Source of the DNA: Patescibacteria group bacterium
GTDB taxonomy: Bacteria; Patescibacteriota; Minisyncoccia; UBA6257; GWB1-50-10
DNA length: 39,757 nt
Direction of reading: 5' to 3'
NCBI GenBank assembly: GCA_030018585.1
Contig: JASEHZ010000003.1
Coordinates: 1 to 39,757 of the forward strand
The notes below the pieces were generated by a model. The model ran no database searches, was not told the DNA's origin, and worked only from the letters and a program-made list of their open reading frames with translations. The translations under genes were made by a program, and so were the position numbers. How positions within the stretch are numbered: the first letter of the stretch is position 1; every line of letters starts with the position of its first letter. Below are positions 1 to 39,757 of the stretch, in pieces.

Positions 1-56
1 GAAATCACCTATCGATATGATTTGAGTGGATACAAGCTATTGAACTTTATTCGGAG

Positions 57-92
57 TCCTCAATTCTATAACATATGTTACAGAATTGAGGA
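57..92. repeat. Near-perfect 36-nt palindrome downstream of rseP (possible terminator or REP-like hairpin)
   Basis: tcctcaattctataacatatgttacagaattgagga; the single mismatch is a G-U pair on the minus strand; no clear U-tail. Confidence 0.5.
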
Positions 93-156
93 ATCACAAA
101 AAATCAAGGAAAACCAAGCATTTCCAGGTTTTAGCAGGTTCTAGACCTTAAAAGTA

Positions 157-1215
157 TTAAAACAATTTAACCACGTCTTTCACGGTCACCACTATCATAA
201 GCAAAACAAGGAGAGCAAAGCCGAATGCATTTATACCAATTTGGATTTTCTTTGAAATCGGCCCTCCTTTTATTTTTTCCAAAACAAGCATCAAAAATCT
301 ACCGCCATCAAGCGCCGGAAAAGGTATTAAATTTAAAACCGCCAAATTTAAAGAAATCAATGCCATAAGCTGAAATAAATAAACAAGCCCCAAAGAACCA
401 GCTTGAATTGCAATTGTGACAATACCTACCGGCCCGCTTACGCTTTCAACTATTTTTGGCGTTATAAAAATTTTTGAAAAAAATTGGGCAAAACCGACGG
501 TAATAAGTTTCAACGTATTTATTGTTGCTTTTGTTCCTTCAACAACTCCGCTAAAAAAAGAATTTGGCGGAAAACCGATTTCCGAAAGGCCAATCCCCAA
601 CGACCCCTGCCCCGCCGGCGGATTTATTCTTCCTTTGATTTTAATATCCATTAAATTTTCTCCTCGCTTTAAATTAAGATTTATTTCTTGCCCTTCTTGT
701 TCTTTCACAAAAGCAATAAAATCATTACTTTTAATTGGCGCGGATAAAACGCGATCACTGAAACTTGCTTTTATAACCACGTCGCCGCTTTTAACGCCGC
801 TTACATAAGCCGGCGAATCAGAAACAACATCCGTAATCATAAGATATTCCGGCGCACCAACAATAAAAACGCCACAGAGCACTACCCAGCCAAGCATAAT
901 ATTCATTGCCACACCAGCTAAAATAATCGCTGATCTTTTCCAAATTAATTGATTAGCAAAATTCCTTTCGTCTTTTGGCACTCCATCCTTTTCTGATGAT
1001 GAATCGTTTTCTCCAAAAATTTTTACAAAACCGCCAAAGGGCAAAAAATTGATACTGTAGCGAGTTTCGCCTTTTCCCCAAGACCATACCCGAGGCGGAA
1101 AACCAATGCCAAATTCCTCAACTTTAACCCTAAAAAACTTGGCTATTAAAAAATGGCCAAGTTCGTGAATAAAAATCAAAACTGACAAACTAACAATAAC
1201 GAGGAAAATAATCAT
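157..1215 (-). CDS. rseP: RIP (site-2) metalloprotease RseP, M50 family with PDZ domain
   Basis: HELGH zinc motif, GFPP and PFGGFV motifs, NLIPFPALDGG motif. Confidence 0.93.
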   Translation of the reverse strand: MIIFLVIVSLSVLIFIHELGHFLIAKFFRVKVEEFGIGFPPRVWSWGKGETRYSINFLPFGGFVKIFGENDSSSEKDGVPKDERNFANQLIWKRSAIILAGVAMNIMLGWVVLCGVFIVGAPEYLMITDVVSDSPAYVSGVKSGDVVIKASFSDRVLSAPIKSNDFIAFVKEQEGQEINLNLKRGENLMDIKIKGRINPPAGQGSLGIGLSEIGFPPNSFFSGVVEGTKATINTLKLITVGFAQFFSKIFITPKIVESVSGPVGIVTIAIQAGSLGLVYLFQLMALISLNLAVLNLIPFPALDGGRFLMLVLEKIKGGPISKKIQIGINAFGFALLVLLMIVVTVKDVVKLF

Positions 1216-1218
1216 AGA

Positions 1219-1776
1219 TTAAAGATCTATTTCTTTTGTTTTTGCCTCAATGACTTTTTCTATATCTTGATTTACTTTGTCGGTTTGTTTTTGAATTTCT
1301 TCTTTTAATTTGAATTTCTGATCCTCGTTTAATTCGCTGTCATCAAACGCTTTTTGCACTTTTTTATTAATCTCATCTCTCAAATGGCGGATTTTTATCC
1401 GGCGATCTTCCGCTACTCTCTTAACATGCTTTTTTAATTCTTCCCTTCGTTCAAGGCTTAATTCCGGAAGATAAATCCTAATAACATTGCCTTCGGTATT
1501 GGCTGTAAGCCCCAAAGATGAAGTTTCAATTGCTTTAACCACACTTCCCACTACGCCCTTGTCCCAAACCTGAATATGAATTTCCCGAGGCGGCGTAATT
1601 CCCACCGTGCCCAATTGTTTCAAAGGCAAAAATTGGCCGTAATAATCAACCTTAAGATCTTCAACGAGCGCCGTTGCCGGCCGGTTCGTGCGAATTCCGT
1701 TCATTTCCTTTTTTAAGGCTTCAACAATGTGCCCCGACTGATTTTTAAATTCTTCCAATAAATTTTGTGCTGACAT
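1219..1776 (-). CDS. frr: Ribosome recycling factor
   Basis: IRTNRP...V.VDYYG...PLKQL, PELSLERREEL, IRHLRDE; 185 aa. Confidence 0.95.
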   Translation of the reverse strand: MSAQNLLEEFKNQSGHIVEALKKEMNGIRTNRPATALVEDLKVDYYGQFLPLKQLGTVGITPPREIHIQVWDKGVVGSVVKAIETSSLGLTANTEGNVIRIYLPELSLERREELKKHVKRVAEDRRIKIRHLRDEINKKVQKAFDDSELNEDQKFKLKEEIQKQTDKVNQDIEKVIEAKTKEIDL

Positions 1777-2549
1777 TATTTTCTTTGAAGTTTATAATCT
1801 ATGACCTTTTTTTGGATATTATTATTTAAATTATACCTTTTTAAAAAATTTTCGCGCTCTAAAAGCCATTTAAGTAGACTTGAGTTTTTTTTAAGATTTT
1901 CGTTGCGTAAATCAATAATAGCTCCCTCCAGATTTTTTTCTAAACTATCTTCTTGTTTTTTGGTCTTTTTTTCCTCGATTAGATCCAATGCCCGACCGAT
2001 TCTTCCAAACGATTCTAAAGCTACACTTTTCGCTTTTTCTGAAGCCACAGCAAAATTCTCAATTAAAATCTTTTTAATTCGTTCTTTTGACAATCTCGTA
2101 AAATAGATTTTTGCTAAACGGGATAAAAGCGGCGGAAACAAAACCTGGTGGTCATAAGCAATAAATATTATCAAACCGTGTTTAGGCGGTTCTTCAACGA
2201 TTTTTAACATACTGCTCTGCGCCTCATCAGTAAGTAATTCCGCTTGATCAACAATTACTGTTCTTCTTGAAGATTTAAGCGGTGTTTGCCATAAAAAATT
2301 TCTTATTTTTCTTGCTTCATCAACGCTGATTATTCCCCGTTCATTAGGACCAAGAATTATGCTATCAATCAAAGGTTCTTCGAGAATCTCAAATTTTTTA
2401 TACTCTAAATAATACGTTAAACTTTGAGCAAAGTTACATTTGCCGATTTGCGCATCGCCATAAAAAAGATAAGCGTGACCCAAAGCCCCGCCATCCACTA
2501 AATTTTTAAAAGCTTTTACTTTGTCTTCATGACCGAAAAACATATCCAA
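1776..2549 (-). CDS. holB: DNA polymerase III delta-prime-like subunit (start may be ATG at 2543)
   Basis: GHE...HAYLFYG...GK, AQSSMLKIVEEPP, LLSR motifs. Confidence 0.8.
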   Translation of the reverse strand: MDMFFGHEDKVKAFKNLVDGGALGHAYLFYGDAQIGKCNFAQSLTYYLEYKKFEILEEPLIDSIILGPNERGIISVDEARKIRNFLWQTPLKSSRRTVIVDQAELLTDEAQSSMLKIVEEPPKHGLIIFIAYDHQVLFPPLLSRLAKIYFTRLSKERIKKILIENFAVASEKAKSVALESFGRIGRALDLIEEKKTKKQEDSLEKNLEGAIIDLRNENLKKNSSLLKWLLERENFLKRYNLNNNIQKKVIDYKLQRK

Positions 2550-2583
2550 TTATATTATATATGAACGAGAAAAAGTTTTTGGA

Positions 2584-3591
2584 TTACCGTTTATTTAAAA
2601 GTGTTCGTTTATAAACATCTAAATGCCCCAAGATCGTTGCCGTGCCTTTAGCCACGCACAAAATCGGCTCTTCAGCAACGTAAGCTGAAACGCCCAAAGA
2701 CCGCTTGAAAAATTCTTCAATATCTCTAAGCTGCGCGCTGCCACCCGAAAGAATAATGCCCTTTTCCATAATGTCAGCCGCGAGCTCCGGCGGCGTCACG
2801 TTGAAAACCGCTTGCACCGAACTCATAATATCAACCAAATGCGGATTAATTGCTTCTGCCACTTCATTGGAATTTATCACCAAATCGCGCGGCAAACCTG
2901 AAGAAAGATCGCGGCCGCGAATTTTAATTTCCAATTTATTGCGATTAGGCAAAACGGTACCGACGGCAATTTTTATATTTTCCGCAGTAGTTTCCCCAAT
3001 CGCCAAACCGTATTTTTTACGAATAAAATCGCTGATTGACTGGTCAAAACGATTCCCCGCTACTCTCAAACTTGACCATGCCACAATGCCGCCCAATGAA
3101 ATAACCGCCACCTCAGTTGTCCCGCCGCCCAAATTTACAACCATATTGCCTTCAGCCGAATGAATGGGAATGCCCGCGCCAAGCGAAGCCAGGAGCGGTT
3201 CCTTAACTAAATAAACTTCTTTGGCGCCGGCTTCGCGAGCCGCGTTCATTACTGCCCGATATTCGGTTGAAGTAATGCCGGCCGGCACAGAAATCACCAC
3301 TTCCGGCCGGAAAATATTAAAAGGCCCGATGCTTTTAGAAATAAAATATCTAAGCATTGCCTCGGTAATATAATACTCGGCAATCACTCCGTCTTTAAGA
3401 GGACGATAAGTCACAATATCATCCGGCGTCCGGCCAACCATTTCTTTTGCTTCAGCGCCAACCGCTAAAACCGTATTATCGGGCTTTCTTAAAGCCACGG
3501 CCGTTGGTTCATTTATCACAATGCCTTTGTCTGGCAAAAAAACTATAGTGTTCGTCGTGCCAAGATCAATGCCAATTTTTCTAATAAACAT
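2584..3591 (-). CDS. mreB: Rod shape-determining actin-like protein MreB
   Basis: IGIDLGTTNT, RPLKDGVI, GGGTTEVAVISLGG, TPPELAADI motifs. Confidence 0.95.
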   Translation of the reverse strand: MFIRKIGIDLGTTNTIVFLPDKGIVINEPTAVALRKPDNTVLAVGAEAKEMVGRTPDDIVTYRPLKDGVIAEYYITEAMLRYFISKSIGPFNIFRPEVVISVPAGITSTEYRAVMNAAREAGAKEVYLVKEPLLASLGAGIPIHSAEGNMVVNLGGGTTEVAVISLGGIVAWSSLRVAGNRFDQSISDFIRKKYGLAIGETTAENIKIAVGTVLPNRNKLEIKIRGRDLSSGLPRDLVINSNEVAEAINPHLVDIMSSVQAVFNVTPPELAADIMEKGIILSGGSAQLRDIEEFFKRSLGVSAYVAEEPILCVAKGTATILGHLDVYKRTLLNKR

Positions 3592-3648
3592 AAATATGGT
3601 AATACTTTACTACGCCCAAATACTAAATTCAACCCTTCAAAAAAAGAG

Positions 3649-4371
3649 TTATTCCAATTTCCCTAAAAACACTTTTTCTAATACATCGCTACCCAAAATT
3701 GATTCGGGCGCGCCTTCAATTGCTACCCTACCCTTGTCCAAAATATAAGCCCTACGAACAATACTTAATACTGACTTAATATTATGTTCAACAATCATAA
3801 TCGCGGTTTTATGACGCTCATTTATTTCTTTGATTTTTTGAAAAACTTCCTTAACTATTTTTGGCGCAAGACCAAGCGATGGCTCATCTAATAACAAAAC
3901 TTTCGGATCAACGATTAATCCACGCGCCAAGGCAAGCATTTGCTGTCCTCCGCCTGAAAGCATGCTCGATTTTGTTTTTAATTTATGTTTTAACAGCGGA
4001 AAAGTTTCCAATACTTCGCTAATTCTCCTTTTTACTTCCTTTTTATCCCTCACAATATAACCGCCCATTTCAAGATTCTCTAAAACAGTTAAACTGGAAA
4101 ATATTTGCCGCCCTTGAGGCACAAATGAAATTCCCAAGCCGATTACTTCGTAAGTGACTGGTTTAATTCGCTTTTCATGCCATAAAACTTCTCCAGAATG
4201 AATCGGCGTTAAACCAAAAATAGTTTTTAAAACCGTTGATTTGCCGGCGCCGTTCGGCCCCATCAAAGCCACAATTTCGCCTTCGTCCAATTTAATTTGA
4301 ACGCCGTCCAAGGCGCGAACGCCGCCATAATAAACCGCGATATTTTTAAGTTCTAATAATGTCTCCGACAT
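3649..4371 (-). CDS. livF: Branched-chain amino acid ABC transporter ATP-binding protein
   Basis: GPNGAGKST, VPQGRQIF, LSGGGQQMLA, LLLDEPSLGLAP. Confidence 0.9.
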   Translation of the reverse strand: MSETLLELKNIAVYYGGVRALDGVQIKLDEGEIVALMGPNGAGKSTVLKTIFGLTPIHSGEVLWHEKRIKPVTYEVIGLGISFVPQGRQIFSSLTVLENLEMGGYIVRDKKEVKRRISEVLETFPLLKHKLKTKSSMLSGGGQQMLALARGLIVDPKVLLLDEPSLGLAPKIVKEVFQKIKEINERHKTAIMIVEHNIKSVLSIVRRAYILDKGRVAIEGAPESILGSDVLEKVFLGKLE

Positions 4372-4822
4372 AAAGTTAAAAAGTTATAAAGTTTAAAGTT
4401 CTTAAAGTTTCTTAATAAAACCCGACAATAATCTCGCAGTTTCAAGAGCTAAATTACAACATTGCCCGAAATCTTTCTCGCCAATATACTTCAATTCAAG
4501 TGCTATATAAAGCATCGATCTTACTTCTCCGCAAGAACCTTTTGCGATATACAAAAATTGTTTTAATTCCTTATTACTCCTTCTTTCAAATCCTTCCGCA
4601 ATATTATTAGTTATGCTAATCACCGCTCTTTGGATCTGGTCTCGAAAACTAAAATCGCGATTATCTTTCAAGATCTTATATATCAACAGAGAAAGTTCTT
4701 TGCCTTTTTGCCAAGAAATAAGTTGTTCAAACTTTTCTATTTTCATATCTTTACAACTTTTTACTTTACAAACTTTATAACTTTCTAAACTTGATTAGCT
4801 TGATAACTTTACACCTTTGTCT
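4372..4822. repeat. Low-complexity AAAGTT / AACTTT short repeat arrays in inverted orientation flanking the four-helix-bundle gene
   Basis: aaagttataaagttt (4380-4394) is the exact reverse complement of aaactttataacttt (4770-4784); several more degenerate units on each side. Confidence 0.7.
4402..4746 (-). CDS. Four-helix-bundle protein (23S rRNA IVP / bAvd-like family)
   Basis: FEQLISWQK...DQIQRAVISITNNIAEGFER...FLYIAKGSCGEVRSML signature. Confidence 0.9.
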   Translation of the reverse strand: MKIEKFEQLISWQKGKELSLLIYKILKDNRDFSFRDQIQRAVISITNNIAEGFERRSNKELKQFLYIAKGSCGEVRSMLYIALELKYIGEKDFGQCCNLALETARLLSGFIKKL

Positions 4823-5587
4823 CTACTCCCCAAGATATGCTTCAACTACCTCCTTTTTCTTGAGCACTTCTTCTGGTTTGCCTTCAGCTAATAATTTGCC
4901 GCTATCCAAAACAAAAACATGATCGCAAAGCTCACGGATTAAATTCATATCATGCTCAATTAAAATCACGGTTTTGCCTTGAACACGCAATTCATTTACA
5001 ATCGCTGCTATGATTTTTGCCATTTCCCGGAAAATCCCGGCAAACGGTTCATCAAAAAGATAAATTTCCGCATTCATGGCCAGCGCCCGGGCAATTTCCA
5101 AGAGTTTCCGCTGGCCATAAGAAAGGTTTTTAGCAAGTTCGTGACGCTTTTCCCACAAGTTCACACGACGCAAAATTTCCTCGGCCCTTTTCAAATGAAA
5201 ATCACTATGTTTTTCAAATAAAGAACCAAACACATTTCTTTCGGTCAAAACAATCAGGATATTGTCCAAAACCAGCATTTGATTAAAAAGCCGAACATCT
5301 TGAAAAGTCCGGGTTATGCCGTAAGAAGAAACCTCGTAAGATTTTACTTTTGAAAGCCACACGCCGTCAAAAGAAACCTTTCCATCATCAATTGGCAAGA
5401 TACCACTTAACGCGTTAATGAGCGTTGTTTTGCCAGAACCATTAGGCCCCACAATGCCAGTCACCTTCCCTTTCTCAATCGTAATTGATAAGCCGTCAAC
5501 CGCATACACTCCGCCAAAGTGCTTTACTAAACCCCGTACAACAATTGCAATTGGTTTAATATAATTTGATTCAGTTTGATTTTCCAT
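4823..5587 (-). CDS. livG: Branched-chain amino acid ABC transporter ATP-binding protein
   Basis: FGGVYAVD, GPNGSGKTT, RTFQ, LSYGQRKLLEIARALA, V.EAYLG. Confidence 0.9.
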   Translation of the reverse strand: MENQTESNYIKPIAIVVRGLVKHFGGVYAVDGLSITIEKGKVTGIVGPNGSGKTTLINALSGILPIDDGKVSFDGVWLSKVKSYEVSSYGITRTFQDVRLFNQMLVLDNILIVLTERNVFGSLFEKHSDFHLKRAEEILRRVNLWEKRHELAKNLSYGQRKLLEIARALAMNAEIYLFDEPFAGIFREMAKIIAAIVNELRVQGKTVILIEHDMNLIRELCDHVFVLDSGKLLAEGKPEEVLKKKEVVEAYLGE

Positions 5588-5674
5588 AAATAACTATTTT
5601 GTAAAACGATTTATTACAGTAATTGTCGTACGGGGTAAATTTTTTGTTTCTAATACTTGAGTCAAAATAAAATG

Positions 5675-6808
5675 TTATTCATACTTCACAAACTGACCAT
5701 TTTTTACGGTTTTTACCACAATAGGAATTACTGGATCGCCATTTGAATCAAATTTTATTAAACCGGATACACCATCATAACTCGTTGCATATAATGCTGT
5801 TTTAATACAATCGGTATTAACGCCACATTCTTTTAGAGCGTCGGCGATAATGTAAACCGCATCATACATCAAAGGTGCAAAACCACCAGTTTCAACATTA
5901 AATTTATCTTTATAAGCCTTCATATAAGCTATTGTCTTAGGATTGCTAGTTTGCGCCAGAAAATGATAAGGATAAATAACCCTCTCGGCTAACCCCCTTA
6001 AATCTTCAACTAATTTCTGATTTTCAAATGGCGGACCAGCCAAAAATTTAGTTTTCAAACCCAATTCACTCGCCTGCTTGATAACCATTGATTGTTCTTG
6101 ATAACCACCGATAAAAAGAGCATCTGGATTTTTTGCTTTTATTTTTGTAAGCTGACTTCTAAAATCCTGATCACCCTGCGCGTAGCTTTCCTCGGTAATA
6201 ATTCTACCGCCTAATTTCTCTGCCTCACTTTTTACGGTATCTCTTAAAGCAATGCCGAATTCGTTATTTATATAAATTGTCGCAATGTTTTTAAGCTTAA
6301 GTTCTCTGATTACAACTTTCATAAGTTCAGCAGAATAATAAGAAGCTGATGGCTGTATTCTAAAAATGTAATCACCGGCACTGCTTATTGCCGGCGCAAT
6401 GGCCTCTGCCATAACAATAACTTTTGCTTTCTCGGCGATTGGCGCATTTGCTAAAACAACACCCGAGACCCAAGAACCCAACACAATTGATACTTTATTA
6501 ACGTCAACTAATTTTTGCATAACGCTGGCACCGATTTTTGCATCCGCCTGATCATCTTCATATACAACTTCTAAATTCTTACCATTAATACCCCCCCCCC
6601 CCGCACTATTTACTTCTCCACGAGCAAGCTCAATAGCATTTTGTATTTCCTTGCCATAAAATTCATTCTTGCCACTTAACGGTAAAACTGCACCAATCTT
6701 GATAGTTTCATTCGAAACCGGTTTATTGCCCACGAAATATACAATCACAACGACTACAATAATACCTACCACCCACCACCATATATTTTTTGATTTATTA
6801 GTTTCCAT
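5675..6808 (-). CDS. LivJ/LivK-type ABC substrate-binding protein, N-terminal membrane anchor
   Basis: IKIGAVLPLSG, GING..LEVVYEDD, DFRSQLTKIK, YDAVYI, GVSG.IKFD.NGD. Confidence 0.88.
   Translation of the reverse strand: METNKSKNIWWWVVGIIVVVVIVYFVGNKPVSNETIKIGAVLPLSGKNEFYGKEIQNAIELARGEVNSAGGGGINGKNLEVVYEDDQADAKIGASVMQKLVDVNKVSIVLGSWVSGVVLANAPIAEKAKVIVMAEAIAPAISSAGDYIFRIQPSASYYSAELMKVVIRELKLKNIATIYINNEFGIALRDTVKSEAEKLGGRIITEESYAQGDQDFRSQLTKIKAKNPDALFIGGYQEQSMVIKQASELGLKTKFLAGPPFENQKLVEDLRGLAERVIYPYHFLAQTSNPKTIAYMKAYKDKFNVETGGFAPLMYDAVYIIADALKECGVNTDCIKTALYATSYDGVSGLIKFDSNGDPVIPIVVKTVKNGQFVKYE
6591..6602 (-). repeat. G12 homopolymer within the binding-protein CDS
   Basis: 12 consecutive C on plus strand, encoding AGGGGING. 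Confidence 0.9.
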
Positions 6809-6831
6809 GATTTTTCTTTTTATTCATTTTT

Positions 6832-6972
6832 CCCAGTAGTAGAAACTCGATTAATTTTTATTTAATGAAATTCGACTTGTTTTATAACTCTTGTATTTTA
6901 TGCCCATTTTCGTGATTTCTCGAAAAATCTTTTATTCGCCTGTAGCGAAACAATCGAGTTTTCACTACTGGG
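6832..6972. mobile_element. Empty MITE-like element, 21-bp imperfect terminal inverted repeats
   Basis: cccagtagtagaaactcgatt (6832-6852) / aatcgagttttcactactggg (6952-6972), 19/21 match; ttttt on both sides. Confidence 0.6.
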
Positions 6973-7092
6973 TTTTTGACCTTTTTCTGCTTCTGCTATT
7001 TCCGCCGACTAAACGGAACGCATGTTTTTTACCCCCACACCATAAGATAAATTATAACTTATACTCTCCCATTAATCCTTGCGGACGGTAAA

Positions 7093-7376
7093 CCCCCACA
7101 CCAAATTTATTTTAAACTCTCCACTAATCTCTTTTTGAGTTGTGTAAAGGCTCGACTTCGAAGTTTTGGGCTTGATTCTCTGCGTCGAGCGTCCGACTCC
7201 GCTTTGTACGCCTCGAAACACAACAACTCAAAGGGACAACGAGTTTTTGTGGAAAATATTTTTCCACTATTATGCTCTTGAAGTCGTCGTCTCAAATCAT
7301 TAATCGAACCAATATAAAATTTATCGTCTTTCAAGTTTTTTAAAATATAGACGTAGAACATAATTTGGTGTGGGGG
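7093..7376 (-). mobile_element. Inverted-repeat-bounded GIY-YIG cassette 1
   Basis: acccccacaccaaatt (7092-7107) / aatttggtgtgggggt (7362-7377) perfect; taaa direct repeat at 7089-7092 and 7377-7380; extra arm copy at 7028-7042. Confidence 0.7.
7107..7361 (-). CDS. Small GIY-YIG nuclease (UPF0213/SLX1-like)
   Basis: FYVYIL...FYIG...DLRRRLQEHN...RE motif set. Confidence 0.85.
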   Translation of the reverse strand: MFYVYILKNLKDDKFYIGSINDLRRRLQEHNSGKIFSTKTRCPFELLCFEAYKAESDARRRESSPKLRSRAFTQLKKRLVESLK

Positions 7377-7383
7377 TAAAGCA

Positions 7384-8250
7384 TCATAATTTATATTCCC
7401 CGATCAGACCCTGAGGTCTATATAACATTAACAGCATCAATATAATCCCGTAAATCACCTGACGCATTTGAGCTGCAATTTCATTAGGCATGCCCACAAA
7501 GCGCAAAATTTCCGGAATTAAAACCAAAAATATCGCGCCCAAAATTGAACCGCGCAAATTCGCAAGCCCGCCCAAAATAATTATTGCCAAAATAAAAATT
7601 GATTCGTTTAAAGTAAAAGTTGACGGGTCAATAAAAGAAATATAAGCCGCGAACAAAGAACCAGCCACAGCTGCTATAGCTCCGCCAATAACAAAAATAG
7701 AAAGCTTATAATGATGGGTATTATAACCGAAAACCTGCAATGCTTTTTCGTCTTCCCGAATACCTTTTAAAACTCTGCCGAAAGAAGAATCAACAACAAA
7801 ACAAGATATAAAATAAACAAGGACTGCAAATAAAACAACCAACATTAAAAATATCAGATTCTCGGAAAAATTAATGCTAAAAATGTTTGGCCTTGGAATT
7901 CCTGGAATACCAAGCGGCCCGCGAGTTAAATCCTGCCAATTCAAAAAAATACTGAAAATAATCACATTAAAACCGAAAGAACCTAAAGCATAATAATCAT
8001 CTTTAAACCGGTTTAAAATCATACCCACTGCAAGCGCAATAATACTGGAAACAATAACTCCTATCAATATAGAAACAAAAAAACTCACTCCAAGTTTTGT
8101 GGCAAGAATTGCTGTAGCATAAACGCCAATGCCGTAAAAAGCCGCGTGAGTAACAGATAAAAGCCCCGTATAACCCACAACCAAATTCAAGCTCAAACTT
8201 AAAATCACATAAATCGCTATAAGGATTGCTAAATGTATTAGATATTCCAT
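7384..8250 (-). CDS. livM: Branched-chain amino acid ABC transporter permease
   Basis: SLNLVVGYTGLLS..HAAFYGIG, LTRGPLGI, S.FGR.L..IREDE, RPQGL.G. Confidence 0.9.
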   Translation of the reverse strand: MEYLIHLAILIAIYVILSLSLNLVVGYTGLLSVTHAAFYGIGVYATAILATKLGVSFFVSILIGVIVSSIIALAVGMILNRFKDDYYALGSFGFNVIIFSIFLNWQDLTRGPLGIPGIPRPNIFSINFSENLIFLMLVVLFAVLVYFISCFVVDSSFGRVLKGIREDEKALQVFGYNTHHYKLSIFVIGGAIAAVAGSLFAAYISFIDPSTFTLNESIFILAIIILGGLANLRGSILGAIFLVLIPEILRFVGMPNEIAAQMRQVIYGIILMLLMLYRPQGLIGEYKL

Positions 8251-8507
8251 CCCGTACGAAACAGGAAACGCTTTAAACGAGATTTAATAAAACGTTTTCC
8301 TCCTCCTGATTTTAAATATAACTCTCTCGACCTTGCATCGTCTTGATCAATACAAGCCTCATAATAAATTAATTTGAACGGACCTCGTCCTTTTGTATAA
8401 GTTGACTTGCCATCATTATGTTCTTTAAAACGCTTCCGTAGATCATTTGTATACCCAGTATATAATTTACCATTTTTTAAACTCTTCAAGATATAAACGT
8501 AAAACAT
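8238..8507 (-). CDS. Small GIY-YIG nuclease (UPF0213/SLX1-like); probable start ATG 8507, upstream ATG 8534 is the duplicated livM start
   Basis: MFYVYILKS...LYTGYTNDLRKRFKEHN...RELYLKSGGG. Confidence 0.88.
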   Translation of the reverse strand: MFYVYILKSLKNGKLYTGYTNDLRKRFKEHNDGKSTYTKGRGPFKLIYYEACIDQDDARSRELYLKSGGGKRFIKSRLKRFLFRTGWNI

Positions 8508-8529
8508 GTCTGATTTGTTTCGTACGGGA
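8250..8529 (-). mobile_element. Inverted-repeat-bounded GIY-YIG cassette 2 inserted at the livM start codon
   Basis: atcccgtacgaaaca (8249-8263) / tgtttcgtacgggat (8516-8530) perfect; tccat direct repeat at 8246-8250 and 8530-8534. Confidence 0.8.
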
Positions 8530-8535
8530 TCCATA

Positions 8536-9396
8536 TTATTTATTGATTAACCCGCGAGGACGGAAAATCAGAAAAATTATCAAAAGCGCAAAAGCAATCG
8601 CGTCTTTCCACTCGCCGGAAATCTGCCAAATACCGAAATTTTCCACAAAGCCCAAGAAAAACGCTCCAAGGACACCACCATAAACGCTGCCAATGCCGCC
8701 GATAATTGACGCAATCACGCCCTTTAAAAGCAAGCTCATACCCATAGTCGGCTCAATACCCGTATCAAAACCAACCAAAATACCGGCAAGTCCGGCAATC
8801 GCCGAACCAATAAAAAATACCCGGCCAATAATTCGGTTGGTATTAATGCCAACAATTTTTGCCACTTCTTCGTTATCGCTTGTTGCCACAATCGCTTTAC
8901 CGAAAGAAGTTTTTTTAAACATAATTAAGAGTCCAGCCATAATAACAATGCCGCACAAGAAAATAATTAACTGGGTTTGGGTAATGATACCGCCAAAAAT
9001 TTCATAAGTTTTTTCAAAACCAATGTTCCGCGAAAGCGTTTGAAATTGGCTCGAAAATAGAATCGCAATGATCGCCTGAATCACAGTAAAAGCTCCAAGC
9101 GACGCCACCAGAAGAACCATGTTTGAAGCTTTTCTTTTCCGGAGCGGTAAATAAACAATTTTATCCAAAAGATAGCCGATAAATCCGGCAACAAAAATTC
9201 CGGCGACAACACTCAAATAAATATCAACTCCAAGCATCTGCGCTAAAAAGAAAACAATATAAGCGCCCACGGCCGCTAAAACACCGTGAGCCAAATTAAA
9301 GAACTTGGTCGTGCTATAAATCAAGTTAAATCCAAGCGCAACCAAAGTATAAATTGAACCGGCAATAATGCTATTTAAAATAAGTTGAGGCAACAT
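8536..9396 (-). CDS. livH: Branched-chain amino acid ABC transporter permease
   Basis: GSIYTLVALGFNLIY...NLAHG, IIGGIGSVYG, FRPRGL. Confidence 0.9.
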   Translation of the reverse strand: MLPQLILNSIIAGSIYTLVALGFNLIYSTTKFFNLAHGVLAAVGAYIVFFLAQMLGVDIYLSVVAGIFVAGFIGYLLDKIVYLPLRKRKASNMVLLVASLGAFTVIQAIIAILFSSQFQTLSRNIGFEKTYEIFGGIITQTQLIIFLCGIVIMAGLLIMFKKTSFGKAIVATSDNEEVAKIVGINTNRIIGRVFFIGSAIAGLAGILVGFDTGIEPTMGMSLLLKGVIASIIGGIGSVYGGVLGAFFLGFVENFGIWQISGEWKDAIAFALLIIFLIFRPRGLINK

Positions 9397-9453
9397 TTAT
9401 ACTTTAAAAACAATAGAATAATTATAAATTCTTTTATTATAGCTGTAAACGAA

Positions 9454-9481
9454 ACCCAGCCATTCCATGGAATGGCTGGGT
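9454..9481. terminator. Perfect 28-bp palindrome; probable terminator or REP-like hairpin after the binding-protein gene
   Basis: acccagccattccatggaatggctgggt; minus-strand tail TTCGTTT. Confidence 0.6.
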
Positions 9482-9518
9482 AAATTTTTATTCGCGTTAA
9501 GAATTAGTTATTTAAGAA

Positions 9519-10691
9519 TCACTTTTCTGTATATAATTCACTTTTCCCTCCTTTTATAATCAAAACTTTAAAATCTACATTTTTTACTTCCCTATCAGCA
9601 CCAAATTCAATCACCGGCATACTCTCCGCTCCTTTATAAACGGTTTTTGCTAACTCATCAATTATTGCTTTATGATCAGTGCCAACCCTACCAATCACCT
9701 GAGCAAGAATTTTTATGGCATCGTAAGCAAAAGCCGCAAATGATTGATAAACTTCTTTTCCAGCAAAACTATTAAGTTTTTCCCTAAATACCGGCGAATC
9801 ATAAGTTTTAGCAACTGTATACAATACACCTTCAGCTTCTTTAACGCGCCAGATTTCCTCGCCATCAAAGGCATCGCCGCCGACAATCGGAACATTAACC
9901 GCTAATTCTTTTAATTGCTTGATGGCAGCAGAACCACTTGCTGGATAAAGCGCAGTATAAACAACATCAGGCTTGGCAGCTCTTAATTTTGTAACTAAAG
10001 TTCTAAAATCTTTAATATCTTGAGCAACCCCTTCGTCAAATACTACTTGCCCGCCCAATTCTTTAAAACGATTCACAAAAACTTCATTAATCCCTTGACC
10101 CCAATCATTTTTCACATACAAAACTGCAACTTTTGTTTTCTTTAAAGTGTTAAAGATATATTCAGCCGCAAATTTTCCCTGAAAAGCATCGGAAAAATAA
10201 ATTCTGAAAATATGATCGCCAATTTTCGTCAGATTCGGCGCCGAAGCTGTTGTAATTACAACCGGCAGATTATTTTTTTGAGCCACTGGCAATCCAGGAC
10301 CAGCCGCTGCCGAACAAACCGGGCCAATCATTGCTACTACCTTATCGATTTCTGCTAATTTAGTAATCGCATTTACGCCTTTTTTTGAAGTACAGGTGTC
10401 ATCCTCAATAATAAACTCGATTTTCCTTCCATTAATGCCGCCGGCGTCATTTACTTCTTTTACAGCCAATTGCGCGGCAGCAGCTACAGCCTCGCCGTAA
10501 CTTGCCGCCTCACCAGTCATTGGAAAAGAAGCGCCAATTTTAATTGGGCTAGTATCGGCTGCTACTCCAGTTGGGTTTGTTGTTGTGGTATTTCCTCCAC
10601 CTAATGTGGCTAAAAGGTAAATAATACCAGCAAGAACTACCACCATTATTACCCAAAGCCATGTCTTTGATTGTTTTTCTACGGTTTCCAT
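9519..10691 (-). CDS. LivJ/LivK-type ABC substrate-binding protein
   Basis: IKIGASFPMTG, AGGINGRKIEFIIEDD, IGPVCS, YDAIKI; N-terminal TM. Confidence 0.88.
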   Translation of the reverse strand: METVEKQSKTWLWVIMVVVLAGIIYLLATLGGGNTTTTNPTGVAADTSPIKIGASFPMTGEAASYGEAVAAAAQLAVKEVNDAGGINGRKIEFIIEDDTCTSKKGVNAITKLAEIDKVVAMIGPVCSAAAGPGLPVAQKNNLPVVITTASAPNLTKIGDHIFRIYFSDAFQGKFAAEYIFNTLKKTKVAVLYVKNDWGQGINEVFVNRFKELGGQVVFDEGVAQDIKDFRTLVTKLRAAKPDVVYTALYPASGSAAIKQLKELAVNVPIVGGDAFDGEEIWRVKEAEGVLYTVAKTYDSPVFREKLNSFAGKEVYQSFAAFAYDAIKILAQVIGRVGTDHKAIIDELAKTVYKGAESMPVIEFGADREVKNVDFKVLIIKGGKSELYTEK

Positions 10692-10838
10692 AAATTTACT
10701 TTAATAATATTTTTGACCTAAATTTAATTGATTAAATTCTAAACTTCTCGACCTTTAAATCTAAAAGACTACTTTTCATTTTATAGTAGATTTCTCTATA
10801 TTTTATGCCGAGATACGCTCTAATGTAAAGAGGATAAT

Positions 10839-11612
10839 TTAAAAACCAACCCTCTCGCCGTTCGCATTAATTGAGATAAGCCCTGATGCCCCCGGCCACT
10901 CCACCACACTTCTAAACCATTTGGCAATTTTTTCGCCATCCAAGCCAACGCCAATAATCGCATCCCGTGTTAAAAAAACCGCATCATACATTAATTCCGC
11001 AAAAACCGGGTGAGACAATTCTTTTTTATATTGTTCTTTATAAAGGCGGGATAAGTTTTGGAATTTTTCGTTTTTATAATTCGGCGAAAACGACTTATTC
11101 GGAAAAATACTTACAAAAAATAAATTCTGCCCCAAGTTAAATGAATTTTTAGTTGAACCCGAAATTAAAGGAATTTTATATTTTTCCGCTACCGGCAACG
11201 CTCCCAATGTTTCTTTGTCGCAAAAACCACCAATCACCACCCTGACTTCTTCTTTGACTAATTTTTCCATAGCTTTCTCCGCATCATTGCTATTACACAC
11301 TCCATCTTCGACAAAAAGCTCAAAATTATGGCTCCTTGCACCGCCTTGAGCATTAATTTCTTTAACTGCTAATTCCAAAACATTCTTTAAAGGAACGCCG
11401 TAAGAAGATTGTTTTTCGGTTAGGGGCAAAATGGCGCCGATTTTTATAAAATCACCTTGCCTCATTCCTAATTTATCAACTGACAGTTTGGGAATAAAAA
11501 ATGACGACTCTTTAAAATAACTTACGATCAACGCCAGAATAATCGCGCCAACAAAAACAAGACAGCCGTAAATCTGCTTTTTAGTTAAACAACATTTCCT
11601 TTCTTGTTCCAT
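10839..11612 (-). CDS. Internally deleted LivJ/LivK-type binding protein
   Basis: IKIGAILPLT...EDGVC...IGGFC then jumps to YDAV...GASGLISINANGER; about 120-130 aa shorter than paralogs. Confidence 0.7.
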   Translation of the reverse strand: MEQERKCCLTKKQIYGCLVFVGAIILALIVSYFKESSFFIPKLSVDKLGMRQGDFIKIGAILPLTEKQSSYGVPLKNVLELAVKEINAQGGARSHNFELFVEDGVCNSNDAEKAMEKLVKEEVRVVIGGFCDKETLGALPVAEKYKIPLISGSTKNSFNLGQNLFFVSIFPNKSFSPNYKNEKFQNLSRLYKEQYKKELSHPVFAELMYDAVFLTRDAIIGVGLDGEKIAKWFRSVVEWPGASGLISINANGERVGF

Positions 11613-11690
11613 ATTTAATAACTCCCTTAAAAATTCTGGGTTATTATAATTATAAGATATTTAAGTGGAAAAACTACCGCGATGACGTGT

Positions 11691-12131
11691 TTACCGCTTG
11701 CGCCATTGCTGCGGACGGCGGGCTTTTCTAGAACCGAATTTTTTACTCTCCACCATTCTCGGATCGCGTTTTAAAAATCCCAAAACTTTTAATTTTGGAC
11801 GCCATTCTGATTTTTCCGCAACAAGCGCCCTTGAAATACCAAGACGAATCGCTTCAGCTTGAGACAAAAGGCCGCCGCCACCTACTTGGACAGTAACACG
11901 GGAATTAGAAATTGAAAGAGTTTTAAAAGGACCGGTAATAATAGAATGTTGTTTTACTAAAGGGAAGTATTGCTTAAAATCCTTGCCATTAACCAAAATA
12001 TGAATGCTTTTTTCGCCAGCTTTATTGACAAAAACGCGAACTCTGGCAACAGATGTTTTTCGCCTGCCAATTGCTTCAAAATAACGTTCCATTTTTAGTG
12101 CTTTTTCAATTTTTTCAATTTTCTTTATCAT
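11691..12131 (-). CDS. rpsI: 30S ribosomal protein S9
   Basis: GRRKTSVARV, GGG..SQAEAIRLGISRAL, RDPRMVESKKFG..KARR.QW.KR. Confidence 0.97.
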   Translation of the reverse strand: MIKKIEKIEKALKMERYFEAIGRRKTSVARVRVFVNKAGEKSIHILVNGKDFKQYFPLVKQHSIITGPFKTLSISNSRVTVQVGGGGLLSQAEAIRLGISRALVAEKSEWRPKLKVLGFLKRDPRMVESKKFGSRKARRPQQWRKR

Positions 12132-12149
12132 AATTTAAATATATTTTAA

Positions 12150-12491
12150 TTACTTCTCAATAATTAACCTGATCATTCTTTTAGAACGCAATCGATTTTT
12201 CGGTAACATTGAATTGACTGCATGACGTAAAACCCAAGCTGGACTTTTTTGAAACACGTCTTTAAATTTCTCTTCTTTTAAATGCCCTAATGGACCACTA
12301 TGATGATAATAAATTTTTTGCAATGTTTTTTTACCGCTTAAGGTTGTCTGCTTTACATTTTTTACTATTACACGATCAGTGCCCGGGAGCCTCGGTTCAT
12401 ACTGAGGATGTTTTTTCCCTTGCAAAATAACCGCAATTTCTGAAGCAACTCTCCCTAATCTTTTATTTTTTGCATCAATAATATAATCCAT
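12150..12491 (-). CDS. rplM: 50S ribosomal protein L13 (short form)
   Basis: IDA....LGRVAS.IA..LQGK, YYHHSG..G, AV..MLPKN. Confidence 0.95.
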   Translation of the reverse strand: MDYIIDAKNKRLGRVASEIAVILQGKKHPQYEPRLPGTDRVIVKNVKQTTLSGKKTLQKIYYHHSGPLGHLKEEKFKDVFQKSPAWVLRHAVNSMLPKNRLRSKRMIRLIIEK

Positions 12492-12495
12492 AAAA

Positions 12496-12846
12496 TTAAA
12501 TAAATTTAATCATGGCCATTTTTGAACCATCGTGCTTCCTCACTTTTGCTAATTTAACAATAGTCGTATAACCACCTTTCCGATCTTTATAGCGTGGCGC
12601 TAATTCATGATAAACTTTATAAGCCGCTCTTTTTGGCAAATATTTTATAAGCAACCGCAAGGAAGCAATATTTTGTTTTTTGCCATAAGTAATAAAACGC
12701 TCAACTACAGATCTTATTTCTTTAGCTCTGGCTTCGGTTGTGGTCACGCGTTCGTGCTGAATTAAATTATTGGCCAGAATTTTTAAAAAGGACCGCCTTT
12801 TCCCTTTTTTTAAACCGAATTTTCTTCCTTTTTTTAAATGACGCAT
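12496..12846 (-). CDS. rplQ: 50S ribosomal protein L17
   Basis: MRHLKKGRKFG, TTEARAKE, RYKDRKGGYT. Confidence 0.97.
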   Translation of the reverse strand: MRHLKKGRKFGLKKGKRRSFLKILANNLIQHERVTTTEARAKEIRSVVERFITYGKKQNIASLRLLIKYLPKRAAYKVYHELAPRYKDRKGGYTTIVKLAKVRKHDGSKMAMIKFI

Positions 12847-13241
12847 GCTGTTTTTGACTAAAATTTCAAGCCCAATTGCAGCGCAGAAAATTTAGCTGCG
12901 AATTTGAGCACCGAGCACATAAAACATAAAACCAGTGTTCGATATTTCGACTTGTTGATTTGTATTATTAAAATTGATGAATATCATATGTTATCTTTAG
13001 TAATTTATGTGCTCGGTAAGTCACCGCACTATCCCGACTCCGACTGCGGTCGGAAGAGGTTTAGGTGCGCGATCCCGCACCCTCCTGAACCCATAATCTT
13101 ATCATCTCTTTACGGGCTCGGGAAGTGCGGGATCCTCGCACCTTCGACGCTCATTCCATTCGCGGGAAGGTGCGGGAGTTTTGTCTATAAAATTACTTCT
13201 TCGCCAGCTGGCGAATCGTAATTTTATACAAAGCCCTTACT
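12841..13241 (-). promoter_or_regulatory. Candidate structured cis-regulatory RNA upstream of rplQ (copy A)
   Basis: Multiple perfect stems and colinear motif conservation with 15520-15802. Confidence 0.65.
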
Positions 13242-13986
13242 TCTTTTTGCCCTTCTTTTCTTTTTCTTTATGTTTAACAACCTCAACTTTAAGAACTTCT
13301 ATGGCGGAAATTTTATCAAAATGATCTTTCAAAATATTGGCTGATTTATGAACAGCTTCTGAGGGACTAATTGAACCATCGGTTTCCACTTCAAGCTGCA
13401 GACGATTGTAATCAGTTCGATCACCGACGCGCATATTTTCAACAAAAAACGTCACTCTCACAATTGGCGAAAAAATAGCATCGAGCACAACCGTGCCAAC
13501 CGGCAATCGCTCAAGACGACGCGCTTCGGCTGGCACATAACCCAAACCCTTTTCAACTGTTAATTCTGCATCAAAATCAGCGTTTTTCTTTGTTAAGCTC
13601 GCAAGATAAAGTTCTGGATTTACAACTTTAACCAAAGTCGTACTTTGAATATCGGATGCTTTTATTTCTTTTTCGCCTTTCGCTTTTAAAGCTAAAACCT
13701 GCGGCTCTTCGGCAAAAAAATGAAAACGAACTTTTTTTAAATTAAGAGTGAATTCAACAATGTCTTCTATCATTCCCGGCAGAGTCGAAAATTCATGATC
13801 AATATTTTTAATTTTAATTTGAGTAATGGCTGCTCCCGGCAACGACGAAAGCAGTGTCCGACGGAGAGCATTGCCTAAAGTATTGCCATAACCAGTATAA
13901 AGACCTTCAATGTAAAAAATGCCGATATTTTCTTTTTCGGAAATTTTTTTAATTTCGACTGTTTCGCTTAAACGTGAATATTTCAT
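13237..13986 (-). CDS. rpoA: RNA polymerase alpha subunit, lacking the alpha-CTD
   Basis: GYGNTLGNALRRTLLSSLPGAA, HEFSTLPG..ED, VENMRVGDRTDY; ends in Lys-rich tail at 249 aa. Confidence 0.95.
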   Translation of the reverse strand: MKYSRLSETVEIKKISEKENIGIFYIEGLYTGYGNTLGNALRRTLLSSLPGAAITQIKIKNIDHEFSTLPGMIEDIVEFTLNLKKVRFHFFAEEPQVLALKAKGEKEIKASDIQSTTLVKVVNPELYLASLTKKNADFDAELTVEKGLGYVPAEARRLERLPVGTVVLDAIFSPIVRVTFFVENMRVGDRTDYNRLQLEVETDGSISPSEAVHKSANILKDHFDKISAIEVLKVEVVKHKEKEKKGKKK

Positions 13987-14065
13987 ATTTTTACTTGATC
14001 CATACTGTAACTGCGACTTGAAAATTATAACAGTTACATAAATTATTTTTTATCTTTTGAATTTT

Positions 14066-14659
14066 TTAACGGGAATAAAATTCGCCGACTAAATCTATAT
14101 TAAAATTAAAAATATTGTCTCCGCCTCTAATTGCCACGCACTCTCCTTTTAAATTATCCTTGTCTAATTTAAGCCAAGACGGCGGCACATATTGTTTTAA
14201 TCTAAGCCCAATATCCTCAAAAATCTTTAAACCTTTTGACTCGACACGAATGCTAATAACGTCCCCTATCTTAACATAATAAGAAGGAATCGTCACTTTT
14301 CTCTTATTAACCATAATATGGCCGTGGGAAACAAGCTGACGCGCAACTCTAGACGAACGAGCAAAACCAAGCAAAAAAACAACCTGGTCTAAACGGTGTT
14401 CTAAAATTTGAATAATTTTTTCTTTTGGTTTGGTGAATAAACGCCGCATTTGTTTATTGTTTAATCCGAAATAAATCTGAATTTTCTGTTTTTCCTGAAG
14501 CTGACGGCCGTAATCGGAAATAACTCTCCTTTTTTTCCCATGCATACCGGGCTTCTGCGGCCGACGCACCATAACGCACTTTGGCGAATTGCAACGATCT
14601 GCTTTTAAGAAAAGTTTTGTGCCTAAGGATCTTTCTTTTTTTTCTTTAATTCTTTTCAT
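14066..14659 (-). CDS. rpsD: 30S ribosomal protein S4
   Basis: SDYGRQLQEKQK, LEHRLD.VV, ARQLVSHGH, EFYSR. Confidence 0.97.
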   Translation of the reverse strand: MKRIKEKKERSLGTKLFLKADRCNSPKCVMVRRPQKPGMHGKKRRVISDYGRQLQEKQKIQIYFGLNNKQMRRLFTKPKEKIIQILEHRLDQVVFLLGFARSSRVARQLVSHGHIMVNKRKVTIPSYYVKIGDVISIRVESKGLKIFEDIGLRLKQYVPPSWLKLDKDNLKGECVAIRGGDNIFNFNIDLVGEFYSR

Positions 14660-14668
14660 GCTTTTAAA

Positions 14669-15121
14669 TTAAACCCTTCTTACTTTCGGTGGTTTCGGAC
14701 CATTGTGCGGCACGGGCGTTATGTCTTTTATTGATAAAATATTAAAACCTTGCGCTGCCAAAGATCTCACCGCCGAATCGCGCCCCTTGCCAATACCACG
14801 GACAAAAATACGGATATTAAAGGGGCCGGAACGTTTAATTTTTTCCGCAATAGCCTCCGCCACCCTTGAAGCGGCAAAAGGCGTTGCTTTTTTCGGTCCC
14901 GAAAAACCGATTGAACCGGCCGAAAGCCAAGTAATAACATTGCCCTTATCATCGGTTACGGTCATAATAGTATTGTTAAAAGAAGCCTGAATGTAAATAC
15001 AACCATTTTCAATTTTATGCTTAATAACCCGGCTTGTTTTTTCGTTAATCGCCGTTGAAACACTTTTAGAATCATTTATTGTTTCCTCGTTAAATTTTTT
15101 TGCTACTTTTTTCTTTCCCAT
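14669..15121 (-). CDS. rpsK: 30S ribosomal protein S11
   Basis: ASFNNTI, KKATPFAA, DITPVPHNG...PKVRRV. Confidence 0.97.
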   Translation of the reverse strand: MGKKKVAKKFNEETINDSKSVSTAINEKTSRVIKHKIENGCIYIQASFNNTIMTVTDDKGNVITWLSAGSIGFSGPKKATPFAASRVAEAIAEKIKRSGPFNIRIFVRGIGKGRDSAVRSLAAQGFNILSIKDITPVPHNGPKPPKVRRV

Positions 15122-15141
15122 AAATAAATTTGATAATGAGA

Positions 15142-15525
15142 TTATTTAAGCTCTATTTTTCTCTTACCGCTGCCGGCGGTTTTTCTTACATTGCCGCGAA
15201 TCGTCCGAGAATTAGTTTTAGTCCGCTGCCCCCGAACAGGCAAACGACGCAAATGCCTTATGCCACGATAAGCTTTTATATCTTTTAAACGACTAATATT
15301 TCCTTTGATAATTTGTCGAAGCTCGCCTTCAACTTTATAGTTTTTCTCAATCATGGACTGAATTTTACTAACTTCTTCCGGCGTCAAATCTTTTGCCCGC
15401 TTGTTCGGATTAATCTTGGTCTCAGACAAAATACGTCGGGACAATGACCGACCAATACCGTAAAGATACATTAAAGAAATTTCAATTTTTTTGCTATCTG
15501 GTATATTTACTCCAATAATACGCAT
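15142..15525 (-). CDS. rpsM: 30S ribosomal protein S13
   Basis: RIIGVNIP, YRGIRH...LPVRGQRTKTNSRT. Confidence 0.97.
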   Translation of the reverse strand: MRIIGVNIPDSKKIEISLMYLYGIGRSLSRRILSETKINPNKRAKDLTPEEVSKIQSMIEKNYKVEGELRQIIKGNISRLKDIKAYRGIRHLRRLPVRGQRTKTNSRTIRGNVRKTAGSGKRKIELK

Positions 15526-15802
15526 GCCGATTATGTATAAATTTTCGAGTCTGTAGACGATGAAAATTTATCTACAGAATCGAGCACCCCGCCCTTTTGC
15601 TTTCGTGAATTTGAATCCTGAAACAAAGCAAAGCGGAGCCCAGCACTACAACTTCGTTGTAGTGCTGGACGGAGCGATCCGACTTCGTCTTTATTTTTAT
15701 ATGTTTTCATAAATATTGCCATAAAAGGGCGGGGTAAGGTTTGATTAATAAATTTTCTGTTTCGTCAGCTGACGAATTGAAAATTTATATCAAGCCCTTA
15801 CT
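15520..15802 (-). promoter_or_regulatory. Candidate structured cis-regulatory RNA upstream of rpsM (copy B)
   Basis: Multiple perfect stems and colinear motif conservation with 12841-13241. Confidence 0.65.
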
Positions 15803-15916
15803 TTAACCTTGCCTTTGTTTATGTTTGGGATTCTGACAAATAACATAAACGCGCCCTTTGCGGCGAACTGTCTTGCATTTCATACAAATCTTTTTTACTG
15901 ATGATCTTACTTTCAT
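15803..15916 (-). CDS. rpmJ: 50S ribosomal protein L36 (missing from the ORF track, 37 aa)
   Basis: Manual translation [37 protein letters not shown]; CxxC...C...H zinc ribbon. Confidence 0.97.
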
Positions 15917-16042
15917 CCCTCACCCTTTGAGAATCATTAAGAATAATTCTCTTATAAAATATTGACCTTTTGTTATATTGATTATAGTCATAAATAAATT
16001 TGGATAAATAACCCTGGAAAAGAATCCTCAAAGGGTGAGGGA
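15916..16042. mobile_element. Empty MITE-like element abutting the rpmJ start codon
   Basis: atccctcaccctttgag (15915-15931) / ctcaaagggtgagggat (16027-16043) perfect 17 bp; flanks ttca / ttcg. Confidence 0.6.
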
Positions 16043-16202
16043 TTCGTCCCTTTTATCGATTTGGATAAATGCTTAGTATTCATAACATAAATTTTATAAT
16101 TTGGTTTTGGTTGTTTCTAGCGGGTTCATTCCCCACAAAAAATACGAACGCTAAATTGCTTCAAAACAAAATATCCGCAAAAATCTTAATTGTACAATCT
16201 GT

Positions 16203-16424
16203 TTAGAGTCTTCTTACAATTCTGCCTCGCCGCGCATCATAAGGCGTCATTTCAACTATCACCCTATCGCCGGGGATTACCCTGATTCTGTTTAATTTTA
16301 ATTTGCCGCCCAAATGAGCTAAAATTTCCTGATCGCTATTATTTGGCTTAATTTTAAATAATAGACTGGGCAGAGCTTCGAGAACAATGCCTTCTATTCT
16401 TTCTATCTTCGAATCTGGTGCCAT
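16203..16424 (-). CDS. infA: Translation initiation factor IF-1
   Basis: EG.VLEALP, ILAHLGGKL....IRVIPGDRV.VEMTPYD..RGRI. Confidence 0.96.
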   Translation of the reverse strand: MAPDSKIERIEGIVLEALPSLLFKIKPNNSDQEILAHLGGKLKLNRIRVIPGDRVIVEMTPYDARRGRIVRRL

Positions 16425-16464
16425 TTATTTAATTTATATGTATTACCAATTAAGGTATTTTTAA

Positions 16465-16492
16465 ATTATATAAAACGGGTTAAAAAAGTCAA
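16465..16492 (-). promoter_or_regulatory. Sigma70-type promoter for infA-rpmJ-rpsM operon
   Basis: TTGACT-16 nt-TATAAT on the minus strand. Confidence 0.65.
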
Positions 16493-16509
16493 TCAATCCT
16501 TCCCTATTT

Positions 16510-18147
16510 TTATTCCACTGTTATATTAACTCTTGTTAAGTCTTGCGGCACCCAATTTACCCAAAAAGGCCACAAAGAAACCTTAGCGCCGTCTAATCCG
16601 GGAATAGCTGAAATCCTAATTTTTAACATTTCTTCTGAAACGCCCCCTAAATTATTTCTAAAATCTTCTATATCAAAATTGGGCCAAAATATTATCGAAC
16701 CTTTGATCGGCAAAGACATTATTTCATTATCAAAATCAATCTGAGGTTTACCGTAATCAAGTGACATTTCTTTTATTGCAGGATTGTAAGAAACGGCTGG
16801 CTTTAGTTTCTCGAAAATACTTTCTTTTAACGCCTCCTCCTCAAAAATAAAACGTTTCATCTCGCCATCAATAAAAACACTAAATTTGTTGGGGTCGTCT
16901 TTTAGTGGTTCGATGTTTTTTGCTAAAACGCTGAAATGACTATTATTGTCAAGAAGCTTAAAACGGTTATTAAGCACGATCAGCATTTCCGCATCAAGAG
17001 CATCTTTCAAGGATTTTACTGTTGCTTCTTCTCCTTTGGCTAAATCGTCTTTAGTCGGAGAAGCTTTTTCACCAATAAAACCGCCGCTCATTAACGTTAG
17101 AGATTCGGCGTAAAAACTATCGTATTTTGGCGTACCTTTCAAACCCGGGATCTTCCATGAAGAAGAGGACGGTACGTTATAATCTTCCCCCGCTTCAGCC
17201 GCAGTCACGGTTGCTTCGATTTTTGAAGAGACAATTTTACCATTTACAATTGAAGCACCGGGCACGACAATTCTTTTATCCAATTTAAAAATCTTGCTGG
17301 TCGGAGATTCAAACCTTGTTGAAGCAACTAAAATTTGCGGTTCGGAACTGTAAGAATTATAAATAATAAGTTTACCCGCCGCCCTTGTCTCTATTTTTTC
17401 TCTGCCTTGAGCTAAAAAAGACATTTCCAAATTGCGTCGGGCAATTAATAATTCACCAGGCAGAATAATGCTTTTGTTTTCGCTTACAACAGGTGTTGAA
17501 ACTTTACTATTTATAACAACTGTTTCGTCAAAATTTGCCGATATCTCTTCTAAATCAATAGCAATATCCGCTCTAGGCAAAACATTAAAAGCCAAACCAT
17601 GAACGCCGAACAAAAAAGACGCGATAATGACAATTATAATCAACCATCTCAAAATAATATTTTTTGTTTTTTTCTTCTTGACTGGCTTTTCGACTTCTTT
17701 TACGTCTTCCGGTAAAATTGTTTTTTCAACAGCTCTTTCTTTTTTTAAATCCTTCTTGGTTTTTTTTAATACTTCCGATGTCTTAATTGTTATTTTTTCT
17801 TTATTAATCTCCTCTATGATTTTTGGCTGTCTTTTTTTAAAATCCGAACGGGGTAAAATATCAGAAACCGCCCTTTCCCTGATCCTAAAAACCGGATTGG
17901 TCGCTTTTATATCGGTAAGCGACGCCAATTCTAAAATATGTTCGTCAACAGATTCTACTAAAATTTCTTTACCGGCGGTCTTACTTTCTCTTTTTAAAAT
18001 TTGAAAATTATTCACTGACGAACCGAGAACAGAATCTCTGGGTACGTTCAATATAACTTTCTCCGCCGAAGCCTTAATTAAACGATCAACGGCCGCTTCA
18101 ATGCCGTCTGAACGATCAAGAAAAATTTTCTTTTCTGTTTTAGACAT
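16510..18147 (-). CDS. Membrane-anchored protein with baseplate-J-like extracellular region
   Basis: Cytoplasmic N-domain, single TM, A.GKLIIYN...PQ.LVA.TRF...VTA.EAGEDYN pattern, V.LWPFW C-terminus. Confidence 0.55.
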   Translation of the reverse strand: MSKTEKKIFLDRSDGIEAAVDRLIKASAEKVILNVPRDSVLGSSVNNFQILKRESKTAGKEILVESVDEHILELASLTDIKATNPVFRIRERAVSDILPRSDFKKRQPKIIEEINKEKITIKTSEVLKKTKKDLKKERAVEKTILPEDVKEVEKPVKKKKTKNIILRWLIIIVIIASFLFGVHGLAFNVLPRADIAIDLEEISANFDETVVINSKVSTPVVSENKSIILPGELLIARRNLEMSFLAQGREKIETRAAGKLIIYNSYSSEPQILVASTRFESPTSKIFKLDKRIVVPGASIVNGKIVSSKIEATVTAAEAGEDYNVPSSSSWKIPGLKGTPKYDSFYAESLTLMSGGFIGEKASPTKDDLAKGEEATVKSLKDALDAEMLIVLNNRFKLLDNNSHFSVLAKNIEPLKDDPNKFSVFIDGEMKRFIFEEEALKESIFEKLKPAVSYNPAIKEMSLDYGKPQIDFDNEIMSLPIKGSIIFWPNFDIEDFRNNLGGVSEEMLKIRISAIPGLDGAKVSLWPFWVNWVPQDLTRVNITVE

Positions 18148-18151
18148 AAAA

Positions 18152-19303
18152 TTAATTATTAGCGATCAGCCATTTGGCTCTCCGCCGGAGTAATTGATTT
18201 AAAAACTCGTACTTCGGCGCACTAAAAGGATAAACCAACAATGCTAAAATATTTTGATTTAGCTTGACCGAAAAATCTTTGACGCGTTTATTAATATCTA
18301 TTGAAAAACCTTGCAATCTTAATGTTTCGCAAACCGCCGCTAATCGAAAATGAACCCGATTAAAAAAGGTCTCTAAAAAAGGTAGGTTGAAACGGAACAA
18401 AAAATGGGTTGTTGATTTTAAACCCGAAATACTCGAATAAGTCGGCGAAAGCATTTTTAAGAAGTCTTTAACTTGCTTTCTTATTTTTTGTTCTATAAAC
18501 CTTTGAAATTTTGATGAAATGCGCAGTTCTATATAACTATTTAAAATCTGAGAAGCAACGTCATTATCAATTCTCAAATCTTTCGCCAACTCATCCAAAA
18601 TACGCACCCTGCCCCAGTCATACCCCTTTAAATAAAGGGATTCGTCTTCCTTGTAGACAAAAACTGTCGTATATTCATCAGACACAGAAACAACCAAATC
18701 ATTCAAGCTGGCGAGAATCGAAACTAAAATAGCCGTCGCTTCAACAACAATAAAATCTTTAGCCCAAACTCTGAATTTCTCCACAAGCTGACTCACCGAC
18801 CTTGGAATAAAAGTACCGCGAAACCTCAACGAAAAATCTTTCCCTCTAAATCCTTCTGGATTAAAAACATGGTGATTGCCCAACCTAACGTCAACCACTT
18901 CAACGTTAAACAGAATTAAATCCATTTCAGCGACATTCATTTTTTTAGCCGCCCACGAACGATAGTGATTTAAAAATTCCCAAAGACCCCGAAATAAAAG
19001 ATTGTCTATCTCCGTTTCGTTTAAAGGAATTGTCGGTTCGGATCTTTTTAAATTAACGATGCTTTCAATGGTGGTTGCTTTTTTTGAATTTAAGCCTAAA
19101 ATCAAACGATCATACTGCCTCAATGGACGACGTAAATTGTTTAACCGGCCGCTTTTTCTGCTTTTTTCAATCATTATCTTTTTATCTAAATTATCAACTT
19201 GCGCGGCAACAACTTCAACACAATGATCAAGTTCTTCAATAACCAAACAACGTTCAGTTTTGCCGCCAAATAAATTCGAAATCTTGTTTAAAAGGTTAAC
19301 CAC
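18152..19303 (-). CDS. Hypothetical protein, possibly a degenerate FtsA-like actin-fold protein
   Basis: Length, position before baseplate-J-like gene, KR..P..P....E and V.NP.GF.GK segments; ATP motifs not recognisable. Confidence 0.4.
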   Translation of the reverse strand: MVNLLNKISNLFGGKTERCLVIEELDHCVEVVAAQVDNLDKKIMIEKSRKSGRLNNLRRPLRQYDRLILGLNSKKATTIESIVNLKRSEPTIPLNETEIDNLLFRGLWEFLNHYRSWAAKKMNVAEMDLILFNVEVVDVRLGNHHVFNPEGFRGKDFSLRFRGTFIPRSVSQLVEKFRVWAKDFIVVEATAILVSILASLNDLVVSVSDEYTTVFVYKEDESLYLKGYDWGRVRILDELAKDLRIDNDVASQILNSYIELRISSKFQRFIEQKIRKQVKDFLKMLSPTYSSISGLKSTTHFLFRFNLPFLETFFNRVHFRLAAVCETLRLQGFSIDINKRVKDFSVKLNQNILALLVYPFSAPKYEFLNQLLRRRAKWLIANN

Positions 19304-19370
19304 TTATTGATATTATAACACAAGTAAAAAACGACTCTGTGCTTCTATTCCTGCCTTACTACTGTAATAG

Positions 19371-20735
19371 CTAATGATTTTTCACCGATGCTTCGATAAA
19401 ATTAGAAGGATTGGCAAAAACCTTTTTCGAAACGGTTATTATTTTCCCCCGAAAAGACTCGTGAGCAGGGGAAAAAACTTTTAATGTTTCGGCAGAAAAT
19501 GGATCATACGTCTCCCCGTTAATGGTTATCTTTATATAAAATTCCTGGACGCCTAAATTTATCATATCTTTCACCTTAAACATTGGTGATAATTCTGGCT
19601 CAAGCCGCAACGCATCTTCTCCGCTAACCCGAAAAACTATAATCGTGCCAGCGTTTCCCAAAACAATTGATTGGACCGTCGGAGAAAGCTGCTTTAAATA
19701 TTGATGCGATAAAGTAAGACAAAACTTATATTTTCTTGCTTCAGAAACTAATTGTTCAAAAATTTCACTAACCAAGTTATGAAATTCATCAATATAAATA
19801 TAAAAATCTTCGTAATTTGAATCTTTTCTGAAAGCTCGATAATTCATTGCCTCTTTTAGCTTTAAAACAAAAAGCGCCCCCAAAAAGCTTGAATTTTCCT
19901 CACCTAATTTTTCTTTAGTAAGATTTATCAACACAATCTTTTTTTGACTGATAAAATCAATAAAATTTATTCTGTTTTCTTTTTGGGCAAAAACTTTCCC
20001 AAGCACCGGATCGGAGATAAATTGAGCGAACTTATTAAGAAGCGGCATTGCTGTTTCCCCCTCAAAACGGTCAAACCAACGCTGGAATTCAACAACCCAA
20101 AAATGCTTAACAATTTCATCCTGCACAAAGCCTAAAACTTTTTCCCGAAAACTAGCATCAGTAAGCATCAAAGTTATACTCCGCATTGTTGCTTCCGGAT
20201 AATCTAAAAGAGCGAGGCAAATGAATCTGAAAATATACTCTAATTTATGCGACCAGCTGGCGCCAAAGAACTTTTTTATAGTGATGATTAACCCCTCAAC
20301 TGCCTGATGTTTTAAATTTTTATCAATACCAACTAACGGGTTGAAAAAGAAAGTATGCTTTTCATCAGAAAAATCTAGAAAAACTACATCCTCCACTCGT
20401 TCTTCCGGAATAAAATCTAAAATTGAATCCGCTAAATCACCATAAGGATCGATTAAACAAAGGCCATGTCCATAAGCAATATCTTGCCGAATTAAAAGTT
20501 CTAAAAGCTTTGATTTTCCAACCGCGCTCTTACCAATAACATAAACATTGCGCCGCCGATCGCTTCTTTTAATACCGAAAATGAATTTCTTTTCTTCAAG
20601 TGCCGCAACATAATTAGTACGTCCTATAAAAGAAACTTCGGCAGAATTTTCTCTACCATAAATGGGAAGTTCGGGCGGCGGCGGCGCGTATTTAACTATT
20701 TGGATCTTACTCGTATTAGGCATAACCAAAAACAA
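19371..20735 (-). CDS. VirB4/TraG-TraD/HerA-like P-loop ATPase
   Basis: Walker A GKSAVGKS, IDPYGD, Walker B YIYIDEFHN, EARKY...L.HQYL.QL, GN.GT...FR. Confidence 0.8.
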   Translation of the reverse strand: MFLVMPNTSKIQIVKYAPPPPELPIYGRENSAEVSFIGRTNYVAALEEKKFIFGIKRSDRRRNVYVIGKSAVGKSKLLELLIRQDIAYGHGLCLIDPYGDLADSILDFIPEERVEDVVFLDFSDEKHTFFFNPLVGIDKNLKHQAVEGLIITIKKFFGASWSHKLEYIFRFICLALLDYPEATMRSITLMLTDASFREKVLGFVQDEIVKHFWVVEFQRWFDRFEGETAMPLLNKFAQFISDPVLGKVFAQKENRINFIDFISQKKIVLINLTKEKLGEENSSFLGALFVLKLKEAMNYRAFRKDSNYEDFYIYIDEFHNLVSEIFEQLVSEARKYKFCLTLSHQYLKQLSPTVQSIVLGNAGTIIVFRVSGEDALRLEPELSPMFKVKDMINLGVQEFYIKITINGETYDPFSAETLKVFSPAHESFRGKIITVSKKVFANPSNFIEASVKNH

Positions 20736-20737
20736 AA

Positions 20738-21232
20738 CTAAATAACCCCCACCTCTTTAAAAAACTTCTCATAACCACCCAAAACTTCTCTTGCTTCATC
20801 TAAAGAAAGGTTAAATCCTGGCGTATGGACAAGTTCGTTGCGAATTCTATGCACCCGCCAAAGTTCATCAATACTTTTTAAATCCCAAGAAGCTAAAGCC
20901 TCAAGACGATCAGCGGTATGCACTCCTTTTAAACCTAAACGTTCCAAAATGTCGTCCATAATTTTATCCGCTTCAATAATCGCGAGAACATAAGAATTTG
21001 GCGGCGCAGAATAAGCTTTAATCAAAACTGCTTCCCACCTTTTCTTAAACTTCTCGTCCTTAAGAAGAGGTGTTTTAAAATCGGCTTTCGGTACTGAACC
21101 AAAATCCGGTTTTAATGATTTTATTTTTTGGACAGTTAAAATAATTCCGACCACAAGCACAATATCAACTACTATAAAAATAACAGCTGAAACAAAGAAA
21201 AGTGGTTTTAAAATTGACATCAAGATGCTCAT
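20738..21232 (-). CDS. Hypothetical membrane protein
   Basis: N-terminal TM; AIIEADK..D..L...G..G....RL, H.IRN.LVH motif; operonic spacing. Confidence 0.65.
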   Translation of the reverse strand: MSILMSILKPLFFVSAVIFIVVDIVLVVGIILTVQKIKSLKPDFGSVPKADFKTPLLKDEKFKKRWEAVLIKAYSAPPNSYVLAIIEADKIMDDILERLGLKGVHTADRLEALASWDLKSIDELWRVHRIRNELVHTPGFNLSLDEAREVLGGYEKFFKEVGVI

Positions 21233-21241
21233 ATAAAATTC

Positions 21242-22639
21242 TTATTGAAACCTTTCCAAATCTTCTTCTTCGCCAAAAATCGCAAGACCGGCTGGCGGAC
21301 CGGTTTTCCGACTCTCCACTCTTTTTATGTGCGGAGCGGTTAAAACAATGGCGGTTGGCGGATGAAAAAGCGTAGCCAACCCCCCAATGTTCATTACAAA
21401 TCTGCGCGAAGCATATGAGGTATTTAATGAAAAATTGCCACCCAACCAAAAACCAGCCCAAGTTTCCGGCGGTATTTCCCGGTGTATAAAATTATAAAGA
21501 AACCGATTCTTGCTAGCCCAACCACTGATCATTGATTGATCGGTCGGATTTTTGACTGGCGATGATTGAGTGCCGGCCGCTGAATTTGATTTAAAAGAAT
21601 TAAAATTTAAAGCTGAATACTGGTTAAACGCGCTTATCAATCCGCCTTTTACAAAACTTTCAAAAAAAGTCGGCCGAGGCGCTAAATAAAGCAGTCGAAT
21701 TAAGGTATCAAAAGCCGGCTTTGAAAGATTCCTTTCAACCGCTTCAAGAACTTCGTTTTTCCCAGGCGAACGACCAAGCGACATTTCAGACGTACCACTT
21801 TCGCTTTTTGACTTAATCGTGGTCGGCTTTTGTAAATCAATAACAAATTTTCCCCACTTATCTTTCCAAGAACTTCCGGCCGGCGCAATTAAAATCTGAA
21901 TACCTACAGTCTCATCCTTTTTTGTTTTTCCTAAAACTTCCAAAAAATTGGAAATTGGATCAATCTGCTTTTCTTCTGCCGCACTCTCAAAATACGGATA
22001 AGTCTTGATAGGCAAGGCCTCTTCTTTAGCCAAGACCATTTCTGCGCCCCACACATCTAAATCCCGCTCTTCAAGTTCTTTTACGTTTGCGGGTAATTTT
22101 GAAATATAATCATCAACTAGTTCGACTTCAATATCGGGGTAATACGAGAAAAGGGCGGTTTCGATTATATTTTTATGTTGAGCCGGTGTTCTTATGAAAA
22201 AATGAATTTCGTTTTCGCCGGCAAAATTAACTATTTCCAAAGAAAACCAACACGTTACTATCCCGTCAATATATTTATCTTTAAAACTGTCAGCAGAATT
22301 CCGAAGCGAATGAATAGCCGCAAGCACCTGTTCCATGGCTTGAGGGCTTTTGGTGATTTCCCGCGGCATTTTAATTTCCAAAAGAGCAAACTCAATTGTG
22401 CGTTTAAAAACTTCCTGCCGATAATACCGATAAACCGATCCGAAAATCGGAAATAAAATAATAAAAAACCAAAACCACCAAAACATAAGAAAGTAACGTA
22501 AAATCACTGACAACAAATCTGAGGCGGAAATTAAGGACGTTCCTCCTACAACAACAAGTATCAAAAGAAGCCAAATTTCTTCCTTTCTTAAGGCTTCAAC
22601 AAGAAAATCTATTATGTGTTTAAAAATCTCTCTTATCAC
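21242..22639 (-). CDS. Hypothetical membrane protein associated with the ATPase
   Basis: Two N-terminal TMs, LLEIKMP.E..KSP.AME, WFSLEI, LATLFHPP. Confidence 0.65.
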   Translation of the reverse strand: MIREIFKHIIDFLVEALRKEEIWLLLILVVVGGTSLISASDLLSVILRYFLMFWWFWFFIILFPIFGSVYRYYRQEVFKRTIEFALLEIKMPREITKSPQAMEQVLAAIHSLRNSADSFKDKYIDGIVTCWFSLEIVNFAGENEIHFFIRTPAQHKNIIETALFSYYPDIEVELVDDYISKLPANVKELEERDLDVWGAEMVLAKEEALPIKTYPYFESAAEEKQIDPISNFLEVLGKTKKDETVGIQILIAPAGSSWKDKWGKFVIDLQKPTTIKSKSESGTSEMSLGRSPGKNEVLEAVERNLSKPAFDTLIRLLYLAPRPTFFESFVKGGLISAFNQYSALNFNSFKSNSAAGTQSSPVKNPTDQSMISGWASKNRFLYNFIHREIPPETWAGFWLGGNFSLNTSYASRRFVMNIGGLATLFHPPTAIVLTAPHIKRVESRKTGPPAGLAIFGEEEDLERFQ

Positions 22640-22696
22640 GTCTTTTTTATTAAAGCTTACTAATCAGCCAAAATCAAGAATGGTCTATAAAATAAT

Positions 22697-22720
22697 CCAG
22701 CCCCTCTGTTGAGGGGCTGG
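22697..22720 (-). terminator. Intrinsic terminator
   Basis: ccagcccctc-tgtt-gaggggctgg 10-bp stem, AT-rich tail on the minus strand. Confidence 0.7.
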
Positions 22721-22736
22721 GCTAAAACAATCGATT

Positions 22737-23756
22737 TTAAACTTCTTTAACGTGATATCTCCCATCATCAAGCCGTTTGAAATAGCGCCGATTTTGAAGA
22801 CCTAACAGAATAGTGTTTTCTTTCAAAATCCTCTGTTCGTTTACCAAACGAACAACTTCTTGCGAGTGAAGCGCTCCCTTCTTTTTAAGAATCCGAGCAA
22901 TAACTTCACGCACCGTGCCCGGCTCATAACCGTTCTCTCTCAAACCATAAATGCCGCGGCCAACCAAAACAAAACGATCATCTTTAATAAGTTCGTTATG
23001 AACGGTTTGAATATGAGCTGGTTTGTTATCAATGCCATATTTAATAATGTGTTTTGCAATGTCAATAAAATGGAACGGCTTGCCGTATTTCCGCAAAACC
23101 AAATAAGCCTTGTCACGAATAGCTTTGGGGTCAATTTCCGGCCATTCCCTAAGACCAATATCGCCGAAAACATTTGTCCCGAAATTTTTTGGAATTGAAA
23201 GAAGATGAATTGAAGCAACATCGCGGCATTGAGCTAAATAAGTTTTGTTGTCAATTAAATCTTTGCGATCGCTAGTTTCAAAAAATTGCGTCATTTGTTT
23301 TATGAACTCAACAAATTTTTTCTTTGCTGCGTCGTCAGCATACCAATAAGCGTTGCTGTAATCATCTTCACGAGAATAAAAAGGATTTTTTGCTGTCAAA
23401 AATACGAAACGGAGTTTCTGATCTAAATATTTTGCTTTAGAACCGGCAAAGTAAATTTGTTTCACGTCATTAATAAAATTACTATCGAGTCTAACGCCGC
23501 CCATTTTTACAAGATGAGCCACAACGCCATTAATAAGTTCAGCCGCCCCTTCTTTAACCCGAGGCGCCAACTTATTTAAACACTGCTCTTCTATTTGTCT
23601 TACTCGTTCACGCGTAATACCAAGATCGTCTCCAATTTCCTGGAGAGTGATTTTTTTGCCGTTTTTTAAACCAAAACGACCGCCTACAACTTTATGTTGT
23701 TTTGGGTTAAAATCCGCCGTAACCTGTTCTATAAATTGATCTATATCTTTAATCAT
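22737..23756 (-). CDS. Sigma70 region-4-like HTH protein with C-terminal tandem winged-helix domains
   Basis: RFGL...TLQEIGDDLGITRERVRQIE; P.HF.DIA, TVHNELIKD.RFVLVGRGIYGL. Confidence 0.75.
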   Translation of the reverse strand: MIKDIDQFIEQVTADFNPKQHKVVGGRFGLKNGKKITLQEIGDDLGITRERVRQIEEQCLNKLAPRVKEGAAELINGVVAHLVKMGGVRLDSNFINDVKQIYFAGSKAKYLDQKLRFVFLTAKNPFYSREDDYSNAYWYADDAAKKKFVEFIKQMTQFFETSDRKDLIDNKTYLAQCRDVASIHLLSIPKNFGTNVFGDIGLREWPEIDPKAIRDKAYLVLRKYGKPFHFIDIAKHIIKYGIDNKPAHIQTVHNELIKDDRFVLVGRGIYGLRENGYEPGTVREVIARILKKKGALHSQEVVRLVNEQRILKENTILLGLQNRRYFKRLDDGRYHVKEV

Positions 23757-23803
23757 ATTGCTTTTATTATTACTATAAGCTTATCATAGACCTTTTAAAG
23801 CTG

Positions 23804-24715
23804 TCAAGTACACCTTTTCCTGCTCCACAGGAAAAGTAAGGGACTAGCCACAAAAATCGAGGAATAAGTGCCAAAAACCGTACCTACTAAAATTGTCAAA
23901 ACAAAGTAAAAAAGCGAGGCTGGCCCCACCAAAAGCAAAGCCAGAAGCACGAAAATAAGAGTCAGGGAAGTATTTATTGATCGGACGAAAGTTTCATTAA
24001 CACTAAAATTAATAATCTCAGCCAAGGTTGATCTTCCTCTTCTTAATAAAAGATTTTCCCGAATCCGGTCAAAAACAACAATTGTGTCATGAACCGAAAA
24101 GCCCATAACTACAAGAAGAGCAACTATGAAATTAGTATCAATTTCTATGCCCTTAAGTTCGCCTAAAAGCGCAAGCAAACCCGCGGGGATGCAAACGTCG
24201 TGAACTAAAGTAAGCAATGTCACCACGCCATACTTCCAAGATTTTACTGGCTGTGAAACCTTTCGAAAAGCCCAAGCAATATAAAGCGATATGCCAACCA
24301 GAACTAAAATAATAGCCCAAATTGATTTTCGTCTTAATTCTGAACCAATAGTCGGTCCGATGCTCGAAAAGCTTTTTTCTTCAAATTCGCCTAATCCTTT
24401 CAAGGTAGCAACAAAAGATTGGTGATTTTTTTCATCAATGGCTGGTAATCGAATAATAAAACTTCCGTCGCTTACGCTTTTTACCGACGCTTCAATGCTG
24501 CGCGTCGAATCGCTCAAAACGCTTTTGATAATTTCTTCTGGCGCAACTAAAGCCGAACTAGCGGTAAATGGCTTAAAACCAATATGCCATTCAGTGCCGC
24601 CCGTCAGATCAATAGCGGGGTTAAAGCCAAAAATAATTATAAAAACCACCGCCACAGTCAAAATAATTCCAGAAAAAACAAAAAATATATTTCTCTTTCC
24701 GATTAAATCAAACAT
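23804..24715 (-). CDS. secF: Protein translocase subunit SecF
   Basis: IDLTGGT, IGPTIGSEL, HDV, GFSVHDTIVVFDRIREN, RSINTSLT, GTYSSIF.ASP. Confidence 0.95.
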   Translation of the reverse strand: MFDLIGKRNIFFVFSGIILTVAVVFIIIFGFNPAIDLTGGTEWHIGFKPFTASSALVAPEEIIKSVLSDSTRSIEASVKSVSDGSFIIRLPAIDEKNHQSFVATLKGLGEFEEKSFSSIGPTIGSELRRKSIWAIILVLVGISLYIAWAFRKVSQPVKSWKYGVVTLLTLVHDVCIPAGLLALLGELKGIEIDTNFIVALLVVMGFSVHDTIVVFDRIRENLLLRRGRSTLAEIINFSVNETFVRSINTSLTLIFVLLALLLVGPASLFYFVLTILVGTVFGTYSSIFVASPLLFLWSRKRCT

Positions 24716-24717
24716 AA

Positions 24718-26034
24718 TTATTTTTTGATATTTTGATTTTGTCTCCCGACCGGTAAATTTATATCATCGGTTTTCGTAAAAACTCTAAGAATAGTCCTAG
24801 TAATCGTGATGGCTGAAAACATGCTAACCACCACGCCAAGAAATAAAGTCAAAGCAAATCCCTTCACAAAACTTGAAGTGGAAAAATAAAGTACGGCTGC
24901 CGTAATCATGGTGCTGATATTTGAATCCCTGATAGAAGTCCAAGCCCGTTTAAACCCTTCTTCAATGGCGGCTTGTTTTGAAAAGCCCTTTTTCAATTCC
25001 TCTCGAGTCCGCGCAAAAACCAAAACATTAGCATCTACGGCCATGCCAATAGACAAAATAAATCCTGCCACGCCAGCCAAAGTTATTGTCACCGGCGTAA
25101 TTTTAAAAATAGCCAAAGTTAAAGCAATATACATCAAAAGCGCAACCGAAGCGAAAATACCAAACAAATGATAATAAACAATCATAAAAACCATAACTGT
25201 CAGAGTGCCGATCGCGCCAGCGAAAATTGCCTTGCTTAAAGCGTCCTTGCCAAATTCAGCGCCAATAGTCTGCTGATTAATAAGCTTGATTGGTGCGGGC
25301 AGCGCGCCAGCGTTAAAACGCTCAACCATAGCTCTTGCCTGATCAATGGTATATTTTCCTGTTATTTGGGCTTTGCCGCCGGCTATTTTTTCCCGGACCG
25401 TCGGCATTTCAATTAATTCGTTATCGAGAAATATTGCCAAAGGCTTACCCACATTTTTCTCCGTCAATTGCTCGAAAATTTTCGCGCCCTCGCTGTTGAA
25501 CTCTAATTGGACTTCCGGCGTCCGCGTTACTGAATCAAAAGAAACTTGAGCCCGCGTAATATAACGGCCATTCAAATTAGTCGGCGTAAATTTTAATGCC
25601 GTTGAAGTCGTATTATCTTTTCCAACCTCTTCACTTGTTTCAACTTCCCTGAAATCCAAAAACGGCGTTTCGCCGATTTCTTCAATAGCTTGGTTTACGT
25701 CTTTAATGCCAGCGAGCTCAACCACCAAACGGTTTGTTTCACCAGTAGTTTGAGTATAAACTTTCGGCTCGCTCACGCCAAAAAGATTAACTCTTTTTTC
25801 AATAATGTCTCTTAATCCTTTTACAACGTAATCGCGGTCTGTTGAGGCAATTTGATTTAAATCAATGTCGTAAATCAAATAAGTGCCACCTGCTAAATCC
25901 AACCCCAGACTCCAAGTCCTAAAAGAACTTACTTTTTTCCAAAGCGGATCATAATCAAAAAAAGCGGCTCCCAAAGAAAGCGCAACAAGAATTAACAAAA
26001 CCAGAACCAATGTTTTCTTTTTTCGACTAAACAT
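24718..26034 (-). CDS. secD: Protein translocase subunit SecD (start reassigned to ATG 26034)
   Basis: LGLDLAGG, RVNLFGVSEP, AGALPAP, IGMAVDANVL; upstream start would overlap the divergent gene. Confidence 0.95.
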   Translation of the reverse strand: MFSRKKKTLVLVLLILVALSLGAAFFDYDPLWKKVSSFRTWSLGLDLAGGTYLIYDIDLNQIASTDRDYVVKGLRDIIEKRVNLFGVSEPKVYTQTTGETNRLVVELAGIKDVNQAIEEIGETPFLDFREVETSEEVGKDNTTSTALKFTPTNLNGRYITRAQVSFDSVTRTPEVQLEFNSEGAKIFEQLTEKNVGKPLAIFLDNELIEMPTVREKIAGGKAQITGKYTIDQARAMVERFNAGALPAPIKLINQQTIGAEFGKDALSKAIFAGAIGTLTVMVFMIVYYHLFGIFASVALLMYIALTLAIFKITPVTITLAGVAGFILSIGMAVDANVLVFARTREELKKGFSKQAAIEEGFKRAWTSIRDSNISTMITAAVLYFSTSSFVKGFALTLFLGVVVSMFSAITITRTILRVFTKTDDINLPVGRQNQNIKK

Positions 26035-26041
26035 GGATTCC

Positions 26042-26051
26042 AGTATATAAT
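26042..26051. promoter_or_regulatory. Overlapping divergent -10 boxes, each 7 nt from an ATG
   Basis: Plus TATAAT 26046-26051 then ATG 26059; minus TATACT 26047-26042 then ATG 26034. Confidence 0.6.
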
Positions 26052-26058
26052 ATATAGT

Positions 26059-27081
26059 ATGAAACATCAACTAACCGTCCTCCTTTTAGGGGAAGTTCGA
26101 AGATCGGTCCGCGGTCAAATTTTCCAAAGAAAGCCCTTAAAAAGCGCGCCTCATTATTTTGAGATTTCTGTCCCCAACCAAGTAATTATTAACGAGGATA
26201 AGGTTGATATTGACGGCCGTGAAGTCGTAGTCCAAGTTAAAGGTTATGCGCCCGATATTCTTGTTGTTCAAACGTCTCTGGAAGTACCGAATATTTTCGA
26301 CCGGGAAAGGATAAGTATTCTTGAAACCCATATTTTGGAACACGCTTATGAAATTTTGAATAAAAACGGCGGCAAAAAAGAGACAAGTGAAACTTATTCG
26401 GTTTTCACTGTTTCCGGCTACGAAGGCGACCCCGACCAATTTTTCGTAAATGCCGATATCATCGCTTCTCTTTTAAAATCCGAAAAGTTAAAACTTGATC
26501 CTGATGAAGTAAATTATACTTTAGCGGCTCAAATTAAATACGCAGAAAATGACGCCACGATTATTGACTGGGACGGTGCGTTTATTTTTGACCCCGAAGG
26601 CGATGTTGAAGCGACAATTGAACTTCTAACTCTCGCCAATCTCCAACTTCTACGTTATCGCATTCTTGACCGACAACTTGATGAACGGCTGGAGCACATG
26701 GCTGATCTTGTTAAAATCCCCCAATCAAAATTCTCTTTCCGAGCCAATCCTCAACTCAAAGAAAATCTTAAAAAGGCTCTTAAACACCGGATGGAGTCTG
26801 TAACCAGTTTTAGAACCGTTGAACGGGAAATTAAATTAATCGGCGACTGGTATTCGGCCCGCATTTACGATATTGCTACCAAAAAATTCAAAATCAGCGA
26901 ATGGCGTAATTTGCTGAAAGAAAAAATGGAAGCCATTGAAGGAATTTATTCTATTTTTATAGAGAATTTTACTCTTTCCAGCAAAGATCGGGCTGAATTT
27001 TTACAAATTATTTTATTCTTTATCTTGCAAATTGGCTGGCTAGTGCTTATAATTCTTGAATTTCAATATTTTACGAAATAA
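26059..27081 (+). CDS. Hypothetical protein with C-terminal TM (RMD1/DUF155-like, tentative)
   Basis: 340-aa ORF; IDWDGAFIFD, ANLQLL...LD..LD helical region, terminal hydrophobic helix. Confidence 0.6.
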   Translation: MKHQLTVLLLGEVRRSVRGQIFQRKPLKSAPHYFEISVPNQVIINEDKVDIDGREVVVQVKGYAPDILVVQTSLEVPNIFDRERISILETHILEHAYEILNKNGGKKETSETYSVFTVSGYEGDPDQFFVNADIIASLLKSEKLKLDPDEVNYTLAAQIKYAENDATIIDWDGAFIFDPEGDVEATIELLTLANLQLLRYRILDRQLDERLEHMADLVKIPQSKFSFRANPQLKENLKKALKHRMESVTSFRTVEREIKLIGDWYSARIYDIATKKFKISEWRNLLKEKMEAIEGIYSIFIENFTLSSKDRAEFLQIILFFILQIGWLVLIILEFQYFTK

Positions 27082-27183
27082 AAAATCCCCCAGCCAAGGT
27101 CGGAGGATTATTTAAAATTATTTATAATTCGTCAACTATAATACTCTTTCAATTAAGAATCACAGATTTTTCACAACAAATAC

Positions 27184-27211
27184 TTAACAAATAATTTTAA
27201 AAAGTTATAAT
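27184..27211 (+). promoter_or_regulatory. Possible sigma70 promoter for the ncRNA candidate
   Basis: TTAACA-16 nt-TATAAT. Confidence 0.4.
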
Positions 27212-27233
27212 TCTATCCAGAACTTAAAAATAA

Positions 27234-27475
27234 GGCTTTGGAAGAAAATAAAAAATGATTCCGCGATGCTAGCTTAAAGGAACAGTCTAAACTCATTTTG
27301 TTTTAATGAGGGTTGAAGGTGCGACTTTGCGTTGAATCGGAAAAGCTATTTTGTTTCTGGCCGGAAGATTACAACAATGAGCGCAACCTAAGTATGGACC
27401 CAGAGCGGCCAGAACCCATCAGAATCAAGTTAAGCCCGGAGGCGAAGCAAGATCTGATAAGACTAAACCAAAGCC
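27234..27475 (+). ncRNA. Unidentified structured non-coding RNA candidate
   Basis: GC-enriched ORF-free island with an 8-bp closing stem and at least six internal helices; promoter-like site upstream, hairpin downstream. Confidence 0.6.
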
Positions 27476-27486
27476 CTTTATTATAA

Positions 27487-27517
27487 AAAAGCCGCAGATC
27501 AAAAATCTACGGCTTTT
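27487..27517. terminator. Terminator-like hairpin, possibly bidirectional
   Basis: aaaagccgcagat-caaaa-atctacggctttt. Confidence 0.6.
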
Positions 27518-27556
27518 ATATTTACTTTTAAAAATAGAGGGGTTAAAATATTCAAT

Positions 27557-27931
27557 ATGAAACCGGAAAAATTTGACATTGATCCTACAGCCAGAAAGTC
27601 TGAAATTGTTATTGATGAAGCATTGGAAAAAATAAGAGGCCTTCAGGGCGATGTTGCGGCTATTAAAGGCACCGTAAAAGATTTTATTGTGACTGAAATT
27701 TTAAGAACACAAAATATGAACGGCGAAGAAAAGGCCCATAAATTAGCAAAATATTTGAAAGACGACATAGAAAACTTTATTTTTAATTCCAATAAAGATG
27801 CGGACGAAGAAATTAAAAAAGACACTCTTCAATATCTTCAAAATTACCTCCTAGGAGATGTAGAAAATTTACCCCCCAATAATCCAACACAAAAAAATAA
27901 TGAAAAAGAAAATGATTTCGAAAGCACTTAA
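27557..27931 (+). CDS. Hypothetical protein, probably leaderless
   Basis: 124-aa ORF; TTTACT-17-TAAAAT (27521-27549) lies 7 nt before the ATG. Confidence 0.6.
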   Translation: MKPEKFDIDPTARKSEIVIDEALEKIRGLQGDVAAIKGTVKDFIVTEILRTQNMNGEEKAHKLAKYLKDDIENFIFNSNKDADEEIKKDTLQYLQNYLLGDVENLPPNNPTQKNNEKENDFEST

Positions 27932-27994
27932 ACTTTAAGAATATTATCCGCACTACCCTATCATTGTTTATTTAATATTTATTAAACGGAAGCA

Positions 27995-28032
27995 AAAATA
28001 AAAAGGTTCAATTAATTGAACCTTTTTATTTT
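27995..28032. terminator. Perfect 38-bp palindrome between convergent genes; bidirectional terminator
   Basis: aaaataaaaaggttcaattaattgaacctttttatttt. Confidence 0.65.
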
Positions 28033-29255
28033 CCGATATAGGATCTTATATTTAAATTCCTTAAATTCCGATGATAAGCAATAGCAAAACGATGCGCTTC
28101 ATCACGAATCTTAATTAAAGTTTTTTCTTCAATTCCATCAGGAATTTTTCCGATAAATTTGTTGTTTTTTCTTTTTTTGCCTTTAGCAATGCCAATAATG
28201 GGGGTTTTTAAGCCGGATTCCTGCAAAACAGTTTCCGCGGCATTCACCTGACCCTTCCCGCCGTCAATTAAAATCAAATCAGGCAATTGCCATCCCCCGA
28301 CTGGCAGGAATCTGTTAAGCCGCCTTCGTAAAATCTCTTTTAACATTCCAATGTCGTTGGCTTTTTTAATTGTTCTTATTTTAAAATGACGGTATTCACT
28401 TTTAACCGGTTTGTCGCCTATAAAAACTACCATTGAGCCAACGGCAAAAACTCCTGAAATATTGGAAATATCATATCCTTCAATTCTTAATTCCTGATTC
28501 TTAATTCTTAAATTTTCCACGTCGTTGTCATTAATTAAAGCAATGTCCTGGATATGTTTTAAAGCAAAAATCTGACGTTTAATTTTCTCAGCTTTCTCAA
28601 ATTTAAGATTTTTACTTTGTTTTTTCATTTCGTCTTCCAAAGATTTTATTATTTTTTTCTTTTTGCCTTCTAAAAATAACTTAAACCGCCTGATATTGCC
28701 TAAATACGCGTTTTTATCCACTGCCCCGATACAAGCGCCCGGACACAAACCAATTTCATAATCAAAACAAGGGCGTTTTGATTTATTAACCGATTTCTCC
28801 GGATGAGTATTCCAAGGAAATATGCGCCGCAAAATCCTTAAAGCCTCTTTTAAATTTACTGCTGAAACAAAAGGCCCGTAAATTTTGCTTGATTTAGCAG
28901 ACGCAAGTTCTTTGCCGCGAACCAAAAGCACCCGCGGAAATTCTTCACTCGTAATTTCCACATACAAAAAACTTTTATCGTCTTTTTCTTTGATATTGTA
29001 CGGCGGCTGATATTTTTTAATTAATTCGGATTCTAAAATCAATGCTTCTAAAGCGCTATCGGTTTTTTTATAATCAATCTTCTGTATTTCTTGTACTAAT
29101 TTTTCAATTCTTAAATCATGCGCCCGTTCAAAATACGAAGAAACTCTACGCTTTAAATTTCCAGCCTTGCCAATATATAAAATTTCACCCTGCGCATTTT
29201 TCATTAAATAAACACCCGGCGTTTCAGGTAGTTTTTTATATAAATCTTTTGTCAT
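28026..29255 (-). CDS. uvrC: Excinuclease ABC subunit C, compact form (start reassigned to ATG 29255)
   Basis: LPETPGVYLM...YIGKAGNLKRRVSSYF, RIEGYDISN, PDLILIDGGKGQ, RDEAHRFA; no HhH tail. Confidence 0.92.
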   Translation of the reverse strand: MTKDLYKKLPETPGVYLMKNAQGEILYIGKAGNLKRRVSSYFERAHDLRIEKLVQEIQKIDYKKTDSALEALILESELIKKYQPPYNIKEKDDKSFLYVEITSEEFPRVLLVRGKELASAKSSKIYGPFVSAVNLKEALRILRRIFPWNTHPEKSVNKSKRPCFDYEIGLCPGACIGAVDKNAYLGNIRRFKLFLEGKKKKIIKSLEDEMKKQSKNLKFEKAEKIKRQIFALKHIQDIALINDNDVENLRIKNQELRIEGYDISNISGVFAVGSMVVFIGDKPVKSEYRHFKIRTIKKANDIGMLKEILRRRLNRFLPVGGWQLPDLILIDGGKGQVNAAETVLQESGLKTPIIGIAKGKKRKNNKFIGKIPDGIEEKTLIKIRDEAHRFAIAYHRNLRNLNIRSYIGK

Positions 29256-29313
29256 GGCAAAATTAGTATCTACCAGATAAATATTTTTCTCAAATAAGGT
29301 TCGATAAAAATTT

Positions 29314-29339
29314 AAAACCCCGTTATTGAATGGGGTTTT
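29314..29339 (-). terminator. Terminator-like hairpin overlapping the stop of the Cys-rich gene
   Basis: aaaaccccgtt-attg-aatggggtttt. Confidence 0.5.
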
Positions 29340-29607
29340 GTGTATCTTTTTTCTTAAAAAACACGTGGCATCGACAATTCCCATTTTCTTTTGCTTCTTT
29401 TAATCCTTGTTCGCAGGGACACGGCCCCCGCAAAGGCTCGCAAGGACAAATTCCTCCTTTTTCTAAAATAAACTTTGCCAGACCATAATTTCCAATAGCC
29501 GGATTTTCATAATACTCGCCATGAAGAACTAAACCGTTTTCTGCTGCAACTTTTTGCAACTTTTCTAAAAATTTTTGAATTTCTTCTTCAGATATTACTT
29601 TTTCCAC
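29323..29607 (-). CDS. Ferredoxin-thioredoxin reductase catalytic-subunit-like protein
   Basis: CPC...CPC...CRC spacing matching the CPC/CPC/CHC FTR signature. Confidence 0.7.
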   Translation of the reverse strand: MEKVISEEEIQKFLEKLQKVAAENGLVLHGEYYENPAIGNYGLAKFILEKGGICPCEPLRGPCPCEQGLKEAKENGNCRCHVFFKKKDTQNPIQ

Positions 29608-29681
29608 TGTAAGCCTTTTTAATTATTAAGAATAAACTTGATCTTTGCTAATAAAAATATAATAAATTTATATGTAATTCG

Positions 29682-30830
29682 TCAAATTTTCCCCTTGGCA
29701 ATATCAAGCCTTATTTTTTCTAGCCGGTTATTAAAGAAAAAAAGATTGTGGAATGTTAAAAACTCCGGTCCGGTCGCCTCATGTGCCCGCAAAAGATGAG
29801 TAATATATCCCCGCGAATAATTATTACAAACCAAACAATCACAATTCTTATCAAGCGATTTTTTTTCTACAATACTAGAACTTAAAAATATTGATTTTGT
29901 CATATCTAACCGGCCTTCGGAAGTAAAAGCAATACCATGCCGAGCATAATGAGTGGGTAATGTGCAATCAAAAGTATCAATACCTGATTTCACAACAGAT
30001 AAAATATCATCCGGATGACCAATGCCCAAAAGATGTCGAGGTTTATTTTCCGGCAATTCCTTATTCATCCATTTAAGCATTAAAATCATATCTCTTTTTT
30101 TATTACCAAATTCTCCGCCAATACCAAAACCATTAAACGGCAATGAACCTATAAATTTAGCACTCTCAATACGTAAATCCCTATATCGTCCACCCTGAAC
30201 AATGCCGTAAAGCGCTTGTTTTGATTTTTTCACATTCAAACAAGTTTTTGCCCACGCATGCGTTCTTTTTAAAGAATTTTTTAGGTAAGCGTGTTCGGCA
30301 AAAGGCGGCGGACATTCGTCAAAAGCAAAAATAATATCAGCCTCTAACGCTTCCTGAATTTTTATAGATTCTTTGGGTCCTAAAAATAATTTTCGGCCAT
30401 CAAGATAAGAAGTAAAAAATACGCCGTCGTTTGTGATCTTTAAAAGCTTCGGCTGTTGTCCTTTTTTTATTATTCCTTTAGTTTTACTTTTAACAATTTT
30501 ATTTATTCCAAAATCCTTACCAAAACCCAAACTAAAAACCTGGAAACCGCCGGAATCAGTCATTAAAGGTTTTTTCCAATTCATAAATTTATGAAGACCG
30601 CCATGATTTTTTACCACTCTCTCACCCGGCTTTAAATGAAGATGAAAAGTATTACAAATTAAAATCTGAGTTTTGGTTTTTTTAACTGATTCGGCTGTTA
30701 ACATTTTTACTGCTGCTTGAGTCGCTACCGGCACAAAAGCCGGAGTTTCAACTTCACCATGAGAAGCTTTTAATATGCCCAAGCGGGCATTGCTTTTTTT
30801 GGATTTTTTTAAAATCTTAAACTCAATCAT
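29682..30830 (-). CDS. tgt: tRNA-guanine transglycosylase
   Basis: ETPAFVPVAT, TDSGGFQVFSL, GIVQGG, PRHLLGIG, DTFDC, CDCLVC zinc site. Confidence 0.95.
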   Translation of the reverse strand: MIEFKILKKSKKSNARLGILKASHGEVETPAFVPVATQAAVKMLTAESVKKTKTQILICNTFHLHLKPGERVVKNHGGLHKFMNWKKPLMTDSGGFQVFSLGFGKDFGINKIVKSKTKGIIKKGQQPKLLKITNDGVFFTSYLDGRKLFLGPKESIKIQEALEADIIFAFDECPPPFAEHAYLKNSLKRTHAWAKTCLNVKKSKQALYGIVQGGRYRDLRIESAKFIGSLPFNGFGIGGEFGNKKRDMILMLKWMNKELPENKPRHLLGIGHPDDILSVVKSGIDTFDCTLPTHYARHGIAFTSEGRLDMTKSIFLSSSIVEKKSLDKNCDCLVCNNYSRGYITHLLRAHEATGPEFLTFHNLFFFNNRLEKIRLDIAKGKI

Positions 30831-30839
30831 TCTATTATT

Positions 30840-33407
30840 TTACTTTAAAACTTTCCTTAAGTATTCGCCGGTAGCGCTATTCCCCCTTCTTACTATATAT
30901 TCTGGCGGACCTTCCGCTATTATTTTACCGCCATTTTCTCCGCCGCCCGGTCCTAAATCAATTACCCAATCAGCGGTTTTTATTACATCCAAATTATGCT
31001 CAATTACTACCACAGTATTGCCTCGATTAACTAAACGATCCAAAACATCGAGCAATTTTTTAACATCAGCAAAATGAAGCCCGGTTGTCGGTTCATCAAG
31101 CAAATATAAAGTTTTCCTAGTATCACGCTTAGAAAGTTCGGCAGTTAATTTTATCCTCTGCGCCTCGCCGCCAGATAAAGTAGTCGCTGATTGTCCTAAA
31201 GTTAAATAACCCAAACCCACTTCCTCCAAAACTCTTAACCGGTCATGAAGCCATGGAATATCTTCAAAAAAATCTGCTGCTTCTTCCACAGTCATTTGAA
31301 GAACATCATAAATATTCTTACCCTCGCCCCTCCACTTTTTGCCGGACAAAATGTGGGAGGGTAAATATTCAACTTCCAATGTTTCCCGATCAAAACGCTT
31401 GCCTTTGCAAATGTCACAAACAACATAAACTGTTGGCAAAAAATGCATTTCAATCGCTATCGTGCCGTGACCCTCGCAGTTTTCGCAACGGCCGCCCCGA
31501 ACATTAAAACTAAACCGACCCGGCTTATAACCTCTTACTCGGGCGTCCTCGGTTGCGGCAAATAAATCTCTGATAAAAGTCCAGGCGCCGACATAAGTAG
31601 CCGGATTTGAACGCGGCGTCCTTCCAATCGGCGACTGGTCAATATTAATAATCCGATTGATATATTCCAAGCCCAAAATCGTTTTGTGAACGCCGACTTT
31701 AAAATTCGCGCCGTTGAATTTGTTGGCTAAAGTTTTATACAAAACATCGTAAATCAAAGTGCTTTTCCCGGAACCGGAAACTCCGGTCACGGCCACAAAT
31801 CTCCGAAGCGGAATATTAACATTGATATTTTGAAGATTATTTTCGCTCGCGCCTTTAATTTTTATAAATTCGTGACCGCTAGTCGGTGGATTTGGTACGG
31901 CTCGCCTTTTTTTCGGCACTTCTATAAATTCCTTGCCGCGTAAATAATCTAAAGTTAAAGATTTCTGCTTGTTGTCTTTAATAATTTGAGGAATTGAACC
32001 TTCTGCCACTATAAAACCGCCATGAATACCGGCCCCCGGCCCGATATCAACTAAATAATCTGAAGCGCGGATCGTTTCCTCGTCATGCTCGACCACCACT
32101 ACGGTATTGCCTAAATCACGCAAATCATGAAGCGTGGAAATTAACTTGGCATTATCGCGTTGATGAAGGCCAATAGTCGGTTCGTCAAGAATGTAAATCG
32201 TACCTGTTAATCTTGAGCCGATTTGCGATGCCAGACGAATACGCTGCGCTTCCCCGCCGGATAAAGTGCCGGCCTTTCGATCAAGCGTTAAATAGTCAAG
32301 CCCGACATCAATTAAAAATTTAAGGCGGTTTCTTATTTCTTTTAACGGTAATTCGGCGATTTCTTTAAATTTGCTGTCTTTCAAATTTATCAGTTTTTCA
32401 AAAAAATCAAAACTTTCTGAAATAGAAAAAGCGGTTATGGTCGCAATGTTTTTATCTTTAATCAGAACATTTAGAGATTCTTCTTTTAATCTCTTGCCCA
32501 AACATTTAGGGCATGACGCTTCTGACCAAATTGTTTCCACACCCAAGCCATGACACGCTTCGCAAGCGCCATAAGGACTGTTAAAAGAAAAAAGCCGCGG
32601 TTCAATCTCTGGAAAAGAAAAACCGTCATGCGGACAAGTAAATTTTGCCGAAAGCGAAGTCTCCTCTTCAGTAATAATAGTCACCACATCATTGCCGTAC
32701 TTTAAAGCCGTTTCAATGGCTTCGGAAAGGCGCAACCGATTGTCTTTTTCATTAAAATCAATGCCCGTGGGCATCCGATCAATCACGAGCTCAATTGTGT
32801 GTTGCTTGTATCGGTCAAGTTCAATCCGATCGCGCAAAGAATAAAACTTTCCATCAATGCGAATTTCGGAAAATCCTGAATTTAAAAAATCATAAAGCAT
32901 TTGATAATACTCGCCTTTCCGCCCACGAACAACTGGTGATAAAACTACCATATTCCGGCCGGAATTATTTTGTTTAGAAATATTAATTGCCACATCAACA
33001 ATTTCTTCATTGGTCATTTTTTTTATTTCTTTGCCGCATTTTGGACAATAGGGTTTCCCCACGCGCGCGAAAAGCACACGGAGATAATCGTAGATTTCCG
33101 TTACGGTCGCGACCGTTGAACGAGGATTGTGGGAATGACTTTTCTGATCAATTGAGATTGCCGGACTTAACCCCTCGATTTCATCAACATCCGGCTTATC
33201 AAGCCGACCCAAAAATTGCCTAGCATAAGCAGAAAGAGACTCAATGTAACGGCGCTGACCTTCAGCAAAAATCGTGTCATATGCCAAGCTGGACTTCCCC
33301 GAACCAGAAAGCCCGGTAAAAACTATCATTTTCCCGCGCGGGATTTCTAAATTTATATTTTTCAGATTATGCTCTCTTGCTCCTTTAATTTTTATAAAAT
33401 CGTTCAT
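30840..33407 (-). CDS. uvrA: Excinuclease ABC subunit A
   Basis: GAREHNLKN, TGLSGSGKSSLA, two LSGGEAQRI motifs, zinc fingers. Confidence 0.97.
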   Translation of the reverse strand: MNDFIKIKGAREHNLKNINLEIPRGKMIVFTGLSGSGKSSLAYDTIFAEGQRRYIESLSAYARQFLGRLDKPDVDEIEGLSPAISIDQKSHSHNPRSTVATVTEIYDYLRVLFARVGKPYCPKCGKEIKKMTNEEIVDVAINISKQNNSGRNMVVLSPVVRGRKGEYYQMLYDFLNSGFSEIRIDGKFYSLRDRIELDRYKQHTIELVIDRMPTGIDFNEKDNRLRLSEAIETALKYGNDVVTIITEEETSLSAKFTCPHDGFSFPEIEPRLFSFNSPYGACEACHGLGVETIWSEASCPKCLGKRLKEESLNVLIKDKNIATITAFSISESFDFFEKLINLKDSKFKEIAELPLKEIRNRLKFLIDVGLDYLTLDRKAGTLSGGEAQRIRLASQIGSRLTGTIYILDEPTIGLHQRDNAKLISTLHDLRDLGNTVVVVEHDEETIRASDYLVDIGPGAGIHGGFIVAEGSIPQIIKDNKQKSLTLDYLRGKEFIEVPKKRRAVPNPPTSGHEFIKIKGASENNLQNINVNIPLRRFVAVTGVSGSGKSTLIYDVLYKTLANKFNGANFKVGVHKTILGLEYINRIINIDQSPIGRTPRSNPATYVGAWTFIRDLFAATEDARVRGYKPGRFSFNVRGGRCENCEGHGTIAIEMHFLPTVYVVCDICKGKRFDRETLEVEYLPSHILSGKKWRGEGKNIYDVLQMTVEEAADFFEDIPWLHDRLRVLEEVGLGYLTLGQSATTLSGGEAQRIKLTAELSKRDTRKTLYLLDEPTTGLHFADVKKLLDVLDRLVNRGNTVVVIEHNLDVIKTADWVIDLGPGGGENGGKIIAEGPPEYIVRRGNSATGEYLRKVLK

Positions 33408-33475
33408 TGTTTTTTAAAACAAAACGCATAAATGCCCCTTTCTTAAAACTCTAAGGGGTATGCAATCAAACCTTA

Positions 33476-33618
33476 CCCAGTAGAAGAACTGTGATTACAA
33501 TTCCTCTTTAACTAAAAGATTATATTGTTTTAAAAATAAGAGCAAGTATAAATTAATTTTTGTCTTTAAAGAATCAAAAAAAGAATTGAGCTAAAACTAT
33601 CACAGTTTCTCTACTGGG
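33476..33618. mobile_element. Empty MITE-like element upstream of uvrA, same end type as 6832-6972
   Basis: acccagtagaagaactgtgat (33475-33495) / atcacagtttctctactgggt (33599-33619), 19/21 match; flanks ctta / ttta. Confidence 0.6.
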
Positions 33619-33654
33619 TTTAGAATAAAACATTAAAAAGTCAAACAACTTTAC

Positions 33655-33689
33655 AAAAAAGCCAATCTATATTTAGTTGGATTGGCTTT
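33655..33689 (-). terminator. Intrinsic terminator after the T9SS-tail gene
   Basis: aaagccaatcta / tggattggcttt stem, T6 tail on the minus strand. Confidence 0.7.
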
Positions 33690-33709
33690 AAACAATCTGC
33701 AAATCAATG

Positions 33710-35098
33710 TTATTTCAGCAGCAACATTTTTTTAACTTTAGTATAAGAAATTCTTTGAGTCTCTGCATTCTCTATAATAATTTTATAATAGTAAATGCTC
33801 GATGGAAGACCAGAACCATCAAATTCCATGTCATTAAACCCGCTACTAAACTGTTCCTGTTCAGCTAATATTACAACTTCCTGCCCAAGTGTGTTGTAAA
33901 CCCTCATAGTTACCAACGCATCTTCAGCAAGCTCAAAAGTAATTACTGTCGTTGGATTGAATGGATTAGGATAATTTTGATGCAACGAGAATAAAACTGG
34001 TTCATCATTTGTATTAAACCAAACAAACCGCTTGTAATTTGTAAAAGAAATTGGATTCGCGCTTCGATAAATTCCTCCCAACCCTCCAGCGAATATATAT
34101 CCCAATGGACTGGTAGCAAGCGAAAATACCTGCGGGTTTGAAATAGAAAAACCACTCATCAAAGATTCCTAGGTTACTCCGAAGTCTGCAGTTCTGTAAA
34201 TCTTGAATTCTTCGCCCTCAACCATTTGCACATAAATATTATCGTTCGGATCAATATGCAATACATACCAATGTCTGCCGCCCGTAGGAAAAGAAAGAGA
34301 AATGGGAAGAGGAATTTGTTGAAATTTACGAACCGCATACTGATACCGTATTAATCGATTTCCTTGCACCAAAGCAAAAATATCGCCTTTTGAATTTACT
34401 CCAAGAGCAAAACAATCTCTCGGGTGACGGAATCCCGGTCTGGAAAGTGACCTAAAAACAGTCTTATCACCCGACGATTTCCGAAGAGAATAATGGATTC
34501 CTCTATTTGTCCCAAGATAAACTTTTCCATCTGGATGAAAAAGCATATCACTTAATGATCGAATAGCATACACTTTAAAATCATCTAGCCAAGTATTACC
34601 ATTATCAATTGATGTATAAATTCTGGCGCCAATACGATTTTTCAAAACCCCAAGGAAAAGATGTCCGCTCGAATCTATAACCATATCTACAATAGGCCAC
34701 CAAGGTCGACCATCACGATCCCGTACCCCCGGTGGAGTAACGAGCTCAATCCACGTTATCCCGCTATCGCTAGACCGAAAAAGTCTATGAAAAGTAGCCG
34801 CATAAAGATCTCCATTCTTTTGATTCAACGCTAATTTTCTTACATTTTGCGCAAACATGTTCGTCCACGTTTGCCCATTATCTGAAGAACGCAATATCCC
34901 TCTAAAAGGTATGGCTATTTCACTTCCATCTCCACAAGCAGCGAAAATGTCTCCATTTGGATAAAAGAGAAAATCTTGAACATTCAAAAACGAACTATCT
35001 AATTGTTGCCAGAAATTTACTTGTTGAGCAACTACCATAGAAGACCCTAACCACACAATAACAATAAGTAGCGTTAAAAAAACAACAAAGCATTTCAT
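33710..35098 (-). pseudogene. Secreted BNR/Asp-box beta-propeller protein with T9SS (Por) C-terminal tail, interrupted by an in-frame TAG at 34171-34169
   Basis: SSDNGQTW, SSDSGITW, SIDNGNTW, TADFGVT*; the two ORFs are in frame; tail QNYPNPFNPTTVITFEL...VYNTLGQEV...KKMLLLK. Confidence 0.8.
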
Positions 35099-35242
35099 AA
35101 CTATTCCCTTTCTTTTTATTTTATTAAGTTGTAAATACTAATGCGAAATCACTATAACAACATTAGCAGATGATCTATTAAGATGGTAGTTTATCCTCTA
35201 CCTTTGTCAAATACGAAAAAAGTACAAAACGACCGCAAAAAA

Positions 35243-37237
35243 TTACAATTTTTTAGACAACTTTTTAACTTCTTCCCGCAAAATCGTAGCCAACTCAAAA
35301 TCTAACCCTTTCGCCACTTCCAACATTTCTTTTTCTTTCTTATTAATCAACTCTTTAAGCGCGGATTTTGATTTTGGAATCGGTTTTGTTTCTAAATCCA
35401 GAATTTCTTGAACCGGAATAATATCGCTTATTTTTTTCTCAATTGTTTTAGGCGTAATTTTATGTTTTTTATTATAAGCGAATTGGAGCTTGCGCCGCCT
35501 TTCGGTTTCCCGAAACGCCCGCTTAATTGAACCAGTAATATTATCAGCGTAAATCAAAACCTCGCCTTTTACATTTCTTGCGGCTCGGCCAATTGTTTGG
35601 ATAAGCGAGGTTTCGCTCCGCAAAAAACCCTCTTTATCAGCGTCAAGAATCGCCACGAGCGACACTTCCGGTAAATCCAGACCCTCACGCAATAAATTAA
35701 CTCCCACCAAAACATCGAAATTTCCTTTACGCAAATTAGTTAAAATCTTAATCCGATCAAGAGTTTTAACATCGCTATGTAAATAAGCAACCTTAATTTT
35801 AAGATTTTCAATATAAGCGCTTAAATCCTCGGCCATTTTCTTGGTTAAAGTAGTTATAAGAACTCTTTCTTTTCCGTTTGTTTGCGAACCAACCCGGTTT
35901 TTAATCATTAAAATCAAATCATCTACTTGGCCACGCGCCGGCCGAATAATAATTTTCGGATCAACAAGCCCGGTTGGCCTGATAATTTGTTCAATAATTT
36001 GTTCGCTTTTTTCTTTTTCATAAGAAGCGGGCGTAGCCGAAGTATAAATTACTTGATTAATCTTTTTTTCAAATTCATTGAATCTTAACGGCCGATTATC
36101 AGCCGCTGAAGGCAAACGAAAACCGAATTCTATCAAAGTTTTTTTTCGCGAAGCATCACCTTCGTACATGCCGCTAAGCTGCGGAATAGTAACATGAGAT
36201 TCATCAATAACAGTTAAAAAATGTTTGGGAAAATAATTAAGAAGCGTATCCGGCGGATCGCCTTCGTTACGACCCGAAAGATGGCGAGAATAATTCTCAA
36301 TGCCATTGCAATAACCGATTTCTTTAATCATTGCCAAGTCAAATTTAGTCCGCCGCTCAAGCCGTTCAGCTTCCAAATACTTGCCTTGCGATTCAAAAAA
36401 CTTTAGACGAGTTCTTAATTCTTCTTTTATAGCTTGAATTGCTCGTTCACGATCAAGCGGCGGCGTAATAAAATGTTTTGCCGGCGCAATAAAAATCTCT
36501 TTTAATTTCGGCGTCTTACCGATTTGAAATCCCTTAACCGGGTTAACTTCGTATATTTCTTCAATGATCTTGCTTTGCACAGGATTTGCCGGATCGTTTT
36601 TTAATTTAAAAGCGTAAATAACTTCCCGATCTGGCGGCATAATTTCCCAATTATCGCCTCTTAACCTGAAAGTGCCGCGTTTTAAATCAGCAATCGTCCG
36701 CGTAAATTGCAATTCAATAAGCTTTTTTACAAATTCAGCTCTTAAAATTTTGTCACCAATTTTAAAATTAAAAATATTCTCGGCGTAGATTTGCGGCGCG
36801 CCAAGACCATAAATACAAGAAACCGAAGCAACCACAATAACGTCTTTTCTGGTTAAAAGCGCAGTTGTCGCCGCGTGACGAAGCTTATCAATCTCATCAT
36901 TAATTGTCGCTTCTTTGCCAATATAAGTATCAGATACGGGCAAATAAGCTTCTGGCTGGTAATAATCATAATAAGAAACAAAATAATTAACTGAATTTTC
37001 TGGAAAAAGTTCACGAAATTCATTGCATAACTGGGCGGCCAAAGTTTTATTGTGAGCAATCACAAGGGTTGATTTGTTAAATTCCGCGATAACATTAGCT
37101 ATAGTAAAGGTTTTCCCGGAACCAGTAACGCCCAAAAGCACTTGGTTTTTAAATCCTTTTTTTAACCCTTGATTTAACTTTTTAATAGCCGAGGGTTGAT
37201 CACCGGCTGGTTTGTATTTTGAGACAAGCTTAAACAT
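35243..37237 (-). CDS. uvrB: Excinuclease ABC subunit B
   Basis: PAGDQP.AI, LLGVTGSGKTFT, FVSYYDYYQPEAY, DADKEGFLRS, QTIGRAARN. Confidence 0.97.
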   Translation of the reverse strand: MFKLVSKYKPAGDQPSAIKKLNQGLKKGFKNQVLLGVTGSGKTFTIANVIAEFNKSTLVIAHNKTLAAQLCNEFRELFPENSVNYFVSYYDYYQPEAYLPVSDTYIGKEATINDEIDKLRHAATTALLTRKDVIVVASVSCIYGLGAPQIYAENIFNFKIGDKILRAEFVKKLIELQFTRTIADLKRGTFRLRGDNWEIMPPDREVIYAFKLKNDPANPVQSKIIEEIYEVNPVKGFQIGKTPKLKEIFIAPAKHFITPPLDRERAIQAIKEELRTRLKFFESQGKYLEAERLERRTKFDLAMIKEIGYCNGIENYSRHLSGRNEGDPPDTLLNYFPKHFLTVIDESHVTIPQLSGMYEGDASRKKTLIEFGFRLPSAADNRPLRFNEFEKKINQVIYTSATPASYEKEKSEQIIEQIIRPTGLVDPKIIIRPARGQVDDLILMIKNRVGSQTNGKERVLITTLTKKMAEDLSAYIENLKIKVAYLHSDVKTLDRIKILTNLRKGNFDVLVGVNLLREGLDLPEVSLVAILDADKEGFLRSETSLIQTIGRAARNVKGEVLIYADNITGSIKRAFRETERRRKLQFAYNKKHKITPKTIEKKISDIIPVQEILDLETKPIPKSKSALKELINKKEKEMLEVAKGLDFELATILREEVKKLSKKL

Positions 37238-37277
37238 ACTCTTTAATTAAGAGCTTTTTGAAAAAATAATCAAATTA

Positions 37278-37324
37278 ATCCTCCCATCTTTCCGCAAAGA
37301 TGGGAGGATAAAAAAGATGGGAGG
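37278..37324 (-). terminator. 14-bp hairpin with a duplicated arm downstream of the cohesin gene
   Basis: atcctcccatcttt-ccgc-aaagatgggaggat plus a second aaagatgggagg at 37313-37324. Confidence 0.6.
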
Positions 37325-37325
37325 G

Positions 37326-39074
37326 TTAAATTTTATCCAGATCTTTTAATTCCGATTCAATATCTTCTTTTACTTCTTCAATGTCTTTTTCTAAATGTTT
37401 TCTTTTTGCTTTTTGAGTGCTCGCGCTAAGATCAACGGTTCCACTAGCAGTTTCATCAAGGTCTTTTTCAAGATGCTGGATATCTGATTTAAGCTTGCTT
37501 CTAAAACTTTTTAATTCGTGCATAAAACGGCGACGAAACATTAATACCCTTGAATAAACAAAATAAAAAACCACAACAATTACGCCGAGTATAAGAATGC
37601 TGCCGACAATAACTGTTCCGTACTCCCCTAGAATTTTAAGCACTCCTTCTGCCCAGCCGCCAACTCTAACTTTGATTCTCTCCGTTTCCTCGCTTAACGC
37701 CCCTCTTAGATCGATTAATTGAGAATATAACTCATAATCTCCGTTTTTAAGCGAAGAATTAAAATCTCCTTTCCATTTTCCTTGTTCATCTACCGGCGTC
37801 TTAAAATTCACAACCCGATCGCCTTTTCGCAAAAAAATCAAAACTTCCATTAAATTATCATACGTACTCGGCAATGCTTCTCCTTCAATATATAAAGATT
37901 GCTGGGGCGGATTAAATTTAGACGGATATTTTTTAATAACTGGTTTTTTTAACGAGGTGATTTGAATTAAAAGATTAGATTCCTGATAATTTCCCGCTAA
38001 ATCATAAGCTTTTACAACCACAAAATGATTGCCCGGCAACTGGACCGGAAGCACATATTGGTCATCTTTTTTAAGAGTATTGGCGTCAATCCATGGTTTG
38101 CTACCGACTTTAACAAGGTAATTTAAAATACCCGAAACTTTATCAGTCGCGGAGAACTGAAGAATTGGCTTAGGATTAGTTGGATCTTCATTATCCCCAC
38201 GAGTCACAGAAAAAACTTCCGGCGGTGTCCGATCAATTTTTACTACTCGCCGCGCAACCGGTCCCCAAGTACCGCCTGAATCTCTAAATCTCGCATAAAA
38301 ATACCAAATACCGTCTTTAAATTTATTAAGATCGTATTTTGTTTGAGAAACCAATCCTTTGCTTACAGCCAGCAATGAATAATTTGAGTTATTAACAAAA
38401 GCATAGCTTACGCCGGAAACATTTTCGGATAAAACCCAAGAAACTTCCAATAATTGGCTGTTATACCATTTATTTTCGTCGAGGTGAGTTTTTGAACTAA
38501 TAACCGGCTTTGACGGCAATCCAAGTGTTTCTTCCGAAGGCTTATCTTCCAAAATAACCTGAGGCATCGGCAAAACCGTAGCGCTAATTTTATACAATGT
38601 TTCCCGAGTTGAATTTAAAACATTCGTGCCCATTCCATCATTAGCTAAAATCGCGCCGCTTGTAAGTTGAAACGAGGCCTGTCCTTCGCCCACGGTTTTG
38701 AAATTTATTGAAATAACTTTGCCGTTTGAACCAGTAAACCCGGGCGAAGGCAATCCGCCGCCAAAAGAAATCGTGCCTTCGGTATTTGAAAACACCGGTT
38801 CTTGAGACCAAAATTTAAAAATTGAACCGGCCGTAGAAACGCTTTCAACTTTCAAATATCTGAATGGAAAAGAAATTATTCCTTCGGCCGCGTTTATTGA
38901 AACGCCTTCGCTATTAACCGATAAAACCACCGAGAAACGCGCGCCGCTGTCATAAGAACCAGAAGCCGGCGAAAAATCAAAACTGGCAGCAAAAACTTTA
39001 GTTGCAAATACCGACGAAAAAACGACAGACGCCAACCCTGCAATTAAGAATGTTTTGATTTTTTTATTTTCCAT
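37326..39074 (-). CDS. Surface protein: signal peptide, cohesin-like domain, Ig-like domains, C-terminal TM and coiled tail
   Basis: INAAEG.I.F...L.V..VS..GSIF.FW..EP, G.ILANDG.GT.V, KIDRTPPE.F, D..SGI..Y.V. Confidence 0.7.
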   Translation of the reverse strand: MENKKIKTFLIAGLASVVFSSVFATKVFAASFDFSPASGSYDSGARFSVVLSVNSEGVSINAAEGIISFPFRYLKVESVSTAGSIFKFWSQEPVFSNTEGTISFGGGLPSPGFTGSNGKVISINFKTVGEGQASFQLTSGAILANDGMGTNVLNSTRETLYKISATVLPMPQVILEDKPSEETLGLPSKPVISSKTHLDENKWYNSQLLEVSWVLSENVSGVSYAFVNNSNYSLLAVSKGLVSQTKYDLNKFKDGIWYFYARFRDSGGTWGPVARRVVKIDRTPPEVFSVTRGDNEDPTNPKPILQFSATDKVSGILNYLVKVGSKPWIDANTLKKDDQYVLPVQLPGNHFVVVKAYDLAGNYQESNLLIQITSLKKPVIKKYPSKFNPPQQSLYIEGEALPSTYDNLMEVLIFLRKGDRVVNFKTPVDEQGKWKGDFNSSLKNGDYELYSQLIDLRGALSEETERIKVRVGGWAEGVLKILGEYGTVIVGSILILGVIVVVFYFVYSRVLMFRRRFMHELKSFRSKLKSDIQHLEKDLDETASGTVDLSASTQKAKRKHLEKDIEEVKEDIESELKDLDKI

Positions 39075-39757
39075 TGTTTGATTGCGTATACTATTACTAT
39101 AATCCCGATAATCGCAAAAATAAAAAGCATTGCGTATTTCAAATAGCCCGCTCTTTCTAAATTCAATACTTCTATCCTCTCATTACCAAAGTTATCCACA
39201 GCTTTTATCTGAATTTTTTGCACGCCTTCATTTAAAACATAAGGGCTTTCAGCCACGTGCCAATCAATAATTCCACTTCCGGTTACTTCTTTTACCTCAT
39301 AATGACTTATGCCGGATTCGTTATCTTCAGCGCCAAAAATTACTACCGGCTTATTGTCAAAAAAATTCTCATCTTGAAAAAATTCAGGCAAAAAAGCTTG
39401 CGGCGCGGTATTGTCAACAACGCCAGCAACTGAATCGCTTTTTGAAAAATAATCCAAAGAATCAAGTAATGCTAAAACATCACTGCCTGCTCCATCATTT
39501 AAATAAGCGGATGTTGTTGAAGAAAATTGCAGTTTTCCGCTTCCTTCCAAGATGATTTTGAAAATTACGCCATCGCCTTCAAAGCCATTTGGTTTGCCGC
39601 CGACAAAATCTATTTGATTATTTTGAAATTCGGGATTTTTCTGCCAAATTTCGGTTATGGTCGGCGAGGTAATAATTTTGCTTATTTTTATTTCTGGCGG
39701 AACCAAAACACTGCCCGTCCAAGCATTTACAGAAACATCGGATTGAATTCTTATCAT
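39044..39757 (-). CDS. Second cohesin-like surface protein, 5'-truncated by the window edge
   Basis: VNA..G, F.GG.PNGF.G.G, AYLNDGAG, D.TAP..F, D.ESGISHYEV, C-terminal TM. Confidence 0.65.
   Translation of the reverse strand: MIRIQSDVSVNAWTGSVLVPPEIKISKIITSPTITEIWQKNPEFQNNQIDFVGGKPNGFEGDGVIFKIILEGSGKLQFSSTTSAYLNDGAGSDVLALLDSLDYFSKSDSVAGVVDNTAPQAFLPEFFQDENFFDNKPVVIFGAEDNESGISHYEVKEVTGSGIIDWHVAESPYVLNEGVQKIQIKAVDNFGNERIEVLNLERAGYLKYAMLFIFAIIGIIVIVYAIKQWKIKKSKHS

Follow-up and report, generated by a model that had tools for sequence, protein, structure and literature searches.

Small inverted-repeat cassettes with GIY-YIG or four-helix-bundle genes at operon junctions of a Patescibacteria genome

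Results

The window, a stretch of 39,757 nucleotides from a Patescibacteria group bacterium (contig JASEHZ010000003.1, positions 1 to 39,757), contains an operon with the gene order livH-livM-SBP-livG-livF (Table 1). Three of its four junctions hold a small gene, two encoding GIY-YIG nucleases and one a PF05635 four-helix bundle, and inverted repeats (15/15, 16/16 and 18/19 nt) closely flank each gene, in agreement with the preliminary description of this DNA. That description listed three junctions as occupied and no host gene as disrupted. The fourth, SBP-livG, is not free either: a gene-less element with a TTTA duplication lies there and interrupts livG. The orthologous liv operons of two relatives, G040 and G017, are free of insertions at the same junctions. 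Transposase, integrase and RT domains, already reported as missing from the window, are absent from its 36 other ORFs at E<=1e-8.

Table 1. Host operon genes and repeat-bounded features in the window
Feature	Position	Strand	Basis or remark
Host operon livH-livM-SBP-livG-livF	3649..9396	-	Pfam; bears the insertions
livF	3649-4371	-	
PF05635 (23S_rRNA_IVP / TIGR02436) cassette between livG and livF	4376..4788	-	Profiles, inverted repeats
PF05635 four-helix-bundle gene	4402-4746	-	PF05635 E 1.6e-31
livG	4823-5587	-	
Gene-less element, 104 bp, SBP-livG junction, within livG 5' coding region	5532..5635	-	Inverted repeat 16 nt, 94%
SBP	5675-6808	-	
Gene-less element, 141 bp, upstream of SBP start	6832..6972	-	Inverted repeat, TTTT/TTTT flanks
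Solitary extra cassette-2 end	7028..7042	-	15/15 complementary to 7366-7380
GIY-YIG cassette 2, ends CCC..GGG, immediately after livM stop	7093..7376	-	Inverted repeat 16/16, PF01541
GIY-YIG gene of cassette 2	7107-7361	-	PF01541 E 3e-14
livM	7384-8250	-	
GIY-YIG gene of cassette 1	8238-8534	-	PF01541 E 1e-18
GIY-YIG cassette 1, ends TCCC..GGGA, livH/livM junction	8250..8529	-	Inverted repeat 15/15, PF01541
livH	8536-9396	-	
Perfect palindrome, 28 bp, between SBP2 and livH	9454..9481	.	Inverted-repeat search, genome census
Second SBP (SBP2)	9519-10691	-	
Gene-less element between rpoA and rplQ	12910..13017	-	Arm comparison
Gene-less element, ATCCCTCACCC type, infA-rpsM region	15916..16042	-	Genome census (15915-16043)
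Gene-less element, CCCAGTAG type, upstream of uvrA	33476..33618	-	Genome census (33475-33619)

Cassette 1 is closed by 15-nt arms of 100% identity (8249-8263 / 8516-8530). Its ORF starts at the duplicated livM ATG, reads in frame through the left arm and overlaps the livM start by 13 nt, and the plus-strand 4-mer TCCA stands on both sides (8246-8249 and 8530-8533). The counterpart site in G040 reads livH TAA-t-ATG livM and has the 4-mer in a single copy. Cassette 2 has 16-nt arms, also 100% identical (7092-7107 / 7362-7377), with TAAA/TAAA flanks on the plus strand; in G053, G059 and G047 the same arm type is paired with the same protein clade. A solitary extra copy of its end, 50 nt outside the cassette, is left unexplained. 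Minimum-free-energy folds close the terminal stem in all cassettes, including cassette 1 and the PF05635 cassette.

Loaded and gene-less forms have the same termini, as had been proposed. The gene-less CCC...GGG elements reported at 6832, 9455, 15916 and 33476 were recovered, with identical flanking 4-mers at 6832 and agreement at three of four positions elsewhere (GAAA/TAAA at 9455, read by eye; TTCA/TTCG at 15916; CTTA/TTTA at 33476). The 6832 element has 21-nt arms (6832-6852 / 6952-6972, 90%) of the type found at a GIY-YIG cassette between rplJ and rplL on contig C30, and an interior homologous to C30:13913; the arms of the rpoA-rplQ element are those of a GIY-YIG cassette upstream of nusA on contig C1. 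The element at 33476 lies between a 150-aa ORF (33710-34162) and the uvrA start at 33407. The palindrome between SBP2 and livH is one of seven CCATGG-centred palindromes in the genome census (six with the centre TTCCATGGAA, one with ATCCATGGAT; a related hairpin is at C9:4822). On the mRNA strand, a U-rich tract comes after it; the palindrome is ambiguous between a bare-hairpin form of the element and an ordinary terminator-like hairpin. The element in livG sits after about codon 10, with TTTA on either side: the old frame ends at a TAG within it, the current ATG (5587) lies inside it in the same frame, and in silico removal of the element with one TTTA yields a frame colinear with the LivG N terminus of G040.

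Overall, CCC…GGG-ended elements contain a GIY-YIG gene or a structured non-coding core of ~95 nt, or are bare hairpins. Gene-less copies have only 12-20 nt per end in common with the nuclease form and carry a conserved interior of their own, and on this ground we rejected the idea that they are deletion derivatives of the GIY-YIG form.

The PF05635 cassettes are a second, unrelated kind of element. The one in the window has 19-nt arms of 95% identity (4376-4394 / 4770-4788, with staggered alternatives) that are arrays of an AAAGTT-like unit, the right arm ending at the livF ATG. Neither CCC..GGG ends nor a duplication was seen there, and G040 has 4 nt between livG and livF at this site. Its gene, the only PF05635 gene in the genome, matches the generic NCBIfam model TIGR02436 (E 7.5e-31) above its cut-off and two PRK12275-derived subfamily models below theirs. 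Within the order, arms scoring at least 12 flank 20 of 29 sampled PF05635 loci vs 2 of 111 controls; these arms consist of 6-8-nt tandem repeats, 18 of the 20 armed loci directly follow a co-oriented gene, and relatives hold up to 7 copies per genome. The preliminary description, whose interpretation is partly supported overall, had proposed a single family of minimal mobile elements: the insertions stand, but two kinds with different arms had been lumped together.

That the elements are insertions is supported by sequence comparison, because orthologous junctions are empty in relatives (G040, G017 and G001), and their mobility, as proposed earlier, is well supported. In G001, of the same genus, the element is absent at 9 of 12 orthologous sites inspected, including a junction of pilin and prepilin peptidase genes that holds a GIY-YIG cassette in the present genome (G000). 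At rplJ-rplL, G001 shows only a bare hairpin, its arms the same as those of the GIY-YIG cassette at this site in G000; either a loss scar or a pre-insertion site would account for it. The CCCGTTAGA family has 2 copies in G001 vs 20 pattern hits in G000; together with the empty sister-species sites, this speaks for recent gain or loss and against fixed functional sites. Flanking duplications exceed chance, with identical 4-mers at 13 of 34 elements in the genome (permutation mean 2.6, maximum 8; 0 of 2000 runs reached 13), and the 4-mer is present once at empty alleles (TGAA, TATG and TTAA in G001, TGGA in G040). In cross-phylum copies, exact identity is found in only 47 of 81 and TGAA dominates on both sides, so that in these copies a duplication can hardly be told apart from a target preference. 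Inverted repeats scoring at least 12 bound 12 of 40 related GIY-YIG loci vs 2 of 152 controls, which were same-size intervals shifted along these loci.

The position of the elements fits the earlier suggestion that the stem keeps the upstream stop near the downstream start. The 3' arm adjoins the next ATG in 17 of 19 copies in the genome, and among the matches listed for other genomes the right end forms an ATG in 74 of 82 ATCCCGTTAGA…TCTAACGGGAT copies. Where these matches had enough flank, 52 of 69 were followed by a co-oriented ORF, which started at most 3 nt from the element end in 48 cases.

The nuclease is associated with the termini. Inverted repeats bound five of the six small GIY-YIG loci of the genome. 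When 45 small GIY-YIG proteins are placed in a tree, arms scoring at least 11 accompany 17 of 21 members of one clade vs 3 of 20 of the other; 4 of 16 relatives' rows in the repeat-linked clade have no detectable arms, and arm types track nuclease subclades from one family of the order to another. A close homologue of the cassette-1 nuclease, defined by a threshold of at least 59% identity set after the data had been seen, occurs in 8 of 14 genomes with at least nine ATCCCGTTAGA arms vs 3 of 47 with fewer, and is absent from the other six arm-rich genomes (G049, G028, G054, G068, G043 and G025).

A search of GTDB species genomes for the exact 11-nt termini of the ATCCCGTTAGA…TCTAACGGGAT subtype, spaced by 240-270 nt, found them in at least 120 stretches. 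Among the matches listed, 76 of 82 elements (80 loci) encode the nuclease at 49-79% identity, and it is the only ORF seen in the 82 copies, the spacing being too small for a larger gene. Hosts among these matches belong to many Patescibacteria lineages and include MAGs labelled Zeta- and Gammaproteobacteria, Planctomycetes, Bdellovibrionales, Desulfobacterales and Nitrospirales. When the 38 of the 82 ORFs that passed a start-motif filter are aligned, 33 positions are conserved at 90% or more, including Y.Y, YTG, LRKR, H, YYEA and RE, which we take to be the GIY-YIG catalytic positions. Of 10 non-Patescibacteria hosts, 9 have cassettes with a lower GC than their flanks, and this, with the patchy cross-phylum distribution, looks like horizontal spread. 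One long-spaced arm pair, on inspection, proved to be two separate elements around a host gene.

Discussion

In the reading that we propose, these sequences belong to two families of mobile cassettes, all very small and each enclosed by a pair of inverted repeats, and the first family encodes its own nuclease in the form of the GIY-YIG protein; we give this reading roughly even odds (about 0.5). Elements of the first family have CCC..GGG or TCCC..GGGA termini, duplicate 4 bp of target and occur in three forms: a loaded form of about 280-310 bp with a gene for an 85-95-aa single-domain GIY-YIG nuclease, a gene-less form of about 120-145 bp with a ~95-nt non-coding core and a conserved subterminal hairpin, and a bare hairpin with almost no interior. 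We infer that the nuclease drives mobility. It would itself make the cut, recognizing the stem of the terminal repeats probably in single-stranded rather than double-stranded DNA, by analogy with Ssn, and would start excision or copying, while gene-less copies would ride in trans. Weighing against this proposal, no covalent DNA intermediate is known for GIY-YIG enzymes, nor is any of them known to perform strand transfer or to make a 4-nt stagger. Insertions that survive are those at stop/start junctions. There the duplication usually includes the TG of the host's start codon, and an ATG is restored by the final A of the element, so that the host gene keeps a start immediately behind the stem; what had been the start codon now opens the nuclease ORF or a short ORF stopping in the element. 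At the RNA level, the terminal stem may juxtapose the upstream stop and the downstream start, which would keep translational coupling, and may be processed.

Since gene-less copies have their own conserved interior and only the ends in common with loaded forms, the nuclease gene could be a later lodger. The hairpin elements would in that case be MITE-like and owe their movement to a conventional transposase that is unknown or has since been lost, and a homing-type nuclease would cut matching gene-less hairpins and be copied in by repair from a loaded copy. Several arm-rich genomes without a close nuclease homologue, and the G001 bare hairpin at the exact site of a loaded form, are consistent with this scenario, as is the 4-bp duplication with CCC..GGG ends (in one case TTAA), presumably a resemblance to DDE-type elements such as IS1380/piggyBac. 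We nevertheless consider it doubtful. A transposase elsewhere in the genome, a possibility raised in the preliminary description, did not emerge: Y1_Tnp, DDE_Tnp_1, rve and TnpB-type domains had no match in this 99.5%-complete genome, whose single RT is part of a diversity-generating retroelement. The nuclease as the only ORF in the 82 listed cross-phylum copies, the resolution of the long-spaced arm pair into two elements, and the association of nuclease clade with arm type across bacterial families also argue against it. Another possibility is that the elements are immobile parts of a domesticated host system, in which the nuclease cuts the repeats in single-stranded DNA and so tunes recombination, transformation or defence, as the available part of the report on Neisseria Ssn and its NTS repeats describes (PMC11893778). 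Over 67 residues, the window nuclease shares 46% identity with an Ssn-like protein that has NTS-like flanks, and the strong conservation of the nuclease would suit such a role; the 20 vs 2 copies within a genus, the many sites empty in a sister species, and the patchy spread with low GC make it unlikely. Finally, the repeats might have arisen in place purely as RNA-level devices (terminators, RNase III sites or stabilizers), the small genes being ordinary operon members. Strong stems in the mRNA sense, the U-rich tract after the palindrome and the presence of an RNase III gene in the genome are compatible with this view, but we give it hardly any credence: barring assembly errors, it is already contradicted by the insertion polymorphisms, and empty orthologous junctions, duplications above chance, shared 11-nt termini in different phyla and an element within livG all speak against it.

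We take the second family, whose arms are stop-codon-rich tandem repeats, for an rRNA-intervening-sequence-type element in an mRNA operon, with a stem that is probably an RNase III substrate. Judged by sequence, the window cassette matches the architecture of the classical 23S rRNA intervening sequence but lies between protein genes. The Coxiella element, in the available part of its description, has an ORF in the loop, an inverted-repeat stem, tandem heptamers and an RNase III cut (PMC4990558). Such intervening sequences with S23p/PF05635 ORFs (Coxiella, Leptospira) share with the cassette the four-helix-bundle ORF in the loop, the stem and short tandem repeats in the ORF-adjacent arm, as far as that source covers them, whereas they occupy helix 45 or 25 of 23S rRNA and the cassette an ABC-transporter operon (PMC4990558). 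PF05635 and GIY-YIG ORFs are known within non-intron insertions of CPR rRNA genes; the available part of that paper describes no operon-junction copies (PMC11270868). Alternatively, the four-helix-bundle gene could supply in trans an Avd-type accessory protein to the diversity-generating retroelement on contig C34, in which an RT accompanies a 118-nt repeat pair (10 of 14 differences at A) with no recognizable Avd adjoining it. Being the sole PF05635 gene of the genome is in keeping with that role, and Avd is presumably a member of this fold family. The gene, however, lies on another contig within an unrelated operon, shares its repeat-armed architecture with relatives' multicopy loci, and has only generic or below-cut-off PRK12275-derived NCBIfam matches, which leaves an Avd function quite unlikely.

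A link between small GIY-YIG nucleases and flanking hairpin repeats is already published, and the Ssn/NTS pair, a GIY-YIG single-stranded DNA nuclease with hairpin repeats reported in 2025, is the closest such system (PMC11893778). According to the available part of that report, Ssn nucleases cut single-stranded DNA beside their own flanking hairpin repeats, and Chenal et al. themselves remark on the IS-like architecture (PMC11893778). The likenesses described there extend to a ~90-aa single-domain protein, NTS/SRM repeats on both gene flanks and many gene-less repeat copies in the genome; the flanks here pair across the gene, whereas each NTS flank forms a local hairpin (PMC11893778). Unlike Ssn/NTS, the present elements have CCC..GGG termini and a 4-bp duplication, lie on start codons and have empty alleles that reveal real insertion. 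The 46% identity over the 67-residue core is to the Ssn-like protein of a relative, and window-type and Ssn-like proteins form separate clades in the 45-row tree.

Bacterial MITEs and palindromic elements (Correia, RPE, ERIC, REP/RAYT) are likewise short, gene-less inverted-repeat elements in many copies that are co-transcribed with genes and have a target duplication. By comparison, the candidate autonomous partner here is an 85-95-aa GIY-YIG nuclease rather than a DDE/HUH transposase, Y1 transposases having no match in the genome, and the placement of the right end, which makes the host ATG, follows an unusually strict rule. Further parallels are the free-standing seg/mob homing endonuclease genes of phage T4, which lie between conserved genes, and the mobA / gene 60 bypass cassette. 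As in these cases, a small nuclease gene is accommodated among essential genes without harm, and a device at the RNA level would keep the host gene expressed; unlike them, the present nucleases lack a DNA-binding extension, and their elements have terminal inverted repeats, a target duplication and abundant gene-less copies.

Results

All three small genes lodged in the liv operon of the window are enclosed by inverted repeats, which match at 15/15, 16/16 and 18/19 nt and start a few bases from the neighbouring genes, and a terminal stem closes all three cassettes in single-strand minimum-free-energy folds of the native sequences alone. The GIY-YIG genes between livH and livM (cassette 1, TCCC..GGGA ends) and after the livM stop (cassette 2, CCC..GGG ends) encode proteins of 84 and 89-98 aa in which PF01541 is the sole domain above the Pfam cut-off; the 84-aa protein also gives a weak T5orf172 match, under the cut-off, and the closest solved structure to the window nuclease is UPF0213 BH0048 (E 1.4e-11). 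The nuclease ORF of cassette 1 is opened by the upstream copy of the livM start codon, runs in frame through the left arm and ends 13 nt into livM.

Operon genes in mRNA order, gene-less elements and further features of the window
Feature	Position	Strand	Remark
Solute-binding protein gene	9519-10691	minus	first in mRNA order
livH	8536-9396	minus	
Small GIY-YIG gene	8238-8534	minus	between livH and livM
livM	7384-8250	minus	
Second GIY-YIG gene	7107-7361	minus	between livM and binding-protein gene
Second binding-protein (SBP) gene	5675-6808	minus	
livG	4823-5587	minus	
PF05635 / TIGR02436 four-helix-bundle gene	4402-4746	minus	
livF	3649-4371	minus	last in mRNA order
Gene-less element	6832		in preliminary description
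Gene-less element	9455		in preliminary description
Gene-less element	15916		in preliminary description
Gene-less element	33476		in preliminary description
Gene-less element	12910-13017		additional
Gene-less element	5532-5635		additional
Inverted repeat, 21 nt, 95%	5553-5573 / 5744-5764		
Lone cassette-2 end	7028-7042		
ORF, 257 aa	10839-11612		
Five large ORFs in succession	16510-22639		164-545 aa

Gene-less elements are present at all four places given in the preliminary description, and we found two more in the window. One of these, 104 bp long and with TTTA on either side, occupies the SBP-livG junction, which had been described as free. It lies inside livG, about ten codons in: the old livG frame hits a TAG within the element, the present livG ATG stands two codons on in the same frame, and removal in silico of the element and one TTTA leaves a frame colinear with the LivG N terminus of the related genome G040. 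The earlier view that no host gene had been disrupted must therefore be revised, since this element did strike livG, and because the TAG is followed by an in-frame ATG within the element, livG appears to have been rescued by stop-restart.

Some further features of the window deserve mention. The 21-nt inverted repeat pairs the livG 5' end with the SBP gene 3' end, spans the entire SBP-livG junction together with the 104-bp element, and may form a second, larger stem. The lone cassette-2 end, 50 nt beyond the cassette, could have been left by a second element or have arisen by duplication of the end. The match of the 257-aa ORF is limited to the first third of the periplasmic-binding-protein domain, and this ORF, which lies upstream of the operon, may represent a third SBP gene that has been truncated. 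None of the five large ORFs has a Pfam match at E<=1e-8.

LivM is found in just 5 of 41 related genomes, the window's own included. The operon order in G040 (73% identity) and G017, which are the best relatives, is livH-livM-livG-livF, with junctions that are 1-nt, overlapping and 4-nt. At livH-livM, G040 reads stop-T-ATGGA, and the window has the identical string, then the cassette, then a second ATGGA; with TCCC..GGGA taken as the element ends, TGGA is the duplicated 4-mer, single in G040. A wider comparison was made between the window's genome (G000) and a same-genus relative (G001), based on 663 kb with 10.9 kb of one contig missing. The ATCCCGTTAGA…TCTAACGGGAT family has 20 copies in the former versus 2 in the latter. 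Both flanks were syntenic for 23 of the 39 G000 elements tested, and at the 12 of these sites read by eye G001 was empty in nine cases, among them the site of the GIY-YIG cassette between the pilin and prepilin-peptidase genes, while three carried the same or another element. The duplicated 4-mers TGAA, TATG and TTAA are single in the empty alleles of G001. Within G000, the flanking 4-mers are identical at 13 of 34 elements and match in at least three positions at 21; shuffling of the right flanks among the 34 gave a mean of 2.6 identical pairs and a maximum of 8 in 2000 trials, and shifted windows and permutations serve as the chance controls for the inverted-repeat census. The preliminary description had proposed mobile cassettes, and empty alleles in relatives (G040 and G001) and flanking duplications above chance (13/34 versus a mean of 2.6) were both found: the cassettes and the gene-less elements are insertions.

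The rplJ-rplL gap measures 322 nt in G000 versus 47 nt in G001, where a bare hairpin stands alone, in which the left arm's first 13 nt run directly into 19 nt from the right arm; in more distant relatives the gap is 18-95 nt, mostly without such a hairpin. At the same junction, four genomes of other genera (G005, G014, G020 and G004; loci L089, L092, L080 and L090) carry unrelated long hairpin elements, some of them gene-less and built of short tandem repeats that resemble the PF05635 arms.

The G000 assembly (682 kb, 43 contigs, 37.5% GC, 99.5% complete) holds six small GIY-YIG loci besides UvrC, five of which are tightly bounded by inverted repeats, namely the two window loci and three others at the rplJ-rplL junction, at the junction of the pilin and prepilin peptidase genes, and upstream of nusA. 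The sixth (G000:C34:6350-6700) is degenerate and frame-shifted and has no flanking arms; it adjoins a tRNA-like sequence and a 504-aa serine recombinase (by eye) and may belong to an integrated element. Every loaded arm type, that is, every type that also encloses a nuclease gene, has gene-less counterparts elsewhere in the genome, where the gene-less repeat copies comprise 20 pattern hits of the CCCGTTAGA family as well as other arm families, and 46 arms were counted. The commonest family, ATCCCGTTAGA…TCTAACGGGAT, measures about 120 bp and gave 20 pattern hits in G000; its copies always have the orientation of the genes, the upstream stop adjoins the left arm, and for 17 of 19 distinct copies the right arm passes directly into an ATG or a GTG. 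The arms co-vary from copy to copy, and in the interior of about 95 nt (e.g. L009-L021) a hairpin that stacks on the 3' arm is conserved, shows compensatory changes and is preceded by a conserved TTACGG. Rfam returned no credible match on 20 element loci (best E 0.089, under the gathering score); this interior hairpin may be either one that the nuclease recognises or part of a structured RNA. Across the order, the 11-mer ATCCCGTTAGA occurs in 33 of 61 genomes in 1 to 65 copies, versus 0-2 for the reversed control.

Small GIY-YIG genes are present in 59 of the 61 sampled genomes of the order. We surveyed the arms of the first 40 rows in listed order, leaving out the window's own rows, two loci that start about 120 nt or less from a contig end (G064:C17:114-320 and G077:C89:17-238) and, through an oversight, G050:C52:4009-4230. 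Arms scoring at least 12 were found at 12 of the 40 loci versus 2 of 152 shifted controls. In a tree of 45 proteins (these 40 and five of our own), arms scoring at least 11 occur in 17 of 21 rows of one clade versus 3 of 20 of the other, which contains YhbQ/UPF0213-like proteins and three Ssn-like proteins with NTS-like flanks; the tree tentatively places the window nucleases apart from the Ssn-like proteins, with a split support of only 81/83 on 88 columns. Specific arm sequences accompany specific protein subclades across different families of the order, and a close homologue of the cassette-1 nuclease is encoded by 8 of the 14 genomes with at least nine ATCCCGTTAGA arms versus 3 of the 47 others, a count in which the threshold for a close homologue (59% identity) was picked post hoc and related genomes are non-independent.

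Beyond the order, we scanned one genome per GTDB species for two exact 11-mers 240-270 nt apart and obtained at least 120 stretches with exact-terminus pairs at this spacing; the loaded-element pattern gave 0 stretches in the viral contigs scanned. Among the matches listed, 76 of 82 elements (80 loci) encode a protein that shares 49-79% identity (median 65%) with the window nuclease. The typical ORF among these matches starts at an ATG immediately beyond the left arm, translates the arm as NPVRD, and takes its C-terminal SLTG from the right arm, with its TGA overlapping the following ATG; the right end creates an ATG in 74 of the 82. With sufficient flank, 52 of 69 listed elements have a co-oriented downstream ORF, which in 48 of the 52 begins within 3 nt of the element end, and a co-oriented upstream ORF is present for 48 of the 69, with its stop within 12 nt in 26 cases. 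The listed hosts include, by record title, Saccharibacteria, Paceibacterota groups, Doudnabacteria and other Patescibacteria, as well as metagenome-assembled genomes labelled Zeta- and Gammaproteobacteria, Planctomycetes, Bdellovibrionales, Desulfobacterales and Nitrospirales; element GC is below flank GC in 9 of 10 non-Patescibacteria loci among these matches. In an alignment of the 38 of 82 ORFs that passed a start-motif filter, 33 positions are at least 90% conserved, including Y.Y, YTG, LRKR, H, YYEA and RE, a set which we take to include the GIY-YIG catalytic residues.

The PF05635 cassette between livG and livF differs from the others in its arms, which are arrays of a 6-8-nt unit and its complement without CCC..GGG ends, and no target duplication was seen there. 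The single cassette family of the preliminary description consequently holds for the GIY-YIG and gene-less elements, which share termini, and has to be given up for this cassette, which is of a different kind. Of the 61 genomes of the order, 41 carry PF05635 genes, at most seven each, and the window gene is the sole one in G000. Tandem-repeat arms scoring at least 12 flank 20 of 29 sampled PF05635 loci versus 2 of 111 controls; at many loci a stop codon lies inside the repeat units, and 18 of 20 examined loci are directly 3' of a co-oriented gene. G000 has an RNase III gene. Some PF05635 matches fall in open frames of 264-715 aa (L160, L167, L162 and L165, in G043, G075, G073 and G025); these may reflect read-through from an adjacent gene into the four-helix-bundle ORF, or a fusion of the two. 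G000 also has a diversity-generating retroelement (L310, G000:C34:8300-13300) with a 343-aa reverse transcriptase and a 118-nt repeat pair at 88% identity, in which 10 of 14 differences are at A and the variable copy lies at the 3' end of a 228-aa ORF; there is no recognisable Avd beside the reverse transcriptase and no Rfam match around it.

Discussion

The elements described here vary two published themes, the Ssn-type nuclease with repeats and the rRNA intervening sequence. Like Ssn (cd10448), the window nuclease is a single-domain GIY-YIG protein of about 90-100 aa, and numerous gene-less repeat copies exist in its genome. However, each of its flanks is a single arm pairing with the opposite one, not a local NTS/SRM hairpin, and the arm sequences are unrelated to the NTS motif; among the loci surveyed, NTS-like flanks appear only beside other GIY-YIG genes, in relatives (L057 and L064). 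Terminal inverted repeats, a 4-bp target duplication that is single in the empty allele (none was seen at the PF05635 cassette) and presence/absence polymorphism between relatives recall insertion sequences and MITEs, yet G000 has no Y1_Tnp, DDE_Tnp_1, rve or TnpB match, and the missing Y1 HUH transposase (PF01797) also sets the elements apart from IS200/IS605 and REP/RAYT systems. Unlike I-TevI-type homing endonucleases, the nuclease consists of a catalytic domain of about 75 residues alone, with no joined DNA-binding domain, and it scores 28 bits for TIGR01453 against a cut-off of 56. Our literature search for prokaryotic GIY-YIG elements with inverted repeats and target duplication, for the terminal motifs and for PF05635 found only the Ssn and CPR rRNA-insertion papers relevant; supplements may list related clades. 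Relative to the literature searched, the insertion polymorphism, the 4-bp duplication, the start-codon positional rule and the cross-phylum distribution are new.

For the PF05635 cassette, the relevant precedent is the Coxiella 23S rRNA intervening sequence, which has an S23p ORF in the loop of an inverted-repeat stem, tandem heptamers adjoining the ORF and an RNase III cut mid-stem (PMC4990558). Non-intron insertions in CPR rRNA genes are reported to contain both PF05635 and GIY-YIG ORFs (PMC11270868). The window ORF is likewise enclosed by an inverted-repeat stem, but it lies between livG and livF and not in a 23S rRNA helix; no Rfam family passes threshold anywhere in the window, and there is no rRNA match. 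Because it has the architecture given for the Coxiella sequence, the window copy is an intervening-sequence-type element in mRNA.

What moves the GIY-YIG and gene-less elements is a matter of weighing several readings. The boldest of them, to which we assign a probability of roughly 35%, is that the cassette of about 280 bp, with 11-20-nt terminal inverted repeats and one 85-95-aa GIY-YIG gene, would be an autonomous transposable element of a new class with the nuclease as its sole protein. It would land on start codons with a 4-bp duplication, so that its own ORF uses the host start and the host receives a rebuilt ATG behind an RNA stem, and it would have spread horizontally through Patescibacteria into other phyla, leaving MITE-like and bare-hairpin derivatives. 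On the narrower question of the driver, the likeliest answer, at roughly even odds, is a nuclease that recognises the stem formed by its arms and causes both loaded and gene-less copies to spread, because matches to the transposase families searched are absent, the nuclease is the sole ORF seen between the arms and Ssn is the closest published system. Ssn proteins are GIY-YIG nucleases of about 94 aa that bind the hairpin repeats on either side of their genes and cut single-stranded DNA only; the authors of that work note that the repeat-gene-repeat layout resembles an insertion sequence (PMC11893778).

The searches of G000 for Y1_Tnp (PF01797), DDE_Tnp_1, rve and a TnpB-type domain gave no match, and the recombinases found, one tyrosine and one serine (the latter by eye), are not associated with the elements. 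The nuclease is the only ORF seen between the arms in all 82 cross-phylum copies listed, where the 240-270-nt spacing set for the scan excludes a larger gene. The main rival explanation holds that the nuclease is a homing-type lodger within hairpin elements that something else moves. It is favoured by gene-less copies having only their ends in common with loaded copies, by the absence of a close nuclease homologue from six copy-rich genomes and by the fact that GIY-YIG enzymes are not known to perform strand transfer. The observation in the preliminary description is confirmed, and its family of transposase-free minimal mobile cassettes is supported as far as can be judged from sequence, with the PF05635 cassette now placed in a separate kind. 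Two other candidates were discarded: the only reverse transcriptase of G000 is an unlikely mobility factor, being part of the diversity-generating retroelement, and a 1.07-kb arm pair in G020 that might have been a larger autonomous element is actually two separate elements flanking a membrane-protein gene.

If the nuclease is the mobility factor, these cassettes would be about the smallest autonomous mobile elements in bacteria and the first insertion-sequence-like elements run by a GIY-YIG enzyme, and the Ssn discovery would widen from a "nuclease with repeats" to insertion that has been demonstrated. Whatever the mobilising agent, they exemplify a parasite living in the tightly packed operons of very small genomes, where the upstream stop and the downstream start remain adjacent because the element, on inserting at the start codon, duplicates that codon and seals itself with a stem. 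The elements make spurious N-terminal extensions, as at 8534, can substitute host N termini, as in livG, and account for many Patescibacteria genes annotated as "hypothetical GIY-YIG" or "four helix bundle". Pairs of nuclease and hairpin specificity may also serve as single-stranded DNA tools, as has been proposed for Ssn.

For the gene-less copies, an origin as deletion derivatives of the nuclease cassette was rejected, alignment being limited to 12-20 nt per end. A single arm type spans sizes from about 28 bp to about 280 bp, from bare hairpin through loaded element, and bare hairpins with the same 11-nt arms 6-22 nt apart occur at G031:C12:22930-22957, G066:C7:104714-104746 and G020:C8:76549-76592. 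G000 also contains many perfect palindromes of several families with 6-bp, restriction-site-like centres (CATATG, CAATTG, CTTAAG, CCTAGG, CCATGG and CGTACG), for example at C25:57-92, C25:27995-28032, C9:7342-7377, C24:1536-1569, C27:4217-4240 and C19:11144-11197.

Follow-up and report, generated by a model that had tools for sequence, protein, structure and literature searches.

A miniature insertion sequence-like element of Patescibacteria, probably mobilised by its own GIY-YIG nuclease

A short GIY-YIG nuclease gene and the perfect inverted repeat that encloses it, referred to here as cassette 1, probably constitute a complete miniature insertion sequence (IS)-like element of CPR bacteria, whose ends are read and mobilised by its own nuclease. 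Comparison of the locus with its relatives shows insertion of the whole unit, duplication of the target, co-inheritance of gene and ends, compensation within the stem, and the existence of gene-less derivatives. We infer that mobilisation is the work of the nuclease encoded by the element itself, acting on a hairpin that the ends form in single-stranded DNA.

The window (the whole stretch of DNA analysed, 39,757 nt) is contig C25 of a 682-kb genome that is 99.5% complete, has 37.5% G+C, and is assembled in 43 contigs. Relatives recovered by searches with the cassette 1 nuclease (GIY1) are labelled Patescibacteria/CPR. Cassette 1 lies in a minus-strand operon for a branched-chain amino-acid transporter, assigned by Pfam, which in operon order reads as follows.

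9519-10691, minus strand, binding protein gene (Pfam)
8536-9396, minus strand, livH, permease (Pfam), with cassette 2 next in operon order
8250-8529, minus strand, cassette 2, sister element with ends TCCCGTACGAAACA, on the livM start codon; 4-bp duplication TGGA (mRNA strand)
7384-8250, minus strand, livM, permease (Pfam), between cassette 2 and cassette 1
7093-7376, minus strand, cassette 1, putative mobile element; 284 bp from C-run to G-run, 286 bp with the outer A/T pair
gap of 300 nt after cassette 1 in operon order
6832-6972, minus strand, gene-less derivative of a third element type, 141 bp; arms match those of cassette G000:C30:21856-22161
5675-6808, minus strand, second binding protein gene (Pfam), after the 300-nt gap
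4823-5587, minus strand, ATPase gene (Pfam)

No Rfam family, intron families included, and no tRNA was matched in the window, and a promoter scan gave no excess (6 found, 6.8 expected). A reading of the arms as rho-independent terminators was dropped, as no T-run follows either arm and the terminator scan lists none at the arms.

The arms of cassette 1 form a 16-nt inverted repeat (7092-7107 and 7362-7377; 100% complementary, 254 nt apart) that frames the ORF exactly, as the initial annotation had described. On the mRNA (minus) strand the 5' arm ends immediately upstream of the ATG (7361-7359), and the last base of the stop codon TAA (7109-7107) is common to the 3' arm. The TAAA reported at both CCCCC/GGGGG ends was also found on the plus strand (7089-7092 and 7377-7380; TTTA on the mRNA strand), just beyond the C and G runs. 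The alternative pairing proposed for a third arm is equally real, with 7028-7042 being 100% complementary to 7366-7380 over 15 nt.

7377-7380, minus strand, target-site duplication, upstream copy (TTTA on the mRNA strand, TAAA on the plus strand)
7362-7377, minus strand, 5' terminal inverted repeat, ACCCCCACACCAAATT on the mRNA strand, abutting the ATG
7107-7361, minus strand, GIY-YIG nuclease ORF, 84 codons (stop counted in the coordinates), matching PF01541
7092-7107, minus strand, 3' terminal inverted repeat, AATTTGGTGTGGGGGT on the mRNA strand, with one base in common with the stop codon
7089-7092, minus strand, target-site duplication, downstream copy
7028-7042, minus strand, third arm, which repeats the 3' arm and is perfectly complementary to the 5' arm over 15 nt

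The edge of the element is ambiguous by one base, in that the outer A...T can be assigned either to the repeat or to the 4-bp duplication. The core CCCCCACACCA, with at most one mismatch, occurs three times in the window, always at the cassette 1 locus, against an expectation of 0.16; none of 100 shuffles reached three. With DNA parameters the region folds better than its shuffles (z -2.9). The minimum-free-energy structure joins the 5' arm to the third arm and the centroid joins it to the nearer one.

GIY1 matches PF01541 over residues 1-71 (E 3.1e-14; 53.5 bits against a cut-off of 22.6). It retains Y3, Y5, G18, R26, H30, and K66, which are invariant in an alignment of 70 sequences, as well as Y16, E50, R61, and E62, which are at least 90% conserved there; the Y/G, Arg, His, and Glu positions presumably have catalytic roles. 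Identities to relatives at the three codon positions are about 0.68, 0.80, and 0.38, and show long-term purifying selection on the nuclease. The AlphaFold2 model (mean pLDDT 90.3) consists of strands at residues 2-9, 15-20, and 44-52 and three helices. In Foldseek searches the model lay nearest to the UPF0213 protein BH0048 (1zg2, the top match), the catalytic domain of At-HIGLE, and Slx1, with I-TevI and UvrC further away, and the best structural matches (1zg2, 7wme, 7cq2, 6seh, and 4xm5) were GIY-YIG domains of the Slx1/HIGLE/UPF0213 kind. The nearest solved proteins by sequence were a UPF0213 pair, 1zg2 (BH0048; E 5.8e-7) and 1ywl (EF2693; E 7.4e-4), and the group I intron endonuclease model TIGR01453 matched weakly (25.6 bits against a cut-off of 56). 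Slx1 and HIGLE are nucleases of branched DNA, and by analogy the modelled fold would fit an enzyme that reads the base of a hairpin.

The motif RESSPK, in place of RELYLK, had been taken as a possible sign of decay, which the comparison with relatives does not support. The clade motif is RE[SKH][NS]LKLRSRAFTQLKKR (consensus RE[SKH][NS]LK), so that RESSPK is near normal and only L65P is odd (Leu in 36 of 40 relatives), and the ORF is of full length with all invariant residues in place. In 5 of the 45 columns conserved in the clade GIY1 deviates, which is more often than 29 of 37 rows do. We read this as a mild excess rather than decay, although the copy may be weakly impaired.

Evidence that cassette 1 is an insertion comes from the sequence on either side of it. 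Removing the cassette together with one TTTA joins 8 nt (7377-7384) to 37 nt (7052-7088) and produces a 15-codon frame in which one residue differs from the last 15 codons of LivM.

7381-7384, minus strand, livM 3'-end relic, upstream piece (4 nt plus the upstream copy of the target-site duplication), overlapping the livM stop (7384-7386) by one base
7052-7088, minus strand, livM 3'-end relic, downstream piece (12 codons and the stop), between the 3' arm and the third arm

The relic begins on the final base of the livM stop codon and differs from the working livM end at 15 of 45 nt, 11 of them at third codon positions. Because the differences are mostly at third positions, with one amino-acid change, both copies of the livM end must have evolved as coding sequence, in different lineages; the working end is closer than the relic to livM of the relative G040 (10 versus 14 differences). 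As excision restores a livM-like frame, the target of cassette 1 was ordinary coding-type sequence containing TTTA and not a palindrome. Since the cassette lies in a foreign-looking livM 3'-end relic after the livM stop, it probably entered this genome with a piece of a former host's livM, by recombination and not by fresh transposition. The third arm, 9 nt past the relic stop, may mark the far end of the imported piece, which we offer as conjecture. A similar arrangement was seen at L087, whose nuclease is 69% identical to GIY1 and which also has TTTA: a gene ends in its stop, and after it comes a diverged relic of that gene's own 3' end, with the cassette dividing the relic in two. Additionally, L025 lies at the frameshift site of prfB, where 56 nt from the 5' part of the gene are perfectly duplicated, and L160 and L147 have flank duplications too. 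We conjecture that cassettes often arrive with a fragment of a former host gene, via recombination with one illegitimate junction. No exact empty site for cassette 1 was obtained from relatives, of which 4 of 40 have livM; the region of the nearest (G040) is not collinear with the window, because livM overlaps livG there and the second livK is absent.

For cassette 2 the comparison is direct. This element (ORF 8238-8534) lies between the livH stop and the livM start and has its own perfect 15-nt repeat (8249-8263 and 8516-8530), the sequence of which is unlike the cassette 1 arms. G040 is the nearest relative having the operon (LivM 73% identical), and it reads stop, 1 nt, ATGGA, and onward as livM without an insert; in the window these letters recur, interrupted by 280 bp of inserted sequence and with TGGA present twice. 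What appears as a 98-codon ORF in cassette 2 results from reading of the duplicated host ATG in frame through the arm into the nuclease. A further case is L012, the closest relative of GIY1 (70% identity), which has the same arms with TTTA on both sides and splits an OmdA/YdeI gene, the downstream half of which fits positions 8-60 of the Pfam profile from its first residue. As read from these junctions, the arms of cassette 1 are shown to be the element's own ends, and arms and ORF to have been inserted as one unit. The idea that the ORF sits in a pre-existing palindrome of the host did not survive, as neither the reconstructed empty site of cassette 1 nor the G040 site has a palindrome. A host palindrome as the target was accordingly rejected, on the strength of these palindrome-free sites and of the 4-bp duplications found around bare palindromes.

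We compared cassette 1 with related loci, 53 from genomes and 80 from metagenomes, of which 126 were analysable; they were found with GIY1 as the only query, and the sample is therefore skewed to its own clade. The flanks of these relatives are unrelated and do not represent one homologous site, and the ends of cassette 1 recur at such sites. A bracketing repeat, defined as one of at least 12 nt that is longer than in any of 60 shuffles, was present in 50 of the 126. By this shuffle test the other 76 had none, including the close relatives L083, L088, L089, L092, and L016; several of the unbracketed loci have tandem or solo arms instead. Among 45 non-redundant elements, 14 have an exact 4-bp duplication at their ends and 31 do not; when the right flank was displaced by 10 nt as a control, the number fell from 14 to 1. 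The duplications included TTTA (three times), TAAA, ATAA, CACA, TGTG, TCAA, CCCG, TGAA, TGGA, and TGAG. TTTA flanks L012, L087, and L091 and the gene-less copies L067, L079, and L080, and given its recurrence in the clade it could be a target motif or a part of the element rather than a duplication. CACA, TGTG, ATAA, and TCAA occur as duplications beside it.

The ORFs of these elements were on the same strand as the neighbouring gene in 25 cases versus 10 upstream and 21 versus 10 downstream, and thus opposite to their neighbours in about 30% of cases. Such opposite-strand insertions are compatible with mobility and weaken any account based on expression by the host. Only 6 of the 45 related elements, counting all types, rebuild an ATG; the cassette 1 clade favours TTTA and has no tie to start codons. 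The window's own genome has six GIY-YIG copies, five of which are bracketed. Four have perfect repeats of 15-21 nt with four different sequences, a fifth (on contig C30) is bracketed at 18 of 20 positions in arms aligned and read by eye, and the sixth (on C34) has an in-frame TGA and adjoins a tRNA-Tyr gene.

Arm type follows the nuclease tree. On a maximum-likelihood tree of 51 bracketed nucleases (a quick search over 85 columns, with only 2 starred branches), the 18 arm groups require 17 changes, and no smaller number is possible; when the labels were shuffled the average rose to 25.7, and so low a value was reached in 0 of 200 shuffles. One branch of the tree has all 25 rows with CCCCCACAC-type ends, the row of the window among them, on the same side; cassette 2 is placed with the TCCCGTTAGAG type, and the copies on C24 and C30 stand together. 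The association between nuclease phylogeny and arm type that the initial annotation had proposed to look for was therefore found, and it shows, as far as such a tree can be read, that arms and nuclease gene travel as a unit. Co-inheritance of this kind is not proof that the protein reads the arms, because any common descent would produce it. With arm type tracking clade, and with empty sites available for cassette 2 (in G040), for cassette 1 (by reconstruction), and for L012 (within the OmdA gene), the proposal that cassettes 1 and 2 were inserted independently and have element-specific ends is upheld. The accompanying statement that their arms are unrelated is not wholly borne out: the sequences differ, but a C-run opens the arms of every type, and for each type gene-less relatives are present in the genome.

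Members of the GIY1 clade have a nearly invariant outer CCCCCACACC, while the inner 5-13 nt vary freely and remain complementary within each element. The inner-arm changes are thereby shown to be compensatory, as judged by the pairing within each element; a covariation table anchored on ACAC mis-registers 6 of 25 rows (L082, L085, L101, L015, L102, and L112).

Arms of this type also occur without the gene. The pattern CCCCCACACC ... GGTGTGGGGG, with 0-340 nt between, was found in 13 of 400 other genomes of the phylum, compared with 0 for a reversed-pattern control. These gene-less forms are bare palindromes of 27-44 nt, copies of 57-133 nt, and one of 279 nt. The ORF-less palindrome that had been predicted exists in near-identical form, CCCCCACACCAAAATTTTGGTGTGGGGG, in three of these genomes (G213, G132, and G266), and 29-nt bare palindromes were found in G290 and G125. 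In one copy (G076:C7:64911-65013) the CCCCCACACC arms enclose a tRNA gene. Gene-less copies are flanked on both sides by TTTA, TAAA, TTAA, or CAAG, and because they have these 4-bp flanking duplications of their own, the bare palindromes are small mobile copies and not unoccupied targets.

In the window's genome each cassette type has gene-less relatives. The interior of the 141-bp element at 6832-6972 is about 60% like the last ~65 nt of the C30 cassette ORF, in aligned rows read by eye, and because this decayed 3' part of an ORF is retained, the element appears to reflect a deletion rather than an unoccupied state. The cassette 2 type has 19 copies, 18 of them gene-less (72-126 bp), and 9 of the 19 have an exact 4-bp duplication. 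In 16 copies an ATG arises where the last A of the element meets the flanking TG, and the frame that begins there passes a threshold of 50 codons (129-1011 codons in these 16). One arm type encloses whole tRNA genes, ~95 nt of unrelated DNA, or an ORF.

In the mechanism that we propose, the element would consist of two terminal repeats of 15-16 bp, a 4-bp target-site duplication, and a single gene for an 84-residue, single-domain GIY-YIG protein. Its ends would pair into a hairpin whenever the DNA is single-stranded, as in replication or uptake. A structure-specific nuclease would recognise the conserved base of the stem and cut there, a 4-nt staggered break at an NNNA/TTTA target would take in the element, and host ligase and repair would complete the insertion. 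It is possible, though we give it somewhat less than even credence, that the cassettes represent a new class of autonomous DNA transposons in prokaryotes, the smallest at ~285 bp, with a bare 84-residue Slx1-like GIY-YIG nuclease as sole enzyme recognising the hairpin of its own ends. Such a class would spawn MITEs and bare palindromes, carry tRNA cargo, and sit on start codons and gene ends while leaving host genes intact.

Alternatively, the element may be moved in trans by another enzyme, such as an unrecognised transposase, or by host recombination or uptake, with the nuclease as a passenger that aids persistence, for example by cutting incoming or empty-allele single-stranded DNA like Ssn. 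We know of GIY-YIG enzymes only as hydrolases of DNA, with no strand-transfer step, and 4-bp duplications are a typical product of DDE transposases. The position of cassette 1 and L087 inside foreign-looking relics of a neighbour's 3' end also points to arrival by recombination, and Ssn nucleases, in the available part of the account, cut single-stranded DNA beside repeats and modulate transformation rather than transposing (PMC11893778). Nevertheless, DDE (PF01609, PF13358, and PF00665), Y1 (PF01797), and TnpB (PF07282) families had no matches in this 99.5%-complete, 43-contig genome, which holds dozens of such elements, although an unassembled transposase could lie in the contig gaps. Arms and nuclease also co-vary, and GIY-YIG matches number 5-10 per genome in five genomes with these arms compared with 0-4 in five genomes without them, both being small samples. 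On this evidence we consider mobilisation by another enzyme unlikely. An order of events in which a palindrome or hairpin came first and the nuclease gene later entered its centre (homing into the loop, perhaps after the tip was cut), so that the arms are target halves and the ORF is later cargo, strikes us as similarly improbable. It would account for the bare palindromes with the same arms in G213, G132, G266, G290, and G125, for arms that abut ATG and stop exactly, and for the single arm type that holds tRNA genes, unrelated DNA, or an ORF, as well as for the tRNA gene in G076. Against it, the empty sites of cassettes 1 and 2 have no palindrome, so that arms and ORF arrived together, and the bare palindromes have 4-bp duplications of their own. 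Nor would repeated invasion of unrelated hairpins give the minimum number of arm changes on the tree, and the decayed ORF at 6832-6972 suggests deletion, not vacancy.

We regard as very unlikely a third account, in which the arms act mainly in RNA, as a long-range stem around the nuclease message in the liv transcript (for RNase III processing or masking of the start), and the gene has been domesticated. Several observations agree with such a stem: the compensatory inner-arm changes, the position of the 5' arm over the spot where a ribosome-binding site would be, the excess of same-strand neighbours, the folding score, and, in cassette 2 and the C24 copy, a host ATG that is in frame through the arm into the nuclease. 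However, complementarity is equally needed for a DNA hairpin, there is no Rfam match, and the target duplications, empty sites, gene-less copies, and opposite-strand insertions are left unexplained. An RNA stem can also be a side property of a mobile element and not an alternative to one. Our preferred reading therefore remains that of an IS-like element mobilised by its own nuclease.

Of the traits of insertion sequences and MITEs, cassette 1 has terminal repeats, a target duplication, and an empty site and lacks a transposase of a known family. Bacterial MITEs, such as the Correia/NEMIS elements of Neisseria, are short, have terminal inverted repeats and short target duplications, and lie in transcribed intergenic space, a description that the gene-less copies of 72-141 bp fit. 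The known MITEs, to our knowledge, derive from DDE insertion sequences, whereas the full-length partner of the copies described here is ~285 bp and encodes only a GIY-YIG domain. REP/REPIN sequences and their RAYTs offer another likeness, with few coding copies between inverted copies of an abundant gene-less repeat and a repeat type for each nuclease clade. RAYTs, however, are Y1/HUH tyrosine enzymes (PF01797, 0 matches in the genome) and the cassette enzyme is a GIY-YIG hydrolase, and REPINs, as far as we know, make no target duplication.

Homing endonucleases of the I-TevI/Seg kind are also selfish GIY-YIG genes, and the weak TIGR01453 score and the fold similarity to I-TevI recall them. 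They have a DNA-binding domain and return to one homologous site, whereas GIY1 is a bare catalytic domain of 84 residues (Pfam match at 1-71) and its relatives are found at unrelated sites, with inverted ends of their own and target duplications. The best likeness in structure and sequence is to the Slx1/HIGLE/UPF0213 (YhbQ-type) proteins, whose action on branched DNA would suit recognition of a hairpin base. These are cellular repair enzymes, Slx1 needs Slx4, and we know of none that is mobile or framed by inverted repeats.

The closest published system to cassette 1 is, going by the available part of its description, that of the Ssn nucleases with their NTS/dRS3/SRM hairpin repeats, small GIY-YIG nucleases of single-stranded DNA whose genes are flanked by hairpin repeats of their own (Chenal et al., Nat Commun 2025, PMC11893778). 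The authors themselves liken the NTS-ssnA-NTS layout to an insertion sequence and also draw a comparison with REP/RAYT. The two systems have in common a small single-domain GIY-YIG gene, its own repeat on both sides, many gene-less repeats, and clade-specific variation. They differ in that the Ssn flanks, as described there, are separate self-folding hairpins of ~30 nt, whereas the flanks of cassette 1 are two strands of one stem that encloses the gene. The 4-bp duplications, empty sites, and start-codon targeting of the cassette elements are not met in the available part of the Ssn account (PMC11893778). Likewise, Ssn is assigned to cd10448 by the paper itself (PMC11893778), and the nearest solved sequences to the cassette 1 nuclease are UPF0213 proteins. 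Neither dRS3 (ATTCCC-N8-GGGAAT) nor the NTS core stem had a match in the 682-kb genome. GIY-YIG ORFs have also been reported from CPR rRNA insertions that, in the part of the report available, are neither group I nor group II introns (PMC11270868), and a preprint (10.64898/2026.09.22.753630), in its available part, uses Ssn loci only as a benchmark. In the literature covered, no bacterial GIY-YIG element with terminal repeats and target duplications was described.

The 2025 Ssn/NTS discovery is extended to what is probably another branch of GIY-YIG proteins, and the target duplications and empty sites add direct evidence of insertion. Self-mobilisation by the nuclease, if real, would represent transposition chemistry new to prokaryotes, performed by a hydrolytic GIY-YIG domain with neither a DNA-binding domain nor a strand-transfer enzyme, and would lower the minimum size known for self-sufficient mobile DNA. 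It would also account for much of the palindromic "junk" between CPR genes, where intergenic space is scarce, and for many unannotated GIY-YIG ORFs of 80-100 residues. Nucleases of this sort, each clade reading its own 10-nt stem base, could find use as DNA cutters with specificity for both structure and sequence. For annotation, the 98-codon ORF of cassette 2 is to be read as a host start codon joined to the nuclease by way of the arm, and the livM relic could be mistaken for a small gene.

At the rearranged livM-ATPase junction of the window's own genome (G000), cassette 1, a relic of the livM 3' end, the third arm (an extra copy of the cassette's 3' arm) and a 141-bp inverted-repeat element have all accumulated. 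A second binding-protein gene (window 5675-6808) lies between livM and the ATPase gene there; in the relative G040, by comparison of this interval with locus L008, the stop codon of livM and the start of the ATPase gene overlap. Two of the features at this junction are as follows.

Window 7052-7088 and 7377-7384: livM relic, the last 15 codons, in frame but diverged, immediately 3' of the livM stop.
Window 6832-6972: inverted-repeat element of 141 bp, with 21-nt arms that are 90% complementary.

The relic is interrupted by cassette 1, and nearly every difference between it and the working livM copy is synonymous. A related cassette at L087 (positions 1-480) is found in a matching arrangement. 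Upstream of the second binding-protein gene, 23 nt away, is the 141-bp element, which retains a decayed ORF end in its interior and has arms matching those of the GIY-YIG cassette on contig C30. Three more inverted-repeat elements in the window carry no gene, and there is also a palindrome in the interval that separates livH from the binding-protein gene upstream of it.

Window 12910-13017: gene-less inverted-repeat element, arms ACCGAGCACATAAA, matching a cassette on contig C1.
Window 15586-15735: gene-less inverted-repeat element, arms ACCCCGCCCTTTT.
Window 15915-16043: gene-less inverted-repeat element, arms ATCCCTCACCCTTTGAG.
Window 9454-9481: perfect palindrome of 28 nt with zero loop, ACCCAGCCATTCCA|TGGAATGGCTGGGT.

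Complete tRNA genes (Ala, Asp, Glu, and Thr) are enclosed by CCCCGCACY...RGTGCGGGG arms at four sites in G000.

Contig C40, 19922-20030: arm-bracketed tRNA.
Contig C40, 5078-5226: arm-bracketed tRNA.
Contig C12, 1328-1495: arm-bracketed tRNA.
Contig C34, 1424-1537: arm-bracketed tRNA.

Outside the arms, the flank on each side resembles half of a further tRNA of similar type, and we therefore read these sites as a tRNA-carrying element nested within a relic that looks like a tRNA. None of the outer tRNAs at the four sites was called by ARAGORN when introns were allowed. A sixth GIY-YIG copy (locus L006, C34 6423-6632), with a TGA in frame, is directly upstream of tRNA-Tyr (C34 6308-6395), and on its far side the 5' part of tRNA-Tyr is partially duplicated. 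The tRNA with a 305-nt intron that ARAGORN calls across the whole region in intron mode is probably an artefact.

At L019 (781-1140), a related cassette is inserted into a tRNA-Ala gene, in the acceptor stem, with CCCG duplicated, and the cassette's terminal G-run rebuilds the tRNA 5' end. Another (L025, 650-1200) is placed precisely at the programmed-frameshift site of prfB (CTTTGAC); because the 5' part of prfB is duplicated (56 nt, perfect), the gene still has an intact start after the element. At L095 and L097, the nuclease ORF itself (601-885) contains an in-frame insert of 11 residues, along with arm-like motifs, and the insert may be a tiny hairpin element that has gone into the nuclease gene. 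Short ATCCC...GGGAT hairpins number ~30 in the window's own genome, several with a CCATGG centre.

Follow-up and report, generated by a model that had tools for sequence, protein, structure and literature searches.

The closest described system to the elements analysed here is Ssn/NTS. According to the main text of its description (Chenal et al. 2025, Nat Commun, PMC11893778), SsnA binds a single-stranded DNA hairpin and cuts a few nucleotides 5' of it, restriction of incoming single-stranded DNA is the role proposed for it, and the arrangement NTS-ssnA-NTS is remarked to resemble an insertion sequence. The family (CDD cd10448) is delimited by a best CDD match to cd10448 or a blastp match to Nm SsnA at E < 1e-10, by SRM motifs within 500 bp to either side of the gene, and by cleavage that is specific to single-stranded DNA beside the hairpin, double-stranded DNA and RNA being left uncut. 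As far as that text presents the system, it shares with the present elements a single-domain GIY-YIG nuclease of about 90 aa with the same tyrosine/tyrosine/glutamate spacing, an inverted-repeat sequence that brackets the gene, nuclease variants that pair with repeat variants of their own, and ORF-less hairpin copies, up to hundreds per genome (PMC11893778).

Other known systems resemble these elements in part. The REP/BIME-RAYT and IS200/IS605 systems likewise combine a small enzyme that recognises single-stranded DNA hairpins with many scattered intergenic non-autonomous copies. IS200/IS605 elements employ a Y1 (HUH) transposase; their hairpins are subterminal, and they lack both terminal inverted repeats and a target duplication. 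Correia elements of Neisseria and the Rickettsia palindromic elements are about 100-150 bp long, carry terminal inverted repeats and short duplications, are co-transcribed with their neighbours, form stems in mRNA and are abundant in small genomes. These MITE families either originate from classical transposases or rely on them, or they lack a known enzyme. In the literature searched, no report of MITEs ending exactly on start codons was found, PMC11602168 contains no match for "start codon" or "GIY", and the searches for a prior description of elements such as those below gave the Ssn paper alone. The catalytic core of the nuclease is common to the UPF0213 proteins BH0048 and EF2693, whose structures are structural-genomics entries titled only "hypothetical UPF0213 protein", and to SLX1. 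SLX1, unlike the single-domain nuclease considered here, contains further domains, works with a partner and cleaves branched double-stranded DNA.

The locus compared with these systems lies in a 39,757-nt stretch of a Patescibacteria genome (G000; contig JASEHZ010000003.1 of assembly GCA_030018585.1), referred to in its entirety as the window. Here, a GIY-YIG gene stands between livH and livM within a repeat-bounded unit, cassette 2. As judged from the genomes compared, it belongs to an element family that is widespread in ultra-small bacteria and lands on gene starts.

Results

A nuclease cassette inserted at the livM start codon

The livH-livM junction comprises the following features.

8536-9396, minus strand: livH permease gene (open reading frame list; Pfam BPD_transp_2, E 6.8e-44)
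8530-8534, minus strand: upstream target copy ATGGA (TCCAT on the plus strand), at the former livM start-codon position (sequence)
8516-8530, minus strand: left (5') terminal inverted repeat ATCCCGTACGAAACA (repeat search; 15 nt, 100% complementary)
8251-8529, minus strand: cassette 2, inserted element of 279 bp, TCCCG...CGGG plus A (sequence and repeats; full-length pattern match G000:C25:8250-8529)
8238-8507, minus strand: GIY-YIG nuclease open reading frame of 89 aa, its own ATG at 8507 (Pfam PF01541, E 1.1e-18; translation)
8249-8263, minus strand: right (3') terminal inverted repeat TGTTTCGTACGGGAT, its last two bases being the AT of the livM ATG (repeat search)
8246-8250, minus strand: downstream ATGGA copy, the working livM start (sequence; LivM of relatives begins MEY, ATGGA)
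7384-8250, minus strand: livM permease gene, 288 aa (Pfam BPD_transp_2, E 5.4e-47)

On the mRNA strand, the livH stop TAA (8538-8536) is followed by a single T at 8535, the only nucleotide between the stop and the upstream ATGGA. The two arms of cassette 2, 15 nt each and 252 nt apart, are 100% complementary, and the 13-mer core of the repeat occurs in the window at these two places only. The boundary of the element is ambiguous because the outer A-T pair of the inverted repeat overlaps the direct repeat: either TCCCG...CGGG is flanked by a 5-bp duplication ATGGA, or TCCCG...CGGGA (8250-8529) is flanked by a 4-bp duplication TGGA.

The initial annotation had claimed that the insertion duplicated the livM start codon and that deletion of 8251-8534 restores a clean junction. 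In silico removal of this segment indeed gives TAA-T-ATG-GAA-TAT, the predicted empty allele being TAAT joined directly to ATGGAATAT. The comparison with relatives bears out the duplication, with a single ATGGA at the site where the window has two. Empty sites are known from relatives whose LivM is 50-74% identical: in G040 (LivM 73% identical) the junction without the insert reads TAATATGGAG, also given as cgaTAATATGGAGTACCTC, and the empty junctions of G017 and G011 read TAGatttATGGAGTAC and ttttttaATGGAATAC. Among 78 metagenomic loci with at least 60 nt upstream of livM, ATGGA is found at the tabulated livM start in 76; the remaining two starts are mis-tabulated, and the one checked (L209) reads TAAAATGGAATAT. 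A stop codon followed by T and ATGGA occurs in 32 loci of this survey, nine of them with exactly TAAT ATGGA, and a GIY-YIG gene was absent upstream of livM at all 80 metagenomic loci. A junction incompatible with the predicted empty site, named in advance as the observation that would speak against insertion, was not encountered, because the relatives carry the predicted sequence. The same-genus genome G001 is uninformative for this junction because the entire block 3633-9520 is missing there.

This alignment of junctions shows that the insertion of cassette 2 took place at the first base of the livM ATG and left a duplication of 4-5 bp (ATGGA). Of the two ATG copies, one precedes the element, behind the livH stop, and the other, to judge from the relatives, still starts livM, which is intact and equal in length to livM of G040. 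Cassette 2 thus has both the perfect terminal inverted repeats and the target-site duplication matched by an empty site that are expected of a transposable element of this kind.

The cassette 2 nuclease

The product of cassette 2 scores 67.7 bits with PF01541, and that of the neighbouring cassette 1 scores 53.5 bits, the curated cut-off being 22.6. Cassette 2 is predicted to encode a single-domain GIY-YIG nuclease of the UPF0213/Ssn kind: like the Ssn family, with its single domain and length below 150 aa, the proteins of this group have 75-96 aa and one Pfam domain, and no DNA-binding domain beyond the catalytic domain of about 86 aa was found by Pfam or alignment. By sequence, the nearest solved structures are BH0048 (1zg2, E 1.5e-11), EF2693 (1ywl, E 2.4e-06) and SLX1 (E 1e-04); the only NCBIfam match is a weak one to TIGR01453, group I intron endonuclease (E 2e-06, under the family cut-off). 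The putative catalytic residues Y3/Y5, R26, H30 and E62 are invariant in the five GIY-YIG proteins of G000 and align with BH0048; Y16, the tyrosine of YIG, is shared by four of these proteins and replaced by His in L007. The catalytic assignment of these residues leans on the superfamily literature and on the SsnA mutants Y6A, Y17A and E64A as given in the main text of PMC11893778. Between cassette 2 and its relatives L073-L078, dN is 0.08-0.18 and dS 1.0-2.1, an estimated dN/dS of about 0.05-0.13, which indicates that the nuclease evolves under strong purifying selection.

As previously described for this locus, the nuclease frame crosses the right arm and stops 13 nt inside livM, counted from the A of its ATG, at TAA 8240-8238; the right arm encodes the last residues of the protein (..FLFRTG). 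When begun at the duplicated ATG (8534), which shares the frame with no intervening stop, the protein would have 98 aa.

A family of elements ending on start codons

With a single protein as the query for related GIY-YIG loci, the same nuclease was found in elements of 273-280 bp (TCCCG...CGGG) at 12 other Patescibacteria loci. The initial view of cassette 2, namely a unit of about 280 bp that has both terminal inverted repeats and a target-site duplication and carries no gene other than that of the GIY-YIG nuclease, holds up, and the same architecture recurs at these loci. Exact duplications of 4-6 bp starting with ATG flank the element in 10 of the 12 loci, and the duplicated sequences vary across the family (ATGAC, ATGCAA, ATGAG, ATGA, ATGAA, ATGAAA, ATGGA). 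The right-hand ATG begins a host open reading frame of at least 146 aa in 11 of the 12, the crude expectation for the share of insertions at start codons being 34%. These comparisons show a sharp preference of the family for ATGNN at real start codons.

Two copies in G019, identical at 279 of 280 positions, each adjoin the ATG of a different gene, and blastn detects no similarity between their flanks, a pattern that indicates recent movement. Several copies, some of them near-identical, thus stand at non-homologous sites, as do those of transposable elements. Together with the duplications and the empty sites, they support the mobility of the family.

In class A, to which cassette 2 belongs, 26 of 28 elements have repeats that are perfect over 13-14 nt, counted from the TCCCG end. 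At nine of 13 repeat positions the sequence varies between elements and the two arms change in concert; two cells among the 28 elements are mismatched. Around GIY-YIG relatives in general, perfect inverted repeats of at least 12 nt were found at 42 of 80 loci, compared with 3 of 288 shifted controls, and direct repeats of at least 4 nt abut them at 17 of 41 loci, compared with 2.9% of re-paired flanks. Among repeat-bounded GIY-YIG loci of other classes, about half (22 of 41) have no duplication.

The nuclease frame continues through the right repeat in every case. The frame, as translated, is shown by these copies to have no stop of its own and to end on or just past the host ATG: in 8 of the 12 related loci its stop overlaps the host ATG as ATGA, and in cassette 2 and L074, whose hosts start with ATGG and ATGC, the nuclease stops at +13. 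The suggestion that cassette 2 is "built to be translationally non-polar" is consequently supported at the 3' end by the read-through of the right repeat and the ATGA overlap, and weakened at the upstream ATG. The latter is in frame with the nuclease in cassette 2 as originally noted, and this is not conserved: of the 12 elements with an upstream ATG, only 4 have it in frame and open (L073, L080, L092 and cassette 2), and in the elements with another frame a short upstream open reading frame terminates near the nuclease ATG, at the earliest 13 nt before it and at the latest 29 nt after it. An in-frame upstream ATG thus occurs at about the chance rate and is therefore not a designed feature.

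ORF-less elements and other cassettes

G000 also contains 18 ORF-less elements of about 123 bp with repeats related to class A, against one nuclease-bearing element of that class. Sixteen of them end 2 nt into the ATG of an open reading frame of at least 100 aa. The genes that follow are diverse (topA, recR, nusG, secY, rpsC, rplI, rpmJ, eno and others), and their Pfam domains begin at residues 1-15. At 16 of the 18 orthologous starts, G001 lacks the element. This survey shows that ORF-less elements of about 120 bp with repeats of the same class lie at start codons in the same orientation as well.

Their relation to the nuclease elements is confined to the repeats. The reading as deletion derivatives was rejected because the repeats alone are shared and the interiors are unrelated, and a coding reading was rejected as well, since indels between copies break the frame. 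The cassette 2 repeat TCCCGTACGAAACA and the repeats of the ORF-less copies in G000, TCCCGTTAGAAGCA, differ at 4 of 14 positions. The duplications within this family carry no independent weight: because most targets read ATGAA, the comparison is confounded, and 29% of re-paired flanks already agree over 5 bp. All eight genomes with a full-length class-A element fall among the 16 of 41 genomes with ORF-less class-A elements, the latter being found in 8 of the 33 genomes that have no full-length one; these genomes are related, so the counts (8 of 8 versus 8 of 33) are not independent.

G000 has five nuclease variants, each with a repeat class of its own that is matched by ORF-less copies. Further elements lie in the window.

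7092-7377, minus strand: cassette 1, GIY-YIG element of another repeat class (16-nt perfect repeat ACCCCCACACCAAATT; open reading frame 7107-7361)
6832-6972, minus strand: ORF-less element of 141 bp with repeat CCCAGTAGTGAAAACTCGATT (repeat search)
15915-16043, minus strand: ORF-less element of 129 bp (ATCCCTCACCC class) ending on the ATG of rpmJ (L36), absent at that site in G001

Cassette 1 has a possible 4-bp duplication TTTA if its ends are taken as CCCCC...GGGGG, and L142, of the same repeat class, has the same TTTA flanks. The CCCAGTAGTGAAAACTCGATT class also occurs at the GIY-YIG elements G000:C30:21856-22161 and C24:1195-1499. The rpmJ product matches Pfam Ribosomal_L36 across residues 1-37.

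A neighbouring gene for a 23S-IVS protein is likewise bracketed by a 15-nt repeat. An Rfam scan of the whole window (E <= 1) gave only a chance mir-7 match and none at any element, and the window contains no tRNA genes. The predicted RNA fold of cassette 2 pairs its repeats, with an energy that is not exceptional (z -1.43).

Comparison with Ssn and IS200/IS605

The layout differs from that of Ssn, for which the main text of PMC11893778 describes a local hairpin of 20-50 nt on each side, whereas here one long-range hairpin encloses the gene; among the 42 repeat-flanked relatives only L107 and L150 have local palindromes. A regular-expression search for the SRM motif (HGTCWY...RNCYNB) gave two matches in G000 and 0-4 in 10 shuffles, hence no enrichment, and none lies within 500 bp of any of the six GIY-YIG loci, so the flanking SRMs of the Ssn family are not seen here. 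The duplications, empty sites, near-identical copies at new loci, start-codon targeting and stop/start overlap also set these elements apart from Ssn as presented in that main text, which contains no match for "target site", "start codon" or "Patescibacteria" (PMC11893778). From REP/BIME-RAYT and IS200/IS605, the elements differ in the fold of the enzyme, Y1_Tnp (PF01797) not being found in G000, in their perfect repeats, which are terminal, and in their duplications of 4-5 bp.

Discussion

Cassette 2 is probably a copy of a mobile family of about 275-280 bp, with perfect terminal inverted repeats of 13-15 bp and a nuclease of about 86 aa as its only gene, that is proposed to move as follows. 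In single-stranded DNA the left and right repeats would pair as a hairpin, which the element's own nuclease would recognise and cut beside, as SsnA does with the NTS hairpin; repair and ligation by the host would complete the move, and the ORF-less elements would be moved in trans. At livM, ribosomes ending livH would restart at the upstream ATG copy, translate the nuclease, stop 13 nt inside livM and restart at its ATG; the livH-livM operon would therefore not be polarised.

Several observations count against this mechanism. No same-species empty allele, circle or excision junction was seen, and an exact search of the metagenome contigs with the 28-nt livM start gave no match. GIY-YIG enzymes hydrolyse DNA and are not known to join strands, and duplications of 4-5 bp are the mark of DDE transposases. 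The unrelated interiors of the ORF-less elements, the difference between their repeats and that of cassette 2, their confounded duplications, the loci of other classes that have no duplication, the missing SRM motif and the unexceptional fold energy count against it as well. It is conceivable, if rather improbable, that the repeat-bounded hairpin is the mobile unit, moved in trans by another enzyme, and that the GIY-YIG gene rides in its loop as a selfish passenger or as a hairpin-directed nuclease otherwise employed, for instance in the restriction role proposed for SsnA. The excess of ORF-less over nuclease-bearing elements in class A of G000, the ORF-less copies in genomes that have no full-length element and the unrelated interiors of the two kinds would fit such an arrangement, as would the three large serine recombinases encoded in G000. 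Target duplications of 4-5 bp, typical of DDE transposases, would fit it too; the profiles rve, DDE_Tnp_1 and Y1_Tnp, however, gave no match in G000, a genome 99.5% complete by markers, and serine recombinases make no duplications of this length. Moreover, the right repeat is nuclease coding sequence and even copies with dS above 1 keep a length of 273-280 bp, so gene and repeats evolve as a unit, and the pairing of each of the five nuclease variants with its own repeat class, present in ORF-less copies too, also argues against a passenger.

GIY-YIG is a classic homing-endonuclease fold, and the sharply defined target and the weak TIGR01453 match could suggest a free-standing homing endonuclease that cleaves ATGNN sites lacking the element and is copied into the same locus of other genomes through recombinational repair, with repeats and duplications as by-products. 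Homing requires homologous flanks and leaves no duplication, whereas the near-identical G019 copies have unrelated flanks, exact duplications occur in 10 of 12 loci, the catalytic domain is accompanied by no DNA-binding domain and the ORF-less copies share the site preference; this explanation is very unlikely. Least probable of all is that the hairpins serve the host primarily as RNA elements, for instance as 5'-leader structures or RNase III processing sites that govern translation or mRNA stability, and owe their spread not to transposition but to duplication and selection, with an incidental nuclease gene: the placement exactly at start codons in one orientation, the co-varying stem and an internal hairpin that co-varies too, the pairing of the repeats in the predicted fold and the similarly flanked 23S-IVS-protein gene would agree with it, but the downstream genes are functionally unrelated, presence differs between two species of one genus, the duplications of host sequence are exact and varied, near-identical copies lie at unrelated loci and no Rfam family matches in the window. 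An RNA role may nevertheless exist on top of mobility.

Within the preferred reading, namely movement by the element's own nuclease, a stronger form can be put forward tentatively: these could be the smallest autonomous DNA transposons known, units of about 275-280 bp whose nuclease would recognise the single-stranded hairpin of its own repeats, direct insertion at the ATGNN of start codons and borrow the TGA of a host ATGA. Lacking a stop codon of its own, such an element would draw its expression from the target gene and pass the ribosomes back to it.

The main text of the Ssn paper leaves open which role single-domain GIY-YIG nucleases and their hairpin repeats have beyond Neisseria (PMC11893778); the comparative evidence presented here supports real mobility of the gene-plus-repeats unit. 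It also shows a choice of site absent from the literature searched: the elements sit at the first base of start codons, even in essential genes such as secY, topA, nusG and those for ribosomal proteins. If the proposed mechanism is true, a hydrolytic GIY-YIG nuclease may be the sole protein of a DNA transposon, implying a new transposition chemistry, and the naturally paired nuclease and hairpin specificities could serve as single-stranded DNA tools. If the elements are indeed the smallest transposons, the Ssn-type hairpin repeats across bacteria would be non-autonomous offspring of such an element. For the host, a genome of 0.68 Mb, these insertions would show how a parasite can settle between the ribosome-binding signal and the ATG while the gene survives, and the annotation of Patescibacteria genomes should expect such elements at gene starts.

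The liv operon and its insertions

The genome carrying the window as its contig C25 (G000; 682 kb, 37% G+C, 43 contigs, 99.5% complete by markers), whose relatives are labeled Patescibacteria/Paceibacterota in public records, encodes on the minus strand of the window a branched-chain amino-acid transporter operon, with the following genes identified by Pfam:

10839-11612, minus, truncated binding-protein gene
9519-10691, minus, full binding-protein gene
8536-9396, minus, livH
8238-8534, minus, GIY-YIG ORF of cassette 2
7384-8250, minus, livM
7107-7361, minus, second GIY-YIG ORF, of cassette 1
5675-6808, minus, further binding-protein gene
4823-5587, minus, livG
4402-4746, minus, 23S-rRNA-intervening-sequence (IVS) protein gene (PF05635), between livG and livF
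3649-4371, minus, livF

LivM is present in 5 of the 41 genomes, G000 counted, so the operon is rare among relatives. The G000 LivM is 73% identical to that of G040, a genome of another family, versus 55% to that of the same-family G017. In G001, of the same genus, about 80 nt (L052, G001:C39, 204-286) stand in place of window 3633-9520, that is, of livH, cassette 2, livM, cassette 1, livK2, livG, the IVS-protein gene and livF, and the whole block may have been acquired or lost together.

The IVS-protein gene lies between the arms of a perfect AT-rich inverted repeat of 15 nt, AAAGTTATAAAGTTT (window 4380-4784), around which no clear duplication is seen, and is absent from the G040 livG-livF junction (GAATAAATTTATG); it may represent a second kind of small cassette. 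A third arm of the cassette 1 repeat (TGGTGTGGGGGTAAA, mRNA strand) lies at window 7028-7042, 50 nt past the right arm, with 15-nt pairing to the left arm and its TTTA flank, and may be the remnant of a second, nested element.

Cassette 2 occupies the livM start codon

On the mRNA strand, the livH-livM junction reads ...AATAAATAA T ATGGA TCCCGTACGAAACA aatcagac ATGTTTTAC...CGTTTCC TGTTTCGTACGGG ATGGA ATATCTAA. The initial annotation described this as a GIY-YIG cassette that duplicated the livM start upon insertion, and the observation is confirmed: ATGGA occurs twice, a perfect 15-nt terminal inverted repeat with 252 nt between its arms surrounds the GIY-YIG ORF, the upstream ATG is in an open frame with the nuclease with no intervening stop, and the nuclease frame ends inside livM, 13 nt after the A of its ATG. 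The evidence also supports the accompanying interpretation, apart from the in-frame upstream ATG, which occurs in 4 of 12 elements and is incidental.

The predicted empty junction is present in relatives. G040 has a compact liv operon lacking both the GIY-YIG and IVS-protein genes, with the livH-livM junction cgaTAATATGGAGTACCTC and an ATGA overlap of livM and livG; the corresponding junctions are TAGatttATGGAGTAC in G017 and ttttttaATGGAATAC in G011. G001, lacking the region altogether, was unusable for this comparison. A scan of metagenome contigs yielded 80 LivM relatives (66-74% identity), 78 of them with at least 60 nt upstream. Among these 78, ATGGA marks the tabulated livM start in 76, and the remaining two starts are mis-tabulated (the one checked, L209, reads TAAAATGGAATAT); a stop codon and T immediately precede ATGGA in 32, and exact TAAT ATGGA occurs in 9. 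A GIY-YIG match upstream of livM was found in none of the 80 loci, so the refuting outcome named in the initial annotation, relatives with a junction incompatible with the predicted empty site, did not occur.

Class-A elements sit at start codons

We collected 80 relatives of the cassette 2 protein from species-representative genomes. Perfect flanking repeats of at least 12 nt occur in 42 of the 80, versus 3 of 288 shifted windows of the same loci. Abutting direct repeats of at least 4 nt were found in 17 of the 41 loci with enough flank, versus 2.9% of re-paired flanks; 22 of the 41 repeat-bounded loci lack one, and duplication is therefore no general rule among the repeat classes. Two relatives with another repeat class (GCCCCTCACC...), L126 and L136, have 5-bp duplications, CCTTA and CAGTA; their insertion context, ..TAGCTCAGT, presumably resembles the 5' end of a tRNA gene, and GGGGC at the end of the element apparently restores one strand of the acceptor stem of the tRNA-like sequence.

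All five intact small GIY-YIG ORFs of G000 are closely bracketed by inverted repeats, each of different sequence, perfect over 15-21 nt except for the near-perfect 20 nt of the C30 element.

Repeats of the GIY-YIG elements of G000, by cassette or contig
Cassette 2: ATCCCGTACGAAACA
Cassette 1: ACCCCCACACCAAATT
C24: CCCAGTACTACAACTTCGA
C30: CCCAGCAGTGAAAACTCGAT
C1: ACCGAGCACATAATTTTATAT

A sixth, frameshifted GIY-YIG locus on contig C34 has no such repeat pair. This pseudogene (G000:C34:6412-6668) retains a class-A-like left end, ATGCATCCCGATCGAAAT, with the partner arm missing, and directly adjoins a serine-recombinase unit.

The repeat class of cassette 2, class A (TCCCGTACGAAAT or TCCCGTTAGAGAC and variants), was found in 12 of the 80 relatives, in elements of 273-280 bp. 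Ten of the 12 loci have an exact 4-6-bp duplication, always beginning with ATG (ATGAC, ATGCAA, ATGAG twice, ATGA twice, ATGAA twice, ATGAAA and ATGGA), and in 11 the right-hand ATG starts an ORF of at least 146 aa. The nuclease stop lies at +4 of the host ATG in 8 of the 12, forming the overlapping ATGA typical of translationally coupled genes; in the hosts of L074 and cassette 2 the fourth base is not A, and the stop is at +13 in both. The conserved nuclease C-terminus, ..KRFLFRTG, is encoded by the right repeat, which is thus coding sequence, leaving the element without a stop of its own.

We compared 28 class-A elements, of which 13 carry the gene and 15 lack it. In 26 of them the repeat, counted from the TCCCG end, stays perfect over 13-14 nt and then ends abruptly; 9 of 13 repeat positions vary, both arms together, with only two mismatched cells. 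The cassette 2 nuclease differs from those of loci L073-L078 by dN of 0.08-0.18 and dS of 1.0-2.1, and these nucleases are old lineages under strong purifying selection.

Signs of recent movement are found in genome G019, where two class-A copies are identical at 279 of 280 positions and their flanks have no similarity by blastn. One copy adjoins the ATG that opens a 414-aa ORF, and its flanks are one base apart (ATGTA vs ATGAA); the second adjoins the recR ATG and is flanked by an exact duplication, ATGA. The recR start is occupied in two genomes, by an element lacking an ORF in G000 (C40:24093-24215) and by the nuclease-bearing one in G019 (L272, G019:C8, 1501-1780), and is empty in G001. 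The recR host sequence ATGATYCC resembles a duplication plus the element's own end.

ORF-less elements at start codons

G000 contains 18 ORF-less pairs, ATCCCGTTAGA...TCTAACGGGAT, spanning 74-180 bp, mostly about 123 bp. For all perfect pairs of at least 11 nt, 40-400 nt apart, we scored the offset of the outer end to an ATG opening an ORF of at least 100 aa: offset -2 holds 19 inverted-repeat pairs and every other offset 1-7. The ATCCC type accounts for 18 of the 19, namely cassette 2, one ATCCCTCACCC element and 16 of the 18 ORF-less elements. These lie in front of genes with unrelated functions (PMT-family glycosyltransferase, recR, topA, nusG, secY, rpsC, class I tRNA synthetase, type IV coupling protein, RNase J-like protein, rplI, eno, rpmJ, ychF, prepilin peptidase and others), and Pfam places the start of the encoded domains within residues 1-15, which marks the occupied ATGs as true starts.

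Twenty G000 sites (the 18 ORF-less elements, the C24 GIY-YIG element and a C5 class-A copy) were compared with the nearly whole genome of G001. The orthologous start was found for 18, of which 16 lack the element, one (C4:10977) has it in both genomes and one is ambiguous. The clean empty site aaatctATGAAACC in G001 corresponds to aaatctATGA[element]ATGAAACC in G000; other clean cases are an ATGAATA(A) repeat at C21:8493 and TATG at the C24 nuclease element. Left copies other than ATGA (ATAA, ATTA, ATTT, ACGA, TTTA) are 1-3 changes from it. Because most targets read ATGAA, re-paired flanks within this family match over 5 bp in 29% of cases, so the argument for duplication rests on the empty sites and the varied class-A duplications.

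Of the 41 relatives, 16 contain the ORF-less pattern with an ATG directly behind it; the reversed-pattern control never occurs. Full-length class-A elements were found by pattern search in 8 of the 41, all among these 16 (Fisher's p ~1e-4, overstated because the genomes are related). In a crude gene model, ATGRA sites of G000 comprise 259 predicted starts, 2617 sites inside genes and 508 intergenic non-start sites, giving an expected start share of about 34% if only genic insertions were purged, versus the observed 16 of 18. The ATG behind ORF-less elements is predicted to be half-buried in a 15-bp stem, with the old ribosome-binding region about 125 nt away.

Inside ORF-less class-A elements, an AGTCG(A/T) motif recurs about 65 nt in across genomes (e.g. 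G000:C40:61266-61387; G012, G018, G019, G036), and a short hairpin lies just 5' of the 3' arm, its stem varying with pairing kept (GGTCGCC/GGCGACC, GGTCGTC/GACGACC, GATGTGC/GCACATC); such an interior feature might be the real recognition site of the nuclease. Elsewhere in the window, intergenic stretches 12847-13286 and 15545-15802, much shorter in G001, hold a dense array of several kinds of hairpin element, among them 12910-13017 (ACCGAGCACATAAA, the repeat of the C1 nuclease element) and 15586-15735. Three have common flanks, ..GAGC and AAG.., and may sit in a larger repeated unit.

Proposed mechanism and relation to Ssn

The compared sequences demonstrate three things: elements inserted at a start codon's first base with a 4-5-bp duplication, co-evolution of nuclease and repeats, and a frame relation of nuclease stop to host start. 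GIY-YIG enzymes hydrolyse DNA. Genes for rve, DDE_Tnp_1 and Y1_Tnp were not found in G000, and the only other recombinases met there are three large serine recombinases (Resolvase, Recombinase and Zn_ribbon_recom domains), each in a unit of about 1.5 kb with perfect inverted repeats of 24-78 nt (C32:4126-5684, C34:4721-6313, C14:12484-13998). A 96-nt repeat at C32:2879-4104 surrounds an ORF without a Pfam match.

In reinitiation, a ribosome that terminates can get back to a start codon lying slightly upstream. The G040 livM has no ribosome-binding spacer (TAA, T, ATG), and its translation therefore most likely relies on ribosomes restarting after livH. In the window, a relay would run from the livH stop to the upstream ATG copy, through the nuclease to its stop at +13, and on to the livM ATG.

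The Ssn nucleases are single-domain GIY-YIG proteins (about 94 aa in N. meningitidis). They bind a hairpin repeat (NTS/SRM) exclusively when it is in ssDNA, and cleave a few nt to the 5' side of the hairpin; 42% of the homologues have such hairpins on both sides, and specificity differs between homologues (Chenal et al. 2025, PMC11893778). The NTS-ssnA-NTS layout is called 'identical' to an insertion sequence, and domestication is raised; the terms 'target site', 'start codon' and 'Patescibacteria' have no match in the main text of that article (PMC11893778). Besides that paper, we found no prior description of such elements in open-access text and preprints. The G000 proteins, closest among solved structures to UPF0213 proteins (1zg2, E 1.5e-11), resemble Ssn in size, domain and motif spacing, but the published SRM motif is not present, and the gene lies within a single long-range hairpin; local palindromes flanking the gene on both sides are seen in only two of the 42 repeat-flanked relatives, L107 and L150. 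If SsnA is a guide, the two repeats would pair in ssDNA, and the element's nuclease would bind and cut beside the paired stem. The sequence evidence supports an Ssn-like nuclease-hairpin pairing that would differ from the known one in being arranged as a minimal transposon, targeted to start codons and wired into host translation.

Follow-up and report, generated by a model that had tools for sequence, protein, structure and literature searches.

In the window analysed here, the whole stretch of 39,757 nt, the genes rpmJ (ribosomal protein L36) and rpsM (S13) lie on the minus strand and are separated by a structured spacer of 277 nt, which extends from the first base after the rpmJ stop codon to the last base before the rpsM start codon. 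The spacer RNA (15515-15805, minus strand) folds with -106.9 kcal/mol in RNAfold, compared with -58.2 +/- 4.3 kcal/mol in 200 dinucleotide shuffles (z = -11.4). Since none of the 200 shuffles was equally stable, the structure of the spacer is real and far beyond chance. The features of this spacer, which we call copy B, and of a second spacer, copy A, are as follows.

15803-15805, minus strand: stop codon TAA of rpmJ (ORF 15803-15916; Pfam Ribosomal_L36, E = 1.7e-20); the element begins 2-3 nt downstream.
15734-15801, minus strand: HP1, the 5′ module, a long irregular hairpin (sequence and fold).
15723-15735, minus strand: 5′ strand of P1, the 13-bp central stem, a perfect complement of 15586-15598.
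15599-15722, minus strand: loop of P1, 124 nt, with no recognisable ORF.
15640-15668, minus strand: nested 13-bp hairpin, an ORF-less 'solo' inverted repeat (BLAST matches to both flanks of a cassette on contig C24).
15586-15598, minus strand: 3′ strand of P1 (sequence and fold).
15523-15587, minus strand: HP3, the 3′ module, a bistable hairpin whose last bases are the rpsM ATG (covariance model R1, 89.4 bits).
Segments of HP3, minus strand: GTGC 15587-15584; a 15582-15578; b 15578-15571; c 15570-15562; b′ 15557-15550; c′ 15546-15538; a′ 15532-15528; ATG 15525-15523.
15142-15525, minus strand: rpsM (Pfam Ribosomal_S13, E = 5.5e-30), with its start codon ATG (15525-15523) within the basal helix of HP3.
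12847-13236, minus strand: copy A, in the rpoA-rplQ spacer, with HP1, additional nested GC-rich inverted repeats, a CGAGCAC-type P1 and a diverged HP3.

All stems that an earlier note had proposed for this junction are present when the sequence is read on the minus (gene) strand. GTAAGG (15801-15796) pairs with CCTTAC (15739-15734) as the outer helix of HP1, and the ATAAATTTTC/GAAAATTTAT stem and the 16-nt palindrome, both inside 15741-15793, form its middle helix and its apical part; the 13-bp stem (15586-15598 with 15723-15735) is P1. In HP3, an 8-bp stem joins 15550-15557 with 15571-15578, its loop (15562-15571) is fully complementary to 15537-15546, and GTGC-T-CGATT (15587-15578) can pair with AATCG-GCAT (15532-15524) across the rpsM ATG. 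The placement of the element directly after the rpmJ stop, ending at the rpsM start, agrees with the limits of the spacer. For the 8-bp stem and the loop-tail helix the note had also offered a pseudoknot, which we rejected: by the general rules for H-type pseudoknots, connecting loops of only 0 and 3 nt speak against simultaneous formation, and we infer that the two helices are alternatives. End-to-end bridging stems with z < -3 occur in 11 of 146 spacers, a count from crude ORF calls that is indicative only.

HP3 has two folds. State 1 combines a/a′, c/c′ and GTGC/GCAT and reaches -20.0 kcal/mol in copy B; in state 2, a and b pair with b′ plus CTCG (-12.7 kcal/mol), state 1 being the more stable by 7 kcal/mol. 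State 1 is a 23-bp, near-pure Watson-Crick hairpin in which the AUG and the 10 nt before it are paired, and in state 2 the AUG is free and the alternative hairpin is rich in G·U on the sense strand. Across the family, 93.0% and 94.8% of the cells of state 1 are paired, with 18/23 and 17/23 pairs changed on both sides, compared with 27-52% paired cells in slid controls; for state 2 the values are 88.7%, with 8/13 pairs changed on both sides, and 21-43% in slid controls. Because the copies are akin to one another, shuffle tests and p-values overstate the support. Segments c and c′ and the apical TCG are nearly invariant, and it is the helices a, a′ and b, b′ that covary. Folding was also followed along the molecule: RNAs truncated before c′ adopt the state 2 fold (-5 to -20 kcal/mol), and full-length HP3 RNAs have -14 to -28.5 kcal/mol, with state 2 still the minimum-energy fold in 5 of 33.

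The two states differ in what they tell about the level at which they are kept. The sense strand favours the stability of state 2 in 84 of 107 copies, and the folds hold 164 versus 43 G·U pairs. Unpaired cells of state 2 are, at the same time, as frequent as wobble cells (53 versus 52, of 468), so that some of its pairing could come from a decaying second copy of the 3′ arm. Outside the AUG pair, state 1 contains 3 G·U versus ~19 A·C cells in 80 copies, and its antisense strand folds slightly better than the sense strand; thus state 1 has no RNA-specific signature and could be kept solely as DNA. A bistable cis-regulatory RNA is expected to have two folds that exclude each other and are both preserved by compensatory changes, and because this is seen across the family, an effect of HP3 on rpsM translation is plausible. 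Of the translational switch proposed in the earlier note, therefore, the part that stands is a 3′ end that can occlude the rpsM start, with a competing fold; its designation as an operator specific to S4 and the alpha operon is not supported.

Two other roles of this region were considered and rejected. As a promoter, HP3 offers a weak TCTACA-16-CATAAT match only (9/12), which would put the first transcribed base on or within the ATG and whose -35 region shows the covariation of a stem. Coupling of HP1 and HP3 by strand exchange was assessed in 18 composite elements by the complementarity of the HP1 3′ arm with the cognate or a non-cognate HP3 5′ arm, which was no greater for cognate than for non-cognate pairs (-7.7 versus -7.3 kcal/mol, permutation p = 0.24); in copy B these two arms share a perfect 10-nt complement.

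HP3 belongs to a large repeat family. Of 151 genomes of the order, 44 contain it by model R1, a single genome having as many as 28 copies (~9 in the source genome, of 0.68 Mb), and of 150 genomes elsewhere in the phylum none does; the motif has hundreds of copies and, in the genomes sampled, is restricted to one order, in which its distribution per family is patchy (0/7 to 5/5). No Rfam family matches HP3. Within the source genome, modules of copy B recur before L6-, GroES-, NusA-, L16-, L25-, FtsE- and L17-like genes (named by eye from the N-termini, except L17, which has a Pfam match). Copy A belongs to the same family: the two copies share the 5′ hairpin (70% identity over 88 nt) and the diverged 3′ module of copy A is still recognised by R1 (62 bits at 12835-12923). 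Over larger distances, the 64-nt 3′ module stands with 98% identity in front of S10-like and GroES-like genes, in genomes from a different family and a different genus, whose S13 proteins are 66% and 75% identical, respectively, to that of the source genome. Between the two congeneric genomes, the element subtype differs at the rpsH-rplF junction, one and the same subtype stands at different junctions, and the set of filled junctions is not identical. The rpmJ-rpsM junction itself is only 2-54 nt long in 25 of 28 relatives, including a genome of the same genus with 18 nt, where S13 is 90% identical; hence the element arrived or was exchanged recently.

The position of HP3 relative to genes is strict. 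An ATG-led ORF begins at -6 to +2 nt from the canonical position in 73 of 80 copies from 24 genomes (52 at 0, 12 at -5, 1 at -6, 2 at +1 and 6 at +2), and in all 73 HP3 lies in sense on the start codon. In genes beginning with ATGGCA the register is shifted by 5 nt and the start codon still lies in or next to the basal helix; in this -5 class the 5′ arm of HP3 is adapted to pair with the start codon. By Pfam, the 73 ORFs span at least 40 families, with ribosomal proteins accounting for 25 and rpsD itself found in two genomes, and further include pilins, transporters and 12 ORFs with no Pfam match. HP1 has the corresponding relation to the upstream gene: the TAA of TAA(A)GGGCTT ends the upstream frame in 17 of the 21 copies inspected, a frame being counted if it stayed open for 140 codons or more or up to the edge of the locus. 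In the source genome HP1 recurs at the rpoA stop (13178-13239), at C26 ~10111 and at C24:6718, and no terminator is predicted in HP1 on the sense strand. HP1 and HP3 are related to each other, as 15536-15565 and 15760-15789 form a 30-nt inverted repeat (73% complementary) and R1 matches HP1 on the opposite strand. Copy B thus has terminal inverted repeats of the kind that characterises MITEs; a target-site duplication or defined termini were found for none of the HP1-P1-HP3 elements, copy B included. Elsewhere, simple GIY-YIG cassettes or ORF-less stem cassettes are accompanied by 5-6 nt direct repeats of the start-codon region.

The content of the P1 loop connects this family with a nuclease gene. 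In 59 of 80 HP3 copies the P1 position is taken by a perfect stem, 7 bp or longer and mostly 10 bp, and in full-length elements this stem encloses a standalone GIY-YIG (UPF0213/Slx1-like) gene of 70-85 aa. On contig C1 of the source genome, HP1 is followed by an 18-bp P1 around a 75-aa GIY-YIG ORF (Pfam PF01541; nearest solved structures the UPF0213 proteins 1ZG2 and 1YWL, E = 1e-11 and 1e-3), by HP3 and by a NusA-like gene, and the order HP1-P1[GIY-YIG]-HP3 recurs in at least 12 other genomes. The family is therefore multi-copy with an ORF-bearing relative that shares the same ends, again as in MITEs. All five GIY-YIG ORFs of the source genome are bracketed by inverted repeats, which are perfect over 15-18 bp in four and consist of two adjacent 9-bp blocks in the fifth (C30). 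Among 33 GIY-YIG loci, HP3 flanks the ORF at 7, those of the closest homologues; conversely, 9 of 80 HP3 copies have the ORF in the P1 loop and 71 have none within 300 nt upstream. In the order sample, 31 genomes have both HP3 and GIY-YIG, 13 HP3 only, 33 GIY-YIG only and 74 neither (odds ratio 5.3, from relatives that are not independent); in the 13 of 44 HP3-positive genomes for which this query detected no GIY-YIG homologue, some have 10-23 HP3 copies. The variety of insertion junctions speaks against simple homing to a single site.

Copy B itself contains no intact nuclease ORF and no residual similarity to one: decayed GIY-YIG coding sequence was considered for the spacers of copies B and A, C26 and infA-rpmJ, and was rejected, as tblastn gave E > 0.05 throughout. 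A 63-aa ORF at 15531-15722 has no Pfam match. The AT-rich stretch 15690-15726 of the loop has 97% identity with the bases immediately preceding an S18-like gene on contig C41, and the nested hairpin is of a second GIY-YIG cassette type, which is intact at C24:1236-1469 and the inverted repeat of which differs there by one compensated pair.

Taken together, copy B is very probably a composite, non-autonomous member of a family of palindromic intergenic elements that, in the genomes sampled, is confined to the order, one of small-genome bacteria, the source genome probably belonging to the candidate phyla radiation by a lead from cluster labels (Wolfeibacteriota/Minisyncoccota), and we interpret copy B as a decayed cassette copy of a family that appears to be mobile. 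The family plan is HP1 on the upstream stop codon, P1 as a perfect stem, and HP3 with its base containing or abutting the downstream start codon. The full explanation, a GIY-YIG-associated palindromic element with a bistable start-site hairpin, is in our view slightly more likely than not. In the proposed mechanism, the element would be transcribed through as part of the operon mRNA. State 1, with its paired AUG, would be the more stable resting fold in which translation is off; in state 2, translation would be on, as the 5′ arm would pair with a decoy segment in the apical region and leave the AUG and ~25 A/U-rich nt unpaired after a stable hairpin. State 2 would form first during transcription and may give ribosomes access despite few Shine-Dalgarno motifs: GGAG/GAGG was found upstream of 66 of 729 crude gene starts versus 28 of 729 control windows, and for the anti-Shine-Dalgarno the assembly contains no 16S rRNA. 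Because state 1 is favoured by 7 kcal/mol in copy B, the 'on' state would need kinetics or a helper. In such a genome the bistable 3′ hairpin probably sets rpsM translation. We put forward tentatively, as a possibility close to even, that HP3 is a start-site adaptor carried by the element, which by its two exclusive folds sustains or gates the synthesis of S13, with no sensing of S4.

A further step is possible, although we regard it as doubtful: HP1-P1-HP3 may be an undescribed class of mobile element, in which a minimal Slx1-like nuclease gene would lie in the loop of a perfect inverted repeat, between a stop-embedding and a start-embedding hairpin, and the nuclease would act on the cruciform or hairpin DNA of its own element. 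Such an element would spread to stop-start junctions in essential operons, where it would persist by virtue of the bistable HP3, which would restore or gate translation of the next cistron. A search of main texts found no description of such elements, and an account may exist in print.

The sequence data also bear on other explanations. One is a global cis-regulatory RNA owned by the host, in which HP3, together with P1, would be a bistable leader, native to the host or domesticated, that responds to a protein, a ligand or temperature and coordinates translation of housekeeping genes, with the GIY-YIG cassettes parasitising P1. The near-invariant c, c′ and apical TCG beside covarying helices, the start codon held in or next to the basal helix even with a 5-nt register shift, and the enrichment of ribosomal-protein genes all agree with such a leader, as do the 13 HP3-positive genomes with no detectable GIY-YIG homologue and the 71 copies with no such ORF upstream. 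However, orthologous junctions are mostly empty in relatives, the distribution among families is patchy, congeneric genomes differ in filled junctions and subtype, and near-identical modules stand before non-orthologous genes in diverged genomes; moreover, the pilins, transporters and Pfam-less ORFs downstream form no coherent regulon, and a plain hairpin of this kind appears to offer no obvious ligand pocket. We consider this explanation unlikely.

A repeat that acts at the DNA level only (REP/BIME/REPIN- or MITE-like) is of similarly low probability. The hairpins or cruciforms would then serve nuclease recognition, recombination or replication, and the RNA folds and codon positions would be by-products of insertion into spacers of 2-20 nt, which are natively so short that any insert nearly touches a stop and a start codon. 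The helices of state 1 and P1, near-perfectly Watson-Crick with no excess of wobble, are in line with this, and so are the resemblance of HP1 to the reverse complement of HP3, with R1 matching it on the opposite strand, and a GTAG-like tetranucleotide before the c palindrome, as in REPs. What such a repeat leaves unaccounted for is the strict polarity (73/73 HP3 in sense on the start codon and HP1 on the stop codon in 17/21), the sense-strand G·U enrichment and covariation of state 2, and the adaptation of the 5′ arm to the start codon in the -5 class. Membership in the REP/REPIN-RAYT group in particular was rejected, as the cognate Y1 (RAYT) transposase gene (PF01797) was not found in the source genome, which is 99.5% complete, and 6 of 14 control genomes were positive.

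Intercistronic processing has a very low probability. At phage T7 R sites, RNase III cuts polycistronic mRNA; similarly, HP1 and HP3 would be cut by RNase III or another endonuclease, so that the upstream message would keep a hairpin protecting its 3′ end and rpsM would have a 5′ end with a short leader or none. The hairpins are indeed irregular duplexes of 20-27 bp exactly between cistrons, the base of a helix coincides with the AUG, and an RNase III gene is present, but both the conserved alternative hairpin and the GIY-YIG association are left unexplained.

The reading that the earlier note had preferred, an S4-responsive translational operator like the E. coli rpsM pseudoknot, now has next to no probability: it has in its favour the same position at the rpsM start, upstream of rpsK-rpsD-rpoA, and a start codon within a structure with alternative folds, but the element is missing at the junction in 25 of 28 relatives, the same genus included, and the note had itself named lack of conservation in related genomes among what would speak against it; this module is found ahead of dozens of unrelated genes (in two genomes ahead of rpsD itself), copy A, built of the same modules, lies before rplQ, a GIY-YIG nuclease gene is present in full-length relatives, and the Rfam comparison that the note had called for gave no match at the gathering threshold in the window and, with E up to 10 in 12700-16400, microRNA-type noise only, with neither Alpha_RBS nor an S4 leader among it.

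A false lead is thereby removed, as copy B is not a new S4 operator, and the preferred explanation, a GIY-YIG-associated element with a start-site hairpin, has consequences of its own. HP3 is a large structured motif, restricted to one order in the genomes sampled, in which both exclusive folds have clear covariation and to which no Rfam family corresponds. In a genome of 0.68 Mb, a selfish insertion would be able to occupy essential ribosomal-protein operons, with bracketing stems that place the stop and start codons at hairpin bases, and such codon-bracketing inserts make cistron initiation testable in bacteria with few Shine-Dalgarno motifs. The link of HP3 to standalone UPF0213/Slx1-like genes suggests that at least some of these are selfish cassettes with ORF-less derivatives.

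Among known systems, the S4 operator of the E. coli alpha operon (Alpha_RBS, a nested pseudoknot) resembles HP3 in involving the rpsM start codon and competing conformers of the initiation region. It differs in that sequence and structure do not match, HP3 being a bistable hairpin in a repeat element, and in that HP3 is not conserved at this junction and serves many unrelated genes. Kinetically controlled occlusion of a start site is known from the phage MS2 maturation gene and from hok mRNA; the likeness would be a start that is closed at equilibrium and open only in a transient or alternative fold, whereas HP3 is a portable module before many genes. The bacterial MITEs Correia/CREE, ERIC and BOX are transcribed together with the genes beside them, whose expression they can change. 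They share with copy B that they are short, structured, modular intergenic repeats with no ORF of their own; here, by contrast, no transposase-type partner or target-site duplication was found, the partner is a minimal Slx1-like nuclease, of a kind not known as a transposase, and the element extends exactly from stop to start.

REP/BIME/REPIN sequences are likewise multi-copy extragenic palindromes in inverted pairs, co-transcribed as copy B presumably is, and the REP tag, a GTAG-like tetranucleotide ahead of the palindrome as given in PMC3733652, has a counterpart before c. The family described here differs in its GIY-YIG nuclease partner, with no Y1/RAYT gene found, in its tens rather than hundreds of copies, and in its fixed sense orientation, fused to stop and start codons. 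T-even phage Seg proteins are free-standing GIY-YIG homing endonucleases (review PMC2988022), and their genes are similar in lying between genes of conserved clusters and in being patchy among relatives; in contrast, the proteins here are catalytic domains of 70-85 aa with no DNA-binding domain, and their genes are framed by perfect inverted repeats with HP1 and HP3, with many ORF-less derivatives at many junctions. The closest proteins are the UPF0213/Slx1-like ones, by the sequence matches to PF01541, 1ZG2 and 1YWL. In Dunin-Horkawicz 2006 (PMC1564403), standalone Slx1-like GIY-YIG proteins are described as a vertically inherited minimal nuclease, a description that counts against the selfish-cassette reading; the cassettes bracketed by inverted repeats here differ from it and suggest selfish behaviour.

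Copy B, the structured rpmJ-rpsM spacer, and copy A, the related structured spacer between rpoA and rplQ, lie in the following order on the minus strand.

16203-16424, minus strand, infA (Pfam IF-1)
15803-15916, minus strand, rpmJ (Pfam L36)
15526-15802, minus strand, copy B spacer, 277 nt, between rpmJ and rpsM
15142-15525, minus strand, rpsM (Pfam S13)
after rpsM in gene order, minus strand, rpsK and rpsD (Pfam S11 and S4)
13237-13986, minus strand, rpoA (Pfam RpoA)
12847-13236, minus strand, copy A spacer, 390 nt, between rpoA and rplQ
after copy A, minus strand, rplQ (Pfam L17)

Pfam gave no hit to the ORFs that can be drawn within either spacer. Upstream of infA lies the region's best sigma-70-like promoter match (16465-16492, minus strand, TTGACT-16-TATAAT, 11/12), from which, judged by sequence, a transcript reading through both spacers could plausibly start. 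RpoA has 249 aa, with N-terminal and insert domains only; the alpha C-terminal domain (PF03118) was found at 0 places in the own genome (0.68 Mb, 37.5% G+C, rated 99.5% complete, with the window as contig C25) and in 2 of 21 order genomes searched, compared with 10/10 bacterial controls. Loss of this domain is lineage-wide, and copy A is not its cause.

The copy B spacer RNA folds at −106.9 kcal/mol compared with −58.2 ± 4.3 in shuffles (z = −11.4), and the fold is made of three adjoining domains with hardly any linkers.

15801-15734, minus strand, HP1, the 5′ hairpin module
15735-15723 with 15598-15586, minus strand, P1, a central perfect 13-bp stem enclosing 124 nt
15587-15523, minus strand, HP3, the 3′ hairpin module, with base GTGC-T-CGATT / AATCG-GCAT

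All stems that had been listed by the earlier note were recovered at their coordinates, and the pairing it drew over the rpsM start is the base of HP3 in the computed fold; thus, the AT of the rpsM ATG falls within a helix.

Parts of copy B recur separately in the own genome (BLAST; genes named by eye from N-terminal translations): its last 60 nt stand upstream of an L6-like gene (95% identity), a GroES-like gene and a NusA-like gene, its first 55 nt follow rpoA and an S8-like gene, and an AT-rich piece from its interior precedes an S18-like gene. Matches were found in 22 of 61 genomes (60 relatives and the own genome); G040, of another family, has the 64-nt 3′ module at 98% identity ahead of an S10-like gene, and G019, of another genus, has it at 98% identity ahead of a GroES-like gene. 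The S13 proteins of G040 and G019 are just 66% and 75% identical to that of the window. R1, a covariance model trained on 33 copies of the 3′ module, detected ∼9 copies of the HP3 type in the own genome and matches in 44 of 151 sampled genomes of the order, with at most 28 per genome and a patchy distribution by family (0/7 to 5/5), and in 0 of 150 sampled genomes from the rest of the phylum. In G001, of the same genus, seven HP3 copies were found at E up to 0.01, and its rpsH-rplF junction carries a subtype different from that of the own genome; this G001 subtype matches the one that stands before an L16-like gene in the own genome. Such junction and subtype differences indicate that filled and empty sites, and subtypes, turn over within the genus. 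A full-text search of the literature, with supplementary tables outside its scope, found no description of such elements.

The 80 best-scoring HP3 copies, from 24 genomes, were fetched, and a downstream ORF was called when ATG-led and at least 60 codons long or open to the locus end. Such an ORF begins −6 to +2 from the model's canonical ATG in 73 of the 80 copies (52 at 0, 12 at −5, 1 at −6, 2 at +1 and 6 at +2); in the −5 class the gene starts ATGGCA, and its ATG lies inside the HP3 3′ arm, pairing with CAT of the 5′ arm. Among the seven copies without a called ORF, two are followed by a short frame that looks L35-like by eye, and a contig end cuts another. High-scoring copies at loci L170 (G167:C7:61564-62398), L151, L161 and L175 have no obvious ORF after them, and one precedes a GC-rich hairpin-like sequence. 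HP1 mirrors HP3: an upstream reading frame, counted if it stays open for 140 codons or more or as far as the locus edge, is closed by the TAA of TAA(A)GGGCTT in 17 of 21 HP1 copies.

Pfam named 61 of the 73 products downstream of HP3, and 12 had no match. Ribosomal proteins account for 25 of 73 (L6, L10, L11, L13, L14, L18, L22, L24, L27, S3, S4, S7, S8, S10, S18, S19 and S20), and the others include RpoA, RpoD, NusB, SSB, DnaB, SecA, a ClpB-type protein, Fpg, TrmD, aminoacyl-tRNA synthetase parts, pilus and type II secretion proteins, and transporters. This set is not the regulon of one r-protein.

HP3 has two conserved folds, formed by segments a, b and c on the 5′ side and b′, c′ and a′ on the 3′ side. 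State 1 is a long hairpin (GTGC/GCAT, a/a′ and c/c′); when 33 copies are aligned with MAFFT, 93.0% of its cells are paired (27-43% in slid controls), both sides changed in 18 of 23 pairs, and it scores 0.379 for covariation, compared with 0.118 for shuffles, none of which (0/500) reached its value, although such fold and covariation statistics overstate independence since the copies are related. A second alignment, of 37 copies, gave 94.8% and 17 of 23 pairs. In state 2, the 5′ arm (a + b) pairs with b′ and an apical decoy of a′, with 88.7% of cells paired (slid controls, 21-43%) and both sides changed in 8 of 13 pairs. The two states are mutually exclusive because both use the same 5′ arm. 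RNAs truncated before c′ adopt state 2, with energies of −5 to −20 kcal/mol, and full-length HP3 RNAs reach −14 to −28.5 kcal/mol, 5 of 33 still having state 2 as their minimum-energy fold; copy B folds at −12.7 (cut before c′, state 2) and −20.0 kcal/mol (full-length).

The Shine–Dalgarno signal of the own genome is very weak: of 729 crude gene starts, 66 have GGAG/GAGG in −20..−4, compared with 28 of 729 internal controls, upstream regions are A/T-rich with G enrichment absent, and the 16S rRNA gene is absent from the assembly, so that the anti-SD sequence is unreadable there. In such a genome a start region that is A/U-rich and unstructured is probably required for initiation, or else re-initiation over a short distance past the upstream stop. 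A 277-nt insert with the AUG buried in its terminal palindrome would silence rpsM unless opened, and state 2, which could form first during transcription, would open this AUG. Hence, we infer that HP3 is a start-site adaptor or gate carried by the element. What the analysis shows, as distinct from this reading, is the family itself, its polarity, the joining of its ends to a stop and a start codon, the pair of conserved folds and the tie to the nuclease.

One rival to the adaptor reading is a global regulatory leader owned by the host. Another is a repeat acting as DNA only. In its favour, state 1 is nearly all Watson–Crick, with 1714 such cells against about 19 A·C and, leaving out the AUG pair, 3 G·U; state 1 is slightly more stable on the antisense than on the sense strand, and it may be a palindrome kept at the DNA level. 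Against this rival, state 2 is read as bearing an RNA-level signature, the sense strand being more stable in 84 of 107 copies, with 164 vs 43 G·U pairs in the folds. Punctuation of transcripts by RNase III is a further rival, and the rnc gene is present. The S4 operator, to which the earlier note's analogy with the E. coli alpha-operon pseudoknot pointed, is not upheld, because HP3 precedes many unrelated genes, Rfam gave no match (at gathering threshold in the window, or at E up to 10 in 12700-16400) and a copy B-type spacer is missing from this junction in 25 of 28 relatives.

S13 was located in 59 of 61 genomes (relatives and own), and in the 28 relatives' loci holding both genes the L36-S13 spacer is 2-54 nt in 25, where a copy B-type spacer is missing, and 135-185 nt in just three, among which G030 has a variant of the same element frame. 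In G001, with an S13 90% identical, the spacer (locus L050) is 18 nt. This ‘empty’ spacer closely resembles the last 18 nt of the common HP3 subtype, and it may be the deletion footprint of an earlier element, not a virgin site.

Other cassettes of the own genome have a simpler form, one stem whose 5′ arm adjoins the stop codon and whose 3′ arm ends in ATG, and would be a simpler version of the same start-codon logic. One is the infA-rpmJ spacer (15917-16202, minus strand, 286 nt; 2-202 nt at this junction in relatives), with a terminal stem of ∼19 bp (16037-16019 with 15935-15917) whose 3′ arm GGGTGAGGG leads directly into the rpmJ ATG; spacers without an ORF, 133-154 nt long, are enclosed by the same stem type at C4:10972, C42:15182 and C26:11485. 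An ORF-less family of 120-136 nt spacers (C40:24095, C19:7942, C8:3193, C40:29484, C28:2394 and C26:13719) has a closing stem of ∼15 bp of the ATCCCGTTAGAAGCA type, placed likewise after the stop codon and ending in ATG, with direct repeats ATGAA(T) at the flanks of several members; the stem is like the inverted repeat around the GIY-YIG ORF at 8271-8507.

The own genome has five GIY-YIG ORFs, each within its own inverted repeat; four of these repeats are perfect over 15-18 bp, and the remaining one, on C30, is made of two 9-bp blocks side by side. Two of the ORFs, of 79-81 aa (PF01541), are sited in the window between successive membrane-protein genes, each in a perfect 15-16 bp inverted repeat.

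7119-7361, minus strand, GIY-YIG ORF
8271-8507, minus strand, GIY-YIG ORF

At the latter, ATGGA, with which the downstream gene begins, is duplicated just upstream of the cassette. The C30 cassette (C30:21883-22125) lies directly 5′ of an L7/L12-like ORF (by eye), a ribosomal-protein junction with no HP1 or HP3. On contig C1, an HP1-like hairpin is followed by an 18-bp P1 around a 75-aa GIY-YIG ORF (PF01541), HP3 and the NusA-like gene; this P1 sequence type is shared by copy A and by the rpsH-rplF copy, both of which lack an ORF, and the inverted repeat of the C24 cassette equals the 13-bp hairpin 15640-15668 within copy B save one compensated pair. In relatives, HP3 and/or HP1 adjoin the ORF in 7 of 33 GIY-YIG loci, those of the closest homologues of the C1 protein. 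A perfect P1 partner lies at most 300 nt away in 59 of the 80 HP3 copies (loops 4-275 nt, commonest 70-90 nt), with a GIY-YIG ORF inside a 215-275 nt loop in 9 and a recognisable HP1 in 17. In the order sample, GIY-YIG homologues and HP3 tend to occur together: 31 genomes have both, 13 HP3 only, 33 GIY-YIG only and 74 neither. By this comparison copy B is an ORF-less, composite member of the family; a coding remnant of GIY-YIG was not detectable in it.

As to mobility, no RAYT was found in the own genome, and copy B has no clear target duplication. The nuclease of the cassettes is without a DNA-binding domain; a paralogue of the C1 ORF matches the solved UPF0213 proteins 1ZG2 and 1YWL, and Dunin-Horkawicz et al. 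(2006, PMC1564403) place UPF0213 proteins among the Slx1-like minimal nucleases of bacteria.

Follow-up and report, generated by a model that had tools for sequence, protein, structure and literature searches.

A candidate small non-coding RNA gene in a G+C-rich island of a Patescibacteria genome

Patescibacteria have tiny genomes for which, to our knowledge, very few non-coding RNAs have been described, and our literature search found no relevant described structured RNAs for this group. Several systems described elsewhere come close to the locus presented here. Group I introns order their strands as P3, P4-P6, P7, P3', P8, P7' (thus with P7-J7/3-P3' in succession), require a pseudoknot between P3 and P7, bind guanosine in P7, splice or cleave themselves, and sit in a host gene with splice sites marked by a U-G pair in P1 and a terminal G. 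In RNase P RNA, helix P4 has a bulged U, consistent with the Rfam consensus. The hallmarks of tmRNA are a tRNA-like domain, an acceptor stem with a G3-U70 pair, a T arm and a tag reading frame, and type III toxin-antitoxin loci are laid out as an RNA antitoxin, a terminator and a toxin gene. Small RNA genes, finally, are found as G+C-rich intergenic regions in A+T-rich genomes. Selecting long regions of this kind is an established way to enrich for structured RNAs (excerpted text of PMC8723152). Bacterial RNase P RNA typically measures 340-420 nt, and that of Pyrobaculum lacks nearly its whole S-domain (both in the excerpted text of PMC4919922). Within the Candidate Phyla Radiation, RNase P RNA is diverged: the Rfam thresholds missed 10 of 35, cases were found at a score of at least 5 bits, and some lack P12, P13, P14, P15 or P18 (excerpted text of PMC8172020).

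The candidate locus occupies a G+C-rich stretch of about 250-300 bases in a Patescibacteria genome and was analysed within a window of 39,757 nucleotides (39.7 kb), the whole stretch of DNA under study. The G+C fraction is 0.434 at 27234-27475 versus 0.243 and 0.247 in the flanks, and the boundaries of this island are the positions of the helix that closes the RNA. The window has 19 further intergenic stretches that measure 60 nt or more, and in 13 of them G+C is at most 0.31; 9.7% of all its 242-nt windows reach the level of the element. Upstream, on the plus strand, lies a sigma-70-type promoter-like site, TTAACA-16-TATAAT (27184-27211), with 11 of 12 consensus matches. Only four sites in the 39.7 kb match at 11 or more positions when both strands are scanned; the promoter of the element is among them, and two of the others precede the genes whose ends are at 16424 and 9396. 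Downstream, at 27487-27524 of the same strand, an intrinsic-terminator-like hairpin (27487-27517; 12 bp, one C-A mismatch, 5-nt loop) is followed by UUUUAUAUUU. The hairpin has a folding energy of -13.3 kcal/mol and a z-score of -5.5 (0 of 200 shuffles as good), with a U tract on its 3' side. A consensus terminator scan does not list it, which we attribute to the C-A mismatch. With an A tract on one side and a U tract on the other, it resembles an unregulated bidirectional terminator. The initial annotation had described a free-standing RNA between a promoter-like site and a hairpin, and this description is supported by the promoter, the strong terminator, the G+C island and the non-coding character of the sequence. 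An RNA from the minus strand was considered as well and rejected: right of the element, the promoter scan detected nothing promoter-like on the minus strand, and a G-U pair of the plus-strand fold (27430-27447, in the hairpin called C below) turns into a C-A mismatch.

A discrete transcript is thus supported by features that can be read directly from the DNA, namely the 11/12 promoter, the strong terminator with its U tract, the composition (43% versus 24% G+C) and the lack of a coding signal. The element has its own promoter and its own terminator, as an independent small RNA does. The best reading, which we hold at roughly even odds, is a gene for a small non-coding RNA that is transcribed independently and confined to a narrow Patescibacteria lineage. 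Such an RNA would presumably be made, be stable and act in trans. Transcription is expected to begin about 7 nt past the TATAAT box, near 27218, and to end at the intrinsic terminator, near 27520, which would give a primary transcript of about 300 nt; it may also continue past the terminator into the neighbouring gene, ORF124. A helix of 8 to 13 bp would clamp both ends of the RNA and, together with the terminator hairpin, should shield it from exonucleases. The interior is predicted to hold two well-defined hairpins and a G+C-rich 9-bp helix, spaced by A-rich and U-rich single strands, where a protein or RNA partner would most likely make contact. With small RNA genes found as G+C-rich intergenic regions, the element has in common the sigma-70-type promoter, the intrinsic terminator, the clamped G+C island, the missing coding signal and the lack of an adjacent gene that would explain it; it differs from them in that no homologues were found in our searches and in that the folding energy of its core is unexceptional.

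The stems and motifs previously listed for this RNA (the closing stem, both crossing pairs, AGUCU/AGACU, the hairpins and the 9-bp helix) were all found in the places assigned to them, on the plus strand. According to the pairing analysis, the closing helix joins GGCUUUGG (27234-41) to CCAAAGCC (27468-75) and extends from 8 bp to 13 bp through AAUAA (27229-33) and UUAUU (27478-82), with a pair probability of 0.97 for the core and 0.58 for the 5-bp extension. Its 5' strand thus covers 27229-27241, and its 3' strand is the last part of a segment at 27460-27482 that starts with AGACU and AAA. Next to the 5' strand is an A-rich linker with the G+C-rich block UUCCGCGAUGCUAGCUU (27242-27283), which stays single-stranded in nested models. 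Its putative pairings with complementary sequence at 27327-39 (11 bp, one 2-nt bulge) and at 27343-48 have probabilities of at most 0.06 and may be due to chance. AGUCU (27284-27288) finds its partner in AGACU (27460-64), nested within the closing helix (probability 0.44). Hairpin A (27292-27310, CUCAUU-UUGUUUU-AAUGAG; probability 0.76) folds at -3.5 kcal/mol with a z-score of -4.4 (1 of 200 shuffles), and a second AAUGAG at 27376-81 is an alternative partner for it. The 9-bp G+C-rich helix UUCUGGCCG/CGGCCAGAA (27355-63/27406-14) encloses 42 nt; its probability is only 0.35 because a long irregular hairpin competes with it in the minimum-energy fold, and the z-score of the domain (27355-27414) is -1.3 (23 of 200 shuffles), which is not significant. 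Hairpin C (27418-27458), irregular and 41 nt long, has two symmetric internal loops and an outer stem AUCAGA/UCUGAU (27418-23/27453-58) around GCC-CGGA-GGC with its CGGA loop. Its pairs have probabilities of 0.89 to 1.0, and it folds at -12.3 kcal/mol with a z-score of -3.0 (2 of 200 shuffles).

The domain enclosed by the 9-bp helix contains CCUAAGUAUGG at 27387-97, in which both halves of an 11-nt tetraloop receptor had been recognised. CCUAAG and UAUGG are indeed both present. In the 11-nt receptor, however, the two halves occupy opposite strands of one helix, and here they are directly adjacent, so that the motif cannot form.

How much of this structure exceeds chance? The core (27234-27475) folds at -60.9 kcal/mol with a z-score of -1.44, and 21 of 200 shuffles fold equally well; on the minus strand the z-score is -1.73 (9 of 200). 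The whole putative transcript (27218-27520) reaches -2.71 (1 of 100 shuffles) with the terminator included. Many alternative folds of the core lie within 5 kcal/mol of the optimum, and internal repeats (AUUUUGUUU, AAUGAG, CGGAA and GAAUC, each present twice) give many alternative pairings. The chance of the stems was assessed by shuffling the dinucleotides of 27215-27485. Of 1000 shuffles, 142 contain a perfect stem of 9 bp or more, 47 contain such a stem together with another of 8 bp or more, and 53 contain a stem of 8 bp or more whose span is 200 nt or longer. If G-U pairs are admitted, 311 nt offer over 200 possible stems of 5 bp or longer, so that short stems have no evidential value. Only part of the structure exceeds chance: the closing helix, the hairpins at 27292-27310 and 27418-27458, and the hairpin of the terminator. 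AGUCU/AGACU, with its 5 bp, and both crossing helices are no better than expected by chance. Of the crossing helices, GAUUC/GAAUC (27257-61/27334-38) has a pair probability of 0.06 and UAGCUU/AAGCUA (27270-75/27343-48) one of 0.007 in the nested model. The earlier view of a structured RNA with pseudoknot potential is only weakly supported: the core z-score is ordinary and the helices that would form the pseudoknot are of the kind that arises by chance.

Searches for known RNA families agree with the initial annotation, which could not match the element to tRNA, tmRNA, RNase P, SRP or 6S RNA. Rfam, run on the whole window at the gathering score and on 551 nt and 261 nt around the element at E up to 10, gave no family match in native order, including group I, RNase P, SRP, 6S and tmRNA; no riboswitch, T-box, known aptamer or leader matched the element, and the leader-type matches that were obtained are on the minus strand only, over terminators, at E 2 to 10. 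ARAGORN found no tRNA or tmRNA in the element, and the two programs together found no tRNA or rRNA gene in the window. The closing helix has C-G as its third pair, unlike the G3-U70 acceptor stem of tmRNA, and the RNA folds into several branches, whereas SRP or 6S RNA forms a single long interrupted hairpin. We collected related loci through a search of genome contigs with the adjacent ORF340, which matched 238 stretches, yielded 91 relatives and left 80 loci; ORF340 also has homologues at 67-70% identity. The homologue collection proposed earlier came back empty: nhmmer (E up to 10) gave no match to the element in the 80 loci, and short-word blastn gave only words of 12 to 18 nt at E of at least 1.1. 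A single-sequence covariance model with 42 pairs, run on 1,212,459 bases, found only itself (326 bits), the other 20 matches listed scoring at most 14.7 bits at E of at least 0.1. Phage records held no homologue, and neither did plasmid records, whose four matches are confined to the terminator or the 5' leader and take in 9 to 14% of the query.

The most striking proposal of the initial annotation was that the halves of a group I P7 occur here in reversed order, as in a circularly permuted ribozyme, and a group-I-derived RNA, be it a rearranged ribozyme or an intron remnant, would be the corresponding explanation. A genuine Patescibacteria group I intron is available for comparison in one of the related loci (L006; 264 nt, in a 23S rRNA gene). 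It reads GUAGAGACUAUAC and then GGAAGAUAUAGUCC, with R before S; words like these R and S elements are real in our element, with the S-like word first, and CGGAAGAU is common to both. Similar size and the presence of both receptor halves add to the likeness, and AGACU-AAA followed by the 3' strand of the closing helix mimics P7-J7/3-P3'. Yet the helix that would stand for P7 (27284-88/27460-64) is nested within the one that would stand for P3 (27234-41/27468-75), which leaves no P3-P7 pseudoknot. The S-like strand falls between P3 and all the rest, and no circular permutation of the group I order yields P3, P7', P7, P3'. The resemblance of the words thus stands, and the permuted group I reading does not. 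The element has no P8 and no host gene, its flanks being the promoter-like site and the terminator without tRNA or rRNA; the receptor halves, being adjacent, make the motif impossible. The group I model RF00028 gave no match up to E 10 on the 551 and 261 nt in native order, although it scores the L006 intron, our positive control, at 55.3 bits. In direct comparison the element shares only words of 7 to 8 nt with that intron, and likewise with the RNase P RNA of another locus (L042, Nitrospirota). Among the matches listed in our literature search on natural circularly permuted group I ribozymes there were only permuted group II introns. We therefore disfavour a group I origin and regard it as extremely unlikely. 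A drastically reduced RNase P RNA that has lost most of its specificity domain seems very unlikely too, if somewhat less so. Here AAAGGAACAGUCU can be read as J3/4 plus the 5' strand of P4, and AGACU ahead of the closing-helix 3' strand as the 3' strand of P4. Read in this way, the element comes close to the class A consensus (RF00010) GAGGAAAGUCC ... ACAGAACCCGGCUUA, then P1', both in its wording and in its nested series P1, P4, P4', P1'. GGAA(C)AGUC of the element resembles the CR-I region of that consensus, and both have a closing helix, a short long-range helix just inside it and A-rich joiners. The divergence of RNase P RNAs in the Candidate Phyla Radiation (excerpt of PMC8172020) and the loss of nearly the whole S-domain in Pyrobaculum (excerpt of PMC4919922) would fit such a reduction. 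However, neither RF00010 nor RF00011 nor a related model matches at E up to 10 on the 261 nt, where the matches listed, to other families, score 10 to 15 bits; a match of 5 to 10 bits, a range open to the published Candidate Phyla Radiation cases, may have escaped that listing. A strict spacing pattern for CR-I and one for CR-V both fit the real RNase P RNA of L042, on which they were validated, but the element has neither at 27279-88 and 27452-65, and its AGUCU/AGACU helix pairs perfectly over 5 bp and lacks the bulged U. Compared by eye with the consensus, the element shows no convincing CR-IV, J5/15, P3, P5, P15 or specificity domain (P7-P11, CR-II, CR-III); no consistent threading emerged, and two partial ones conflict. 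At 242 nt it is also below the bacterial range of 340-420 nt (excerpt of PMC4919922). A rigid RNase P word search of the loci returned only the Nitrospirota gene in L042, and a loose pattern pair gave hundreds of chance pairs and was uninformative.

Other explanations start from the surroundings. ORF124 (27557-27931, plus strand) is a neighbouring gene outside the RNA; with a codon score of 0.535 and two homologues at 64% and 74% identity, from at least two other metagenomic records, it is a real but narrowly distributed gene. Pfam, NCBIfam, PHROGs and a protein atlas gave no usable function for it and no toxin family. The element could be its cis-acting leader, a riboswitch-like RNA or attenuator in which the sensing of a signal decides on the terminator at 27487-27517 and expression follows by read-through; we consider this unlikely, though less so than an RNase P origin. 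Promoter, helix-closed structured region, terminator and a same-strand gene 36 nt further on are arranged as in such leaders, and ORF124 is conserved. AAAGCC is present at 27470-75, in the 3' strand of the closing helix, and again at 27488-93, in the 5' arm of the terminator, just as GGCUUU is at 27234-39 and 27511-16, and mutually exclusive pairings are therefore possible. Against this reading, Rfam has no riboswitch, T-box, leader or known aptamer match, the terminator with its A and U tracts resembles the unregulated type, and ORF124 has no known function that would point to a ligand. A separate promoter-like site (TTTACT-17-TAAAAT, 27521-49, 9/12) also precedes ORF124; its -10 box lies 7 nt before the ATG and fits the local style of short leaders, a -10 box 5 to 9 nt ahead of the start codon being found at several genes in the window. 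The order promoter, RNA, terminator, small ORF is also that of type III toxin-antitoxin loci; an RNA antitoxin of this type was rejected, as the RNA has no tandem repeats, and ORF124 belongs to no toxin family in Pfam, NCBIfam or PHROGs. Slightly more probable than a leader, but still rather unlikely, is a relic without function, that is, a decayed gene or a foreign remnant of higher G+C behind a promoter-like site, with stems that arose by chance. The ordinary core z-scores, the joint occurrence of the 9-bp and 8-bp stems in 47 of 1000 shuffles, the word repeats that create alternative pairings and the fraction of windows with the same G+C (9.7%) would all be expected of a relic. So would the absence of both the element and ORF124 from L001 and L009, the only two of the 33 Patescibacteria-type loci inspected that keep the order SecF-SecD-ORF340. 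A relic explains less well why G+C island, closing helix, top-ranked promoter and strong terminator coincide, and none of the six frames has a trace of a protein family. Translation of the transcript into a small protein is very improbable. ORF57, the only long frame inside (27313-27486, 57 codons, with a TTG start or a GTG at 27319), ends just ahead of the terminator, and GAGGG precedes the GTG by 6 nt; a Shine-Dalgarno-like word, however, is seen by eye in few of 34 upstream regions inspected. Its codon score of -0.12 falls below the 5th percentile of real 57-codon windows (0.15), and its GC3 of 0.53 is outside the gene range of 0.26 to 0.43. ORF57 is missing from the predicted proteins of the contig, has no Pfam, NCBIfam or PHROG match and has no homologue among 5.8 billion protein clusters. 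An exhaustive search of 1.84 billion representatives gave two hits only (E 5.5e-6 and 6.4e-5). In each case a protein with internal repeats is hit, once a FAM186A-type protein with PQQAQ repeats, and about 20 residues are matched many times.

We return to the small RNA gene. In its favour are the ends of the G+C island, the closing helix, hairpins A and C, the plausible separate promoter of ORF124 and the use of the same genomic slot for tRNA-Ala described below; it is weakened by the ordinary folding energy of the core on both strands, the alternative folds, the lack of a homologue and the absence from L001 and L009. The ribozyme reading, which was the source of the apparent excitement, is unsupported. 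There is a small chance that the locus gives a first glimpse of an RNA class not seen before, structured, about 250 nt long and confined to one Patescibacteria lineage, with a strong promoter and a place in the tRNA-Ala(CGC) slot. If so, its core, clamped by the helix, could act as a catalyst or carry an RNA-protein particle as its scaffold, and in the boldest version it could be an RNase P-like RNA without a specificity domain. Given that few non-coding RNAs of Patescibacteria are described and that, according to one study (PMC8172020), even their RNase P RNAs escape standard models, a strongly promoted RNA gene without a family is a reasonable lead to a lineage-specific RNA function. Presently a single sequence, it is of value mainly as a defined target, with a locus, ends and helices.

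The position itself is one that related genomes use for RNA genes. In 7 of the 33 related Patescibacteria-type loci, a tRNA-Ala(CGC) gene lies directly downstream of the ORF340 homologue, which suggests that this slot accommodates such genes. Across these 33 loci (438 kb), where no RNase P, tmRNA, SRP or 6S RNA was found by Rfam, the families recognised were tRNAs, three 23S genes, one 5S gene and the one group I intron.

In our view the locus between ORF340 and ORF124 is most aptly called a candidate small non-coding RNA gene of no known family, and we place it within a known kind, the bacterial sRNA genes. The window comes from the chromosome of a member of the Patescibacteria (Candidate Phyla Radiation); it is A+T-rich (G+C 32 to 42% per kb), and its minus strand carries nearly all genes. 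ORF340 (26059-27081) and ORF124 (27557-27931) are the sole plus-strand genes in their part of it, and the candidate (core 27234-27475) lies inside the 475-nt gap between them, surrounded by the housekeeping genes SecF and SecD (23804-26070), UvrC (28026-29384), TGT, UvrA and UvrB. Composition and signals, not folding energy, argue most strongly that the element is real. G+C is 0.434 in the core versus 0.243 and 0.247 in its flanks; the neighbouring genes have 0.387 and 0.323, and among the 19 other intergenic stretches that reach 60 nt, 13 have at most 0.31. The closing helix (27234-27241/27468-27475) bounds this G+C-rich island, with a top-ranked promoter 5' of it and a strong terminator 3'. 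The initial annotation had set the RNA between a promoter-like site and a hairpin, and both hold up. The sigma-70-type site, TTAACA-16-TATAAT on the plus strand (27184-27211), matches 11 of 12 positions, a level reached by just four sites in the whole window on both strands (two of the other three lie upstream of genes). The terminator-like hairpin is a 12-bp stem, singly mismatched, with UUUUAUAUUU after it; its folding energy of -13.3 kcal/mol (z -5.5) is equalled by none of 200 shuffles, and its absence from a simple terminator scan we attribute to the stem mismatch. From these signals and the composition we infer that the candidate is transcribed and functional. Its primary transcript would span about 300 nt (27218-27520); a helix of 8 to 13 bp would clamp the two ends, and two reliable hairpins would lie between them. 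The putative transcript start (27218-27239) and the terminator loop and 3' arm (27495-27516) share a direct repeat of 22 nt at 73% identity, which could be accidental or a vestige of how the element originated.

The structure of the candidate exceeds chance only in part. Every stem and motif listed at the outset was found where it had been located, and perfect stems of these lengths are not rare by chance: of 1000 shuffles, 142 contain one of 9 bp or longer, 47 contain such a stem together with another of 8 bp or longer, and in 53 a stem of 8 bp or longer bridges 200 nt or more. The 242-nt core folds no better than its dinucleotide shuffles (plus strand z -1.44, 21/200; minus strand z -1.73, 9/200), and the full putative transcript reaches z -2.71 (1/100 shuffles), helped by the inclusion of the terminator. 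Constrained folds with different helix sets differ by less than 5 kcal/mol. The proposal of a structured RNA with pseudoknot potential is weakly supported. In the nested ensemble, the closing helix (pair probability 0.97), hairpin C (27418-27458; 0.89 to 1.0) and hairpin A (27292-27310; 0.76) are robust. The crossing helices GAUUC/GAAUC (27257-27261/27334-27338) and UAGCUU/AAGCUA (27270-27275/27343-27348) have negligible probabilities of 0.06 and 0.007. The AGUCU/AGACU helix (27284-27288/27460-27464; 0.44) and the 9-bp helix (27355-27363/27406-27414; 0.35) are uncertain. Hairpins A and C each beat shuffles, the domain of the 9-bp helix does not, and, across a 2-nt bulge, AAUAA/UUAUU lengthens the closing helix to 13 bp.

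The candidate does not look coding. Its sole long frame, the 57-codon ORF57 (27313-27486), scores -0.12 in codon usage, where 57-codon pieces of real window genes have a 5th percentile of 0.15 and a median of 0.375 (ORF124 scores 0.535), and its GC3 is 0.53 versus 0.26 to 0.43 for 34 genes. ORF57 is not among the predicted proteins of the contig and has no word-sharing relative in 5.8 billion clusters; among 1.84 billion representatives searched exhaustively there were two matches (E 5.5e-6 and 6.4e-5). The matched proteins have internal repeats and align many times over about 20 residues; one is a FAM186A-type PQQAQ-repeat protein, and we read both matches as repeat artefacts. No frame of the candidate matches Pfam at E up to 10.

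Known RNA families do not account for the candidate either. Rfam 15 gives zero matches across the whole window at gathering score. At E up to 10, 27050-27600 has 26 weak matches, on the two terminators or at edges and almost all on the minus strand, and a separate search of 27225-27485 gives just a snoRNA fragment (E 8.5) and an IRES fragment (E 4.5). None of these matches is to a model of group I, RNase P, SRP, 6S, tmRNA, riboswitch or T-box type, and ARAGORN finds neither tRNA nor tmRNA. As positive controls, the RNase P RNA of one related locus (L042) scored 278 bits and a group I intron in a Patescibacteria 23S gene (L006) 55 bits. The initial view that the RNA fits neither tRNA, tmRNA, RNase P, SRP nor 6S is therefore borne out. 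Its further speculation, a circularly permuted group I ribozyme, was right about a likeness of words: GAUAAGACUAAAC and GGAACAGUCU resemble the R and S words of the L006 intron (15925-16188, Harrisonbacteria genome record; 55.3 bits), where GUAGAGACUAUAC (R) precedes GGAAGAUAUAGUCC (S), canonical words in canonical order. Only words of 7 to 8 nt are common to the two RNAs. Group I is defined by the topology P3, P4-P6, P7, P3', P8, P7', a P3-P7 pseudoknot. In the candidate the closing helix, as would-be P3, instead encloses the would-be P7 in a nested order (P3, P7', ..., P7, P3'). This order differs from that of group I and from all its circular permutations, and would need a non-circular rearrangement. 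P8 and a host gene are lacking, and the 11-nt receptor halves, directly next to each other, cannot sit on opposite strands of one helix. Permuted group II introns have been described (PMC8637638, in part), and no group I case stood among the matches listed for natural circularly permuted group I ribozymes. A group-I-like ribozyme is thus not supported by topology, P8, host gene or Rfam.

We examined RNase P RNA because Rfam is known to overlook some from this radiation: the consulted part of PMC8172020 reports that Rfam missed 10 of 35, recovered at 5 bits or more, and that some are without P12, P13, P14, P15 or P18. The candidate does recall P1/P4 of the Rfam consensus, with its closing helix around a short long-range helix, A-rich joiners, and the 3' strand of the short helix directly 5' of that of the closing helix; GGAA(C)AGUC resembles the CR-I region, and a review mentions a domain-less form in Pyrobaculum (PMC4919922, in part). 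However, the CR-V spacing pattern, which matches the real L042 RNase P RNA, and the strict CR-I pattern are absent at the candidate sites, AGUCU/AGACU is without the bulged U of P4, CR-IV, J5/15, P3, P5, P15 and the specificity domain find no consistent placement, and 242 nt compares with the 340-420 nt given there as typical of bacteria (PMC4919922). We hold this identity to be very improbable. Ribozyme interpretations are unsupported. An attenuator-type leader of ORF124 fits the layout of structured region, terminator and gene, and AAAGCC/GGCUUU is common to the closing helix and the terminator arms, allowing alternative pairings. Yet no known aptamer in Rfam matches the candidate, and a promoter-like site of ORF124's own places a -10 box 7 nt upstream of the ATG. 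TATAAT lies 5 to 9 nt upstream of the start codon in several window genes, ORF340 included (examples of the upstream regions viewed are 26034-26058, 2550-2574 and 19304-19328), and by eye few of 34 upstream regions hold a Shine-Dalgarno-like word, which suggests leaderless or very short-leader mRNAs in this genome piece. ORF124 could therefore plausibly be transcribed on its own, with a short leader.

Relatives were collected by a search of genome contigs with ORF340 as query, giving 80 loci. The homolog collection came back empty for the RNA: nhmmer and blastn find none in these loci, and a single-sequence covariance model over 1.21 Mb finds no structural relative (top non-self 14.7 bits, E 0.1). 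Phage and plasmid collections give only terminator-like words. ORF124 is likewise absent from all 80 loci (best tblastn E 2.6), with two relatives elsewhere (64% and 74% identity), so, compared with these loci, RNA and ORF124 are either inserted or a pair specific to the lineage. The nearest ORF340 relatives are in Jorgensenbacteria, Minisyncoccia and other Patescibacteria, those of Nitrospirota being more distant; closer ones (67-70% identity) exist in metagenome and viral contig collections. The ORF340 family (precomputed Pfam label PF27233) is widespread in Patescibacteria and Nitrospirota, with 834 proteins at E <= 0.001, and has no known function. Among 33 Patescibacteria-type loci inspected, the order SecF-SecD-ORF340 is kept only in L001, where an opposite-strand gene immediately follows, and L009, where other genes fill the interval to UvrC. 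Directly downstream of the ORF340 homologue lies tRNA-Ala(CGC) in seven of the 33 (L006, L007, L008, L012, L017, L022, L038; with a 23S rRNA gene further downstream in L006, L008 and L017), and tRNA-Val in L026. This slot is thus commonly used by stable-RNA genes, and in the window it holds the candidate RNA instead of a tRNA.

The window has a second G+C-rich intergenic element (12900-13190, minus strand, 44% G+C) in the rpoA-rplQ gap (12847-13236). Its fold is much more stable than expected by chance (-112.2 kcal/mol versus -71.5 for shuffles, z -7.67, 0/200), with a core near-perfect inverted repeat of about 30 bp and another long hairpin. Rfam gives no match to it at gathering score and the 80 loci hold no relative; it could be a structured RNA in a ribosomal-protein operon or a palindromic DNA element. 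The adjoining RpoA (13237-13986, minus strand) has just 249 aa; Pfam recognises its N-terminal (dimerisation and insert) domains alone and finds no C-terminal domain, and none of the minus-strand frames in the 390-nt gap that follows could provide one. An 88-nt direct repeat, 70% identical, lies after rpoA (13178-13265) and near rpmJ (15739-15826); it contains a palindromic hairpin, TTCGCCAGCTGGCGAA and a variant, and is probably a shared terminator module. Finally, a free-standing GIY-YIG nuclease-domain ORF of 84 aa (7107-7361, minus strand) sits in an otherwise non-coding 575-nt gap.
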